Below are positions 1-64,000 of a stretch of 64,000 nt of DNA, one piece after another. Numbering within the stretch: position 1 is the stretch's first letter; each line of letters opens with the position of its first letter. Source of the DNA: Eledone cirrhosa (taxonomy: Eukaryota). A model generated the notes under the pieces. That model had not been told where the DNA came from and made no database searches. It saw nothing but the letters and a program-made list of their open reading frames with translations. Made by a program: the position numbers and the translations under genes. The stretch spans positions 377,208,001 through 377,272,000 of the forward strand of contig OZ024742.1 in NCBI GenBank assembly GCA_964016885.1, written 5' to 3'.

Positions 1-77
1 GTTGACACCGCTTCTTCAAAACTGTATTGAACCCTAACAACATTATAGGTCCTACCATAAACAGATGAATACAAGTA

Positions 78-145
<68 letters not shown>

Positions 146-326
146 TAACAAGCGTAAAGTGAACTCCTGTACTCGTTTACAATCAAACATTAATATAGAC
201 ATACACATACACACTCACATATCCTTACACTCAAATACAGACACCCTGACACACATACATATACACACACCCTTGCACACACACTCACGTATATATATAT
301 AAATATATAATATATATATATATATA

Positions 327-710
327 GATATAGTTTTGCGAGGCTTTTGATATGAAATCGTGTATCGAAACAAATATTGTTATAGTTGGGGAGGGTCATA
401 TTTGTGTAATAATATTGCCAGAAATATGCCAAAAGATGGCGTAAGCATGCAATGCAACGGGAGGAAACATAATAGCAAGACTGACGATGTTGCAGATGTG
501 CAACGAAAGAACTTTGATATACTATATATATGTGTTTGTGTCTATATTGTATCTGTATTTTTGACCGTTGGTCAGTTAATGGCAACATTGAGGACCGAAT
601 AAATTAAATTAACCGATATAAAAGACACAGAAGCGAAATCCAAACAAACAGTGAGTGTGTTCTGTTATTATTTCTGGCAATATTATTACACAAATATGAC
701 CCTCCCCAAG

Positions 711-716
<6 letters not shown>
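327..716 (+). mobile_element. Naiad-like PLE, second subfamily: pLTR remnant with inverted arm and degenerate HHR (481-517)
   Basis: Minus arm 327-428 encodes MTLPNYNNICFDTRFHIKSLAK, homologous to the N-terminus of the 5889 ORF (MTLPKYNNIGFNTRFQIKNLAK). Plus arm 668-716 is its reverse complement. CTGACGA-t-gttgca/tgcaac-GAAA-gaac-TT at 481-514. Flanked by (TA)n. Related copy at 21617-21950. Confidence 0.75.
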
Positions 717-761
<45 letters not shown>

Positions 762-936
762 CAAACATCACGGACGCTCTATCTCAAAATTATTTTTGAA
801 AAGCATTAGAAATGCGCAACCGGTAAAACTTGAAACCAAAACTGAATAATAACCAATACTATTACTAATTTTCACTTATTCCTAATTAAACTATTTTTCA
901 CTGTGAACAATTTGTCAGCATTTTCTTTTCCGTTTA

Positions 937-965
<29 letters not shown>

Positions 966-973
<8 letters not shown>

Positions 974-1483
974 TAAAATAACAGATTAAAGTTTAAGCAA
1001 AGAATCGCTGCTTTCACCCTTAACGGGATCTTCTGAAACTAACAAAGTCAATCTGTTTATCTTCGTTTTTTCCGTTCATTGCCAGAGAACGTCTCTATGA
1101 ACCACCTAAGAGAACATTAGTCTACGACCTCTTTTATACCATAAACGTGGTTCTGTCTTTGCGCGTAATTGTTTTTCACCGCTCCTATTAATGACGTATT
1201 ATATTCGTTTTTTCCCGTTCTTTGCCAGGGAACGTTTCCACGAACCAAAGTATCGTCTTCCTGTCTTCCTCCGATTGCAACGTTTTTTGAAATATTCACT
1301 TCTGCGTTTACAGATTGACTTTGTTAGTTTCAGAAGATCCTGTTAAGGGTGAAAGCAGCGATTCTTTGCTTAAACTTTAATCTGTTATTTTAATAAATAT
1401 TTGCTCTACGGTTCTTATATATTTGATATATATTTATCCTTATCGAGCCCTCTTTGGATTTTAGTCTTCAAATTTATTATTAT

Positions 1484-1490
<7 letters not shown>
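966..1490. mobile_element. Inverted-pair PLE pLTR element with variant HHR (core CAGAAGA)
   Basis: 966-1056 is the reverse complement of ~1310-1400. The right arm has a ~90-nt extension. (TA)n on both sides. Other copies at 37195-37303, 55960-56515 and 60883-61280. Confidence 0.75.
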
Positions 1491-1553
<63 letters not shown>

Positions 1554-1576
1554 GTATATATACGTATGTCCCATAC

Positions 1577-1605
<29 letters not shown>

Positions 1606-1608
<3 letters not shown>

Positions 1609-1778
1609 GTATGTCTCAAGGCTCTGATACCATCAACACCATAAACACAGAGCTGGCATATCTAAGAATTGACTAACAGCCTGATGAGGTCATAGCCATT
1701 CAATGGCTATCATCGAAATATATATACAAGTAAATAAAGGATTATGAGTTCATGCAATTGACTTATGTTTCGTCACTA
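1606..1778 (+). ncRNA. Short (TA)n-embedded repeat with type I HHR (core at 1681)
   Basis: CTGATGA, hairpin atagccat/atggctat, GAAA-tatata-TA. Better-preserved relatives have stem I actgc/gcagt at 55705-55760 (-) and 49190-49244 (+). Confidence 0.7.
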
Positions 1779-1783
1779 TATAC

Positions 1784-1850
<67 letters not shown>

Positions 1851-1851
<1 letters not shown>

Positions 1852-2042
1852 GTTATTCCGGGTTGAATCGGAGGTAACCACAGTAAGTAAGGTACTCAAT
1901 ACATAGCAGAGTATAAAGGTTTTAATATAGATGAGATTCTACAGGACTAGAACTGTTTCATTCATTAGAAATCATCAGGAATCTGATGATTTCTAATGAA
2001 TGAAACAGTTCTAGTCCTGTAGAATCTCATCTATATTAAAAC

Positions 2043-2050
<8 letters not shown>
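1851..2050. ncRNA. Palindromic mini-element with type I HHR
   Basis: ~68-bp perfect inverted arms centred near 1980. Minus strand 1984-1935 reads agattc-CTGATGA-t-ttc/gaa-t-GAAA-cag/ctg-TA-gaatct. Left arm has a ~60-nt extension. Same family at 47898-47948 and 23855-23925. Confidence 0.8.
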
Positions 2051-2078
<28 letters not shown>

Positions 2079-2082
<4 letters not shown>

Positions 2083-2679
2083 CGTTTCTGAATTTATTTA
2101 GTAAGATTCTTTATCTGAAAACGTGTGTTGAGACCGATATTGTTATACTTTGGGAGGGTCATGTTGCCAATAAGAAAGACACGCACCAGTTGCTTTCACT
2201 TCAATTTACAAAGGCAATAAACATAAATGAACTCCAACCAAAATTAAATAGAAAACATGAATGGAACAACAACATCACAACTTACAATTAAGGACAAAAT
2301 GAAAACACACACGCACATAGAACAAACAACCAACCAGTAACATGTAAATAAACAAATAAATAAACAAATATAAACACACACAGACACCCGGATGTAACAC
2401 ATGCGCAAACTAAGCACACAACACACACAAAAACAGGATGGCGTAGGACAGAACAAAGGAGAGGCACAAAAACAAAGAAAAGAATCTCCAGTCACTGAAG
2501 AGGTCACAGAATGTGTGACGAAAGAACTTTGACAATATATAAACAATCATTTCGTTGTGGAACCAACCAACCAACCGGAAATTTATAAATTCCTAAATTT
2601 ATAAATTTATTATAATAAATTGAAGTGAAAGCAACTGGTGCGTGTGTTTCTTATTGGCAACATGACCCTCCCAAAGTAT

Positions 2680-2686
<7 letters not shown>
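2079..2686 (+). mobile_element. 5'-truncated Naiad-like PLE (3' pLTR with HHR plus short inverted arm)
   Basis: Homologous to 9630-10196. Inverted arm 2079-2207 includes the 60-nt extension. HHR at ~2490-2535. (TA)n flanks. Confidence 0.9.
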
Positions 2687-2740
<54 letters not shown>

Positions 2741-2741
<1 letters not shown>

Positions 2742-3497
2742 GCAAATATGATAATAAGGGCGCTGCGGAGTTGCAAATGGGTTACATATGAAAAAAGTTT
2801 GTCCTTCATCAATGATCTTCCAACTATCATAGGCATTTCATCGCTTTAAAGACCATATACCTCCGGTTGGTGCGAGCAAGGGCTAAAAAAAGTCGTTGGG
2901 ACACGTAAATAAAGGGGACGCGAGGGTAAACAAACAAAATGGTGAGGCAACAGAAAGTGAGGAAAGGAGACAAGTCCCAGATTTCTATGAATTTAAGTTC
3001 GGTGAAATCGTGAACGAGAGAATAAAGACCATCAAACCTGGTTGAAATGTGAGCAAGGAAGGAATTTCGCACAGGTCTAACGGGAGGAAGAAGGAGTCTG
3101 GTCTGCGAATTCGGTAAACATAAGTTCTGTGAAATCGTGGACGAGAGAGAAAAAAAATTCCGACCAGCTTGGCCGAGAATGTGAGAGAAAAGAGTTACTC
3201 ACAGGTCAAATGGGAAGAAAGAGGAGGAGGAGGAGGAGAGGTAGTGACAGAGAATGAGTGAGTGAAGGGTGAGGTGAGGAAGAGGCTAACAGAGAGAGAG
3301 ACTGCTAGAAAGGGTAAAAATAGATAGAACGAAAAAGACGGGGTAGCAGCAGAGGAAAAAATATGTGTAAATATGATAATAAGGGCGCTGCGGAGTTGCA
3401 AATGGGTTACATATGAAAAAAGTTTGTCCTTCATCAGTGATCTTCCAACTATCATAGGCATTTCATCGCTTTAAAGACCATATATCTCCGGTTGGTG

Positions 3498-3500
<3 letters not shown>
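2741..3500 (-). mobile_element. Non-coding element with 132-bp direct terminal repeats (period 625 bp)
   Basis: 2744-2875 is nearly identical to 3369-3500. Purine-rich (+) body, (TA)n both sides. Repeat carries GAAA...CTGATGA on the minus strand. Confidence 0.7.
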
Positions 3501-3563
<63 letters not shown>

Positions 3564-3951
3564 ATACTTTGGGAGGGTCATGGTTAAAATCTGCACTGGG
3601 TAATTGCTGGCCTTGTGCCAAAAGTAGAAACAATTATTACATAAGTTTATTAGTATGTTAGGTAATTTTTGTGGAAACATCTATCCAGATGTACAGCACA
3701 GGCCGATTTATTGTAAATATTGTTGGATGTGTAACGAAAATAACTAAAGGAGTATATAAGGTTCTGACAGCAATGATGCTGGATGAGACATGTTTAGGTT
3801 GAAATGATGATCTCACAGTTTACAGCCACATACTTTCTCATCCAAGTTTATAACCTCTCTCCAATTATTTTATTTTACAACGACGCTAAATATTCATTCT
3901 TTATACACATATATATATAAAGAATAAATATATACACACACATACTATACA

Positions 3952-4026
<75 letters not shown>

Positions 4027-4033
<7 letters not shown>

Positions 4034-4420
4034 AGATCAAAAGATGGCTAAACGAGTTCCATATATTTTATTATGCGCATTTCAAAAACAAATATAATCA
4101 TAGGATGATATTTGCGTTCTCATCAGATAAAATAGGGAGACATGATATGAAGCTTAAAAAACACTTGCGAGCAGTGAATTGTTAAATCGCAAGTGTTTTT
4201 TAACCTTCATATCATGTATCCCTATTTTATCTGATGAGAAGGCAAATATCATCCCATGATGATATTTGTTTTTGAAATGCGCATAATAAAATATATGGAA
4301 CTCTTTTAACCATCTTTTGATCTTATATTATTTATACTCCAGTCCTATAAACTGTAGAGTGGTACTTCTCCGATATTTACATTGCTTTATTGTGCTACAA
4401 TAAAACTCACATCCTACATA
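4027..4420. ncRNA. Inverted-pair mini-element with type I HHR (4223-4293 +, mirror copy on -)
   Basis: Stem I tattttat/ataaaata, CTGATGA at 4231, long stem II, GAAA at 4274, palindromic tgcgca, TA. Arms ~4027-4170 and ~4187-4331, right arm extended. Another copy at 22296-22440 (-). Confidence 0.85.
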
Positions 4421-4431
4421 TATATATATAT

Positions 4432-4540
4432 AACGAAGGAGGTGTGGTAAGGAACCAGATGGACCTTAATGCACCAGAGTACTCAATACTTAGGGTAGTA
4501 GAGTGGGTTATAGGAAAATGTTTGACCCCGACGGCAGAGC

Positions 4541-4543
<3 letters not shown>
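4432..4543 (-). repeat. Fragment of HHR-bearing mini-element family (also 58703-58870, 59230-59385)
   Basis: Clear similarity among three loci. The 58823-58856 copy shows an HHR 3' half: GAAA-cggc/gccg-TC-ggggtc. Confidence 0.65.
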
Positions 4544-4581
<38 letters not shown>

Positions 4582-4587
<6 letters not shown>

Positions 4588-4886
4588 ATTATTATGTAAT
4601 AAACAACATAAGGCAATTATTCCATTTACCAGTGGTTTCTTAAAAGCAAAAGGTTTTGCTTTCAATCCTCAGAATGAAAAATCCTGGTTTGTTTATTGAA
4701 TATGGATTCAATAAACAAACCAGGATTTTTCATTCTGAGGATTGAAAGCAAAACCTTTTGCTTTTAAGAAACCACTGGTAAATGGAATAATTGCCTTATG
4801 TTGTTTATTACATAATAATAATAATTAAGCTCTGTTGCTTACATAGAGCACTCTTTTTTCCTGGACTTTTCCGATGGAATTACTTC

Positions 4887-4893
<7 letters not shown>
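4582..4893. ncRNA. Perfect ~120-bp-arm palindrome with type I HHR (4728-4787 +, mirror copy on -)
   Basis: catt-CTGAGGA (4735), ~11-bp stem II, GAAA (4768), cca/tgg, TA, aatg. Centre 4702-4705. Right arm extended to 4893. Diverged relative at 48560-48646 (-). Confidence 0.85.
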
Positions 4894-4958
<65 letters not shown>

Positions 4959-5171
4959 CGTTTCTGAATTTGTTTAGCAAGATTCTTTATCTGAAATCGT
5001 GTGTTGAAACCGATATTGTTATACTTTGGGAGGGTCATGTTGCCAATAAGAAACACACGCACCAGTTGCTTTCACTTCAATTTAATTTATTATATATTTA
5101 TAAATTTACAAATTTATAAATTTCTGGTTGGTTGGTTGGTTCCACAACCAGATAGTTGTTTATATATATAT

Positions 5172-5216
5172 AGTCATAGTTCTTTCGTCACACACTCTGT
5201 GACCTCTTCAGTGACT
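5172..5216 (-). ncRNA. Minimal type I HHR in the inverted pLTR
   Basis: Reverse complement of the motif at 9993-10037. Confidence 0.75.
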
Positions 5217-5710
5217 GGGGATTTCTTTCTTCGTTTCTGTGCCTTTCCTTTCTTCTATCCTACGCCATTTTGTTTGTGTGTGGGTTGCGTGCTCAGTTTG
5301 CGCATGCGCGCGCCACATCCGGGTGTCTGTGTGTGTTTGTGTTCATTTTTCCATTTTTCTATTTATATTTTTCTATTTGTTTGTTTATTTATTTATTTAT
5401 TGTTGGTTGGTTGTTTGTTCTATGTGTGTGTGTGTTTTCATTTTGTGTGTGTTTTCAATTGTAAGTTGTTTGTTCTATGTGTGTGTGTGTTTTTATTTTG
5501 TTCTTAATTGTAAGTTGTGATGTTGCTGTTCCACTCATATTTTCTATTTAATTTTGGTTTTAATTCTTTTATGCTTACTGCCTCTGTAATTTGCCTAAAC
5601 ATTGCGTCTTTCTTGTGTGTGGATTCTATTTTTATTTCTATGCTCTCTAATTTACCCCTGTGTTCTATCTTAGCATGTTGGTAGAGCACAGATGATTCTT
5701 TATTATCCCC

Positions 5711-5755
5711 AGTCACTGAAGAGGTCACAGAGTCTGTGACGAAAGAACTATGACT
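5711..5755 (+). ncRNA. Minimal type I HHR in the 5' pLTR
   Basis: agtca-CTGAAGA-g-gtcacag/ctgtgac-GAAA-gaac-TA-tgact. 5-bp stem I, minimal stem III, one extra nucleotide after A9. Confidence 0.75.
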
Positions 5756-5888
5756 ATATATATATAAACAACTATCTGGTTGTGGAACCAACCAACCAAC
5801 CAGAAATTTATAAATTTGTAAATTTATAAATATATAATAAATTAAATTGAAGTGAAAGCAACTGGTGCGTGTGTTTCTTATTGGCAAC

Positions 5889-8800
5889 ATGACCCTCCCA
5901 AAGTATAACAATATCGGTTTCAACACACGATTTCAGATAAAGAATCTTGCTAAACAAATTCAGAAACGAAATATCGTAAGCCTTAGCCAGGCTAACAAGA
6001 TACTGAAAACCACCATGTTCTGTTGTCTACGAAAAACCATAACATCTCGACAACTACGCTTCATAAAACTGTGCACCACTTCTAGAATCTACACCAACAC
6101 CATCAATACCGACGTTAGAAGATTACAACTCACCAAAAAACAAGCAGATAGGCTAAAACGAACTTTAATTCTAATCATAAAAAAGAAGATCTATAGAGAA
6201 TTAAGTCATCAAGAAAAACTAAAGCGTAACCTAATACAAGAAATATCTAAAATCACCACACCAGCAGAAAAACTAACATTTATAAGCCTTATACGCCCCG
6301 AAGAACAATACATTACTCAAGAATGTAATAAGCACTTTAACAGAAAATTAAAGTGGCTTAAACAGGCAAAGCTAAATCGGGATACTATAGAGTATACCAA
6401 TAGATATCCCGACAAAATTGACGGTATCAACATGGCCGACACCTCATTATCTGAAGAGTTCAACAATGAAAATACCAACATTTATGGAAACACGGAAATA
6501 GATAATAATAAAATGTCTGTGTTACGTCTGCCACCCAAATTTGCGACATTCAAGAAGGTAAATATGATTAGTTGTCTGTCAGAAATAGAAAAATCATTTA
6601 CGAAACTACGCTGGAGCATCAAAAACAAAAACAAAAGCAACAATATACGCACACACATATACAACACACATCCCAACAACAACAGACACACAGACACAAA
6701 CAACAATAACAACAACAATAGCAACATACCCAGATACAACAACAACAATAGCAACATACCCAGATACAACAACAGACACGCAGACACAAACATCAATAAC
6801 AACACACACGGAGACAACAATAACAACAACACACACATCAACAACAACAACAATAGCAACATACCCAGATACAACAACAACAGACACGCAAACACAAACA
6901 ACAATAACAACACACACAACAACGATAACACACACACACACGGAGACAACAACAACACACATCAACAACAACACACATCAACAACAACAACACACACGCA
7001 TTCAATGCCTCTCACCACCACCACAATCTTAACAAACACACAGACACAGAAAACAAGTAATGACAGTAGCGCAGAAATCAGAGAAATAAGAGAAAGTAAT
7101 AGGATTAAAAGGAAAAGGAGATGGGAGACTAAGGACAAATAGAATAACCAAGACGAACACACAGACACACAAAATAGGGTAGATAACAACATTGAGCCAG
7201 TGGAAAGAGACAGGAGTAATTATGAGAGACATAGAAACAACCATGAAGCTGAGGCTGCTGCTGTTGGTGGAAATAGAAACAACACAACTAACAATAACAA
7301 TAGCACTAGTACACATAAAGCAGCAGCCTGGAACTCTCCGTTTTATAACCCCTCCGATAAATCATTCGACCTACGACGAGTCCACGCCACGACTTTGCCA
7401 TTTAACAAACGCACGCAGTTGCCGTCGCAGGTCGATGAACAAACAGAAGCACAATTTAGTATAGCTAAATCCGAACTTAGAAATATTATAGAACAGTATA
7501 GCAAGAAGCATAATAGAATAGAGGCCCAGCAACTGGGAGAAGAATCTGCAAATGGCTTGCGTAAGCTCATGCAGCGCTCACGTAATGGAGAGATAGCATG
7601 CTTTCCAACAGACAAGTCTGGCAGAATGTCGGTTGACAGCCTGCCAAACTACATCCAGGCAATGCAACCCCACATCACTAACACAAGAGAGGTAACACCA
7701 CAGGAGCATGAGGATAGAGAAAAAACCCTCAATGCCCATATGGTGATGTGGACAAATATAATGCAGCCCAACAAAAGGACTGCCAACAACTTCCAGGCCT
7801 GGAACAATGACGTGCCGGCGTTGTATGGGCTTCGAAAAGACCATAAAACGGGCTGGGACCCTGTCGTGGGACCACCAACACGGCCAGTCTGTGGGGCTAA
7901 CATTGCTAGTAACTACAGACTGTCCTACTTCCTCTCCCTGATCATACGCCCCATCATTGAGATGTCCCCAGATGTGTGTGACAGCACGGAGGACCTCCTC
8001 AGCAGAATCGGCGCGGGTAACCGATCTGGGGACCTAACAAACTGCATAATAGGCAGTATGGATGTTGTGTCCCTGTATCCATCTATTGACGTGGATTTTG
8101 CTGTGGAGAAATGCGTCGAAATGATCGGCGAGAGCAAGGTTGAGTTCCGTGGGATTGATACCAGTGAGCTGGGACTTCTACTTAAGCTTACCCATAGTAA
8201 TAGTTACCTAGACACTTATGACCTTAGCAACCTGTGCCCTACAAGACCAGCAAGAGGCAGACCACCTACCATTACCTCAATGGCCAAGAAAACCCACACA
8301 GATAGATGGAACGGGTGGACCAGAGCCATACGGACACCCGAAAACCACGATGAACTGAAGAAAATGATTGCACATGCGGTAGGGGCCAGCATAAAATTAA
8401 CCCTTAAGGAACATATGTTCAAATTTAATGGTAAAACATATGCCCAAGAGGAAGGAGCAGCCATTGGTGTTAGCATTGCAGGCGACATAGCTAACTTATT
8501 CATGGTATGGTGGGACAGTAGACTTAAACAAAAACTTAATGAACAATTAGAAGACAGCTTAACCCTGATAATGTACTCCCGCTACGTAGATGATATAAAC
8601 ATCGTAGTTAAGACACCCCCACTAAAGAACAGTCAGGAACTAGAGAAAAACACAATGGAAAGCATCCAGCAAATAGCAAACTCCATCCACCAGAGCATTA
8701 GAGTTACTATAGACTACCCAAGTAGACACCCCAACCATCGATTACCTGTACTAGACACAGAGCTCTGGTTAGATACAATTAACAACCAAAAACAAATCCT

Positions 8801-9713
8801 CCATTCCCATTATGCCAAACCCATGACTTCCAAACATCTGATCCACCGAAACTCGGCCATTTCGCACCATACCAAAATCAACATACTGATTGCGGATTTG
8901 GTACGGGTGATGAGAAATGTGTCCCGCATGTGCAACCCCGAAGAACTAGAGAGACACATACAACATTTCATCCACCGTATGCAGTTCTCTGGCTACAATC
9001 AGAGAGATAGAATCAGAGTGTATAAAGGAGCCAGAACCAAATGGGAAAAAATGGGAAATAATGACATAAATGGGACCTGCCCCTTGTATAGGAGCAAATT
9101 TTGGAATAGAATAGAAAGAACTAAGAACAAGGCCAATAGAATAAACTCATGGTATGATAGCAATAAATACCAGAGTGTAATGTTCATCAATACAACCCCT
9201 AGAGGCGAACTAGCCTACAAATTTAGAAGGGCCCTAAAGAAACATAATCTCAATATTAAGATAGTAGAAAGACCTGGTACCTCCGTAAAAACACTTATTA
9301 GCAAGACATACCCGTTCCAAAGACCCTCATGTATAGATAAGAAATGTATAACCTGTAAAATAAGCCCCCATATTAACTGTAAAACTAGAAATGTAGTATA
9401 TAGCATAAGATGTACTGAAGGACAATGTAGAAACAAAAATATAGTGTACATAGGTGAGACAGCTCGTAGTATAGGGGAACGAATAAATGAACACTGGCGA
9501 GACCTCCAAGATAATAAAGAATCATCTGTGCTCTACCAACATGCTAAGATAGAACACAGGGGTAAATTAGAGAGCATAGAAATAAAAATAGAATCCACAC
9601 ACAAGAAAGACGCAATGTTTAGGCAAATTACAGAGGCAGTAAGCATAAAAGAATTAAAACCAAAATTAAATAGAAAATATGAGTGGAACAGCAACATCAC
9701 AACTTACAATTAA
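5889..9713 (+). CDS. PLE polyprotein: N-terminal domain, reverse transcriptase, Cys-rich linker, GIY-YIG endonuclease; one in-frame TAG at 7140-7142
   Basis: Track ORFs 5865-7142 and 7200-9713 share a frame with 19 open codons between them. ATG at 5889 lies in the pLTR. Motifs LPPKF..EIEK..KLRW, PTDKSG, SMDVVSLYPSI, GAAIG, RYVDD, LPVLD, CxxxxCxxC..C, VVY..C..C..YIGET.R...R..EH, LNRK.EW. Confidence 0.92.
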
Positions 9714-9992
9714 GGACAAAATGAAAACACACACACACATAGAACAAACAACTTACAATTGAAAACACACACAAAATGAAAACACACACATAGAACAAAC
9801 AACCAACCAACAATAAATAAATAAATAAACAAACAAATAGAAAAATATAAATAGAAAAATAGAAAAATGAACACAAACACACACAGACACCCGGATGTGG
9901 CGCATGCGCAAACTGAGCACGCAACCCACACACAAACAAAATGGCGTAGGATAGAAGAAAGGAAAGGCACAGAAACGAAGAAAGAAATCCCC

Positions 9993-10037
9993 AGTCACTG
10001 AAGAGGTCACAGAGTGTGTGACGAAAGAACTATGACT
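9993..10037 (+). ncRNA. Minimal type I HHR in the 3' pLTR
   Basis: agtca-CTGAAGA-g-gtcaca/tgtgac-GAAA-gaac-TA-tgact. Confidence 0.75.
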
Positions 10038-10681
10038 ATATATATATAAACAACTATCTGGTTGTGGAACCAACCAACCAACCAGAAATTTATAAATTTG
10101 TAAATTTATAAATATATAATAAATTAAATTGAAGTGAAAGCAACTGGTGCGTGTGTTTCTTATTGGCAACATGACCCTCCCAAAGTATAACAATATATAT
10201 ATATATATATATATAAGCATACAAATAGAATGAGAATAAGAAGAAAGCAAGAACAGGGGGGGGGGTTCCTCATCAGTTGTCTACTGAGGGTCTCGGATAT
10301 TTCAATGCTTTACAGACAATATACCTACCGCCCAGAGCGTTCAATAACCAGGTAAGTTATTTGGAAAACGGAGGAGGGAGGGAAATAAAATAGAAGGGAA
10401 AAGGTGAAAAGGCAACGGTGGAACACAATTTAACTATTTTAAATTTTGATGGCATCACTAAGAAGATGAAATAAAAGCTAAGTTAACAATATGGATCGAC
10501 AGCATGAGGCAGTCGATACGATTAATGTTTAAAACGATATCCAATCTTCGCTGTTTATTAACCTGAACTAGAAATCAATAAAGAATTTCAATATCTGCTG
10601 CTAATATAACAAAATAGTATTTAATTACATTTTAACTTTAAAAAAAAAGGTGAGAAATGTTGTTTAATATACCCAGCTCTT

Positions 10682-13600
10682 ATTGTTGGTAGTCAGTGAG
10701 TAAGAGGTTAGCTCCTGGTAACTAGGACCGTGTTGTTGGTAGTCAGAGAGTTAGAGGTTAGCTCCAGGTAACTAGGACCGTGTTGTTGGTAGACAGTGAG
10801 TAAGAGGTTATCACCTGGTAACTAGGACCGTGTTGTTGGTAGTCAGTGAGTTAGAGGTTAGCTCCTGGTAACTAGGACCGTGTTGTTGGTAGTCAGTGAG
10901 TAAGAGGTTAGCTCCTGGTAACTAGGACCGTGTTGTTGGTAGTTAGTGAGTAAGAGGTTATCACCTGGTAACTAGGACCGTGTTGTTGGTAGACAGTGAG
11001 TAAGAGGTTATCACCTGGTAACTAGGACCGTGTTGTTGTAGTCAGTGAGTAAGAGGTTAGCTCCAGGTAACTAGGACCGTGTTGTTGGTAGTTAGTGAGT
11101 AAGAGGTTATCACCTGGTAACTAGGACCGTGTTGTTGGTAGACAGTGAGTAAGAGGTTATCACCTGGTAACTAGGACCGTGTTGTTGGTAGTCAGTGAGT
11201 AAGAGGTAATCACCTGGTAACTAGGACCGTGTTGTTGGTAGACAGTGAGTAAGAGGTTAGCTCCTGGTAACTAGGACCGTGTTGTTGGTAGTCAGTGAGC
11301 AAGAGGTTATCACCTGGTAACTAGGACCGTGTTGTTGGTAGTCAGTGAGTTAGAGGTTAGCTCCAGGTAACTAGGACCGTGTTGTTGGTAGACAGTGAGT
11401 AAGAGGTTATCACCTGGTAACTAGGACCGTGTTTTTGGTAGTCAGTGAGTTAGAGGTTAGCTCCAGGTAACTAGGACCGTGTTGTTGGTAGACAGTGAGT
11501 AAGAGGTTATCACCTGGTAACTAGGACCGTGTTGTTGGTAGACAGTGAGTAAGAGGTTATCACCTGGTAACTAGGACCGTGATGTTGGTAGTCAGTGAGT
11601 AAGAGGTTATCACCTGGTAACTAGGACCGTGTTGTTGGTAGTCAGTGAGTTAGAGGTTAGCTCCAGGTAACTAGGACCGTGTTGTTGGTAGACAGTGAGT
11701 AAGAGGTTATCACCTGGTAACTAGGACCGTGTTTTTGGTAGTCAGTGAGTTAGAGGTTAGCTCCAGGTAACTAGGACCGTGTTGTTGGTAGACAGTGAGT
11801 AAGAGGTTATCACCTGGTAACTAGGACCGTGTTGTTGGTAGACAGTGAGTAAGAGGTTATCACCTGGTAACTAGGACCGTGATGTTGGTAGTCAGTGAGT
11901 AAGAGGTTATCACCTGGTAACTAGGACCGTGTTGTTGGTAGTCAGTGAGTAAGAGGTTATCACCTGGTAACTAGGACGGTGTTGTTGGTAGACAGTGAGT
12001 AAGAGGTTATCACCTGGTAACTAGGACCGTGATGTTGGTAGTCAGTGAGTAAGAGGTTATCACCTGGTAACTAGGACCGTGTTGTTGGTTGTCAGTGAGT
12101 AAGAGGTTATCACCTGGTAACTAGGACCGTGTTGTTGGTAGTCAGTGAGTAAGAGGTTATCACCTGGTAACTAGGACCGTGTTGTTGGTAGTCAGTGAGT
12201 AAGAGGTTATCACCTGGTAACTAGGACCGTGTTGTTGGTAGTCAGTGAGTAAGAGGTTATCACCTGGTAACTAGGACCGTGTTGTTGGTAGTCAGTGAGT
12301 AAGAGGTTATCACCTGGTAACTAGGACCGTGTTGTTGGTAGTCAGTGAGTAAGAGGTTATCACCTGGTAACTAGGACCGTGTTGTTGGTAGTCAGTGAGT
12401 TAGAGGTTAGCTCCTGGTAACTAGGACCGTGTTGTTGGTAGTCAGTGGTTAAGAGGTTAGCTCCAGGTAACTAGGACCGTGTTGTTGGTAGTCAGTGAGT
12501 AAGAGGTTATCACCTGGTAACTAGGACCGTGTTGTTGGTAGTCAGTGAGTAAGAGGTTATCACCTGGTAACTAGGACCGTGTTGTTGGTAGTCAGTGAGT
12601 AAGAGGTTATCACCTGGTAACTAGGACCGTTTTGTTGGTAGTCAGTGAGTAAGAGGTTATCACCTGGTAACTAGGACCGTGTTGTTGGTAGTCAGTGAGT
12701 AAGAGGTTAGCTCCAGGTAACTAGGACCGTGTTGTTGGTAGTCAGTGAGTAAGAGGTTATCACCTGGTAACTAGGACCGTGTTGTTGGTAGTCAGTGAGT
12801 AAGAGGTTATCACCTGGTAACTAGGACCGTGTTGTTGGTAGTCAGTGAGTAAGAGGTTAGCTCCAGGTAACTAGGACCGTGTTGTTGGTAGTCAGTGAGT
12901 AAGAGGTTATCACCTGGTAACTAGGACCGTGTTGTTGGTAGTCAGTGAGTTAGAGGTTATCACCTGGTAACTAGGACCGTGTTGTTGGTAGTCAGTGATT
13001 AAGAGGTTATCACCTGGTAACTAGGACCGTGTTGTTGGTAGTCAGTGAGTTAGAGGTTATCACCTGGTAACTAGGACCGTGTTGTTGGTAGTCAGTGAGT
13101 TAGAGGTTAGCTCCTGGTAACTAGGACCGTGTTGTTGGTAGTCAGTGAGTAAGAGGTTATCACCTGGTAACTAGGACCGTGTTGTTGGTAGTCAGTGAGT
13201 AAGAGGTTATCACCTGGTAACTAGGACCGTGTTGTTGGTAGACAGTGAGTAAGAGGTTATCACCAGGTAACTAGGACCGTGTTGTTGGTAGTCAGTGAGT
13301 AAGAGGTTATCACCAGGTAACTAGGACCGTGTTGTTGGTAGTCAGTGAGTAAGAGGTTATCACCTGGTAACTAGGACCGTGTTGTTGGTAGTCAGTGAGT
13401 AAGAGGTTATCACCTGGTAACTAGGACCGTGTTGTTGGTAGTCAGTGAGTAAGAGGTTATCACCTGGTAACTAGGACCGTGTTGTTGGTAGTCAGTGAGT
13501 AAGAGGTTAGTTCCTGGTAACTAGGACCGTGTTGTTGGTAGTCAGTGAGTTAGAGGTTAGCTCCTGGTAACTAGGACCGTGTTGTTGGTAGTCAGTGAGT

Positions 13601-16075
13601 AAGAGGTTATCACCAGGTAACTAGGACCGTGTTGTTGGTAGTCAGTGAGTAAGAGGTTATCACCTGGTAACTAGGACCGTGTTGTTGGTAGTCAGTGAGT
13701 AAGAGGTTAGCTCCAGGTAACTAGGACCGTGTTGTTGGTAGTCAGTGAGTAAGAGGTTATCACCTGGTAACTAGGACCGTGTTGTTGGTAGTCAGTGAGT
13801 AAGAGGTTATCACCTGGTAACTAGGACCGTGTTGTTGGTAGTCAGTGAGTAAGAGGTTATCACCTGGTAACTAGGACCGTGTTGTTGGTAGTCAGTGAGT
13901 AAGAGGTTATCACCTGGTAACTAGGACCGTGTTGTTGGTAGTCAGTGAGTAAGATGTTATCACCTGGTAACTAGGACCGTGTTGTTGGTAGTCAGTGAGT
14001 AAGAGGTTATCACCTGGTAACTAGGACCGTGTTGTTGGTAGTCAGTGAGTAAGAGGTTATCACCTGGTAACTAGGTCCGTGTTGTTGGTAGTCAGTGAGT
14101 TAGAGGTTAGCTCCTGGTAACTAGGACCGTGTTGTTGGTAGTCAGTGGTTAAGAGGTTAGCTCCAGGTAACTAGGACCGTGTTGTTGGTAGTCAGTGAGT
14201 AAGAGGTTATCACCTGGTAACTAGGACCGTGTTGTTGGTAGTCAGTGAGTAAGAGGTTATCACCTGGTAACTAGGACCGTGTTGTTGGTAGTCAGTGAGT
14301 AAGAGGTTATCACCTGGTAACTAGGACCGTTTTGTTGGTAGTCAGTGAGTAAGAGGTTATCACCTGGTAACTAGGACCGTGTTGTTGGTAGTCAGTGAGT
14401 AAGAGGTTAGCTCCAGGTAACTAGGACCGTGTTGTTGGTAGTCAGTGAGTAAGAGGTTATCACCTGGTAACTAGGACCGTGTTGTTGGTAGTCAGTGAGT
14501 AAGAGGTTATCACCTGGTAACTAGGACCGTGTTGTTGGTAGTCAGTGAGTAAGAGGTTAGCTCCAGGTAACTAGGACCGTGTTGTTGGTAGTCAGTGAGT
14601 AAGAGGTTATCACCTGGTAGCTAGGACCGTGTTGTTGGTAGTCAGTGAGTTAGAGGTTATCACCTGGTAACTAGGACCGTGTTGTTGGTTGTCAGTGAGT
14701 AAGAGGTTATCACCTGGTAACTAGGACCGTGTTGTTGGTAGTCAGTGAGTTAGAGGTTATCACCTGGTAACTAGGACCGTGTTGTTGGTAGTCAGTGAGT
14801 AAGAGGTTATCACCTGGTAACTAGGACCGTGTTGTTGGTAGTCAGTGAGTTAGAGGTTATCACCAGGTAACTAGGACCGTGTTGTTGGTAGTCAGTGAGT
14901 AAGAGGTTATCACCTGGTAACTAGGACCGTGTTGTTGGTAGACAGTGAGTAAGAGGTTATCACCAGGTAACTAGGACCGTGTTGTTGGTAGTCAGTGAGT
15001 AAGAGGTTATCACCAGGTAACTAGGACCGTGTTGTTGGTAGTCAGTGAGTAAGAGGTTATCACCTGGTAACTAGGACCGTGTTGTTGGTAGTCAGTGAGT
15101 AAGAGGTTATCACCTGGTAACTAGGACCGTGTTGTTGGTAGTCAGTGAGTAAGAGGTTATCACCTGGTAACTAGGACCGTGTTGTTGGTAGTCAGTGAGT
15201 AAGAGGTTAGTTCCTGGTAACTAGGACCGTGTTGTTGGTAGTCAGTGAGTTAGAGGTTAGCTCCTGGTAACTAGGACCGTGTTGTTGGTAGTCAGTGAGT
15301 AAGAGGTTATCACCAGGTAACTAGGACCGTGTTGTTGGTAGTCAGTGAGTAAGAGGTTATCACCTGGTAACTAGGACCGTGTTGTTGGTAGTCAGTGAGT
15401 AAGAGGTATCACCTGGTAACTAGGACTGTGTTGTTGGTAGTCAGTGAGTAAGAGGTTATCACCTGGTAACTAGGACCGTGTTGTTGGTAGTCAGTGAGTA
15501 AGAGGTTAGTTCCTGGTAACTAGGACCGTGTTGTTGGTAGTCAGTGAGTAAGAGGTTATCACCTGGTAACTAGGACCGTGTTGTTGGTAGTCAGTGAGTA
15601 AGTGGTTATCACCTGGTAACTAGGACCGTGTTGTTGGTAGTCAGTGAGTAAGAGGTTATCACCTGGTAACTAGGACCGTGTTGTTGGTAGTCAGTGAGTA
15701 AGAGGTTAGTTCCTGGTAACTAGGACCGTGTTGTTGGTAGTCAGTGAGTTAGAGGTTAGCTCCTGGTAACTAGGACCGTGTTGTTGGTAGTCAGTGAGTA
15801 AGAGGTTATCACCTGGTAACTAGGACCGTGTTGTTGGTAGTCAGTGAGTAAGAGGTTAGCTCCTGGTAACTAGGACCGTGTTGTTGGTAGTCAGTGAGTT
15901 AGAGGTTATCACCAGGTAACTAGGACCGTGTTGTTGGTAGTCAGTGAGTTAGAGGTTATCACCAGGTAACTAGGACCGTGTTGTTGGTAGTCAGTGAGTA
16001 AGAGGTTATCACCTGGTAACTAGGACCGTGTTGTTGGTTGTCAGTGAGTTAGAGGTTAGCTCCTGGTCACTAGCC
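10682..16075. repeat. 50-bp tandem satellite, ~108 units
   Basis: Consensus GTTGTTGGTAGTCAGTGAGTAAGAGGTTATCACCTGGTAACTAGGACCGT, no spacers, no ORF in the track. Degenerate tail to ~16110. Confidence 0.98.
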
Positions 16076-16230
16076 CCATGGTAACTAGCTCCTAGTAACT
16101 AGGAACGTCATGAATATCATGGAAGACATTTGGGTTTTACTACTGGCTCATACATAATCTTAGGAAAAGCAAGGATCTCACAGATACAAACATTCAATGA
16201 AATGATTTTGAAGGGTTAGCATTATATGGA

Positions 16231-17150
16231 GAGCGGTGGGTTGGCAGTAACGACAGAGGGTCGCAGGCCATGCTTTGCAGCAAAGAGTTACGGCGCTTTA
16301 TAGTTTGAGTTAAAATCCTGCCGAGGGGTCGATCAAATAAAATGCTAGTAATACACTGGGATAAAATTGCTGGCCTTGTGCCAAAAATAAAAACAATTAT
16401 ATGGAGAAGGTGTGGAGTCCTACACTTGCGGTATGATGACAAATTCTTAATTTCCAGCAGCCAAGAACAGCATAAGATACTTCATAGAAAGAAGTGTTTC
16501 TTCTTTAAAGTTTTCTTATTGGAATGATCCTCCGTTGGTTTCGACGATGAGTACCCCATTTGTTCGTTCAATGGAACGGTCTGCTCGAGAAATTAACGTG
16601 CAATTGGCTGAACATCCCACAAAGGTGTGTAACTTTAAATAATTCTCAGGGAGATTCAGCATGGCACAGTGTGGAAAAACAAACAAACTAGCCATTTGAA
16701 TTACAGGTATAGATAATCCCCATCTCCAACCGACGGGTTTCCAGAAAGTTTCCATCTATTCAATTTTACTTACATTATTGACAGTATCGGTAGAGGGTCG
16801 GACACCTTGCTTTGTAGCATAGAGTTACGGCCCGTTACAGTCTGAGTTCAAATCCCGCCGAGGTTAACTTTGTCTTTCATCCTTACGGGGTCGATAAAAT
16901 AAAGTACTATTACTGCACTGGTTTGGCAGTATCGGTAGAGGGCCGGACGCCATGCTTTGCAGCATAAAGTTACGGCCCTTTATGATCTGAGTTCAAATCC
17001 CGCCGAAGTTAACTTTGCCTTTCATCCTTCCGGGGTCGATAAAATAAAGTACCAGTAATGTACTGGGATAATTGCTGGCCTTGTGCCAAAAGTAGAAACA
17101 ACTATTAATGCACTGGGGTCGATTTAGTCGACTTACCCCTCCCCCAAAAG
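16231..17150 (+). mobile_element. Cluster of tRNA-derived SINE copies (16231-16400, 16775-16920, 16922-17150)
   Basis: A-box TGGCAGTATCGG, B-box GAGTTCAAATCC, core CTTTCATCCTT.CGGGGTCGATAAAAT (DeuSINE/Nin-like by recollection), tail GGCCTTGTGCCAAAAGTAGAAAC. Confidence 0.88.
16518..16770 (-). mobile_element. Second, older SINE-like family
   Basis: Reverse complement resembles 53430-53655 (GTAGA.GGAAACT...CCCGTCGG; CTGAATCTCCCTGAGAA; CACGTTAATTTC). Confidence 0.65.
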
Positions 17151-17336
17151 GGACGATGTTGAAAAATAAACCTCATTTGGTCATTCCATGAGAGTATCTT
17201 GATCAGCCTATGAACATTTCAGCCGAGCCTCGTACTACCAATTCTGTCTTCAACAACTTAGATCCCAGACCAAAGTTTGATCTGGCAGTCGTCAGATTAA
17301 AAGAGAATTAATGATTTTCTGATAAGCTCCACTGAC

Positions 17337-17585
17337 GAGGCCTATTCCTCACCCCTCAACGTGGCCCCATTCCTCACTCCTCAACGTGGCCCCATTCCTC
17401 ACTCCTCAACGTGGCCCCATTCCTCACTCCTCAACGTGGCCCCATTCCTCACCCCTCAACGTGGCCCCTTTCCTCACCCCTCAACGTGTCCCTATTCCTC
17501 ACCCCTCAACGTGGCCCCATTCCTCACTCCTCAACGTGGCCCCATTCCTCACCCCTCAACGTGGCCCCATTCCTCACCCCTCAAC
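17337..17585. repeat. 25-bp minisatellite (~10 units)
   Basis: GGCCCCATTCCTCAC(C/T)CCTCAACGT repeated in tandem. Confidence 0.95.
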
Positions 17586-17732
17586 TGTAGGACACTAATG
17601 TTATCTTCTAATTAGCAAATATTTGTTAAATCATTAATTGCATGATAAGCAACTTATATAAAGTTTTGGCATTAATTTAACCACATAGAATCGTCATGGT
17701 TGGATAGATTACAGATAATTGTTGTATTTAAG

Positions 17733-18317
17733 GTGTGTGTGTCTGTGTGTCTGTCTGTGTGTGTGTGTCTGTGTGTATGTGTGTGTGTATCTGTGTGTGT
17801 GTCTCTGCGTCTGTGTGTCTGTATGTGTCTGTGTGTCTGTGTGTGCGTCTGTGTGTGTGTTTATGTCTGTGTGTGTGTGTGTGTATGGGGGTGTGTGTGT
17901 ATGTATGTATGTATGTGTGTGTCTGTGTGTGTTTATGTCCGTGTGTCTGTATCTGTATGCGTTTGTGTCTGTCTGTGAGTGTGTGTCTGTGAGTGTGTGT
18001 CTGTATGTGTGTGTATGTGTGTGTATATCTGTGTGTGTGACTGTGTGTCTGTGTGAATGTATATCTGTGTGTGTGTGTGTCTGTGTCTGTGTATGTCTGT
18101 ATGTGAGTGTGTGTGTGTGTGTGTCTGTGTCTGTGAGTGTGTGTGTGTGTGTCTGTGTATGCGTGCATGTATATCTGTGTATGTGTGTGTATCTGTGTGT
18201 GTGTGTGTCTGTGTCTGTGTATGTCTGTATATCTGTGTCTGTGTATGTCTGTATGTGTGTCTGTGTATGTGTGTGAGTGTGTGTGTGTATACGTGTGTAT
18301 ATCTGTGTGTGTGTGTC
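17733..18317. repeat. Degenerate (GT)n/(GTCT)/(GTAT) microsatellite
   Basis: Directly visible. Confidence 0.95.
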
Positions 18318-18687
18318 ACACACATCTCCATCCCCATATATAACTATTCAATGACAGTTCTGTCTAAAATAATCTGGATATAAGTCAGGAATTTGTAGGT
18401 GTTCCCATCTTTGATGCTGACCTCATCTCTCTGTCGTCTATATAATTAGCAATGACAGCTTCATTAGCAACTTTCAGGTGATATCGACTGAAGGAGAAAT
18501 GGCCAACATGAAAGTAGAGATCCCTTTAATGTAACGACGGGATATGAACCAAAAAATTACTTTCTACTTGACTAACCTAAGTAAATGCAGACATATTTAT
18601 TTTGTATGGCTAAATAATTTCAAAGTCTGAACTTTCTATATACACATGATATGATTATATATTGTGAATAACAAACTGGTTAATATT

Positions 18688-19230
18688 GAGCGGTGGATTG
18701 GCAGTGTCGGTAGAGGGTCGGACACCAGGGCGGTGGATTGGCAGTGTCAGTAGAGGGTCGGACACAAGGGCGGTGGATTGGCAGTATCGGTAGAGGGTCG
18801 GACACCATGCTAGGGCGGTGGATTGGCAGTGTCGGTAGAGGGTCGGACACCATGCTAGGGCGGTGGATTGGCAGTGTCGGTAGAGGGTCGGACACCATGC
18901 TAGGGCGGTGGATTGGCAGTGTCGGTAGAGGGTCGGACACCATGCTAGGGTGGTGGATTGGCAGTGTCGGTAGAGGGTCGGACACCATGCTAGGGTGGTG
19001 GATTGGCAGTGTCGGTAGAGGGTAGGACACCATACTAGGGCGGTGGATTGGCAGTGTCGGTAGAGGGTAGGACACCATGCTTTGCAGCAAAGAGTTACGT
19101 TCCTTTACGGTCTGAGTTCAAATCCCGTCGAAGTTAATTTTGCCTTTCATCCTTACAGGGTCGATAAAATAAAGTACCAGTAATGTAGTGGGTAATTGCT
19201 GGCCTTGTGCCAAATGTAGAAACAATATTA
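18688..19230 (+). mobile_element. SINE preceded by a tandem array of its own 45-bp 5' head (~9 heads)
   Basis: Unit GGCGGTGGATTGGCAGTGTCGGTAGAGGGTCGGACACCATGCTAG with period 45 (first two units 40 bp). The last unit continues into a complete SINE. Confidence 0.92.
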
Positions 19231-19269
19231 TGAGCTACCATTATGTGGGCATCTCATCTGTATATTTCG

Positions 19270-19500
19270 GGGGCGGTAGTTTGGCCGTGTCGGTAGAAGG
19301 GCGGAGAAAATGCTTTGCTGTATATAGTTGCGGCTCTTTACGTTCTCAGTTCAAATTCCGTTGAACTTAGTTTTACCTTTCATCCTTACCGGGTCGATAA
19401 AATAAAGTACCAGTAATGTACTGGGGTCGATTTGGTTGCCTCGCCCCTCTCCCTCAAATTGTTACCCTTTTGTTTAAACCAGTAACCAATATTATGAGAT
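19270..19500 (+). mobile_element. Diverged tRNA-derived SINE
   Basis: A/B boxes and the CATCCTTACCGGGTCGATAAAAT core. Confidence 0.8.
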
Positions 19501-20689
19501 AAAATTATGTGGGCATCTAGTCTTTTTTGGGGGGAGGGGGTCAGTAGGGAGGGGATCAAAAGGGTTTGCTGCATATAGTTACGTCCCTTTACGTTCTGAG
19601 GGTATATACCCTATATACCCTCTATACCCTCTATATACCCTATATACCCTATATACACGTATATAAGTCGACCCCTATTTTATGAGCAACCATCTAAACC
19701 TTATTCACGTAGAATTTGAAGTTAGTGAAAATCATAAAAGTATTGACCCAGAATATGAACCGACCCCTTCTACCATCGATGTTTTGGTCACATATACCTC
19801 GATTTATATTCGAGTATATGCGGTGTATATTTCGGGAAAAATCGATCCATACACTTAATCAATACGGAAATTGCGCCCAAATACTAAGCAGTGGGATCGA
19901 ACCCCAGACCTCATAATTTAAAAGTAAACTGGCAGTGTCGGTAGAGGGTAGGACACCATACTAGGGCGGTGGATTGGCGGTGGATTGGCAGTGTCGGTAT
20001 TTGACGTGTAAATACAAAAGTGAATTTTTTGTGACCTAAACATAATCAGCCAAGAATTTACGCCGAAATATGAAATATACTCTGGTCTTATATTATTCAT
20101 CTGGTGTTATTTCTCAGCGAAACAGGGGTGGCAGCGCGGGGAACGTTAAAGAATGGAGTGGCTCTACCTATGACGAACTTTTGTCTAAAAATGTACCAAA
20201 CTATTAACTTTTAAAGTTCTCAACCTCGCTTACTTTTCTTTGTTTGACTCCACACTGCCATGTCTCAGTTGAAAGTTTCGGGGTTTTCACTTGCCAAATT
20301 TAGAATGAGAGACTCCATCTGTATACATATCATGCTGAACACTTTACTCGGGGATTTTCGCTTCTATCCTTTGTTCACGCAAAGACCATCGAACGCGCAC
20401 ACTGACGTGTGCAGGCTCACACAGATGCACATGTGCACATACACAGCGACACAGACACACGCACGCAAATTCACGGAAACAGGGTCACACACATATAAAG
20501 ACACACAAAAAACCCCTCCCCCACAAATATATGTAACTTGACAGCTCGACATCTAATTCATTCAAATAAATTCATATATGAATAGAAAAAATATATCTAT
20601 ACATATAGTTTAGGGTTAGGGTTAGTCGCGAAACGCGCGTCACATCTGAATAAATTTCATGAAAATTTGACACCTCGTCCATAATCATT

Positions 20690-20852
20690 GTGGATTGGCA
20701 GTATCGGTAGAGGGTCGGACGCCATGCTTTGCAGCATAGAGATATGCCCCTTTATGGTCTGAGTTCAAATCCCGAGGTTAATTTTGCCTTTCATCCTTAC
20801 GGGGTCGAAAAAATAAAGTACCACCAGAAATGCACTGGGATAACTGCTGGGA
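20690..20852 (+). mobile_element. tRNA-derived SINE, 3'-truncated
   Basis: Matches family consensus. Confidence 0.85.
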
Positions 20853-21600
20853 TAACAAGCCAGAACATATAAAATCAAGGGAGTGTAAACACAGAAAATA
20901 TCTTTAAAAATAATAATAAATAATTGAATTCCAAAAATTCACTGTATTTACTATATTTATTATTATTTTTTTTATTTTTAAAGATATTTTCTGTGTTTAC
21001 ACTCCCTTGATTTTATATGTTCTGGCTTGTTAATTTATTTACTTGCTATTGAACCACATTGGCATACAGACTATACTTATATCCCTGTATGTATTAATTA
21101 CATATAGGACACATACTTTTATTATTATTCTCCCCAATGGTAGAGACACCTTCGGTCGTTCGTGCAGCTGCTATTTTTTGTAGCATTAGATTGACCTGTC
21201 CGACGTGCTTTCGCCTTTGCATGCGTTCCTAACCATAACTGATTCATTCTGAGGCAGTTTGGTATGGCGCCAGTTTGTAATTTGAACACGGGAATTTTAT
21301 ATTCTCCGAGAGAGAAAAGCCTTCTGACGATGATCTCTTTCTCAATGGAAATCCACTTGGATTGTCTATTTATTTGGGATCTGAAACCACGGTAAAGGCA
21401 CATATAGTAAGTACGGTGAATTTTTTGGAATTTAATTATTTATTATTATTTTTTAAGATATTTTCTGTGTTTACACTCCCTTGATTTTATATGTTCTGGT
21501 TTGTTAATTTATTAACTTAATATTGAGCCACACTGGCATACGGACTATACTTGTATCCCTGTATGTATTAATTACATATAGGACACATACTTTTATTATA
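20853..21600 (+). mobile_element. Miniature non-coding element with PLE-type architecture
   Basis: Inverted arm 20853-20956, partial direct repeat 20955-21125, unique body 21126-21401, full repeat 21402-21600, then (TA)n. Confidence 0.7.
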
Positions 21601-22259
21601 TATATATATATATATATATGAATTTGTTTTACAAAGATTTTAATATGAAATCGTGTGTTGAAACAAATATTGTTATATTTGGGGAGGGTCATATTGTTAT
21701 AATATTGCCAGAAATATATAATAAAACACGCTCACTGTTTGGTTTGGGTTGGTCTTCGCTTCAGTATATTTTATATTTCTATAATTAATTCAGCTGGCAA
21801 TCAATGTTTATCATTGATTGAGCAACAGTTAAAATATAGATATGAATATAGTATCTCAAAGTTCTTCGACACACAGCTGTGATATCATCAGTGACACTAT
21901 TATGTTTCCTCCCGTTCTATGACAACATGACCCTCTCCAAATATAATGATATATATTTTAATAAATATTTACTCTACGGTTCTTATATATTTGATATATA
22001 TTTATCCTTATCGAGCCCTCTTTGGATTTTAGTCTTCAAATTTATTATTATTACTATTAATATTATTACTATTATTATTACTATATATATATTATTTTAT
22101 CGACCCCGTAAGGATGAAAGGCAAAGTTAATCCCGCCGAGGTTAACTTTGCCTTTCATCATTACGGGGTCGATAAAATAAAGTACCAGTAATGCACTGGG
22201 TAATTTCTGGCCTTGTGCCTAAAGTAGAAATAATTATTACTATATATATATATAAATAT

Positions 22260-22303
<44 letters not shown>

Positions 22304-23032
22304 AGATCAAAAGATGGTTAAAAGAGTTCCATGTATTTTATTATGCGCATTTCAAAAACAAATATCATCATGCAACAATATTTGTGTTTTCATCAGATAA
22401 AATAGGAAGACATGATATGAAGGTTAAAAAACACTTGTGAATAGTGCAGTTTTGAATCAACATATGAAAAGTAGTTTTAGATTGATGTGTGATATTTTGA
22501 AAAAAATTTGGTGAGGGGGGAGGGGTGGAAAGGATGAAAAAGAGGAGGAGATGAGAGTAAAAAGTGGAGGGGGAGGAGTATAATGAGGAAGGATGAGATA
22601 GGAGGAGAGATGGGCGATAGAGAGAGAGAGAGATAGCATTTATAACTGAGAAAAATATATTGTTTTACATAGAGAGGTTGAAAAACCGTTGGAAGATAAT
22701 GTATAAATTAAAAGAATTTGAAAATTAACGAAGAGAAAAATAATGTAAAGTTAAGGTTTGTATATTGAAGGGTTTAATAATATGTGCGATGAAAAGAAAA
22801 TGTTAATATGTATTAAGAACAATATTTAAGGGTTTAATAATATGTGCGATGGTAAAAACTCACCTCCTACATACACTATATATATATATATATATGAGGG
22901 TGTTAAAGTTTGCTTGAAGCATTGTGAAATGTGTAAAATACGTAGTTAAGAAAGCCACAACAATGCAGAGGGAAATCTCGAGGTAGGAAGTGAATGATAG
23001 ATAGGAGAAATATATATATATATATATATACA

Positions 23033-23844
<812 letters not shown>

Positions 23845-23962
23845 TGCATATATTTAATATAGAAATAGCTTCTACAAGACTAGAACTGTTTCATTCTAGT
23901 CCTGTAGAAGCCATTTCTATATTAAACCCGGGATAAACTTATATATATATATATATATATAT

Positions 23963-24464
23963 GTAGATAAATCTACCAAAATATACGGTAGTGTCCAATC
24001 CGTATGCAGAACTCAATGTAATCCAAATATCATGAAAAGAGAAGATGCTTTCTAAAATTTTCGATGAAAATCACAGGAAAACAGAGTCAAGATAAATGAA
24101 TAAAAACAATGAATAAAACAAAGACAAAGTTCCTTATATTAACAAATTCATCATTTTCCGATCGTTTCTAGGATGTATATGTGTGTTGGTATGTATATCA
24201 TATAGATCTATGTAAAAATATTACAAACTATCAGAGGAAATATACATACCTTCACATGTATATGCTGTCTTCAGAAATAAATTATTTCTGAAGACAGCAT
24301 ATACATGTGAAGGTATGTATATTTCCTCTGATAGTTTGTAATATTTTTACATAGATCTATATGATATACATACCAACACACATATACATCCTAGAAACGA
24401 TCGGAAAATGATGAATTTGTTAATATAAGGAACTTTGTCTTTGTTTTATTCATTGTTTTTATTC

Positions 24465-24470
<6 letters not shown>
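23963..24470. mobile_element. Palindromic pLTR pair of the PLE at 41037-45160, with large-stem-II HHR motif (24281-24412)
   Basis: Arms 24091-24280 and 24282-24470 are reverse complements. Arm matches 44971-45160. The extension 23963-24091 matches the reverse complement of 41037-41167. Confidence 0.85.
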
Positions 24471-24530
<60 letters not shown>

Positions 24531-24950
24531 CCAATTTCTTTATATATAAATATTTTAATGGACGAAAGATTGGAATAAAAAAGATATAGATCAGTTAGTT
24601 GATGTAACAAGGGAGATAATTTCACATGTATCAGTCTATCTATGCTAAAGAAACAAGAAGTTATCAATAAGACATCAATTACTCTAAACTATCTACTTAA
24701 AATGTACTTAAAATATACAATTTGCTGATGAGAAGCAACATTTCAACTTTTGAAGAACTCATACAAATTTATATCGTAATGGGAATGTTTATTGAACTCT
24801 CTTTTCACACAAAGTATCTTTCCCTCTCTCAATCTGTGTGTATATAGAAACGTACACACACACACACACATACACACAACACTCTCACACACACATACAT
24901 ACACACACAGACATGCACACACACACACACACACATATATATAAATACAT

Positions 24951-27336
24951 TGTGGCTGCCAACTCTTTTTCGAGTACGGCCACTACTTTATATCCATGTA
25001 GGAGAACCCCCACCGATGCGCTGAACGAGTGTGGCTTTTTAGTCCAGCCAGCGACTTGAAAACTCTGGTACAAACACTACACTTGTGACAATTATTGACA
25101 CCTAGTGTTGGGCCCATGGTACCATGTGACCCAAGTATCGTGTGGGATCACTACTCGACCTGCATACCTTCCACAAACATTACATGTCGTCTCTGATGAA
25201 CACTTATAGCTCAACAGGTGCCTGCTTCCTTGTTCTTGTGCACTCTCAGGTGACTCTTTAGACCTGCCATGCTCAGACAAACCCTATTACAGGTCTCACA
25301 TGTCAGGTCAGGCCGTCTGTCAGTGCCTTCGGGAAGGTCAACATGGATTCCTTTCCGAACATCTCTTTTTAGTGTCGCGTGCCTTCTTCTTGTTTCCTCA
25401 AATAGACTCTTGCCACTAGCCACTGCTTTCCTCCAATGCGATCGGTCGCTAGCGCATGCTTCCCAGTGCTCACAAGGGATGTTACTTTTCTTGAGCGCCC
25501 CCTTGATGCAGTCCTTAAAACGCATCTTGGGTTTGCTCGCGTTCCTTTTTGCCATTTGGAGCTCGCCATAAAGCAGCTGCTTCGGCATTCGCTTGTCATT
25601 CATCCTTACAAGGTGGCCTGTCCAGCGCAGCTGATGTTTCAAAATCAAGGACTCGACACTATCACAGCCACTTCTGTCCAGAACCTCGACGTCACTGACA
25701 AACATTTGCCAAGTTATGCCGAGGATCCGACGTAAGCAGTACTGGTGGAACCTCTCAAGTCGCTTCATCTGTCTACGGTAGACCACCCACGTCTCACAAG
25801 CATAAAGAAGTGCCGCGAGCACACACGCATGATACACTTTGAGCTTTGTCTTTACCGAAATTCCGTGTTGGACCAGAGACGCTTGTTCAGTTTTCCAAAA
25901 GCATCACTGGCTTTCTGTACCCTGTTTGATATTTCCCTATCAAGATCGCAGGACATACTGAGAGTGCTTCCAAGATATACAACACTGCCAACGACCCTTA
26001 GCCTTTCACAATAAACCAAGATGTTGGGCTCACAACATGGCTTCCCAGGGGCTGGTTGGTACATGGCTACTATATTTTTCAGACTTATGGTAAGTCCCAA
26101 TGCAGTACACGCATTAGAAAATGCATCCATGAGATGCTGCATATCAATATCCGTGTGCGCTACCAGGTCACAGTGATCTGCATAAAGCAAATCCCTGATT
26201 AGAGACAAGTGAACCTTTGACTTAGCATTGAACCTCCTGATATTAAACAGCTTTCCAGTTGATCGATAGCGAACATATATACCATGATTGCAGTTCCCGA
26301 AGGCCTGTTCGAAGACAATGGAGAAGTACAAAGCAGAGAGCGTTGGAGCTAGAATGTCACCCTTTTTGACTCCATTCTCGACCGTCACCGGCCCAGAGAG
26401 CTTTCCACCAACATTTACCCATGCCTTTATGTCATCATGAAACAAACGCAAAATGGAAACAAACTTCTCACGGCACCCCAGCTTCCTCAAGATATCCCAT
26501 AAAGCCTTTCTGTTGACCGTGTCAAACGCCTTTGTCAGATCAACAAACACCTGGTAGAGATCCACATTCTGCTCAACACACTTTTCCTGCAGTTGTCTGG
26601 CTGTAAAGATCATGTCCACAGTGCCACGCCCAGCCCGAAAACCCGATTGCGACTCTGGTAGAGCTTCATCAGCAATGTGGAGCAAAGACGGTCCAACAGA
26701 ATTCTAAAGAGAACTTTGCCGACAACAGACAACAGTGATATCCCACGATAGTTTCCGCAGTCATCCCTGTCTCCCTTTCTCTTGTTCAAAACAACCATCA
26801 CAGCATCCTTCCTGTCATCGGGAACATGATTGTTGTTCCAGGCATCCAGAACCAAAGAATGAAGTCGGTGCAAGAGATTCTCTCCATCGTGCTTCAAGAT
26901 CTCAGCATACAGCCCATCCAATCCAGGCGACTTCCCACCATTGAGTTTCCAGACAGCCCTTTTAACCTCCTCGATCGTTGGAGGCTCAGCAAGGATTTCC
27001 TTTACTGGCTTATCAGGTATGGACCTGATAAACTCTTCGTCAACCTCTGAATCCCTATTGAGAAGCTTGTCAAAGTGTTCCCGCCATCTCAACAGGATAT
27101 CATTGGGATCTCTAAGGAGCTGATTGTCCTAAGAGGCGCAACTGGTGATGTAGGTGGTCCATACACTTCACGAAGAATATTATACATTGCCTTAACGTCC
27201 TTCACATCCGACGCAAGTTGTATTTCATCGGCTTTGTCATTCCACCACTTATTCTTCATTTCACGCAATTTTCGTTGCACATCAGCTTTTACGAGCTTCA
27301 GCTTATCAGCGATTTCCTTTCTGCCGATCGGTGCTT
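24951..27336 (-). pseudogene. 5'-truncated, frameshifted RTE-clade (BovB-like) LINE: RT and C-terminal zinc finger
   Basis: Successive minus ORFs: GKSPGLDG..AE, NYRGISLLS, LPESQSGFR..RGTVDMIF, FVDLTKAFD, GVKKG..LAP, LLYAD, YLGS, LRWTGHLVRM...RMPKQLLYGEL, CETC...AGLKSH. Confidence 0.93.
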
Positions 27337-27410
27337 AAATCACTACCATAGATACATACATACATGCATACATACAGATATACATACGTACATATATATA
27401 CATACACACG

Positions 27411-27446
<36 letters not shown>

Positions 27447-27633
27447 AATGTATATATATATATACACACTCCCCAATATATATGTTTACACATATACGTA
27501 TTCACACACACACGCACCCCCACGCACACACACACATATATATATGGGTTTGTATTACGCACACATTTTCACGCATATATGTGTATGTAATATATATGTA
27601 TATATGTATGTAATATATATATATATATGTATG

Positions 27634-27709
<76 letters not shown>

Positions 27710-27832
27710 GTGTTGTAGTTTGCTTGAAGCATTGTTGAATAGGAAATATAAATTTAAATAATTTTGAAAACCATACAATGCATTAGAAAATTAAAATTGC
27801 CAAGATAGAATCTTGCCTTAGCAAATTTAATA

Positions 27833-27936
27833 ATCCCGTCAAGGTTAACTTTGCCTTTCATCCTTACAGGGTCGATAAAATAAAGTACCAGTAATGTACT
27901 GGGTAATTGCTGGCCTTGTGCCAAAAGTAGAAACAG
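27833..27936 (+). mobile_element. SINE 3' half
   Basis: Family core and tail present. Confidence 0.8.
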
Positions 27937-28023
27937 CTATATATATATTTATAAATGAATGGCCTTGTTATTTTTATCTAAACACATTTTTTCCAATTCC
28001 ATCCCGCCCCTACCCTCAATCTA

Positions 28024-28063
28024 TCTTATTTCTGATGAAGGAGCAGTGTCCGAAACGTTAAGA
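28024..28063 (+). ncRNA. Minimal HHR-like motif
   Basis: CTGATGA-a-gga/tcc-GAAA-cg-TT-aaga. Stem I is imperfect. Confidence 0.5.
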
Positions 28064-28537
28064 CCCTCTTCCTGCTATATCAAGCGTTAACCTAATATAT
28101 TCCTTCCATATACTGTACCGATTGTTCTTAGTTTTCGTATGTCCCTTCAATATATACAGAGAGAGAGAGAGCGATAGAGAGAGATAGAGAAAGAGAGAGA
28201 GAGAGAGATTAGGAAAACTACACACACACATCTACAGAGAGAGACAGAAAAACAGAGGGAGGGAAAAACAGAGAGATATGCCGTTAGACAGAGATAGATA
28301 CAATTAAAGTGTTAGTTATTCAGAGAGAGAGAGAGGGAGAGGGAGAGAGAGAGAGAGAAAGGGGACCAGCAAGTGAACGTCCTATGACGTTAAATCAAGT
28401 ATCGGCATTAAAATAATTTCTAAATAAACAATATGTATGATCAAATGTACCGGTGATTGAAAAATAACGTTCATTTCCGTGGTATATCTTTCATCTGTCG
28501 TCGCTCGCATAAGTAACACACGCGCACACACACACAC

Positions 28538-28629
<92 letters not shown>

Positions 28630-28721
28630 TTTCACACGTGATTTCGCCTATTGCCGGATAACATCAAAACAAAACACACACACACACACACATATCTATA
28701 CTTATAGAGCTGACGGTCATA

Positions 28722-28757
<36 letters not shown>

Positions 28758-28782
28758 TGTATGTATATATGTATGTATGTAT

Positions 28783-29375
28783 GTCAGGTCACCAGTTGGT
28801 GCTACTGGTAACATGTATCCCAGTACAACCTGTCCCAAGGTCGGGTCGTTGGCGACTAAAATGGCAACACCACCAAGGTTTCTTGGTGAGGAGGGTGACT
28901 TTGGACATCCTGCAGGACTAAAAACAAAACCTGTCAAAGGGAAAAAGAGCTCTTAAGAGTCAATGGCCATCCAAAATCACCGGGAGAGATGACCCCTTAG
29001 CCTTTGTCAAGGCAGAATTCTAGGAGAAGGAAAGCTCTGATATAACACCTGCAACCCTGATGGTATCCAATGATGTTGACTTGTTCTTCTTTTTGGTAAA
29101 TATCATCTTGGTTAAGAGAGTGGGACTGGCTTTGTGCAGTGGCTTTGCTCACTATAAAAGCTTCATGGCACAGGCATTGCTTTATATCTGGAGATCTCTC
29201 TGCACTTGTCGTCACATGGTACCATTGGCCTAGCACTATGTGTCAATAATTGTCACAGGTGTAGTGTTTGTACCAGAGTTTTCAAGTCGCTGGCTGGACT
29301 AAAGTCACATTCGTTCAGCGCATCGGTAGGAGTTCTCCTACATGGATATAAAGTAGTGGCCGTACTCGAAAACGA
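28783..29375 (+). mobile_element. ~600-bp non-autonomous RTE-derived element (3' tip missing)
   Basis: Highly similar copies at 30746-31355, 31505-32097, 49426-50033, 52085-52521 (-) and 63975-64000. The 3' part encodes [17 protein letters not shown] like the RTE C-terminus. (ATGT)n flanks. Confidence 0.85.
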
Positions 29376-29751
29376 AAACCAGTATGACTCTAAGAACCGG
29401 TTTGTCTGTGTGTCTACATACGGAATAGCTGGACACTCACAGTAAAGTGACCAGTGAAAACTCGGTACATCTACATATGTACACGTGTGTGTATTCATAT
29501 GCATACTAGTATTTCAGTATACATATGTGGATGTACATTTTTAACTTAATTGTTTAAGCGCCAGTCATACAAAAGTGAGTTACAAACGAAACGAAATTTA
29601 ATTTCGTTTCGTTATTTGTTTTTATCGTCTCCGTTGAACCGGTACGTACTCACGCTCTATGCAAATTGGTCTGCCCACTACTAATTTTCATAGAAAAAGC
29701 ATATAACGATATGTGCTTTCACGATTCTCTAGAGAAGCCGGAAGATAGGTA

Positions 29752-29796
29752 AATATTGCTGATGAGATGTAACAACATCGAAACTAGTCCAATATT
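29752..29796 (+). ncRNA. Canonical minimal type I hammerhead ribozyme
   Basis: aatattg-CTGATGA-gatgt(aaca)acatc-GAAA-ctag-TC-caatatt. GUC site predicts cleavage after 29789. Palindromic ACTAGT stem III. Confidence 0.93.
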
Positions 29797-30216
29797 CCTT
29801 GTCTGGCTTTCTGGAGAATAGAGGAAAGGTGTTTCCTCAAAAACCAGTATGACTCTAAGAACCGGTTTGTCTGTGTGTCTACATACGGAATAGCTGGACA
29901 CTCACAGTAAAGTGACCAGTGAAAACTCGGTACATCTACATATGTACACGTGTGTGTATTCATATGCATACTAGTATTTCAGTATACATATGTGGATGTA
30001 CATTTTTAACTTAATTGTTTAAGCGCCAGTCATACAAAAGTGAGTTACAAACGAAACGAAATTTAATTTCGTTTCGTTATTTGTTTTTATCGTCTCCGTT
30101 GAACCGGTACGTACTCACGCTCTATGCAAATTGGTCTGTCCACTACTAATTTTCATAGAAAAAGCATATAACGATATGTGCTTTCACGATTCTCTAGAGA
30201 AGCCGGAAGATAGGTA

Positions 30217-30261
30217 AATATTGCTGATGAGATGTAACAACATCGAAACTAGTCCAATATT
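30217..30261 (+). ncRNA. Canonical minimal type I hammerhead ribozyme (second unit)
   Basis: Identical to 29752-29796, offset +465. Confidence 0.93.
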
Positions 30262-30745
30262 CCTTGTCTGGCTTTCTGGAGAATAGAGGAAAGGTGTTTC
30301 CTCAAAAACCAGTATGACTCTAAGAACCGGTTTGTCTGTGTGTCTACATACGGAATAGCTGGACACTCACAGTAAAGTGACCAGTGAAAACTCGGTACAT
30401 CTACATATGTACACGTGTGTGTATTCATATGCATACTAGTATTTCAGTATACATATGTGGATGTACATTTTTAACTTAATTGTTTAAGCGCCAGTCATAC
30501 AAAAGTGAGTTACAAACGAAACGAAATTTAATTTCGTTTCGTTATTTGTTTTTATATATATATATATATATATATATGTGTATGTATATATGTATGTATG
30601 TATATATGCATGTATATATATATATGTATATATATATGTATGTATGTATATATGTATGTATATATGCATATATATATGTATATGTATGTATATATGTATG
30701 TATATGTAAATGTGTGTGTATGTGTATATGTATATATATATATTA

Positions 30746-31355
30746 TGTCAGGTCACCAGTTGGTGCTACTGGTAATATGTATCCCAGTACAACCTGTCTC
30801 ATGGTCGGGTCGTTGGCGACTAAACTGGCAACCCCACCAAGGTTTCTTGGTGAGGAGGGTGACTTTGGACATCCTGCAGGACTAAAAACAAAACCTGTCA
30901 AAGGGCAAAGGAGCTCTTAAGAGTCAATGGCCATCCAAAATCACCGGGAGAGATGACACCTTAGCTTTTGTCAAGGCAGAATTCTAGGAGAAGGAAAACT
31001 CTAATATACCACCTGCAACTCTGATGGTCTCCAATGATGTTGACTTGTTCTTCTTTTTGGTAAATATCATCTTGGTTAAGAGAGTGGGACTGGCTTTGTG
31101 CAGTGCCTTTGTTCACTATAAAAGCTTCACGACACAGGCATTGCTTTATATCTGGAGATCTCTCTGCACTTGTCATCATATGGTACCATGGGCCCAGCAC
31201 TATGTGTCAATAATTGTCACAAGTGTAGTGTTTGTACCAGAGTTTTCAAGTCACTGGCTGGACTAAAAAGTCACACTCGTTCAGCGCATCAGTAGGGGTT
31301 CTCCTACATGGATATAAAGTAGTGGCCGTACTCGAAAACGAGTTGGCAGCCACCA
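30746..31355 (+). mobile_element. Non-autonomous RTE-derived element, full length
   Basis: GTCAGGTCACCAGTTGG ... GAGTTGGCAGCCACC followed by (ATGT)n. Confidence 0.88.
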
Positions 31356-31463
31356 TGTATGTATATATGCATGTATATATGTATGTATGTATATATATAT
31401 ACATATATATGTGTATGTATGTATGTATGTATGTATATATATGTATGTATGTATATGTGTATG

Positions 31464-31504
<41 letters not shown>

Positions 31505-31506
<2 letters not shown>

Positions 31507-32097
31507 TGATAGTTGGTGCTACTGGTAACATGTATCCCAGTACAACCTGTCTCATGGTCGGGTCGTTGGCGACTAAACTGACAACCCCACCAAGGTTTCT
31601 TGGTGAGGGGGTGACTTTGGACATCCTGCAGGACTAAAAACAAAACCTGTCAAAGGGCAAAGGAGCTCTTAAGAGTCAATGGCCATCCAAAATCACCGGG
31701 AGAGATGACCCCTTAGCCTTTGTCAAGGCAGAATTCTAGGAGAAGGAAAACTCTGATATAACACCTGCAACCCTGATGGTATCCAATGATGTTGACTTGT
31801 TCTTCTTTTTGGTAAATATCATCTTGGTTAAGAGAGTGGGACTGGCTTTGTGCAGTGCCTTTGCTCACTATAAAAGCTTCACAGCACAGGCATTGCTTTA
31901 TATCTGGAGATCTCTCTGCACTTGTCGTCACATGGTACCATGGGCCCAGCACTATGTGTCACAGGTGTAGTGTCTGTGCCAGAGTTTTCAAGTCGCTGGC
32001 TGGACTAAAAAGTCACACTCGTTCAGCGCATCGGTAGGGGTTCTCCTACATGGATATAAAGTAGTGGCCGTACTCGAAAACGAGTTGGCAGCCACCA
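31505..32097 (+). mobile_element. Non-autonomous RTE-derived element
   Basis: Same family, with a long (ATGT)n tail to 32150. Confidence 0.88.
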
Positions 32098-32419
32098 TGT
32101 ATGTATGTATGTATGTATGTATGTATGTATGTATGTATGTATGTATGTATGTTAACAACACAACTTAACTCTTTCTTTTTAAACTCACGGTAGTTCCTCC
32201 CCTTTGCTACGAAGTCGGAAGGACAATGTGACACGGGAGGGTGTGTGGTATCTTTGCAGTGGAGTGGTGGGAACACGTATACCTAGCCGGACGTCAGCCG
32301 GACGGGTCAGCTAGTTTTATATAAGAACCTCCATTATGGTATGTTCTAGACACAAGCTTAATGAAGACAAAGGAAGTTATATAACTAAATCCTATTATCA
32401 TTTTATTATTTTCTTTTAC

Positions 32420-32535
32420 CTGTACCAATGCGTGGCATCTTCCTTCTGCTAACACTTGTTGCACAGGAACAGCAGAAACCACTGCCGTTGGAATAACACG
32501 TGACGGCATGGTTTTCAGATAATCATAAAAATAAT
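32420..32535 (-). CDS. Possible host-gene internal exon (unassigned)
   Basis: Non-repetitive sequence. TTTTAG acceptor, CAG|GTAAAA donor, single open frame YFYDYLKTMPSRVIPTAVVSAVPVQQVLAEGRCHALVQ. Protein not recognised. Confidence 0.3.
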
Positions 32536-32792
32536 CTAAAATTTAGTGGGATTTAGTAACTTTCCCATTAAGCTGGTGTTTGGATAATAACACAAGCTCA
32601 GTATTTAATTCAATTCTTATGGCATCAAATGACTTGCTTTGTGGTATATTTCCCAGCTCATCTTTGCCTTTCATCCTTCCAACATTGATAAAATATAGTA
32701 CCAGTCATGTACTGGGTCAATATTATCAACTTTCCTTTCCTTTAAAATTGTTAACCTTGCGCTAAAAATTAGAAATCAGTATACTGTCTTCA

Positions 32793-32984
32793 AGGGTGGT
32801 GGAATGGCAGTATCGGTAGAGGGTCGGACGCCATGCTTTGACGCATAGAGTTACGGCCCTTGCCATTCTGAGTTCAAATCTCGCCGAGGTTAACTTTGCC
32901 TCTCATCCTTACGGGGTCGATAAAATAAAGTACCAGTAATACACTGGGTAATTGCTGGCCTTGTGCCAAAAGTAGAAACAATTA
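32793..32984 (+). mobile_element. Full-length SINE with target-site duplication
   Basis: ATACTGTCTTCA on both sides. Confidence 0.92.
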
Positions 32985-33524
32985 TACTGTCTTCATCTAC
33001 AGTTATTACCACTCGCAGCAGAGTACAAAATGTCATGAACATATTTAAAAATTGGTATTTCAGTATGTTTATGATTGGTGAAGCATGAAACAAGCTACCT
33101 GCATCAGTTGTCAGCTGTCGGGACACTGCATCCTTCAAATCTTTCATGCTTCCTGAAATTCACCAACACTACACCTGATATTCCCCCTCCATACACACAC
33201 GCAAGCATGTGTGTCTGTATGTATATCATGACTCATACACTATTCACTTCCCTGATATTTCTACATTATTCTACATCTGAGCACTGTACACAAATATTTC
33301 CATACTTAAAAGTAGAAACAGCTTTTCTCCATGAATGTCCTTCGGAAGTCTCCCCCCTATTCGGGAATTTTTCATTGTTATTTTTCTGTTACGTCCTCTG
33401 TTTTTGTTTTTTACACGCAGAAATGCCCATTTGTACCGTCCTGTATTGTCATGTACTGTCCTTAATGTCTACTTTATGTAAACCCTTGAGGTTAATAAAG
33501 AAAGCATACTTAAATGTAGAAACA

Positions 33525-33586
<62 letters not shown>

Positions 33587-33587
<1 letters not shown>

Positions 33588-34771
33588 GTTCTTTGAGTCT
33601 CAGTCATTGATGTTATTTAACTGGAAAGTTTGTTGAAATGAATATCAAGCCACTACCTGCAGCCTCAGATATTCAGGACGTATCGGAGGGTTCTTGCTGT
33701 TCCCAGCAAGCATGCCTTTTGAAGTGTTCCAAGAAGCGGGGCGGGACAAATTTTCTTTAACCATCCCTGGAAACTCTTTGAGATAGTATCTAGTGCGCCT
33801 ATGACAATCGGGACCACTTTGACCTCATGGCAGTTCCAAATCCCTTTTACCTCCCACTTTAAGTCCTGGTATCGGTTAATTTTCTCCCTCTCTTTCTCTT
33901 GCACTCTCGTGTCGAATGGGCAGGCTACATCCACAATCAGGCACGATCTTTATTCCCTTGTCCAAAACCACCAGGTCAGGTCTATTGTGTTCCAGTTTCT
34001 TGTCCGTCTGTATCCTAAAATCCCACAGCACCTTCACCTGATCGTTTTCCATCACCGACTCTGGCTTATACTCATACCACTTCTCAGAATGTGGTAAATT
34101 GTTTACTTTGCATAGGTGCCAGTGGATCACCCTGCCCATCACATCATGTCTCCAGCCTTTATAGTGAGTCTGGGCTAGGTGTTTACACTCGGATACAATG
34201 TGAGCCACAGCCTCCTCTCTCTCTCCACAGATCCTACACAGTGGGCTAGCCTCCTCCTTGTAAATATGGTGCTTCAGCCACTTCGTTTTGAGGGCCTGCT
34301 CCTGCGCAACCATTAGCATTCCTTCTGTAGCCTTTTTAAGGTCTCCTCTTTTCAACCAGTTCCAGCATTGGCTCCTTACTATCAGTCACGTATTTGTGTA
34401 GGTTGTTTTTCTCCATCTGAACACAGTCCTCTATGCTGATAAGACCTCTCCCACCTTCAGAACTCCTTAAGTAGAGTCTATCGACATCACTCCTCTTGTG
34501 GAACATGTTGTAGATAGTCAATAGCTTCCTAGTCTTCCTATCCATTTCTTTTTGTTCAGCAACATTCCATCTCAGAATTCCCGCACTGTACCTAATAATA
34601 GACACAGCTCGGGAATTTACTGCACTTATGGCATTCCTACTGTTCAGATGTGACTTTAATACGCTCCTTACTCTCCGAATGTATTCAGATCTTATCAATT
34701 CCTTCATTTTTTTGTTCTTGATGTCATCAGCCTCCAGAACACCCAAATACTTGTATCCTTCTTCAGTGTCA
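33587..34771 (-). pseudogene. 5'-truncated R4/Dong-clade non-LTR retrotransposon (RT thumb, CCHC, restriction-like endonuclease)
   Basis: YKYLGVLE, RLYL....GGRGL, CRIC....E...HIVSEC, RHD, WDF.IQTD....NRPDLV, DVACP, EK..RY.DL, VVPIVIGAL. Flanked by (TAA)n both sides. Confidence 0.92.
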
Positions 34772-34794
34772 TTATTATTATTATTATTATTATT

Positions 34795-35355
34795 AGAACG
34801 GATCCGGCTATGAGCTGAGTCCATCCTGAGCATTGCCCCGCCCTCTCTTCCTTTAGCCGGGAATGGCAGGCAGTTTTTATCTGTCTGGTGGCCATGGCGA
34901 AAGAGATAGTATGGTGGACACGTTTGAAAGGGCTGAAGACGAGCACTTACCTCTTCGGTGATGCCCTGATTAACTTTTTCAAATTTCATTTGAAAAGGAA
35001 AATCAGGGTAGAGAGGGAAGTGCTCTCTTCCCAGCATTTTGTTGAAAGATGGGTGAGAAAAGCAAGTATGGCCCGAATGAATGGGCCTTCTCTGAGTATG
35101 TGTCTGTAAATTAAAGATGGAAAACTGGGAGAGGGCACTTGCCCTGGTAGTCAGGGTCACTGTGGTCTTTTAATGGGCTTTCTCCACAAATGTCCCTCGG
35201 AAGTCTCCCCCCTATTGGGGAATTTTTCTTTGTTATTTTATTACATCCTCTGTTTTTTTTACACGCAGAAATGCCCATTTGTACCGTCCTGTATTGTCCT
35301 GTACTGTCCTTAATGTCTACTTTATGTAAACCCTTGTGGTTAATAAAGAAAACAT
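34795..35355 (+). mobile_element. 3' end of an L1/Tx1-like LINE (ORF2 tail plus 3' UTR)
   Basis: AKEIVWWTR...FKFHLKRKIRVERE.....F.ERW resembles Tx1 C-termini. The UTR is repeated at 33321-33505. Confidence 0.6.
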
Positions 35356-35609
35356 TATTATTATTATTATTATTATTTCCATTTATCTTGCTTTATGTTT
35401 ATACGAGTTATCACCAAGTCACAACCAGTGACCTCAAGAGACAACAAGGTCCGCCATGTTCAAGAAAGAACATACATATTCACACATGCATCCTCAGTGT
35501 TTAGACTTGTGATGTACTTATATTGACAGGATCTTCCTTAGTATATGGGCAGTTCCCATTAGTACTATCTTTTGTATTTCTCCTATACGCGGGTTTCCTG
35601 GGATTTGCG

Positions 35610-35649
<40 letters not shown>

Positions 35650-36120
35650 AATTACTTCCTATAAGAGACGGGTCTGTTACAACATGAATCAATAGGATTT
35701 GAACTTAGAATGCAGAGAAGGGGAAAAGATGCCACAAAGACTTCCGGCCTACACACTTTAATGGTTCTATCTATCCAGCTCCCATGCATTAGTACTTTAT
35801 TTTATCAAGCCTGAAAGATGAAAAAAGAAAAAAGTAAAACCAAAATGGAAATTACCTTCAGCTGGAGTTGAACTCAGACGGCTGAGGACTGGAACCAATA
35901 TGAAGGAATTTAATCTGATACTCAAATGACTGCCAATTACTGGCTTATTGTATTGTAACAGTCATAAAATTGTTTATGTCAAAGAAAAAAAAGTGTGTAG
36001 ATTATTCGAATAAAACTTATGTTTAGTAATATATGAATATAATTTATTTCCTTCAGAGGCCTCTATTCCCTACGTCTCTAGCATTACTTAGGATTTCTGG
36101 TATATATATGTGTGTGTATA

Positions 36121-37860
<1,740 letters not shown>

Positions 37861-37879
37861 TATCATTATTATTAGGTGA

Positions 37880-38070
37880 GGGCGGTGGATTGGCAGTATC
37901 GGTAGAGGGTGGGACATGCTTTCCAGCATAGTTACGTCCCTTTATGATCTGAGTTCAAATCCCGCCGTGGTTAACTTTGCCTTTCATCCTTATGGGGTCG
38001 ATAAAATAAAGTATCAGTAATGCACTGGGTAATTGCTGGCCTTGTGCCAAAAGTAGAAACAATTATTATT
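37880..38070 (+). mobile_element. tRNA-derived SINE
   Basis: Full family consensus. Confidence 0.9.
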
Positions 38071-38187
38071 ATATATATATATATATATATAAAGAGAAAG
38101 AGAGAAAGAGAGTGACAGAGATGGAGAGGAGGGAGAGCGAGAGTATGGAGTTAACAGAGCTTCCTGTTCCGTTTAACCATGTCCAGT

Positions 38188-38226
38188 CCGAGCTGAAGAT
38201 CCGCTAAGGTGAATCATTGTTCTCGG
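38188..38226 (+). ncRNA. Degenerate minimal HHR
   Basis: ccgag-CTGAAGA-t-cc/gg-t-GAAt-cattg-TT-ctcgg. Confidence 0.55.
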
Positions 38227-38273
38227 TATGGCGAACTAACTGTTGTGTTTCTACTTCTATATATATATGTATA

Positions 38274-38629
38274 CTAGCAGATTTACCCGGCGTTGCTCGG
38301 GGTTTGAAATTATGCTAAGAATATACAGCTAGGAAGTAAAAGAAGAACATTATTTGTCCTCAACCTGTCAAAATAAGCAGTCTCTTTATAAGGATTGTCA
38401 ATAAAGTTGGTTATCTCCCTTACATCAATTTTGCTACCGATAATTTTGATATCGATTTTTTATTGCTCAACGTGGGTCGATTAGAAAAAGTTTTGTGATG
38501 TGACCATTTTAGCGACCTGTGCAACGTGCACAGAAAATTTGGTCAAATTCGGTTGGTAATTGTAAAAGCCTTAGATATCCAAAGTTGTACACAGACACAC
38601 ACACATCCTCGCTTTTATATATATAAAGA
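38274..38629 (-). mobile_element. Non-autonomous Helitron
   Basis: Minus strand begins TC-TTTATATATATAAAA and ends with hairpin CCCGAGCAACGCCGGG followed by CTAG. Inserted between A and T. Confidence 0.8.
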
Positions 38630-38828
38630 TATATAAACATACGCAAAATAAATATAAGTATATACATACATATGACTATCTATTCCTACAAAAAGATCAC
38701 CCTTCCGTCGACAAGGAGTTGATCACATGAAAATATTTCAGTAAATCCTAGTTTTTAAGGTAGCAGATTCTTAAATTAAATAACCAGTCCAGATAATTCT
38801 ACCTTCATTTAGTTCAATCTCTAAATAA

Positions 38829-39310
38829 TAATTGTTTCTACCTTTGGCACAAGGCCAGCAATTGTACCAGTATATTACTGGTACTTTATTTTATCTACCC
38901 CGTAAGGATGAAAGGCAAAGTTAACCTCGGCAGGATTTGAATTCAGATCATAAAGGGCCGCAACTCTTTGCTGCAAAGCATGGCGTCCGACCCTCTACCG
39001 ATACTGCCAATACAATACTATGTAGCTAATATTATTTACGGTGGATTGGCAGTATCGGTAGAGGGTCGGACGCCATGCTTTGACGCATTGAGTTACGGCC
39101 CTTGCCATTCTGAGTTCAAATCCCGCCGAGGTTAACTTTGCCTTTCATCCTTACGGGGTCGATAAAATAAAGTATCAGTAATACACTGGGTAATTGCTGG
39201 CCTTGTGCCAAAAGTAGAATCAATTATTTATATATTTATGGGGTCGATAAAATAAAGTACCAGTAATGCACTGGGATAATTGCTGGCTTTGTGCCAAAAG
39301 TAGAAACAAT
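38829..39310. mobile_element. Head-to-head SINEs (38829-39010 -, 39039-39230 +) plus a 3' fragment
   Basis: Family consensus. Confidence 0.9.
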
Positions 39311-39422
39311 TATTTATGTATATTATCTTAAGTTAACATATCGTAGTTTTTCTTTTTTATTTATATTAAAGTTCCTTCAATGTGGTAGTTCTATCATATA
39401 TATGTATGTATCTGTGTGTTTG

Positions 39423-39448
<26 letters not shown>

Positions 39449-39454
<6 letters not shown>

Positions 39455-40955
39455 CACCCCCACTAGAGAACAGTCAGGAATTAGAGAAAAACACAATGGA
39501 AAGCATCCAGCAAATAGCTAACTCCATCCACCAGAGTATTAGAGTTACTATAGACTACCCAAGCAAACACCCCAACCATCGATTACCTGTACTAGACACA
39601 GAGCTCTGGTTAGATACCATTAATAACAAAAAACAAATCCTCCATTCCCATTATGCCAAACCCACGACTTCCAAATATCTGATCCACCGAAACTCAGCTG
39701 TTTCGGACCATACCAAAATCAACATACTGATTGCGGATTTGGTACGGGTGATGAGAAACGTGTCCCGCATGTGCAACCCTGAATAACTAGAGAGACACAT
39801 ACAACACTTCATCCACCGTATGCAGTTCTCTGGTTACAATCAGAGAGATAAAATCAGAGTGTATAGAGGAGCCAGAACCAAATGGGAAAAAATGGTAAAT
39901 AATGACACAAATGGGACCTGCCCCTTGTATAGGAGCAAATTTTGGAATAGAATAGAAAGAACTAGGAATAAGGCTAATAGAATAAACTCATGGTATGATA
40001 GCAATAAATACCAGAGTGTAATGTTCATCGATACAACCCCTAGAGGTGAATTAGCTTACAAATTTAGAAGGGCCCTAGATAAACTTAAACTCAATATTAA
40101 GATAGTAAAAAGACCAGGTACCTCCATAAAAACACTTATTAGCAAGACATACCCTTTTCAAAGACCCCCTGTATAGATAAGAAATGTATAACCTGTAAAT
40201 TAAGCCCACACATTAACTGTAAAACTAGAAATGTAGTATATAGCATAAGATGTACTGAAGGACAATGTAGAGATAAAAATATAGTGTACATAGGTGAGAC
40301 AGCTCGTAGTGTAGGGGAACGGATAATTGAACACTGGCGAGACCTTCAAGATAGTAAAGAATGATCTGTACTCTACCAACATACTAAAATATAACATAAG
40401 GGTAAATTAGAGAACATAGATATAAAAATAGAATCTACACACAGAAAAGACGCAATGTTTAGACAAATCACAGAGGCAATAAATATAAAAGAATTACAAC
40501 CAAAATTAAATAGAAAATATGAGTGGAACAGCAACATCACAACTTACAATTAAGGACAAAATGAAAACACACACGCACATAGAACAAACAACCAACCAGT
40601 AACATGTAAATAAACAAATAAATAAACGAATATAAACACACACAGACACCCGGATGTGGCGCATGTGCAGACTGAGCACACAACACACACACAGAAACAA
40701 AATGGCGTAGGACAGAACAAAGGAGAGGCACAAAAACAAAGAAAAGAATCCCCAGTCACTGAAGAGGTCACAGAATGTGTGATGAAAGAACGTTGACAAT
40801 ATATAAACAACCATCTGGTTGTGGAACCAACCAACCAACGAACCGGAAATTTATAAATTCCTAAATTTACAAATTTATTATAATAAATTGAAGTGAAAGC
40901 AACTGGTGCGTGTGTTTCTTATTGGCAACATGACCCTCCCAAAGTATAACAATAT
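39449..40955 (+). pseudogene. 5'-truncated decayed Naiad-like PLE copy
   Basis: Homologous to 8608-10196 with stops and frameshifts. HHR remnant at ~40754-40798. (TA)n flanks. Confidence 0.95.
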
Positions 40956-40996
40956 AATATATATATATATATATACATATATACATATATACATAT

Positions 40997-41040
<44 letters not shown>

Positions 41041-43695
41041 TGACTCTTCCTGTAATTTTCATCGAAAAAAAGTTTTGAATACATCTTCTCTTTTCATGAT
41101 ATTTGGATTACATTGAGTTCTTCATACGGATTTGACACTACCGTATATTTTGGTAGATCTATCTACATACTTTGCTCCTAATTTTATACTGGTATTCGTA
41201 TTTTAATATATATTTTTATATTTATATATATAATTTTATAACTCCCTATATATATTTGAGCTCTCTTTCTTGTCCATTATCCATATTACAATGGAAAAAT
41301 AATACTTGGGAACTTCTTTAATGAATATACCGATACCTTCTAAGGATGAATTCTTACTTCTTATGATACAAAAAACCAACCAATTCATGATTTGATAAAA
41401 AAACAAAATATCCTGATAAGAAATATTTATATGATTTCACTACATATAAGAACCCACCACACAACTCCTTGCTTGAAAACTTCGAGAAAGACCTTTTTAA
41501 CTTAATCAAACACCTCAAATTTAAGAAATATAAATCTAATTTTCAAAAGGATCTTGATTCTACCCTATTGGATCTAAAAGAATCTAGCAAAGTCCACGTC
41601 CACTCTGACAAAACTGGAAATCTATACCACATAGATATTGATAATTACAATGAGTTCATTTATAAAGAACTCAGGAAAATTATAAAAAAAAACAAATAAT
41701 GCTGCACTTATCAACAACAAAACACACAACATAGTAAATAAACTCAATATTGAAGACAGAATTGAACCTTTGGCACTGAAGAAACAACACTTTAACCTGA
41801 AAGATCACAAATCTAACTTTAACTCTAATCCTTCTCTAAGACTTATATGCCCTTCCAAATCTGACATTGGCATCATTAGTAAAAATGTTTTTAGACAGAG
41901 TCATCCCACAATTAAGAAAACATGTTAATTTACCACTCTGGAAAAACACATCCCAGGTAATTAACTGGTTTATCAATATTAGAAATAAATCATCTGCTTC
42001 ATTTCTACAATTCGATATAGATGCTTATTATCCCTCTATATCACCCATACTCCTGAACAAAGCCTTGATATTTGCCAAAAATAGATCAAACTTAACTATG
42101 GATGACATTAATATTATCACGCACGCTAGACAAACACTACTGCAATTTCAGAAGGAATACTGGACCAGAAATACATATAGTAATCTATTCGACATTACTA
42201 TGGGCTCTAGCGATTCTGCCCAAATTACCGATCTTGTGGGCCTCTTTCTTCTATTTAACATAAATGCTTCTTTTCCCCACCTTAAATGTGGCTTATATCG
42301 TGTGGACTGTCTTCTTCTTTCCACTAACCTTAGCCTATCAGAAATTGAAAAAACTAAAAAATCTTATTAGAACTTTCCTCAAAGACTATTATAGTCTCAC
42401 TATTACATTTGAAAACACCAGTAAAATAGTTAATTTCCTTGATATAACTTTAGATTTATCTACGAGTATCTACCAACCTTACCATAAACCTAACCAAAAC
42501 TTACATTACATACACTCACAATCCAATCACCCTAGATCTATCCTTAAAAACCTAGCATATAGTATCTCACTAAGAATTTCTAACCTTTCATCTAACCAGG
42601 ATGTATTCGATAAAAATGCGACCTTATATAAGAAGCTTTAGCCAGAAGCGGCCACAAAAACAAATTAGTCTATATACCTTGTACCAATAATACTTCAAAC
42701 ATACAACTCAAACACCAAATGAAAAACACACACCTAAATGCCACTCATACTATACCCCCAAATACCAACTTAAAACTGAATTTCTCTACCTCCTCTCACA
42801 TACAATATAATAACTTTCAAAAAACCATTCATCCTAATACTCCAATATACGTTAATAACATTACTAACAAAATTCCTAATAATCAGACTAAAACACCAGT
42901 TAATCTAACTAAACCTATATATAATAAATTCACTAATACTAACTCTCTTAGTAAACATCCTGATACATCGTATAAATATAAAAAACAACATCGAAACCCT
43001 AATAGACGAGTTACTTGGTATAATGCTCCATTTAATCTACAAATTAAAGATAATATCCCTAAAAATCTTTTACTATCCTAGAGAAAAACTTCCCGCCAAA
43101 CCATAAATACCATCAAATTTTAAATAGATCAACGGTCAAATTTTCCTGCAACACTACCAAAAATATACAACAAAATATAAGTGCCTACAATGAATATAAA
43201 TGTGAAAGAAACCATGAATATACAACCAACACATCAAACTAACCAACACATCAAACTATAATACTAAAATAAACTGCAACAAACCACCATCTCCTTCACA
43301 TATAATAAGTCGAGTAAATTCCACACCAAATTTGACTAACTCCCCTGATATAACACTCACGAAAGGTTGTAACTGTAGAAACAAAGAAAATTGCCCATTA
43401 AAAGGAAATTGTCTTATTAATAACATAGTATATAAATGTAAGATTAGCACTAAGGACTCAACTTATTCATATATAGGAGCTACTTCTAACCAATTTAAAG
43501 TAAGATTTAATACCCACAAACATAATTTTTAAAATGCCGCATTAGCTAATACAACATCCTTGGCTGAAATAATTAATAATTATAGAAAAAAGAATATCGA
43601 TTATAACCTGACCTGGAGTGTGCTCAAAAGGGCCACCCCTTATCAAAATAGCAGATATGAGTGTAGATTATGATCCCAGGAACATTTTGAAATAA

Positions 43696-43874
43696 TTGTT
43701 TCTACTTTAGGCACAAGGCCAGCAATTACCCAGTGCATTACTGGTACTTTATTTTATCGACCCCGTAAGGATGAAAGGCAAAGTCAACCTCGGCAGGATT
43801 TGAACTCAGATCGTAAAGGGACGTAACTATGCTGGAAAGTATGGCGTCCGACCCTCTACCGATACTGCCAATCC
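43696..43874 (-). mobile_element. SINE inserted in the PLE endonuclease region
   Basis: TSD TGAAATAAT. Confidence 0.9.
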
Positions 43875-44454
43875 TGAAATAATGAAATCTAAGTATACCC
43901 TATTAATTAAGCGACAAGAATTAATTATATCGTGCAATCATAGAATTAGAAGAACTTTCAAATATTATAAACCTAATTAATTACCTTACACTTATACTTT
44001 ACAAATTATTATAATTAGTTATTTTTTAATTTAGTTAACCTATAATTAGTATTTTACTACTGAGAACTTCATAATTTTATTTCCCCTTTACAGCTCTCTT
44101 TTCCTAAAATGAATACCTATAAGTATACATATAAACTATTTTAATTTCCTGTTATGAATCTAAATTCCTTGTAGTCTATATAAGTTTGTTATTTCTCACT
44201 AATACATTTAACCCAACAAATTTTTTCCTTCTTTTTAACAACATTCTTTAATAACATCTAACTCTTATTTATCACATCTATATGAATAAACATAAATTTA
44301 TCCCTATAAGTATACCTATCAATTAAATTAATTTAATTTCTTGTTATAGATCTAAATTCCTTGTGTTTTAAATAAGATTGGTATTTCCCACTAACTCATT
44401 TATCGTAAAATTTTATTCTCCTTAGATTTTAACATTAGCATTATTCTTTAATAA

Positions 44455-44636
44455 CTGTTTCTACTTTTGGCACAAGGCCAGCAATTATCCAGTACATTAC
44501 TGGTACTTTATTTTATCGACCCCGTAAGGATGAAAGGCAAAGTTAACCTTGGCGGGATTTGAACTCAGACCATAAAGGGCTGTAACTCTTTGCTGCAAAG
44601 CATGGCGTCCGACCCTCTACCGATACTGCCAATTCA
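44455..44636 (-). mobile_element. SINE in the PLE 3' UTR
   Basis: TSD ATTCTTTAATAAC. Confidence 0.9.
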
Positions 44637-45159
44637 ATTCTTTAATAACATCAAATGTTCGTGTACCTTTCACCAGCTTGACCTCTTTTCATCCCCAAAG
44701 TAATCTTTTCATTCAAAGTATTCTTTCCATTCAAAACTTAAGTCTGCACCCCTCTACCCCTAAATTAAATTTCTACTACTACTATTCTATCAACTTGACC
44801 ACTTACTACTTTCAAAACCTGTTCCCAAACAGACCTATTATATTAAATCTTTGTTGTTGTTTTTTCAATAAACAAATATCATTATTTCTGAAGACAGCGT
44901 ACGGGGTCGATAAAATAAAGTACCAGTAATGCACTGGTTAATGGCTGGCCTTGTGCCTAAAGTAGAAACAATTATTTCTGAAGACAGCATATTTATGTGT
45001 AGGTATGTATATTTCCTCTGATAGTTTGTAAAATATTTACATAAATCTATATGATATACATACCAACACACATATATATCCTAGAAACGTTCGTAAAATG
45101 ATGAATTTTTTAATATAAGGAACTGTTTCTTTGTTTTTATTCATTGTTTTTATTAATTT

Positions 45160-47658
45160 ATATATATATATAAAGGGAAGATGGACATTGTTTAGTGTAC
45201 CGAACTTGCCTGCTACACCGTTCATTCAATTTTCATGAAACCTCACACATATATAAAACTCAACGCGTAGAGTGGAATAGGCTACTTTAAATTTTCGAAA
45301 AATCGATAATCGGGCCCTATGACAGAATGTTTTGCGATTCCAATGAAATTTTATGTGAATTCGAACACAAGAACTCTTAGTTTACATCTGGCGCAATAAA
45401 AATAAATTTCATATGCCCATATAAGGACGTGCGTTATTGATTGGACGGCCAGCTGTCTCAGTAAACGACCGACCATTAAAGAGTTTCTTTTCATATTCCA
45501 CATTATTCAAGTGGAAATACAGTATTATCCCTATCTGAAAAGGGAACCAAATTTAATGGTGTCTTTTGTGAACCTAAAAGCTGTGAGTAAATTTTCAAAC
45601 AGTCTTAAATAATCATGCTTTTTGAAATAAAAATTACTAAATAATACGTTGAGCAGGTTGTGTTGTACACATACAATACAAGTAAAAAAATTTACGTCGT
45701 ACCAATGTTTTCCTTTTTTAAACAAAAGATTCTAAAAAATTACTTAATTTATAATACAGTCTTTTGCACAGGAAGTGAGTAACTTTTCGGGTGTTTAAAC
45801 GTAAGTTCACCAGGGTTTGTGTCTTCATTATTAGCCAACCTCTAATGGCATTTTTTGTTCTGCTTACGACTAAATGTTATGAGCGTATTTGCAATTAATT
45901 GCGCACACGTGCACACCTGCATGCAGATAGACACTGACAGCTAATAAAAAATCGATAACTTGCTTATTAAGATATCGGTCAAAAAGAGAGATTGAATGTA
46001 CTTTAGAACATTTTTTGAATATATTGTTCTTTTTGGCATGATATGTCAGAAATATAGCTACTATACACTTTGGTTATTTTTTGTAACTAAAAAACGGTTC
46101 CTTTTGGGTGGATACTTAACGAGAAAAATCCTAGGGTTTTGGACAAGTTTGTTTCAGGCGCTGTATAGACGCCTATTTTGTCACACCTTAGTCATGAATT
46201 CGTATTCTTTTCCAATAGATATTTTCCGCTATATAAGGCTCACCAGGATATAAGGCGTATCATTTAAAATCAGATCCGCGCAACGGCGTGTAAGGCCAAC
46301 CAGAAAATGCTATCTTCTTTACTTTTAGTCTAGATCTATTACTTCTGTTAGAGCCGTGATTGATTACCATTGTATTATTTATACATAAGGCTCACCGGAG
46401 TATAAAGCGCAGAGTTGTTTTTTGATTAAATTTAATTATTTTAAGTGCAGTTTATAGACGGGAAAATTCGGTAAGTTATTGTAATCATATTTCCAAACCT
46501 TCCCATTCACCAGTAACCATGCTAACGAATCTGGTGTCATCTCTCTCTGTATTTAATCACCTCTCTCTAACCTAACAGCTTCGTTACACGTCGTTATGCC
46601 CACACGGAAACGTTCAAGACTTACCTCCAAAAAAGGTACAGCTATTGCTTTGAGACAACGAATTAGGCGTTCTCAGGTATGAGTTCATTCACAATTGATT
46701 AATCCTTTATGCAATATTCTCCCTTAATGTTAGCAAGTACTGCGTTTATCCTAACTGTCACCACTTTTAAGCAACTACAACATTCTAATCGTAGTTATAT
46801 TAAATTTATTGTCTTACCTTGATTCCCTTTTGTTCATGTTAGACTTTTCTCATTTACTATTGCCACTGCCATTGGCTTAGCTAACCAGTAGAATTAATTA
46901 ATTTTCTCTAGGAAACACCTGCTGAGCGCGAATCTCGACTCGCTGATAGACGTCTTTCCCGGCTGGTTGAGTCACCAACATCACGTACGACAAGGCTTGC
47001 TGATGTTCGCTTTCGTCGCCAACAAGCGCTGACGGAGAAATCACCAACATCCCGTCAGACGTGGCTTGAGGCTGTGGCAAAGGGCAATAACCCTAGATAC
47101 AATTTTGATCGACTTTTTTTCACCTATAGCAAATTTACCGGGACAGGTTTTTAGCTACTCAAATCTACTTCGGAGATCACGCATTGATGTAAAAAATCAA
47201 TAAAACTGAAGCGGGGCTCGACTTTGCGCAAAAAAACAAGGCAAAGTTACACATGGGAAAACTTTTTACAGGAATGTCCTATATTCTTGAAAACTGTCAC
47301 AAAAGACTCGCCATTATGCCGCGGTTAAGATAAAGGCCCTTTTAATTCTTCTTCTGCACATGTGAGCGGAAAAATTGTAAAAAAAAAAACCCCTGAAAGT
47401 AATCGACATTTTCACCCTGCTTTAAATTAACTGAACATTCAATATCAAGCGATTTTGACTTCCGTCAGTCGTGCAGAGAACAATTTCAACGATACACTGT
47501 GTAACTACAATTAATAAATTACACACCTGTGTCTACTAACCTATTTTTTTCCATTGAAGTTCGAAGTTTTGAACCTGTGATGCGCGGGAAGTAACTTTCA
47601 CACATTCTAACAGACCAAAGGTCGACTTACACCCGGGCAACGCCGGGTACTTCTGCTA

Positions 47659-47659
<1 letters not shown>
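45160..47659 (+). mobile_element. Internally deleted Helitron (5' boundary approximate)
   Basis: 3' hairpin CCCGGGCAACGCCGGG plus CTAG at 47656-47659. Starts TATATATAAA. Contains spliced RepHel-like N-terminus. Confidence 0.72.
46596..47075 (+). pseudogene. Helitron RepHel N-terminus with STPR-like repeats; exons 46596-46676 and 46912-~47075
   Basis: MPTRKRSRLTSKKGTAIALRQRIRRSQ | GTATGA...TTTTCTCTAG | ETPAERESRLADRRLSRLVESPTSRTTRLADVRFRRQQ. Phase-0 join. No Rep or helicase domain follows. Confidence 0.7.
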
Positions 47660-47706
<47 letters not shown>

Positions 47707-47897
47707 GGAGTGTCACCCCATTCTGAACTTGTTTATAGAATTCTTTCTGCCTTTGTTACTGTAAATATAAACTATAGCTTTGAAGAATTAGCTTTTAATG
47801 AATTCCCTTTTCTATCAACCAATGACCTCCACCCACTCCCTACCCTCTCCTACCACCTGAAGAGACCTATAAATATCATATTTATTTTTTGATACCC

Positions 47898-47948
47898 AGA
47901 TTCCTGATGATTTCTAAAGAATGAAACAGTTCTAGTCCTGTAGAATCT
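47898..47948 (+). ncRNA. Type I HHR
   Basis: agattc-CTGATGA-t-ttc(taaa)gaa-t-GAAA-cag(ttctagtc)ctg-TA-gaatct. Confidence 0.8.
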
Positions 47949-47982
47949 CATCTATATTAAAACTATATATATATGTATATAT

Positions 47983-48034
<52 letters not shown>

Positions 48035-49189
48035 GTATATTGGTAGCTACGGTGCTTCTGTAGACGGTATGCCAAAATTAGCACTCGATATTCATCAGAG
48101 TAGAGTGTAGGAATTATCCAAAAAAAACGAAAAATTAGTGATGCATCTGGACTTAGTTTATTTCGTGTTACAAATGTTTCGCCAGCATGTAGCTCGAGTC
48201 ATGGTCCGTGTATGGATCTGGCTGATTCTACTTCTGCGGGTTCTTTCAGACACGTCTGTTATGTCCGGAGCAAATTTTATCACTGGGGTGTTATCAAAAC
48301 AACCCCTCAAAAAACCTTCTTTCCACTCTTGTCATGCCATTGGTTGTTTTTACTCCACGTCATCACAGTTCTGGTCAGTATCTGCTGCCACACGGTTCAT
48401 CAACTATTTTCCGTCCGACATATTTCAATGGCAATGTTTATGTACGTATGTGTTCGTATGTGTGTGTGGACATGTGTGAGTTTACGTTTGTGTATATATG
48501 TGTGTGTATGTATGTGTGTGTGTATATATATGTATATATATACATATAGTTATGTAATGAACAACATAGGATAGCTGTTTAATTTACCAGTGTTTTCTTG
48601 AAAGCAAACGATATTTACTTTCACTCATCAGAATGAAAAAATCCTAAGTGTGTATGTATATCTGTGTATGCACATGTGCGTATATATGTATGTATGTGAA
48701 TGTATGTGTGTATGTGTATATGCGTGTGTATGAGCATGTGTATGAGCGTGTGTGTATATATATGGATATATATATATGTATATATATATATGTATAACAC
48801 ACACATTTTATTCGATTATTTTATTTTATTTTGTTCCTTTACCATATTATTCCTTCTACCACTTTATCATTTTTTTTAGCTGACTCCAACAGCAACACCA
48901 CTACCAACATAAGAATAGAGGTCAGATGTACCTAACAGTAACAAGAACAACCACTACAGATTGGCTTGCCTCAGAACGAATTTCTATAGACCTTTGACTG
49001 AGGAATGTTCTAACAACTGACCAGTGAGAGGAGAAGAGGCCCTTTGACACTGAAATTCGTTTGTTTAAATTCATATGATTCCAGTTCCTCAGTGAAATAA
49101 CAACCCAACCAGGAACTGGGCATATCAGAGTATTGACAAAATTATACACCTCAACAACATATGTACTTGTCTATACCACACTAATTCGG

Positions 49190-49244
49190 ACTGCCTGAAG
49201 AGTTCACAGCCAAAGATGGCAGTCACCGAAATATATATAGCAGT
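49190..49244 (+). ncRNA. Type I HHR
   Basis: actgc-CTGAAGA, imperfect stem II, GAAA-tatata-TA-gcagt. Confidence 0.7.
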
Positions 49245-49425
49245 AATAAACGAAGCCAAATTTTAAACATTTGACTTATTTATTTTATTTTATTTTATAT
49301 ATATATATAGGTGTGTGAGTGTGTATATGAGTGTTTGTATGCGAGTGTGTGTGCATATGTATCTATGTATGAATATATTTGTATAATATATATATGTGTG
49401 TGCGTGTGTGTATGTATGTATATAT

Positions 49426-50033
49426 GTCAGGTCACCAGTTGGTGCTACTGGTAACATGTATCCCAGTACAACCTGTCCCATGGTCGGGTCGTTGGCGACT
49501 AAACTGGCAACCCCACCAAGGTTTCTTGGTGAGGAGGGTGACTTTGGACATCCTGCAGGACTAAAAACAAAACCTGTCAAAGGGCAAAGGAGCTCTTAAG
49601 AGTCAATGGCCATCCAAAATCACCGGGAGAGATGACCCCTTAGCCTTTGTCAAGGCAGAATTCTAGGAGAAGGAAAACTCTGATATAACACCTGCAACCC
49701 TGATGGTATCCAATGATGTTGACTTGTTCTTCTTTTTGGTAAATATCATCTTGGTTAAGAGAGTGGGACTGGCTTTGTGCAGTGCCTTTGCTCACTATAA
49801 AAGCTTCACGGCACAGGCATTGCTTTATATCTGGAGATCTCTCTGCACTTGTCGTCACATGGTACCATGGGCCCAGCACTATGTGTCAGTAATTGTCACA
49901 AGTGTAGTGTTTGTACCAGAGTTTTCAAGTCGCTGGCTGGACTAAAAAGTCACACTCGTTCAGCGCATCGGTAGGGGTTCTCCTACATGGATATAAAGTA
50001 GTGGCCGTACTCGAAAACGAGTTGGCAGCCACC
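49426..50033 (+). mobile_element. Non-autonomous RTE-derived element, full length
   Basis: Same family as 30746-31355. Confidence 0.88.
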
Positions 50034-51351
50034 ATATATATATATACACACACACACACAGAGACACACATATATCTAAATCCATATTACACTCATACAT
50101 ACATGTATTATGCAAGTGAAGTGTGGCCAGATCACATACAATGATCTTATTTTTTCCTCTATAGTACTCGACATTTAGATACGTATTCATCTTCACGCCT
50201 GATATGACACGAATTTCTATGCTCGATTGAATTGCTTCAAATTTATTTTTTGTATATTTTCATCGAACCGTATAAAGATGGCAAAGGCGATATTGAACTT
50301 ACAAATATCTACACACTAAACATAGAAGACCAAATAGATATGAAGAATTTATCACTTTTCTCTTTGTATATGTAATTTCTCACTAGCCTCACTTTAACCT
50401 ATACCAATAAATATAGAGTTTCAATAACTTTTATGTTTATTTCACAAACTTTCTCTAAATATTATCATTTTTATTATTTATTCTTTCTTATTTATTATTT
50501 TGATTAATTAGCTGATGGTTTGTTTGGTAATTTGTTTAGTTTTCTCCTTTGCAAGAACCAAGAAGTAGTTCGCCATTATCTGTGTTTAATACAATGAAAC
50601 TATTGGCCACGACTGTTTTGTAACTACGAGACACTTTCTAGCATTAACATACATGAAGGTAAGAAGTGACATTTAATTCCTACCACTGATCCACGCAAAC
50701 TTGTTGTATATCTTAGTTCAGTCTGTCATCTATTCTCTTCCACATCCTTAATATATGTCACTAAGATTGACGACTGTTATACTAAGTTTGGCACTTGATA
50801 TGGACATTTCTTCATACTTTACAATATATCGCATGTAGATTTCTTTATAAAAATTGAAAGCAAAATAAAAAGAACGAAAATGTCAGTGAAAAGACATTAA
50901 AAGGCAGATATAGGAAGCCATGTAAGCGTGTCATGATTTAAATGTCTGTGGGAATCCTATGAGAAAAGTTCAGTGTTTGTGTATATAATACTCATTAGTA
51001 AATTGTGCTGGAGTCGGCAAATTGGCAGAATTGTTAGAAGGTCGGATAGAATAAGTTCCAGCTGTCTCTACTCTAGTTCAATACCTGCCGAGGTCGGTAA
51101 AAAAGGTTCAATTACGTACTGGGGTCGATTCTTCTTATTTTCTATCACTTTCCTTCTCTGGAAGAAATCGGTTGTGTTTAGACCTAGAGAGGGGGTAGCC
51201 TCTGCTAGATTTAAAATACCAAATACCTGAGACTAGTTGTATGTCAGTACAGGACCACAGCGACTCCCTCAAGAGTTACGGGTACACACACACATACATA
51301 AATACATACATACATATACCCATAAATACATAGACACATACATACATATAA

Positions 51352-51540
51352 TAATTGTTTCTACTTTTTGGCACAAGGCCAGCAATTACCCAGTGCATTA
51401 CTGGTACTTTATTTGATCGACCCCGTAAGGATGAAAGGCAAAGTTAACCTCGGCCGGATTCGAACTCAGAATGGCAAGGGCCGTAACTCTGTGCGTCAAA
51501 GCATAGCGTCCAATCCTCTACCGATACTACCAATCCACCG
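51352..51540 (-). mobile_element. tRNA-derived SINE
   Basis: Family consensus, reverse strand. Confidence 0.9.
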
Positions 51541-51599
51541 CATATACATATAATAATGGTTTCTCATTTAAGCACAAGGCTATAGATATATATAATAAT

Positions 51600-52750
51600 G
51601 GCTGCATCTCGGTTTCAAGAACTGCACTTCCTTGACTGTTTTCTCATACCTGTGTGGTACAAATATGAACTTTTAGCCCTGACAAGTACTTAGAATCCTT
51701 TCTGCATATGCTGCAGCGAAAGAAGAAAGAATAGTTCATCTCACACAACACACGTGAAATATGTATAGATAAAGTGATGTCTATACTTCAACCTTTTTAA
51801 GTAAAGAAAGTCCTTACACTGGACCAATCCCACTCTCTGAACAAGGGCGACAGGTATCCAGTAAGAAGAACATGTCAACATCAGTGGCTGCCACCGAGTT
51901 GCAGGTTTACATCAGAGTTTTCACCTAGAATGATGTCCTAACAAGAACTAGGGCTCTTTCACTTTTGGTGGGCTAACTGCGCACTCGGACATCAGACTGA
52001 GTATTTCCTTGTTCCTGCGCATACATGCACACACACATACATACATATATACATTCATACATACATACATATATACATATATACATGGTGGCTGCCAACT
52101 CGTTTTCGAGTACGGCCACTACTTTATATCCATGTAGGAGAACCCGTACCGATGCGCTGAACAAGTGTGACTTTTTAGTCCAGCCAGAGACTTGAAAACT
52201 CTGGTACAAACACTACACTTGTGACAATTATTGACACATAGTGCTGGGCCCATGGTACCATGTGACGACAAGTGCAGAGAGATCTCCAGATATAAAGCAA
52301 TGCCTGTGCCGTGAAGCTTTTATAATGAGCAATGGCACTGCACAAAGCCAGTCCCACTCTCTTAACCAAGATGATATTTACCAAAAAGAAGAACAAGCCA
52401 ACATCATTGGATACCATCAGGGTTGCAGGTGTTATATCAGAGTTTTCCTTCTCCTAGAATTCTGCATTGACAAAGGCTAAGGGGTCATCTCTCCCGGTGA
52501 TTTTGGATGGCCATTGACTCTACATACATGATGATGGCTGCCCCATCGTTATCCAGTATGGCCATTGCACGATATAACATTATTAATAATTATCAATTAA
52601 TGCTATCGTGCAATGCCTGTGCATGAAGATTTTTTTTAAAGTGAGGAAAGACTGTGCACTGAGCCAATCCCACTCTCTGAGCGACAGTAACTATAACCAG
52701 AAAAGAAGAAAAGATCAACATCATCGGTAACTACTGAACCGCAGGTTTTA
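51600..52750 (-). mobile_element. Stack of RTE-derived element copies (young 52085-52521; old 51600-51960 and 52530-52750)
   Basis: Shared CCAATCCCACTCTC, TCAACATCA and GCAGGT motifs. Confidence 0.7.
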
Positions 52751-53100
52751 TGTATAACATACATAGCATTTGTGCTGGTTGACCTCGAAATTTTATATAG
52801 ACTGCTGTTATTCTGTATGTCTATGACCTCTAGCTATCAGCGCAATCTACGGATCTGTTCCAGATATATAATACCCCCGTCTAACTACACATTTTAACAC
52901 ACTTGGGCTGCAGTCTGACAAATACACATGATGTATATTCACCACTATATGCTTAGTGTGTGTGAGTGTGACATCTCACACCTATGCAGGTTTAGCTGGC
53001 CTCCTCCAAGGTATATTCGTTGGAGGTGTCTTGGATGATTTAATGATACGTGTTTGGGTGATTTAACTATCTGCTTAGAGATGTTTTTATATACCTGCTT

Positions 53101-53320
53101 AGGGTGGTATTTGGCAGTAATCGCTAGAGCGTCGGACAACATTCTTTTCAGCATAGAGTTACAGCCCTTTACCTTCTGAGTTAAAATTCCGCCGAGGTTA
53201 CCTTTGCTTTTCACCTTTACGGGATCGATAAAATAATGTACCAGTAATGCACTGGGTCGATTTAATCGCCTTTTCCCTCGCCCCCAAATTATTGACCTTG
53301 TGCCTAAATCAGAAACCATT
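53101..53320 (+). mobile_element. Diverged SINE
   Basis: A/B boxes, core and tail. Confidence 0.8.
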
Positions 53321-54789
53321 ACATACCTGCTGCTGTTGTAAATCCTGTTTGAATATTCCAGCCATGCCTCCCATGTCTTTTGTTTTCAAGATTTTATATC
53401 TAATGCTATATTATCTAACATACCTTTTGTGGGGTATCTGGTAGACGGAAACTGTTTAGAAGCCCGTCGGATGAACTGAACTTGTAATTCAGAGTGCCAG
53501 TGATGTCACACACTGTGTTACACTGAATCTCCCTGAGAAGTACGTTAAGGGTACACAAGCTTGTGGAATGTTCAACCACTTACACGTTAATTTCATAAGA
53601 TGGCTGTTGCGTTAGTAAAAAAATTGTAACACTTATCGTCAAAATTGACGGAGATCAATTCCCTTTTACTAGCACCGCTTTTCTTAAACACTGAAGGATA
53701 AAAGACAAATTGGTATTGGTCAGATTCCAATGTGGGCAGAACTCACAAAAGCTACATCAAACAGTTATATGAGGAACTTAACAGTGAGTGTGTGTCTGTG
53801 AAATATATACATATGCAAGGGCGGTGCCCCAGCATGGCCTCAGCCGGATGGCTGGAACAGGTAAAACAGTATACAACAGACCCGAACACAAAGGAACCAA
53901 ATTCCCACCGTCACTGCCTCCGTCTCTCCCGATATACTCATCTCTCACGATTATGAGAAAATGGGGGCCCACGTGCTGGCCGCCCCGCGGACAGAATTGA
54001 GAAGGCGTTTCCAAGACGTATTAGATATTTTTGTTATATGAGAATGTTGTGTATAATCCGGAGAACCTGCTACAATGGATGACCTAGACAGATAGAGAAG
54101 GAGGGTCCTGGTGATATGGGCAACCAACACACCAAGACGATCAGTCCTAATATCGGTGAACATTGGATTTAGACCTTTGAGGAGTAAAACTAAATATAAT
54201 CTGACGCTTTACTGTTTCTATAAAGTCACTTATTCTGTTAAGTTTAAATATAATTTCTCTCGTTGACCATGTAACTGTAGCATAAGTCGAACTGAGAACT
54301 GACCAGCTTCATCACACAGTTCGACTTATATGTTGAACATTTAATTATATGTATATTTTGTCTTTATCATGTATTTTCACGTAAGTTCTGCTTCATTGTA
54401 AAATACTTCAGGACAACATTTTACTACCTTGGTAAACACTCTGACCCCGAATAGACTAGCGGTATTGTCGATAAGGAACGAAACTGTGTACACTCATTTT
54501 AACAGCTAATAACAACAGGGGTCTTGTTCTGTTGTCTAACTGAAACATTCATTCTTTCTTTAACTACCACTAAGCCCTCAGTCTTCTGTGTCCGCTGTAA
54601 CATCTGTGGCCTCTGCTCTATTTAAACCCTAATGGTTTTGTCTTCAGTTATTTTGACATATTCAAGTTGCTGGTGTGGTGGCTGTTTCTAAAAATTATTA
54701 TAGTAGTTTCTGGGATACTTACTAGTAAAATGTATTTTTGGTGTACGGTTTGGGTGTGATATTGTTAGTTATGGCCTGAGGATGTCCAG

Positions 54790-55120
54790 TATTTAAACCA
54801 CAGTAGATGTTGTGTATTAGAGCATTGTAGGTGTTGTGTGTATTAGACCACAGTAGATGTTGTATGTATTAGACCACTGTAGGTGGTATGTATTAGACCA
54901 CTTAGATATTATGTGTATTAAACCACTGTAGGTTTGTGTATTAGACCACTGTAGGTGTTATGTATATTATACCACAGTAGATGTTGTGTATTAGACCACA
55001 GTAGATGTTTGGTATATTTAGACCACAGTATATATTTCGAGTATTAGGCCGCTGTAGATGTTTGGTATATTTAGACCACAGTAGATATTTTGAATATTAG
55101 ACCACTGTAGATGTGTATAT
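54790..55120. repeat. Degenerate ~26-31-bp minisatellite
   Basis: TATTAGACCAC(A/T)GTAGATG repeated ~11 times. Confidence 0.85.
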
Positions 55121-55555
55121 TTCACACATAAGGGAGCCAGGGGCTATGGTAGATGACACATGGTCAAGATACAACGCACAAGGATCGAACTTGGAACCTA
55201 ATGATTGCGAAGCGAACTTTTAAATCGTTCAGCCACGTTGCCTTCATTGCCATAAAGGTGGGCAATTTATCAGAGCAGAATTGGGGGATCAATTTCTACG
55301 TTATGTTGGGGGCGGGGTCTGCGGAGGAGAAGGGGGAGAAGGAGGAGAAAGAGAAGGAGAAAGAGGAGAAGGAGGAGAAGGTAAAGTAGATATTTAATGA
55401 AGTGCTGTTTTAGGTTGTTCAGAAGTTAAACCAGGTTTAGTTCCAACGGTATTGTATCACCTATGGATTACATTTGCATCAGAATGTAGAGTGTGATTTG
55501 GAGTTTACACCAATGTCGGTGTATTTGACAGGTCTATGGTCACTTAATATATATA

Positions 55556-55963
<408 letters not shown>

Positions 55964-56829
55964 ATAATAATAAATTTGAAGACGAAAATCAAAAGAGAGC
56001 TCGATAAGTTTTATTTAATTTCAATTACCTCTGTATTTTATTTACTTTATTCTTAATTCTGAAGCGGAGAATCATTCGGTTTCCTAGTTAGAATTTTAGT
56101 CTACGACTTCTGCTATATCATTTACGTGGTTTTGTCTTTGCATGCAATTGTTCTCCACGCTCCACATATGACGTATTATCTTCGTTTTTTTTCGTTCAAT
56201 GCCAGAGAACGTCTCTATGAACCACCTAACAGAACATTAGTCTACGACCTCTTTTATACCATAAACGTGGTTCTGTCTTTGCGCGTAATTGTTTTTCACC
56301 GCTCCTCTTAATGACGTATTATATTCGTTTTTTCCCGTTCTTTGCCAGGGAACGTTTCCACGAACCAAAGTACCGTCTTCCTGTCTTCCTCCGATTGCAA
56401 CGTTTTTCGAAATATTCACTTCTGCGTTTACAGATTGACTTTGTTAGTTTCAGAAGTTAAGGGTGAAAGCAGCGATTCTTTGCTTAAACTTTAATCTGTT
56501 ATTTTAATAAATATATATATATATATATACGATATATTAACAAACGGAAACTATATTTATAAAACCATATTTATTTCATTATACATATTTCAAGGACACC
56601 AAGTTAAATTATGGTGTGCTTTCATCAGATAAAATATAATATGGATCAGTTTTATAAATAAATATTGACATACCCTTAAAGAATGCGACCATTTCTGTTG
56701 GAAGCTCCCGGAACTATTCGGGAGCTTCCAACAGAAATGGTCGCATTCTTTAAGGGTATGTCAATATTTGCTTGTTCTATCCCAAAATATTTGCTTGTTG
56801 TATCCCAACAATTTAAATAGAACTTCTAC

Positions 56830-56893
<64 letters not shown>

Positions 56894-56898
56894 GAATA

Positions 56899-57272
56899 TA
56901 AAAGAGAGATAAACACAGCTATATACATATATGTATTCAAATCGTAAGGGACCAGATTCGCTGATGAGCAAAAGAATTGATAATACTCTTCACTAAGATT
57001 GGGAAACAGCATCACCAAAAGCTGTTTGTGTGTCTGGTAGTTACCATGATATCGGTTTGTATTTATTTTCTTGATTTATTCTTTTAAATTGAGTCTGGCA
57101 AACCCTATTGTTCATAGTTAGTATTTTTCTCAGCCTAGCGAATCTGGTCCCTTACGATTTGAACACATATATATCTGTGTTTATCTCTCTTTTACACGGC
57201 TCGGAAAAATCTCTTTCTTTTAGCTATTTAATTGTAAGAGACTATTTTGAGTTTCTAACTCAATATATACCT

Positions 57273-57277
<5 letters not shown>
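56899..57277. ncRNA. Inverted-pair mini-element; HHR-like core starts exactly at the junction (56961)
   Basis: 56899-56962 is complementary to 57138-57194. CTGATGA...GAAA-cagc/gctg-TT at 56961-57026. Right arm extended. Confidence 0.65.
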
Positions 57278-57301
<24 letters not shown>

Positions 57302-57307
<6 letters not shown>

Positions 57308-57948
57308 GGAAAAAATGAAACGAAATTTCATTTCCCACTCTTAGTACGGCTGTTACTTAAATATAAGTATGTAGACATACATACATATATGTATACAGAC
57401 GTACAGTAGTATGTATATATATATATACATACATGCATACATATATATATGTACGTATGGATTCACCGAACATTTATTATATATAATGCTCGATGTGTTT
57501 GTAAACAAACATCCCCTATTAAGCCGTAGTGTCTAGCAACCATCGTTGCTCGTTTTCTCAACACCGACAAAGGAACGCTGTACTAGTTTCAAGCTTATTA
57601 GCTATCGTCAGCAACGTATACCTTCCTGCCAGATTGTTGAACGTATATACTTACCTTATGCATATTAACGTCTGAGTAGCCCAATTTGCATATCGAGTGG
57701 GTTAATCGGCCGGGTGCACCGAAAACGATAAACGGAAAAAATGAAACGAAATTTCATTTCCCACTCTTAGTACAGCTGTTACTTAAATATAAGTATATAC
57801 ACGTACATACACATATGTATACAGCCGTACAGTAGTATGTATATATATATACATACATGCATACATATATATATGTACGTATGGATTCACCGAACATTTA
57901 TTATAATGCTCGATGTGTTTGTAAACAAACATCCCGTATTAAGCTGTA
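57302..57948 (-). mobile_element. Retrozyme-like 426-bp tandem (1.5 units)
   Basis: 57303-57528 is repeated at 57729-57948. HHR in the unique part. (TA)n flanks. Confidence 0.82.
57575..57617 (-). ncRNA. Minimal type I HHR
   Basis: acgttg-CTGACGA-t-agct(aata)agct-t-GAAA-ctag-TA-cagcgt. Confidence 0.85.
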
Positions 57949-58152
57949 TATATATATATAATATATATATATAATATATATATATAATATTAGTAAATGG
58001 AAACTATCTTTATAAAACCATATTTAATTTATTATATATATTTCAAGGGTACCAACATTTGGTACGCCCTCATCAGATAAAATGCAAAAATTGTTTTACA
58101 GATAGTGACATATTCAAACTAGAACCTAACGTTTTGAGTTCTGTTTGAATTG

Positions 58153-58198
<46 letters not shown>

Positions 58199-58664
58199 AA
58201 AATGTGGAGAAGAATACTGCAGGTTGCACATGGATAACATGTTATAAAATGCGTCCCTCATCAGTGATTTGCCAACGATCATAGATATTTCATTGCATTA
58301 AAAATCATATACCTCACGTTGGTGCAATAATAACTAAATTAAGTTATTAGGACAATTAAAACGCGTAAAGCGAGTGAGACAAGTAACAACAAAGAGGAAA
58401 GCTAACCGTAGAGAGGAAGGGCACAAGCTACATAGTTACTCTGTCAGAATAAGCTGGGTGAATATATGAGCGCGTAGAAAAAAGACCTTTCGAGATGAAT
58501 CCAAATGTAAGAAAGAAGGAAATTGTTTTCGTCGCGAACGGGGTGAAGTGAGAAGGGGGGAAACAGTGAGTGAGTGAGTGGAAGTGTGAGGAAGAGGTCA
58601 GTAGAGAGAAAGTGTTAACTGACATGACAGAGGGGGCGAAAGAAAGTAAGAGAAACAGAGAGAA

Positions 58665-58704
<40 letters not shown>

Positions 58705-58864
58705 ACAAACGAATTGTGGTAAGGGACCAGATGGACCATAACGCACCAGAGTACTCAATACTTAGGGTAGTAGAGTGGGAAATAGGAAAAAGTAGACCCC
58801 GACGGCAGAGCTCAGAAATAGCCGTCGAAACGGCTTGAGCTCTGCCGTCGGGGTCATACTTTTT

Positions 58865-58959
<95 letters not shown>

Positions 58960-59380
58960 ATGGCCCCGTGTACTCCTGAGGTAGTAATAGGGGTGCCGTA
59001 TTAACACACTGTGTTTCTAGGACATATTAAAACCTGGGGAGCCCATCTCCTCTCCAGGTCTCAATACACGGATTTCTTCAAGAGAAGGATAGAGAGAGTT
59101 AGAGTTAGAGAATGGAGGTGGGAAAGAGATATAGAGGAATAATTTACCCCAGTATTAGACTGGTACTTTTTTTATTGACTTCGAATGGCGGTCCTGCTTG
59201 CTTGTTTGCATATACATATATATATATATAACGAAGGAAATGTGGTACGGAACCAGGTGGACCATAACGCACCAAAGTACTCAATACTTAGGGTAGTAGA
59301 GTGGGTAATAGAGTGGGTAATCTGAGTCCAGAATTAGCCGTCGAATCGGCTTGAGCTCAGCCGTCGGGGTCCTACTCGTT

Positions 59381-59431
<51 letters not shown>

Positions 59432-59659
59432 AAGGCGGGTAAAATTCCCGAGATCCATGGACGAGTTCTCTCCAGCGGTCTCTGTCCCTCATTATCGCTG
59501 CCATGTCCTGCGTCTCCAACAGACCAGTGTCTGTCCTTAGGGCATCAACATACGTTAACCTTGGTCTTCCACTTCTAGTGTGTCAATATAGGGGCTCCCA
59601 AAGGAGCACTGAGTGCAATGTCAACTCTGGATGTCGGTGAGCATGTCCAGCCAACCTCA

Positions 59660-60204
59660 GGACTCTGGCTTTACTCTGGCACCGGCTCAGGAGAGTTAGG
59701 GCGAAAAAGGTATCGGATGCTGAATTTGCCGACGACATAGTTTTGGTGACAAATACAGTGAAGGAGACAGAGGATTTGATGCGGGAGGTTGAGACTGTGT
59801 CGATGAGTGTGGCACTGAGAATGAATGAGACTAAAACAAAATATTTGGTAGAGAATGTTGAGAAGCCAGAGGGGATCACTAATGTAGGCGAGAAGCCGCT
59901 AGAATTGGTTGAGGACTTCGTGTATTTGGGAGCAAAGATTGGGAATACGGAAGATGATGTGGTTGAGAGGAAGAGCAATCCCTGGGCGGCGTGCCACAGC
60001 TTGAGATCGTTGTGGAAGTCGGACCTTCGTAGAGACCTGAAAATCCGCCTCTTCATTGCTGTAGTGGAGTCTGTGCTGCTGTATGGGTCTGCGACTTGGA
60101 CACTGACCAACAAACTCACTCAGATGGTGGATGGCTGCTACACGAGAATGCTGAGGATGGCTCTGAACATTAATCAGTATACACTGAGGATGAAAACCTC
60201 AGAG

Positions 60205-60207
<3 letters not shown>
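59660..60207 (+). pseudogene. Non-LTR retrotransposon RT fragment (RTE-X/L2-like)
   Basis: EFADDIVL, L.MN..KTK, VEDFVYLG, KIRLF...VESVLLYG..TWTL, YTRMLR.AL. Truncated at (TA)n. Confidence 0.85.
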
Positions 60208-60267
<60 letters not shown>

Positions 60268-60274
<7 letters not shown>

Positions 60275-60837
60275 ATACTTTGGGAGGGTCATGTTGCCAA
60301 TAAGAAACTCACGCACCAGAGGCTTTCACTCCAATTTATTATAAATTAAATTATAAATTAAAAAATTTATATATTTCTGGTTGGTTGGCTGGTTCCACAA
60401 CCGGACAGTTGTTCATATATTGTCAGAGTTCTTTCGTCACACATTCTGTGACCTCTTCGGTGACTGGGGATTCTTTTCTTCGTTTTGTGCCTCTCCTTTG
60501 TTCTGTACTACGCCATCTTGTTTTTTGTGAAACGACTGGTGCGTGTGTTTCTTATTGGCAACATGACCCTCCCAAAGTATAATTGTTTCTACTTTTGGCA
60601 CAAGGCCAGCAAATACCCAGTACATTACTGGTACTTTATTTTATCGACCCCGTAAGGATGAAAGGCAAAGTCAACCTCGGCGGGATTTGAACTCAGACCG
60701 TAAAGGGACGTAACTATGCTTCAAAGCATGGTGTCCGACTCTCTACCGATATTGCCAATCCACCGCCCTAAGTATAATACTATCGGTTTCAACACACGTT
60801 TTCAGATAAAGAATCTTGCTAAACAAATTCAGAAACG

Positions 60838-60844
<7 letters not shown>
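60268..60844. mobile_element. Naiad-like pLTR inverted pair interrupted by a minus-strand SINE (60582-60768)
   Basis: Minus arm 60268-60530 with HHR. Plus arm 60534-60844 carries the 60-nt extension. SINE TSD AAGTATAAT. Confidence 0.85.
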
Positions 60845-60890
<46 letters not shown>

Positions 60891-61274
60891 TAACAGATTA
60901 AAGTTTAAGCAAAGAATCGCTGCTTTCACCCTTAACTTCTGAAACTAACAAAGTCAATCTGTAAACGCAGAAGTGGATATTTCAAAAAACGTTGCAACCG
61001 GAGGAAGACAGGAAGACGATACTTTGGTTCGTGGAAACGTTCCCTGGCAAAGAACGGGAAAAAACGAATATAATACGTCATTAAGAGGAGCGGTGAAAAA
61101 CAATTACGCGCAAAGACAGAACCACGTTTATGGTATAAAAGAAGTCGTAGAGTAATGTTCTCTTAGGTGGTTCATAGAGACGTTCTCTGGCAATAAATGG
61201 AAAGAACGAAGATAATACGTCATATGTGGAGCGTCGAGCCCTCTTTGGAATTTAGTCTTCAAATTTATTATTAT

Positions 61275-61318
<44 letters not shown>

Positions 61319-61335
61319 TATATCATATATCATAA

Positions 61336-62528
<1,193 letters not shown>

Positions 62529-62594
62529 ATATATATTGGTTTATATATTGAAAGTAGGAGTTTATGTATATTATGAGACTCATTACTGATGTTA

Positions 62595-62885
62595 TCTGTT
62601 GATACATAACTGTGGGTGGGGGTGACCTCTGTTGTATACAGTAGGGAGGACCTGTGTTGTGGGTGTATACGGTGGTGGATGGCCTGTGTTGTGGCTGTAG
62701 ACGGTGGGGGTGACCTCTGTTGTATACGGTAGGGATGACCTGGGTTGGAGGTGTAGACGTTGGGGAGGACCTGGGTCGGGGGTGTAGACGGTGGGGAGGA
62801 CCTGGGTTTGGGGTGTAGACGGTGGGGGTGACCTGTGTTGTGGTTATATACAGTAGGGAGGACCTGGGTTGTGGTTATATACAGT
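62595..62885. repeat. G-rich ~30-bp degenerate minisatellite
   Basis: GGTGGGG(A/T)GGACCTG(T/G)GTTGTGG.TGTAGAC repeated ~10 times. Confidence 0.85.
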
Positions 62886-64000
62886 AAGGTATTTCTAGGC
62901 CATTGCTGTAGTATCGCAGTATTTCTATATTTCTATATGCTGTGTTTAAAAGTTTCTTTTCAAATGTAATACTGGGATTTAAAAAAAAAAAATTGTGTAT
63001 AGCTTTGGAATCGGTACAGGATCAACTAGCAATACTTTCTGTTTTTATCGATTATGTTCTTGTTATTTTAATTTTCGTGTATTTTTGTGGAGGTTGGGTA
63101 AATATTATTGTTTAAATGGATTTTTGTGACTTCTTAGAAAAGACTTCTTGAAACGGAATCGTGACTTTTAGGTGTCATGAAAGTGTGGAAACAAGCTTGA
63201 GAGTTGGAACACTTAAGTGTGTCCCAAGTTTTTTTATAATTTGACCGATATTCCAGTCAAAACCATCTCATTTCTTTTCATCCACTATATTTATCTTACG
63301 AGAGTATTCCGACATCTAAAGTGTATCGATAAATTTATTATAGATTCCCTATCTCTGATTAATGACCCTCAAAACATGTATATATATTATTCGTAATATG
63401 ATTCAATCTGAATATGTTCTAAAAATGGTTCTGCTGGGAATAGATAGTCGTCTGCTTTTGATTCTATTTTTTTTTATTAAAATAAATGACAGACATATAG
63501 AGTTTTAGAAATTAAAATTGCCGGGTGTCATTTTCCTCTTCATCAAAATAACACGTCGATATAAACGCATTATTTTTGGGGAAATGAATTGTTTACTCAT
63601 AAATGTTTATTAATTAATAATGATTATATTAAATATGTATAACTGTAGATTTATTAAAATATAATTTCCCTCGATACTTAACTCATCCGTCTGATTATTT
63701 CATCTTTAGTGAAATTAATTACATAAAAAACGCCTTGAGTCATATATCGAACAGATTTGTCTCTCGTCTGCTCCTCAACGTTAAAGAAACTTCAGCACCA
63801 TTCTAATGGATATTTATGACTTTAAAATCTTCTAATAAATATTATAAAATTATTAGGGTACAAGAATACTGAGTAGATATAATTACAAATCCTTGTGAAT
63901 ATTGTATGTATGTATGTATGTATGTATGTATGTATGTATGTATGTATGTATGTATGTATGTATGTATGTATGTATGTCAGGTTACCAGTTGATGCTACTG

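Follow-up and report, generated by a model that had tools for sequence, protein, structure and literature searches.

Paired fixed ends in head-to-head insertions of Penelope-like retrotransposons in TA repeats of Eledone cirrhosa

Two fixed ends are paired in lopsided hairpins

The lopsided hairpins found in the window (i.e., the whole 64,000-nt stretch of Eledone cirrhosa DNA analyzed here) are head-to-head insertions of about 12 families of Penelope-like retrotransposons (PLEs) in TA repeats. Among the 20 two-armed insertions listed by hand in this one 64-kb window, 19 have one arm that halts at a family-fixed end, E1, and a partner arm that continues for 53-141 nt to a second fixed end, E2. 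These ends nearly always abut (TA)n, and the RNA 3’ ends of both arms point outward. Coupled twin priming at two fixed RNA sites is the best reading of these hairpins and, in our judgment, a reasonably probable one.

The pairing of E1 with E2 has a binomial probability of 2e-5 against an expectation of 0.5, although in families C, E, F, G, H, I and K the ends of the sole two-armed copy themselves help to define E1 and E2; the five families having at least two two-armed copies show the pairing in 12 of 12 insertions. One copy, 23839-23939, breaks the rule, and the insertions at 970-1486 and 55961-56510 are not independent because the flanking element M is common to both. Inverted arms of which one is longer had already been described in the first-pass annotation and were confirmed in the same 19 insertions; the extension that it gave as 60-130 nt is real, with a wider measured range. 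As it also predicted, two sharp ends per family recur at independent loci within the window, all within a few nt: 5 copies at E1 and 3 at E2 in family A, 4 and 4 in family B, 3 and 2 in family D, and 2 and 3 in family J. The centres, by comparison, vary from copy to copy in A, B, D and J. Copying of whole hairpins as units was rejected since the centres differ between copies.

The same ends at independent loci, together with these differing centres, indicate that each hairpin arose de novo and does not stem from fold-back in the assembly. Sequencing or assembly artefacts therefore appear scarcely credible, even though several arm overlaps are 98-100% identical; other overlaps are only 90-96% identical, three insertions lack any palindrome, and a SINE at 60583-60762, with a 9-nt target duplication, is found in only one arm of its host insertion.

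Individual insertions

In family A, an inverted minus-strand arm (4957-5707), composed of the ORF 3’ end, the pLTR and a 60-nt tail with E2 at 4957 in (TA)n, meets a long plus-strand arm (5705-10192) composed of a partial pLTR (5705-5910), the tail (5911-5970), the ORF (5889-9713), the pLTR and E1 at 10192. A copy without ORF (2081-2683) has a tailed arm at 2081-2208 with a 60-nt tail and a tail-less arm at 2202-2683 that reaches about 400 nt further 5’, while at 60271-60839 an E1 arm (60271-60529) is followed by the tailed arm (60527-60839), which is split by the SINE mentioned above. The single arm at 39449-40955 (plus strand) is 5’-truncated and ends at E1. The related A2 is represented by 327-715, with an inverted 53-nt tail (327-379) on its left arm and a longer right tail-less arm to E1 at 715, and by 21620-21948, with a long left tailed arm and a right tail-less arm of 32 nt.

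In the family B insertion at 970-1486, an inverted left arm (970-1056, E1) joins, at a blunt centre, a right arm (1057-1396) that carries a 90-nt tail to E2 at 1486, and both arms contain a variant-core hammerhead (1331, plus; 1035, minus). The element placed at 966-1490 in the first-pass annotation is thus a B insertion, whose true end may nevertheless lie at 1784, in element M (1608-1784, plus strand), which is linked to the B tail via (TA)n; this end is considered because the block of B tail, (TA)n and M is found again, inverted, at 55586-56008. The second M copy has a hammerhead at 55755. Next to M, the insertion at 55961-56510 has a left 48-nt tail piece and a 502-nt arm to E1, without overlap between the arms. 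Another inversion without palindrome, 60886-61277, has a left E1 arm of 349 nt and, on the right, the last 44 nt of the tail. The single plus-strand arm at 21957-22054 consists of tail only and extends to E2, and a plus-strand B arm to E1 (37194-37300) stands head-to-head with a minus-strand piece of a Hydra-like ORF (36366-37193); the B pLTR was not found at the 3’ end of this ORF.

Family C is represented by 4029-4417, with arms at 4029-4328 (95% alike), an 89-nt tail to 4417, a 2-nt centre microhomology and hammerheads at 4126 (minus) and 4231 (plus), and by 22297-22876, which lies outside the 20 counted and has a long inverted arm from E1 at 22299 and, at the right end, what is probably a 19-nt remnant of the end of the tail (18 of 19 nt match). 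In family D, the arms at 23033-23273 and 23342-23582 (insertion 23031-23675) bear a 93-nt tail and hammerheads at 23127 (minus) and 23488 (plus); 56530-56832 has a left E1 arm and a right arm to E2 that has lost an internal segment and contains a 23-nt duplication, and the D tail had no match at the right end of 57987-58154. Family E includes a near-perfect palindrome (24095-24467) with a 132-nt tail at 23963-24094 and a broken, Hydra-like ORF-bearing copy on the plus strand (41039-45158; tail 41039-41166) which holds three SINE insertions and amounts to exactly one unit, from just past E1 to E1. Family F has a 65-nt tail at 1851-1915, arms at 1916-2045, a 3-nt centre microhomology and a hammerhead at 1978 (minus); the exceptional copy at 23839-23939 is a diverged F with 37-nt arms and near-equal offsets (14/13), and the F tail had no match at 47702-47900.

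In the G insertion (4584-4889), arms at 4584-4823 are extended by a 66-nt tail to 4889 and carry hammerheads at 4672 (minus) and 4735 (plus). The arms of H (37430-37874) overlap by 35 nt (37430-37464 and 37699-37733), with an extension of about 141 nt and a SINE preceding the TA run, and those of I (56891-57275) overlap by about 70 nt, with an extension of 81 nt. Family J comprises 58705-58866 (left 80-nt tail, arms 58785-58866, 2-nt centre microhomology), a copy without palindrome at 59231-59382, in which the tailed arm halts at E1 and the tail-less arm occupies 59312-59382, and a single minus-strand arm ending at E2 (4433-4543). In K (20853-21596), an inverted arm from E1 (20853-20956), which adjoins a SINE and has no TA run at its left end, is followed by pLTR, tail, body, pLTR and tail to E2 at 21596, with a hammerhead at 21324. 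In total, at least 10 single-armed copies are found in the window, so two-ended priming is not obligatory.

Distances to TA repeats

Outer arm ends were located by self-BLAST with microsatellites masked and measured to the nearest TA run. At 970-1396, the left end lies 0 nt from TA and the right end, 1486, is 90 nt further. Left and right distances in nt were 65/0 for 1916-2045, 0/89 for 4029-4328, 0/66 for 4584-4823, 2/93 for 23033-23582, 132/0 for 24095-24467, 8/81 for 56899-57194, 80/0 for 58785-58866, 60/0 for both 2141-2683 and 5017-10192, and 53/0 for 380-715; a SINE lies in between at 37430-37733 (0/336) and 60273-60582 (2/257). Only 558 of 60916 positions (0.9%) are beside a TA run, and inverted matches of at least 28 nt numbered 0 in each of 10 shuffles. 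Fusion of both ends to microsatellite, as stated in the first-pass annotation, was seen at most insertions; it failed at the right end of the element it placed at 37428-37860, where a SINE is found, and at the left end of 20853-21596.

All 45 segments of 40-1000 nt that lie between TA runs of at least 12 nt were scanned, and 16 of them contained an inverted repeat, of which 9 had offsets of 0-2 and 53-132 nt and 2 more were alike with a SINE inside. The 5 others were 5173-5754, where an internal (TA)6 occurs in each arm of the 4957 element, a SINE hairpin at 21620-22240, the near-symmetric 23839-23939 (14/13), 56530-56832 with its internal deletion, and 56891-57275, where a masked run breaks the alignment. 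The SINE hairpin (22093-22240) resembles these insertions; one such end was found among about 25 SINE matches, and it was left out of the count.

Classification of the families

The hammerheads in the arms and the two ORF-bearing copies identify the hairpins as PLEs. Type I hammerheads were found in families A, B (variant core), C, D, F, G and K, with 21 matches in 15,223 nt compared to 0-1 in 20 shuffles, and those of A, B, C, D and G face outward in both arms; the same search found none in A2, E, H, I and J. Families H, I and J are assigned to PLEs by their architecture, and this assignment is accordingly putative. A ribozyme cut as the origin of the arm ends was rejected since the cuts lie 24-160 nt inside E1. 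Among 150 of 187 Rfam matches listed, hammerheads appear only at 29741 and 30206, and the other rows are sub-threshold microRNA-type matches to palindromes or TA runs.

The family A ORF encodes an RT followed by a GIY-YIG endonuclease, with YVDD and YIGET motifs in the same frame, one in-frame stop (TAG at 7140-7142) and an Asn/Thr-rich insert. In Pfam, RVT_1 was matched at E 2.8e-4, below the curated cut-off, and GIY-YIG was unmatched; of 175 relatives, some are labelled RT and GIY-YIG by Pfam. Both domains in one ORF, along with a partial-tandem pLTR, 5’ truncation, an inverted copy and a tail, place family A among the EN+ PLEs. The label “Naiad-like” used in the first-pass annotation proved wrong, because the endonuclease is C-terminal of the RT (motif at residue 1198 of 1285), the pLTR has a hammerhead core (9998) and the CxC motif is absent from the ORF. 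A CX4CxxC linker at residue 1159, which fits the CX2-5CxxC that precedes the endonuclease in Neptune and Nematis, and a CCHH motif, whose further Cys and His residues were read by eye and are conserved in 23 sequences, indicate by these motifs a Neptune/Nematis-type PLE.

The family E ORF has a DKT motif, a CxCX5C linker, no CCHH, a C-terminal endonuclease (GIY-YIG in Pfam at E 0.047 only) and a (TA)n target, all as described for Hydra. As the RWK motif and a canonical hammerhead were not found in its broken copy, family E is called Hydra-like and is not filed as a Hydra member. Mobilization of the short families without ORF would depend on Neptune/Nematis-type or Hydra-like proteins acting in trans.

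The tail represents the 5’ body that follows the pLTR, as the first-pass annotation had claimed for two families; we found this in three, A (5911-5970), E (41039-41166) and K (21033-21120), the A tail starting 4 nt earlier than annotated if the ATAT common to the target is counted. When 19 tails were folded, z ranged from +0.9 to -4.2 and no common fold was found. The tail as a stem joining E1 and E2 was rejected as a general rule since the ends are paired in few copies and inconsistently within families. A strong hairpin fold is predicted, and an effect through dsRNA or cruciform DNA is speculation.

Hairpins that arose after insertion, through replication slippage at fragile (TA)n or through its repair, or that represent MITE-like DNA transposons whose inverted ends are long, are very improbable. 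Long (TA)n and palindromes are fragile, and one D copy carries an internal deletion; nevertheless, the ends are fixed in family coordinates and unequal, no unique flank is duplicated, the centres vary, pLTR hammerheads lie in the arms and two families run on into RT ORFs. Unlike MITEs, the hairpins do not have equal terminal inverted repeats with a shared interior.

Junctions and proposed mechanism of insertion

Centre microhomology was read by eye from alignments at those 11 junctions for which an independent reference exists (the others were left out), the references being diverged copies; exact values were 3, 3, 3, 0, 1, 2, 3, 4, 2, 2 and 0 nt. At least 2 nt (2-4 nt) were shared at 8 of 11 junctions compared to 19% expected (p 1.7e-4). 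Template and TA repeat overlapped by at least 3 nt (3-5 nt) at 10 of the 14 ends, where 13% were expected (permutation p 0.001); among these 14 rows, that of I was mis-mapped and those of A2 and H gave 0-1. Such TA-like bases at E1 and E2 are, however, equally expected of an endonuclease cut site in the element’s own DNA.

Priming by both target strands, as the first-pass annotation had proposed, agrees with the head-to-head arrangement, with microhomology at the centres and with the copies that exclude fold-back. In the proposed mechanism, a PLE protein-RNA complex would cut both strands of the TA repeat, and both target 3’ ends would prime reverse transcription, with E1 as the RNA site for one of them and E2 for the other, the (TA)n primer pairing with 3-5 nt of UAU or AUAU in the RNA at each site. 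A single complex would couple both primings, probably as a dimer bound to one RNA by analogy with the dimer predicted for another PLE (PMC11167929), and due to this coupling the same end would almost never be used twice. Both cDNAs would extend toward the RNA 5’ end and stop independently; if the E2 enzyme displaces the E1 cDNA, overlapping arms and a hairpin would result, and if it halts before the E1 cDNA, an inversion without palindrome. The cDNA 3’ ends would then join via 0-4 nt of microhomology, followed by fill-in, and priming by only one end would yield a single-armed copy.

Single priming, after which the cDNA or an antisense-templated copy folds back and an endonuclease resolves the product at E1 and E2, seems a distinctly improbable route, although self-priming and endonuclease resolution have been suggested (PMC3846280, PMC8557442). 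Palindromic centres with spacers of 0-4 nt in E, F and G are in line with it, a 7-nt AT-rich motif common to E1 and E2 of family A could be the cut site, and the near-perfect palindromes of E and G fit fold-back just as well as twin priming. However, cDNA fold-back predicts a second arm that is a subset of the first, whereas in 11 of the 19 E1+E2 insertions the tail-less arm outreaches the tailed one in the 5’ direction, leaving unique sequence in each arm, and in 3 of the 19 the arms do not overlap at all. Tail-less arms with sequence missing from the tailed arms rule out simple cDNA fold-back for those copies, and the idea stays viable only in a variant that uses an additional antisense or DNA template.

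Dual priming on two RNA molecules, or on two copies of the pLTR in a tandem or circular RNA, with each subunit set to one site, is unlikely but less so; the version with two RNAs differs from coupled priming on one RNA in template number only. An arm overlap of up to 683 nt needs strand displacement on one RNA, and 37194-37300, where two families are joined, points to two RNAs rather than one. Dual priming has been proposed for L1 (PMC2837659). On the other hand, two free RNAs alone leave the near-absence of same-end pairs unexplained, both family A arms match one subfamily, the tail variants tracking the pLTR subfamily of the opposite arm, and the tailed arm halts at E1 in 59231-59382 and within 7 nt of it in 21957-22054, as if blocked on a shared RNA. 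As to the tandem or circular template of the first-pass annotation, 4957-5707 and 20853-21596 require a partial tandem; circular PLE RNA has been proposed (PMC4209133) and 41039-45158, a single unit cut at E1 for which an upstream pLTR was not found, fits a circle. Neither a tandem nor a circular template is required for two start sites, however, because linear RNA gives both in vitro (PMC11167929).

Comparison with known systems

Insertion into TA repeats, an inverted 5’ copy and a tail on one side have been published as features of PLEs (PMC8557442), and inverted pLTRs with a tail had been correctly recognized as such in the first-pass annotation. EN+ PLEs (Craig et al. 2021, PMC8557442; Arkhipova et al. 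2013, PMC3846280) share with these insertions partial tandems, an inverted 5’-truncated copy at the 5’ end, a tail that is often confined to one end, (TA)n targets, a pLTR hammerhead, an ORF that begins inside the pLTR so that the tail encodes early residues, and an Asn-rich insert. In contrast, published tails are 30-40 nt long, compared to 53-141 nt here, and optional or often one-sided, compared to E1+E2 in 19 of 20 two-armed insertions; most copies here are short and without ORF.

For Poseidon of Anolis carolinensis (PAc), the available text of Frangieh et al. 2024 (PMC11167929) reports that both target strands are cut and extended in vitro, that two internal RT start sites bound the tail, with a dimer predicted, and that a linear RNA spanning the pLTR-ORF junction yields both sites. 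Start sites bounding a tail within the ORF start, an AT-rich target and a ribozyme cut that is not the end are common to PAc and the insertions described here. PAc belongs to another clade, and its start sites are described in that text as non-homologous to the target and located in an AC-rich stem-loop, whereas most ends here have 3-5 nt in common with (TA)n and the tails have no common fold. That text deals neither with coupling of the two strands within a molecule nor with inverted products.

In L1 twin or dual priming (Meyer et al. 2010, PMC2837659), a second cDNA is likewise primed by the second target strand, and the resulting head-to-head inversion often has microhomology at its junction. 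L1, however, uses poly(A) for first priming and a variable internal second site, and its pieces do not overlap, while the insertions described here use two internal sites, both of them fixed, and their arms overlap in most cases (16 of 19), giving hairpins. These hairpins work like twin priming, yet are not an L1 product.

Non-LTR retrozymes and the minimal hammerheads of Schistosoma PLEs (PMC7229834, bioRxiv 10.64898/2026.07.22.740005, PMC4209133) are likewise short PLE derivatives without ORF and with type I hammerheads, and hammerhead pairs 100-700 bp apart on opposite strands have been reported (PMC4209133). Retrozymes are by definition head-to-tail tandems, in contrast to head-to-head pairs with two defined ends. 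The window also contains a true tandem retrozyme (29375-30555).

Implications for Penelope-like elements

How PLE inverted structures form, and why microsatellites are preferred, has been named an open problem (PMC8557442), and coupled two-site priming is the likely answer to how this known shape forms. New in this window are the strict pairing of E1 with E2, tails longer than the published 30-40 nt and tail-less arms with extra sequence, as well as the microhomology at centres and the overlap of template and TA repeat at ends. One E1 with one E2, outreaching tail-less arms and microhomology at centres and ends are rules that separate the models, and since an in vitro PLE system exists, a per-molecule test of the pairing rule is feasible. 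In annotation, short hairpins of this kind may be mistaken for MITEs, microRNA precursors or assembly errors.

More tentatively, with the chances somewhat against it, coupled asymmetric two-strand priming may be the normal integration route of EN+ PLEs in at least two clades and a dozen passenger families without ORF, with start sites at most 140 nt apart used by the two 3’ ends of a cut (TA)n and each primer pairing with a few template bases, so that inverted pLTRs and a one-sided tail would arise in one step. If true, coupled priming would replace explanations by self-priming and endonuclease resolution, and PLEs would be a steady source of long palindromes at cephalopod microsatellites.

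Asymmetric insertions with two fixed ends

The window is AT-rich animal DNA crowded with (TA)n runs and repeats. Self-BLAST with microsatellites masked bore out the first-pass annotation, in that each element listed there as a hairpin with unequal arms is a lopsided inverted pair; one outer arm end lies at a TA run, whereas between the other and the far end of the element there are 53-141 nt. In a scan of all segments between TA runs, 16 of 45 carried inverted repeats; 11 of these 16 had the lopsided layout and the remaining 5 were accounted for or exceptions. Inverted matches of at least 28 nt occurred in none of 10 shuffles of the window sequence, and 0.9% of positions adjoin a TA run. The lopsided hairpin is a real feature. 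While any single near-perfect palindrome could still be a sequencing or assembly artefact, this explanation is unlikely for the set, as identity in the overlaps ranges over 90-100%, one insertion has a SINE with a 9-nt duplication in a single arm and the same ends are seen at separate loci. For a putative transcript through one such insertion (4029-4417), the predicted folding energy is -209 kcal/mol (z -32).

The head-to-head insertions in (TA)n were grouped into families A, A2 and B to K (the letters A to M are labels coined in this analysis). Mapping of all window copies onto one copy per family confirmed two end points, each fixed to within a few bases: E1, the outer end of the tail-less arm, and E2, that of the tailed arm. 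Copies at E1 and E2, respectively, numbered 5 and 3 in family A, 2 and 2 in A2, 4 and 4 in B, 3 and 2 in D, 2 and 3 in J, 3 and 1 in F and 2 and 1 in each of C, E and G. Tail lengths were 53 nt (A2), 60 nt (A), 65 nt (F), 66 nt (G), 80 nt (J), 81 nt (I), 89 nt (C), 88-90 nt (K), 90 nt (B), 93 nt (D), 132 nt (E) and about 141 nt (H). As had been proposed for two families, the tail corresponds to 5' body lying after the terminal repeat (pLTR) of these Penelope-like elements (PLEs); this applies to A (5911-5970), E (41039-41166) and K (21033-21120). The start codon of family A likely lies within the pLTR, at 5889, because related proteins align from residue 3; counted from it, E1 is at +22 and E2 at +82.

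Beyond the TA runs, flanks are unlike between copies. The exceptions are 970-1486 and 55961-56510, which share a continuation into a further element, M (1608-1784), and are therefore not independent of each other; their true end may be the end of M. The block of family B tail, (TA)n and M is found twice (1439-1850 and 55586-56008, inverted, 91% alike), which suggests a composite read-through RNA moved as a unit.

Among 20 two-armed insertions, hand-listed from self-BLAST and family mapping, 19 have one E1 and one E2 end (p 2e-5 against independent end choice at 0.5), the exception being the near-symmetric 23839-23939. For the five families with at least two two-armed copies, this pairing was found in 12/12 (0.5^12 = 2.4e-4). 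Insertion 22297-22876, probably a further case, has a tail stub of just 19 nt and was left out of the 20. Two arms are common, not obligatory, since single-armed copies number at least 10, of which 8 end at or close to E1 (including 22299 and 37300) and 2 at E2.

Coding regions and hammerhead motifs

The closest protein relative of the main (family A) ORF is an Octopus vulgaris protein (67% identity), a single match that makes a cephalopod host probable. An Asn/Thr-rich repeat lies inside this ORF at 6674-7000, ahead of an in-frame TAG (7140-7142); rotifer PLEs are reported to have comparable Asn-rich inserts (PMC3846280). The ORF into which family E continues is broken and carries DKT and CxCX5C motifs; it is Hydra-like as judged from its sequence.

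In 36 hand-picked stretches, 21 hammerhead cores were identified by a pattern scan, compared to 0-1 in 20 shuffles; they belong to families A, B, C, D, F, G and K, and none was found by the same scan in A2, E, H, I and J. Where both arms carry a hammerhead, the two are on opposite strands and read outward, which places RNA 3' ends at the outer ends of the insertion. Ribozyme cleavage as the source of arm ends was rejected, cleavage sites being 24-160 nt inside E1. The family B hammerhead deviates at the second core position, where its three intact copies (995-1035, 1331-1371 and 37239-37279) all have A rather than the usual U; in two further copies, 6 nt are missing from the core region.

Other repeats in the window

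A tandem retrozyme (29375-30555; 465 nt x 2.5, units 99% identical) gave Rfam HH9 hammerhead matches with E 2.5e-6, below the gathering score, and a related partial tandem (57305-57946) has a hammerhead at 57611. Element L (2742-3499 and 58196-58663), flanked by TA runs, has terminal repeats of 140 nt in direct orientation and lacks an inverted arm; the pattern scan found no hammerhead in it. A tRNA-like SINE has about 25 matches in the window. It makes up a single lopsided hairpin in (TA)n and a single head-to-head pair in which the 3' ends are complete (22093-22240; 38825-39228), and is also found at E1 of a family A copy (60583-60762) and in the family E pLTR (44900-44976). Other repeats include a satellite (10683-16073; about 108 copies of 50-nt units, 95% alike), two short arrays (17344-17585 and 18690-19081), of which the second is made up of the SINE head, and a repeat of ~700 nt that is associated with (TATG)n/(CATA)n runs and has at least 5 copies, two in inverted orientation (28718-32152, 49296-50046 and 52020-52521). 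Broken ORF pieces at 25211-27128, 33876-35169 and 59641-60207 resemble LINE reverse transcriptases by eye.

Possible mechanism of insertion

The centre position varies from copy to copy in families A, B, D and J; each hairpin was made anew. An independent reference was available for 11 centres, and their alignments gave exact overlaps of 3, 3, 3, 0, 1, 2, 3, 4, 2, 2 and 0 nt, with at least 2 nt in 8/11 versus 19% expected (p 1.7e-4); the remaining 9 centres, without a usable reference, were dropped from this count. Among the 19 insertions with one E1 and one E2 end, the tail-less arm reaches further 5' in 11, the tailed arm in 6 and both equally in 2. The placing of D 23031, H and I in this split is uncertain, as their spacers could not be attributed to an arm.

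An inverted pLTR with a 31-nt tail has been reported together with the idea of self-priming (PMC3846280). Published suggestions for the inverted arms invoke self-priming with endonuclease resolution. As folded-back cDNA can yield only a second arm contained in the first, the 11 insertions whose tail-less arm reaches further 5' and three whose arms lack overlap and hence a palindrome (55961, 59231 and 60886) need two primings or extra template; self-priming with endonuclease resolution is viable only with added template and seems quite improbable.

Extension of both 3' ends of a cut target on sense RNA would give the head-to-head layout, and coupled priming of both strands in one complex is the explanation we moderately favor. 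The first-pass annotation had both strands prime on a tandem or circular template; the layout fits priming of both strands, and a circular template is not needed. The Hydra-like copy 41039-45158 is exactly one unit, from just after E1 to E1, with no pLTR found upstream; this single case is consistent with a circular RNA template or with blockage at the E1 further upstream. For PAc, the PLE protein of Anolis carolinensis Poseidon, both target strands are cut and extended in vitro, reverse transcription begins at two internal sites, one on each side of the genomic tail, and a dimer is predicted (PMC11167929). In the bulk data in the available text of that report, start sites do not differ between the strands, and this agrees with a tail on either arm. 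Start sites were compared there in bulk and not as pairs per molecule.

The use of two RNAs as templates, which we regard as unlikely, would make long arm overlaps easier and explain a mixed junction at 37194, but one RNA better accounts for the pairing rule and for tailed arms stopping at E1. At 36366-37300, a Hydra-like ORF piece (minus strand) is head-to-head with a family B arm ending at E1; possibly a single break was primed on two distinct RNAs, or two insertions were fused by a deletion.

At 10 of the 14 family ends with known template continuation, identity with the TA run extends over the following 3-5 template bases (mean overlap 2.9 versus 1.1, permutation p 0.001; in this set row I was mis-mapped, A2 gave 0 and H gave 1), and E1 and E2 of family A have identical 7 bases in common. 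This overlap fits primer pairing and an endonuclease site equally well.

Inverted 5' copies, a tail of 30-40 nt that is often one-sided, and TA targeting have been reported for PLEs (PMC8557442), as have hammerhead pairs on opposite strands with the idea of a circular RNA (PMC4209133); retrozymes (PMC7229834, bioRxiv 10.64898/2026.07.22.740005) and twin and dual priming (PMC2837659) have also been described. The available text of PMC8969392, PMC13282606, PMC12602865, PMC9977147 and PMC12910113 covers general PLE structure or counts and nothing further on hairpin formation, and in the accessible parts of the literature searched we found neither a proposal of twin priming for PLEs nor a description of these cephalopod hairpins. 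The hairpin shape is already known; what seems to be added to this knowledge is the strict pairing of ends and the case against fold-back, which make the open mechanism of PLE insertion testable.

What the first reader, a model, noticed from the sequence alone, without database searches (positions are those of the whole stretch)
29375..30555. Young 465-bp tandem with a perfect hammerhead per unit: candidate circular RNA retrozyme
Seen: 2.5 near-identical units (I noticed one substitution). Each full unit has a textbook minimal type I HHR with a GUC site and palindromic ACUAGU stem III. Stem I is extended by a ~17-bp helix (29725-29742 with 29802-29818), and there are further hairpins such as AACGAAACGAAAT/ATTTCGTTTCGTT. 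The array ends at TAT fused to (TA)n. Established: metazoan non-LTR retrozymes are tandem HHR repeats yielding circRNAs, and minimal HHRs cleave as dimers. Inference: cleavage after 29789 and 30254 releases a 465-nt monomer that circularises and is rolling-circle copied by a PLE RT.
Basis: partly seen in the sequence, partly recalled or inferred. Interest (0 to 1): 0.85.

Follow-up and report, generated by a model that had tools for sequence, protein, structure and literature searches.

The report
Penelope-copied hammerhead retrozyme in octopus-like genome
A 465-base non-coding repeat carrying a hammerhead (self-cutting RNA) motif in every unit has spread to well over a thousand TA-microsatellite sites, mostly as two back-to-back arms ending at two fixed points, a footprint that likely shows a Penelope-type reverse transcriptase copied it, probably from an RNA circle that has not yet been observed.

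Summary
Observation confirmed: 29375-30555 is 2.54 copies of a 465-bp unit, one substitution, two type I hammerheads (predicted cuts after 29789, 30254). Correction: the ribozyme is full-length type I; only stem III is minimal, so cleavage as a dimer is predicted. It is not a local duplication: 1,520 exact 43-nt hammerhead copies and 1,934 identical 3' junctions to (TA)n lie in the 3.0-Gb genome. New here: of 126 arm ends read, 67 stop at unit position 298-304 and 53 at 223-236. In 47 of 51 back-to-back insertions one arm uses each site; one same-site insertion was found separately. This matches the Penelope 'tail' and its two reverse-transcription starts. No 3' end lies at the cut site; 109 of 125 arms cross it; lineage variants are all-or-none across whole arrays; inherited changes spare predicted pairs. 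This favours a one-unit circular template, but no RNA run was available, cleavage is untested, the partner enzyme was not identified and long arrays also grew locally. Verdict: new member of the animal non-LTR retrozymes, with unusually direct genomic evidence on how they move.

The parts
29375..30555 (+). Retrozyme array, 2.54 head-to-tail copies of a 465-bp unit; begins at unit position 51 (5'-truncated), ends at unit position 301 (position 1 = 29790)
29741..29812 (+). Type I hammerhead 1: stem I 29753-29758/29790-29795, core CTGATGA 29759-29765, stem II 29766-29779, GAAA, palindromic ACTAGT 29783-29788, predicted cut after C29789
30206..30277 (+). Type I hammerhead 2, identical; predicted cut after C30254
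29790..30254 (+). Predicted 465-nt monomer between the two cuts; non-coding (longest stop-free frame 64 aa), 37% GC, 66% paired as a circle
29725..29818 (+). Distal helix extending stem I (29725-29742 with 29802-29818), predicted
30515..30555 (+). 13-bp hairpin (30515-30543) and site A, the fixed 3' end at unit position 301; internal copies of the site at 29625 and 30090
29929..30021 (+). Long hairpin (unit 140-211) followed by site B (unit 227/232 = 30016/30021), the second fixed 3' end in relatives; internal, not used as an end, in this single-armed copy
30556..30747 (.). (TA)n / (TATG)n microsatellite, the inferred target
28784..29374 (+). Left flank: unrelated dispersed repeat of about 590 bp whose last 16 or so bases are missing at the junction with the array (a second copy lies at 30748-31355)
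57302..57948 (-). Sister retrozyme family, unit about 420-435 bp, colinear with this unit over its whole length, hammerhead core at 57611, same kind of 3' end
4957..10195 (+). Near-intact autonomous Penelope-like element (inverted 5' pLTR, RT and GIY-YIG-type ORF with one stop at 7140-7142, 3' pLTR). Shows the same two-end architecture; not shown to be the partner

Best explanation
This is a young copy of a dispersed, non-coding, hammerhead-bearing tandem retroelement (non-LTR retrozyme) whose copies end at two fixed internal points inside TA microsatellites and which is likely copied by a Penelope-like reverse transcriptase, probably from a 465-nt RNA circle. Steps: (1) inferred: read-through transcription of an array; (2) predicted: neighbouring hammerheads pair their ACUAGU palindromes and cut as a double hammerhead, releasing a monomer whose ends stay together in stem I; (3) inferred from other animals: a host ligase closes it, and a lone hammerhead with unstable stem III would cut the circle poorly; (4) inferred from the shown insertion ends: a PLE RT/endonuclease dimer cuts both strands of a (TA)n tract and primes cDNA from each, one at unit position 301 and the other at 227/232, giving two back-to-back arms; (5) shown: arms read through the cut site without scars, often several times; (6) shown: some long arrays later grew by block duplication. 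The window copy is a single arm from site A.
For: Dispersal: 1,520 exact hammerhead 43-mers, control 0; 1,934 exact site-A/(TA)n junctions, control 0; 536 forward-strand site-B junctions (the reverse count is inflated by overlaps). Fixed ends: 126 visible 3' ends in 75 loci, 67 at 298-304, 53 at 223-236, 6 other; leaving out the 20 loci picked by the site-A pattern, 46/42/6. Coupling: 47 of 51 back-to-back pairs with both ends visible are A+B, none A+A or B+B, 4 with one irregular end; from the pattern lists on C1, 25 of 27 (these overlap the fetched loci). No 3' end at the cut site: 0 matches genome-wide. This is the PLE tail and inverted-copy architecture (PMC8557442, passages) and the two RT start sites of a PLE protein that cuts and extends both strands (PMC11167929, parts 1-2); a PLE in the window shows it too. 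One-unit template: 109 of 125 arms cross the cut site, 1 of 125 5' ends lies within 2 nt of it; junction length exact in 404 of 406 crossings; variants 98A and 229C all-or-none in 14 of 14 young arrays, 136 units; 237C in all 40 pattern matches of the two-armed C12 array and all 3 in the window; 242 fixed against 15 mixed locus-by-variant cells; only 4 of 151 minor variants shared between loci; arms of one insertion differ by a median 0.45% against 2.9% to other loci, n=46. Selection on RNA structure: substitutions seen in 2 or more loci break predicted pairs in 22 of 80, private ones in 79 of 148, Fisher p 1.7e-4; 6 of 12 hammerhead pairs change on both sides across subfamilies and the sister family. 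Double-hammerhead fold -195.0 against free -195.4 kcal/mol; monomer stem III +6.0, dimer duplex -4.8.
Against: No cleavage assay, and no direct observation of RNA of any form. For the anole PLE, hammerhead mutants did not affect insertion in vitro and uncut RNA was the main template (PMC11167929), so an uncut linear multimer is a real alternative. Eight of nine predicted Xenopus retrozyme dimers did not cut in vitro (preprint 10.64898/2026.07.22.740005). Periodic shared variants in L076, L084, L085+86 and C12 show local block duplication, which could homogenise arrays without a circle. One true B+B insertion exists (L176). In 10 of 46 pairs at least one other locus's arm was closer than the partner arm. 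Core conservation within the family alone is weak evidence: 0 of 13 core positions carry inherited variants where about 2 are expected. The 8 hammerheads are related, so the shuffle control is not a probability. No PLE sharing the end sequences was found.
Confidence: 0.7

Rival explanations
1. Same element and same PLE enzyme, but the template is an uncut linear multimeric transcript; the hammerhead is slow or serves another step, and arrays are homogeneous because short sources were expanded locally before being copied.
For: Uncut RNA was the main substrate of the anole PLE in vitro (PMC11167929); local block duplications are visible in long arrays; two fixed start sites and seamless junctions fit equally well.
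Against: No mixed array among 14 young arrays for one-base lineage variants; both inverted arms carry the same variants; almost no minor variants are inherited between loci, 4 of 151; young arms of up to 17-18 units would need intact 8-kb transcripts holding that many conserved hammerheads.
Confidence: 0.21
2. The template is the cut linear monomer, and multimers arise by the RT jumping from the 5' end to a 3' end again and again.
For: Gives a one-unit bottleneck without ligation; stem I would hold the two ends together; 17 of 125 5' breakpoints fall in the 34 nt around the cut site, against about 9 if uniform.
Against: 404 of 406 crossings have the exact junction length; only 1 of 125 5' ends lies within 2 nt of the cut; no 3' end at the cut site.
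Confidence: 0.05
3. A DNA-level repeat (satellite, Helitron-like or extrachromosomal DNA circle) that merely carries a relic hammerhead.
For: Satellite-like local expansion occurs; no RNA evidence is in hand.
Against: Strand-polarised fixed 3' ends with scattered 5' ends, the A+B coupling and the (TA)n junctions match PLE insertions in the same genome; inherited variants spare predicted RNA pairs.
Confidence: 0.03
4. A local tandem duplication or assembly artefact.
For: None beyond the near-identity of the units.
Against: Over a thousand dispersed copies in unique flanks on many contigs; raw-run contigs show the same 3' junction to TA at 29625 and 30090 (table 7).
Confidence: 0.01

Closest known systems
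Metazoan non-LTR retrozymes of coral, mussel and axolotl (Cervera and de la Pena 2020, PMC7229834; parts 2-4 of 6 read, supplement not readable)
   Same: Non-coding low-GC tandem units, one type I hammerhead each, strongly self-paired predicted circle, thousands of copies. The hammerhead fits the description of axolotl HHR_Amex1: one-pair helix III with a palindromic tetraloop, full loops 1 and 2, efficient only as a dimer.
   Different: Unit of 465 bp is just above their 150-450 bp; weak helix III in a mollusc, where that group reports mostly stable helix III in invertebrates (PMC7761336, passages); circles were shown there and are not shown here; the fixed two-site inverted insertion pattern was not described in the parts read.
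Penelope-like elements with pLTR 'tail' (Craig et al. 2021, PMC8557442, passages; Frangieh et al. 2024, PMC11167929, parts 1-2 of 4)
   Same: 5' truncation, inverted 5'-truncated partner copy, a tail on one end only, microsatellite or AT-rich targets, two internal RT starts, hammerhead upstream of the starts.
   Different: No ORF; tail 69-74 nt instead of 30-40; both arms are multimers of a complete small unit; full-length instead of minimal hammerhead; no sequence match to any PLE pLTR examined.
Vertebrate retrozymes as non-autonomous PLE derivatives (Li, Clavereau and Pollet 2026, bioRxiv 10.64898/2026.07.22.740005; parts 1-3 of 5 read, to the end of the discussion)
   Same: PLE origin or mobilisation proposed; unit range 51-972 bp includes 465.
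   Different: Their evidence is co-occurrence and pLTR homology, and they favour local amplification of a pLTR into tandems; here the insertion ends show that multimeric arms arrive at new sites. No mollusc was sampled.
Non-autonomous Chlamys PLEs such as MRC1 (PMC8557442, passage)
   Same: Non-coding PLE passengers with multicopy head-to-tail insertions.
   Different: They share 3' sequence with their autonomous family and belong to a clade without canonical hammerheads.

Membership tests
Metazoan non-LTR retrozyme | Head-to-tail repeats of a unit of a few hundred bp | tested here: met
   465 bp, 2.5 copies here, up to 39 in one arm elsewhere
Metazoan non-LTR retrozyme | A complete type I hammerhead in every unit | tested here: met
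   below Rfam's gathering score but full-length, E 1.2e-7
Metazoan non-LTR retrozyme | Non-coding, GC below 50%, no LTR structure | tested here: met
   longest stop-free frame 64 aa; GC 37%; no LTR layout in 75 loci; PBS and PPT not searched separately
Metazoan non-LTR retrozyme | Dispersed, multi-copy, mobile | tested here: met
Metazoan non-LTR retrozyme | Predicted highly self-paired circular monomer | tested here: met
   z -9.7, 66% paired
Metazoan non-LTR retrozyme | Self-cleavage of the transcript | not testable with these tools
   predicted only
Metazoan non-LTR retrozyme | Accumulation of monomeric circular RNA in vivo | tested here: inconclusive
   no RNA holder listed; only contigs of unknown kind could be laid
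Metazoan non-LTR retrozyme | Target-site duplication longer than 4 bp when present | tested here: inconclusive
   ends merge with (TA)n, so a duplication cannot be delimited
Penelope-like element insertion pattern | 5' truncation with fixed 3' end; inverted 5'-truncated partner; tail on one end only | tested here: met
Penelope-like element insertion pattern | Microsatellite or AT-rich target | tested here: met
   118 of 129 alignment pieces with a visible 3' end abut a TA run
Autonomous Penelope-like element | RT and GIY-YIG ORF | tested here: not met
   no ORF in the unit; it is a passenger, not an autonomous PLE
Derivative of a known PLE pLTR | Sequence homology to the pLTR or 3' end of an autonomous family | tested here: inconclusive
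   blastn of the unit against held loci found only its own and the sister family; about seven other hammerhead-bearing families compared by eye show different ends; the genome's PLEs were not surveyed completely
Minimal PLE-type hammerhead | Lacks helix III or the loop 1 / loop 2 elements | tested here: not met
   stem I bulge and 6-nt loop 2 align to the full HH9 model; the tertiary contact itself was not tested

The most novel reading that the evidence does not exclude
Each two-armed insertion records one PLE RT dimer holding a single 465-nt RNA circle at two sites about 70 nt apart and rolling round it from both cut DNA strands: double rolling-circle target-primed reverse transcription. The family would be a natural small substrate that defines the PLE 'tail' and explains inverted pLTRs.
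Probability: 0.45. Interest if true: 0.78.

Novelty: new member of a known kind. Interest (0 to 1): 0.58.

Why it matters
The enzyme that moves animal retrozymes is an open question: a 2020 review says the repeats show no motif that reveals their helper (PMC7761336, passage), and later support is co-occurrence and homology. Here the insertion ends carry the PLE footprint in more than a thousand copies, with one arm from each of two start sites nearly always. That makes two long-standing questions testable with a 465-nt RNA: whether RNA circles are templates for genome insertion, and how PLE tails and inverted ends arise. The family is very young (identical arrays on many chromosomes) and has a sister family with about as many or more copies. 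The element class itself is known.

Tried and rejected
Rfam at gathering thresholds: no match in the window; microRNA-family hits are microsatellite noise. Expression: no RNA holder listed. Four runs of unknown kind were laid: X4 and X6 each hold the unit as one contig of unit length plus 30 (495 and 496 nt), as a head-to-tail cycle gives in an assembly graph; tandem DNA gives the same, so this does not show a circle, and missing cover of the flanks in X4 is not evidence. A second hammerhead on the minus strand of the array (viroid-like ambisense): none by motif scan or Rfam. Priming at the ribozyme-cut 3' end: 0 junctions. Partner search: the window's PLE (tail about 57 nt) and families with end spacings of about 45, 68-72, 88, 89, 90 and 97 nt share no evident end sequence; a looser site-A pattern gave 5,346 forward matches, and the 11 non-family loci inspected were sister-family sequence without ORF evidence in what was printed. 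'Private haplotype' test: the window's 237C and the L082 haplotype are not private to one locus, so a strictly private variant fixed in both arms was not demonstrated. Literature searches listed no paper on cephalopod retrozymes or on two-site inverted retrozyme insertions; the library lacks most subscription papers and Repbase; the supplement of PMC7229834 and paper PMC5785218 could not be read, and bioRxiv supplements are closed. No earlier scan finding matched the sequence or this genome.

Full report
OBSERVATION. The array is real: 29375-30555, period 465, 2.5 copies, one substitution at 29674/30139. Two hammerhead cores start at 29759 and 30224 with C17 at 29789 and 30254. Rfam HH9 aligns over its whole model, 38.9 bits, E 1.2e-7, under the gathering score. 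The alignment shows a 4-nt bulge beyond a 6-bp stem I, an outer stem and a 6-nt loop 2, i.e. a full-length type I motif; only stem III is reduced, to ACUAGU. As a hairpin this costs +6.0 kcal/mol and has pairing probability 0; as a duplex between neighbouring units it gains -4.8, and a forced double-hammerhead fold of 29720-30290 (-195.0) is as stable as the free fold (-195.4). This is the arrangement described for the axolotl HHR_Amex1, which cuts well only as a dimer (PMC7229834). The monomer folds far better than shuffles (z -9.7) and has no reading frame over 64 codons. Numbering below: position 1 = 29790.

SURROUNDINGS. The genome has 3.0 Gb in 1,796 contigs. A PLE protein in the window has its best hit, 69% identical, in Octopus vulgaris, so the host is inferred to be an octopus-like mollusc. 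The array's 5' end (position 51) interrupts a 590-bp dispersed repeat about 16 bp before its end; its 3' end (position 301) runs into (TA)n.

FAMILY. An exact 43-nt hammerhead pattern occurs 1,520 times, control 0; the exact 3' junction to (TA)n 1,934 times, control 0. I fetched 75 loci: 17 best hits to the unit, the first 20 site-A junctions on C1, 19 hammerhead hits on C1, 18 hits to a 237C pattern, and the window. They are a small, non-random part of the family; the first group is biased to young long arrays and the second is selected for site A. Identity to the window unit runs from about 84% to 99.9%.

INSERTION RULE. Of 126 visible 3' ends, 67 lie at 298-304, 53 at 223-236 (232: 24; 227: 23) and 6 elsewhere; without the site-A-selected group 46/42/6. 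5' ends are scattered round the unit. Most insertions are two arms pointing away from each other, each running into (TA)n. Of 55 such pairs 4 reach the edge of the fetched stretch; of the other 51, 47 have one A and one B end, none A+A or B+B, and 4 have one irregular end. From the genome-wide pattern lists for the first 144 Mb of C1, which overlap the fetched set, 25 of 27 back-to-back pairs within 20 kb are A+B; the one A+A is two separate insertions (L062) and the one B+B is genuine (L176). No 3' junction lies at the ribozyme cut (0 matches). A sister family, unit about 420-435 bp and colinear with this one, ends at the homologous two places. Both sites lie 11-21 nt after a predicted hairpin. 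The autonomous PLE at 4957-10195 has the same build: an inverted 5' pLTR and two ends about 57 nt apart, both in (TA)n. In print, PLEs have inverted 5'-truncated copies and a 30-40-bp tail on one end only (PMC8557442); the purified anole PLE protein, predicted to be a dimer, cuts and extends both strands of AT-rich DNA and starts at two internal sites that delimit the tail (PMC11167929). I infer that a PLE RT made these insertions (about 0.9) and that the two starts are used by one complex, one per DNA strand.

TEMPLATE. 109 of 125 complete arms cross the cut site and 1 begins within 2 nt of it; 404 of 406 crossings have the exact length. So the template was continuous across the site: a circle or an uncut multimer. 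Arrays are homogeneous: among 24 loci with 3 or more full units, 242 locus-by-variant cells are fixed, 15 mixed and 1,567 absent; the one-base lineage markers 98A and 229C are all-or-none in 14 of 14 young arrays; the window's 237C is in all three window copies and all 40 matches in a two-armed array on C12 that has the window's haplotype. Only 4 of 151 minor variants recur at another locus. The two arms of an insertion differ by a median 0.45%, against 2.9% to other loci (46 pairs), though in 10 pairs some other arm was closer. This is what passage through a single unit predicts. Against: the markers tested were not private to one locus; L076, L084, L085+86 and C12 show periodic variants from later block duplication, so local homogenisation exists and the longest arrays do not measure RT processivity; and the anole PLE used uncut RNA in vitro. 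I put the circle at about 0.7-0.75 given PLE mobilisation.

FUNCTION OF THE RNA FOLD. Substitutions present in two or more loci break predicted pairs in 22 of 80 cases, private ones in 79 of 148 (p 1.7e-4; one MFE structure, lineages not independent). In 8 chosen hammerheads from subfamilies and the sister family the core is unchanged except at positions 7 and 17, 95.8% of cells pair, and 6 of 12 pairs change on both sides, most of them once, between the two families. Cleavage itself is untested, and 8 of 9 predicted Xenopus elements did not cut in vitro.

RNA EVIDENCE. None: no RNA holder was listed, and the contigs laid cannot separate circle from tandem DNA.

PARTNER. Not identified; see Tried and rejected. 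Candidates exist in the genome, including the element in this window and more distant RT hits at 25-29% identity.

COMPARISON AND NOVELTY. It meets every sequence-level criterion of a metazoan non-LTR retrozyme; cleavage and circles remain untested. It works like a non-autonomous PLE but is not an autonomous PLE, and no pLTR homology was found. Seven literature searches listed no cephalopod retrozyme and no description of the two-site inverted pattern in retrozymes; unread supplements, subscription papers and repeat databases may hold it. Verdict: new member of a known kind, with a useful mechanistic footprint; interest 0.58.

Noticed in passing
window 4957-10195 (+): Near-intact Penelope-like element with inverted 5' pLTR, hammerhead-like motifs at 5211 (-), 5716 and 9998, and an ORF of about 1,285 codons with one stop; RT and GIY-YIG-type regions; 69% to an Octopus vulgaris protein.
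   Followed up: partly
window 57302-57948 (-); L147, L152, L154, L156, L166, L167, L174, L175: Sister retrozyme family with a U-U mismatch at the base of stem II and a GUA cut triplet; a shared end pattern gives 5,346 forward-strand matches for both families together, so roughly 10,000 junctions.
   Followed up: partly
window 481, 1681, 1983, 2495, 4231, 4735, 22396, 23127, 23488, 40759, 47904, 49195, 55755, 56628, 58076: At least seven other families with hammerhead-like cores, many in inverted pairs ending in (TA)n at two family-specific distances: the genome is crowded with PLE-type elements.
   Followed up: partly
G000:C12:14528541-14547710 (L091-L093): 39+2-unit two-armed array with the window's haplotype and internal block duplications; parent, daughter or sibling of the window copy.
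   Followed up: yes
L086 (G000:C1:117906500-117916499), hammerhead-like cores at about 5912, 6222, 6532: Another tandem with a 310-bp period and a different hammerhead-like motif, probably a third retrozyme family.
   Followed up: no
L149:1801-1862 and relatives: A common subfamily (19 loci held) has an A-U to U-A swap in stem II and U instead of C at the cut position.
   Followed up: partly
window 28784-29374 and 30748-31355 (also near 49420): Two or more copies of a very abundant 590-bp dispersed repeat flanked by (TATG)n; not identified.
   Followed up: no
window 10683-16073: 108 copies of a 50-bp minisatellite, 95% matches.
   Followed up: no
window 25211-27128 (-), 33876-35169 (-), 59641-60303 (+): Fragments of LINE-type RT ORFs.
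   Followed up: no
runs X4 and X6: Each holds the unit as one contig of unit length plus 30; the X4 variant has a base (29692 G) not seen in run X1. Run kind unknown.
   Followed up: no
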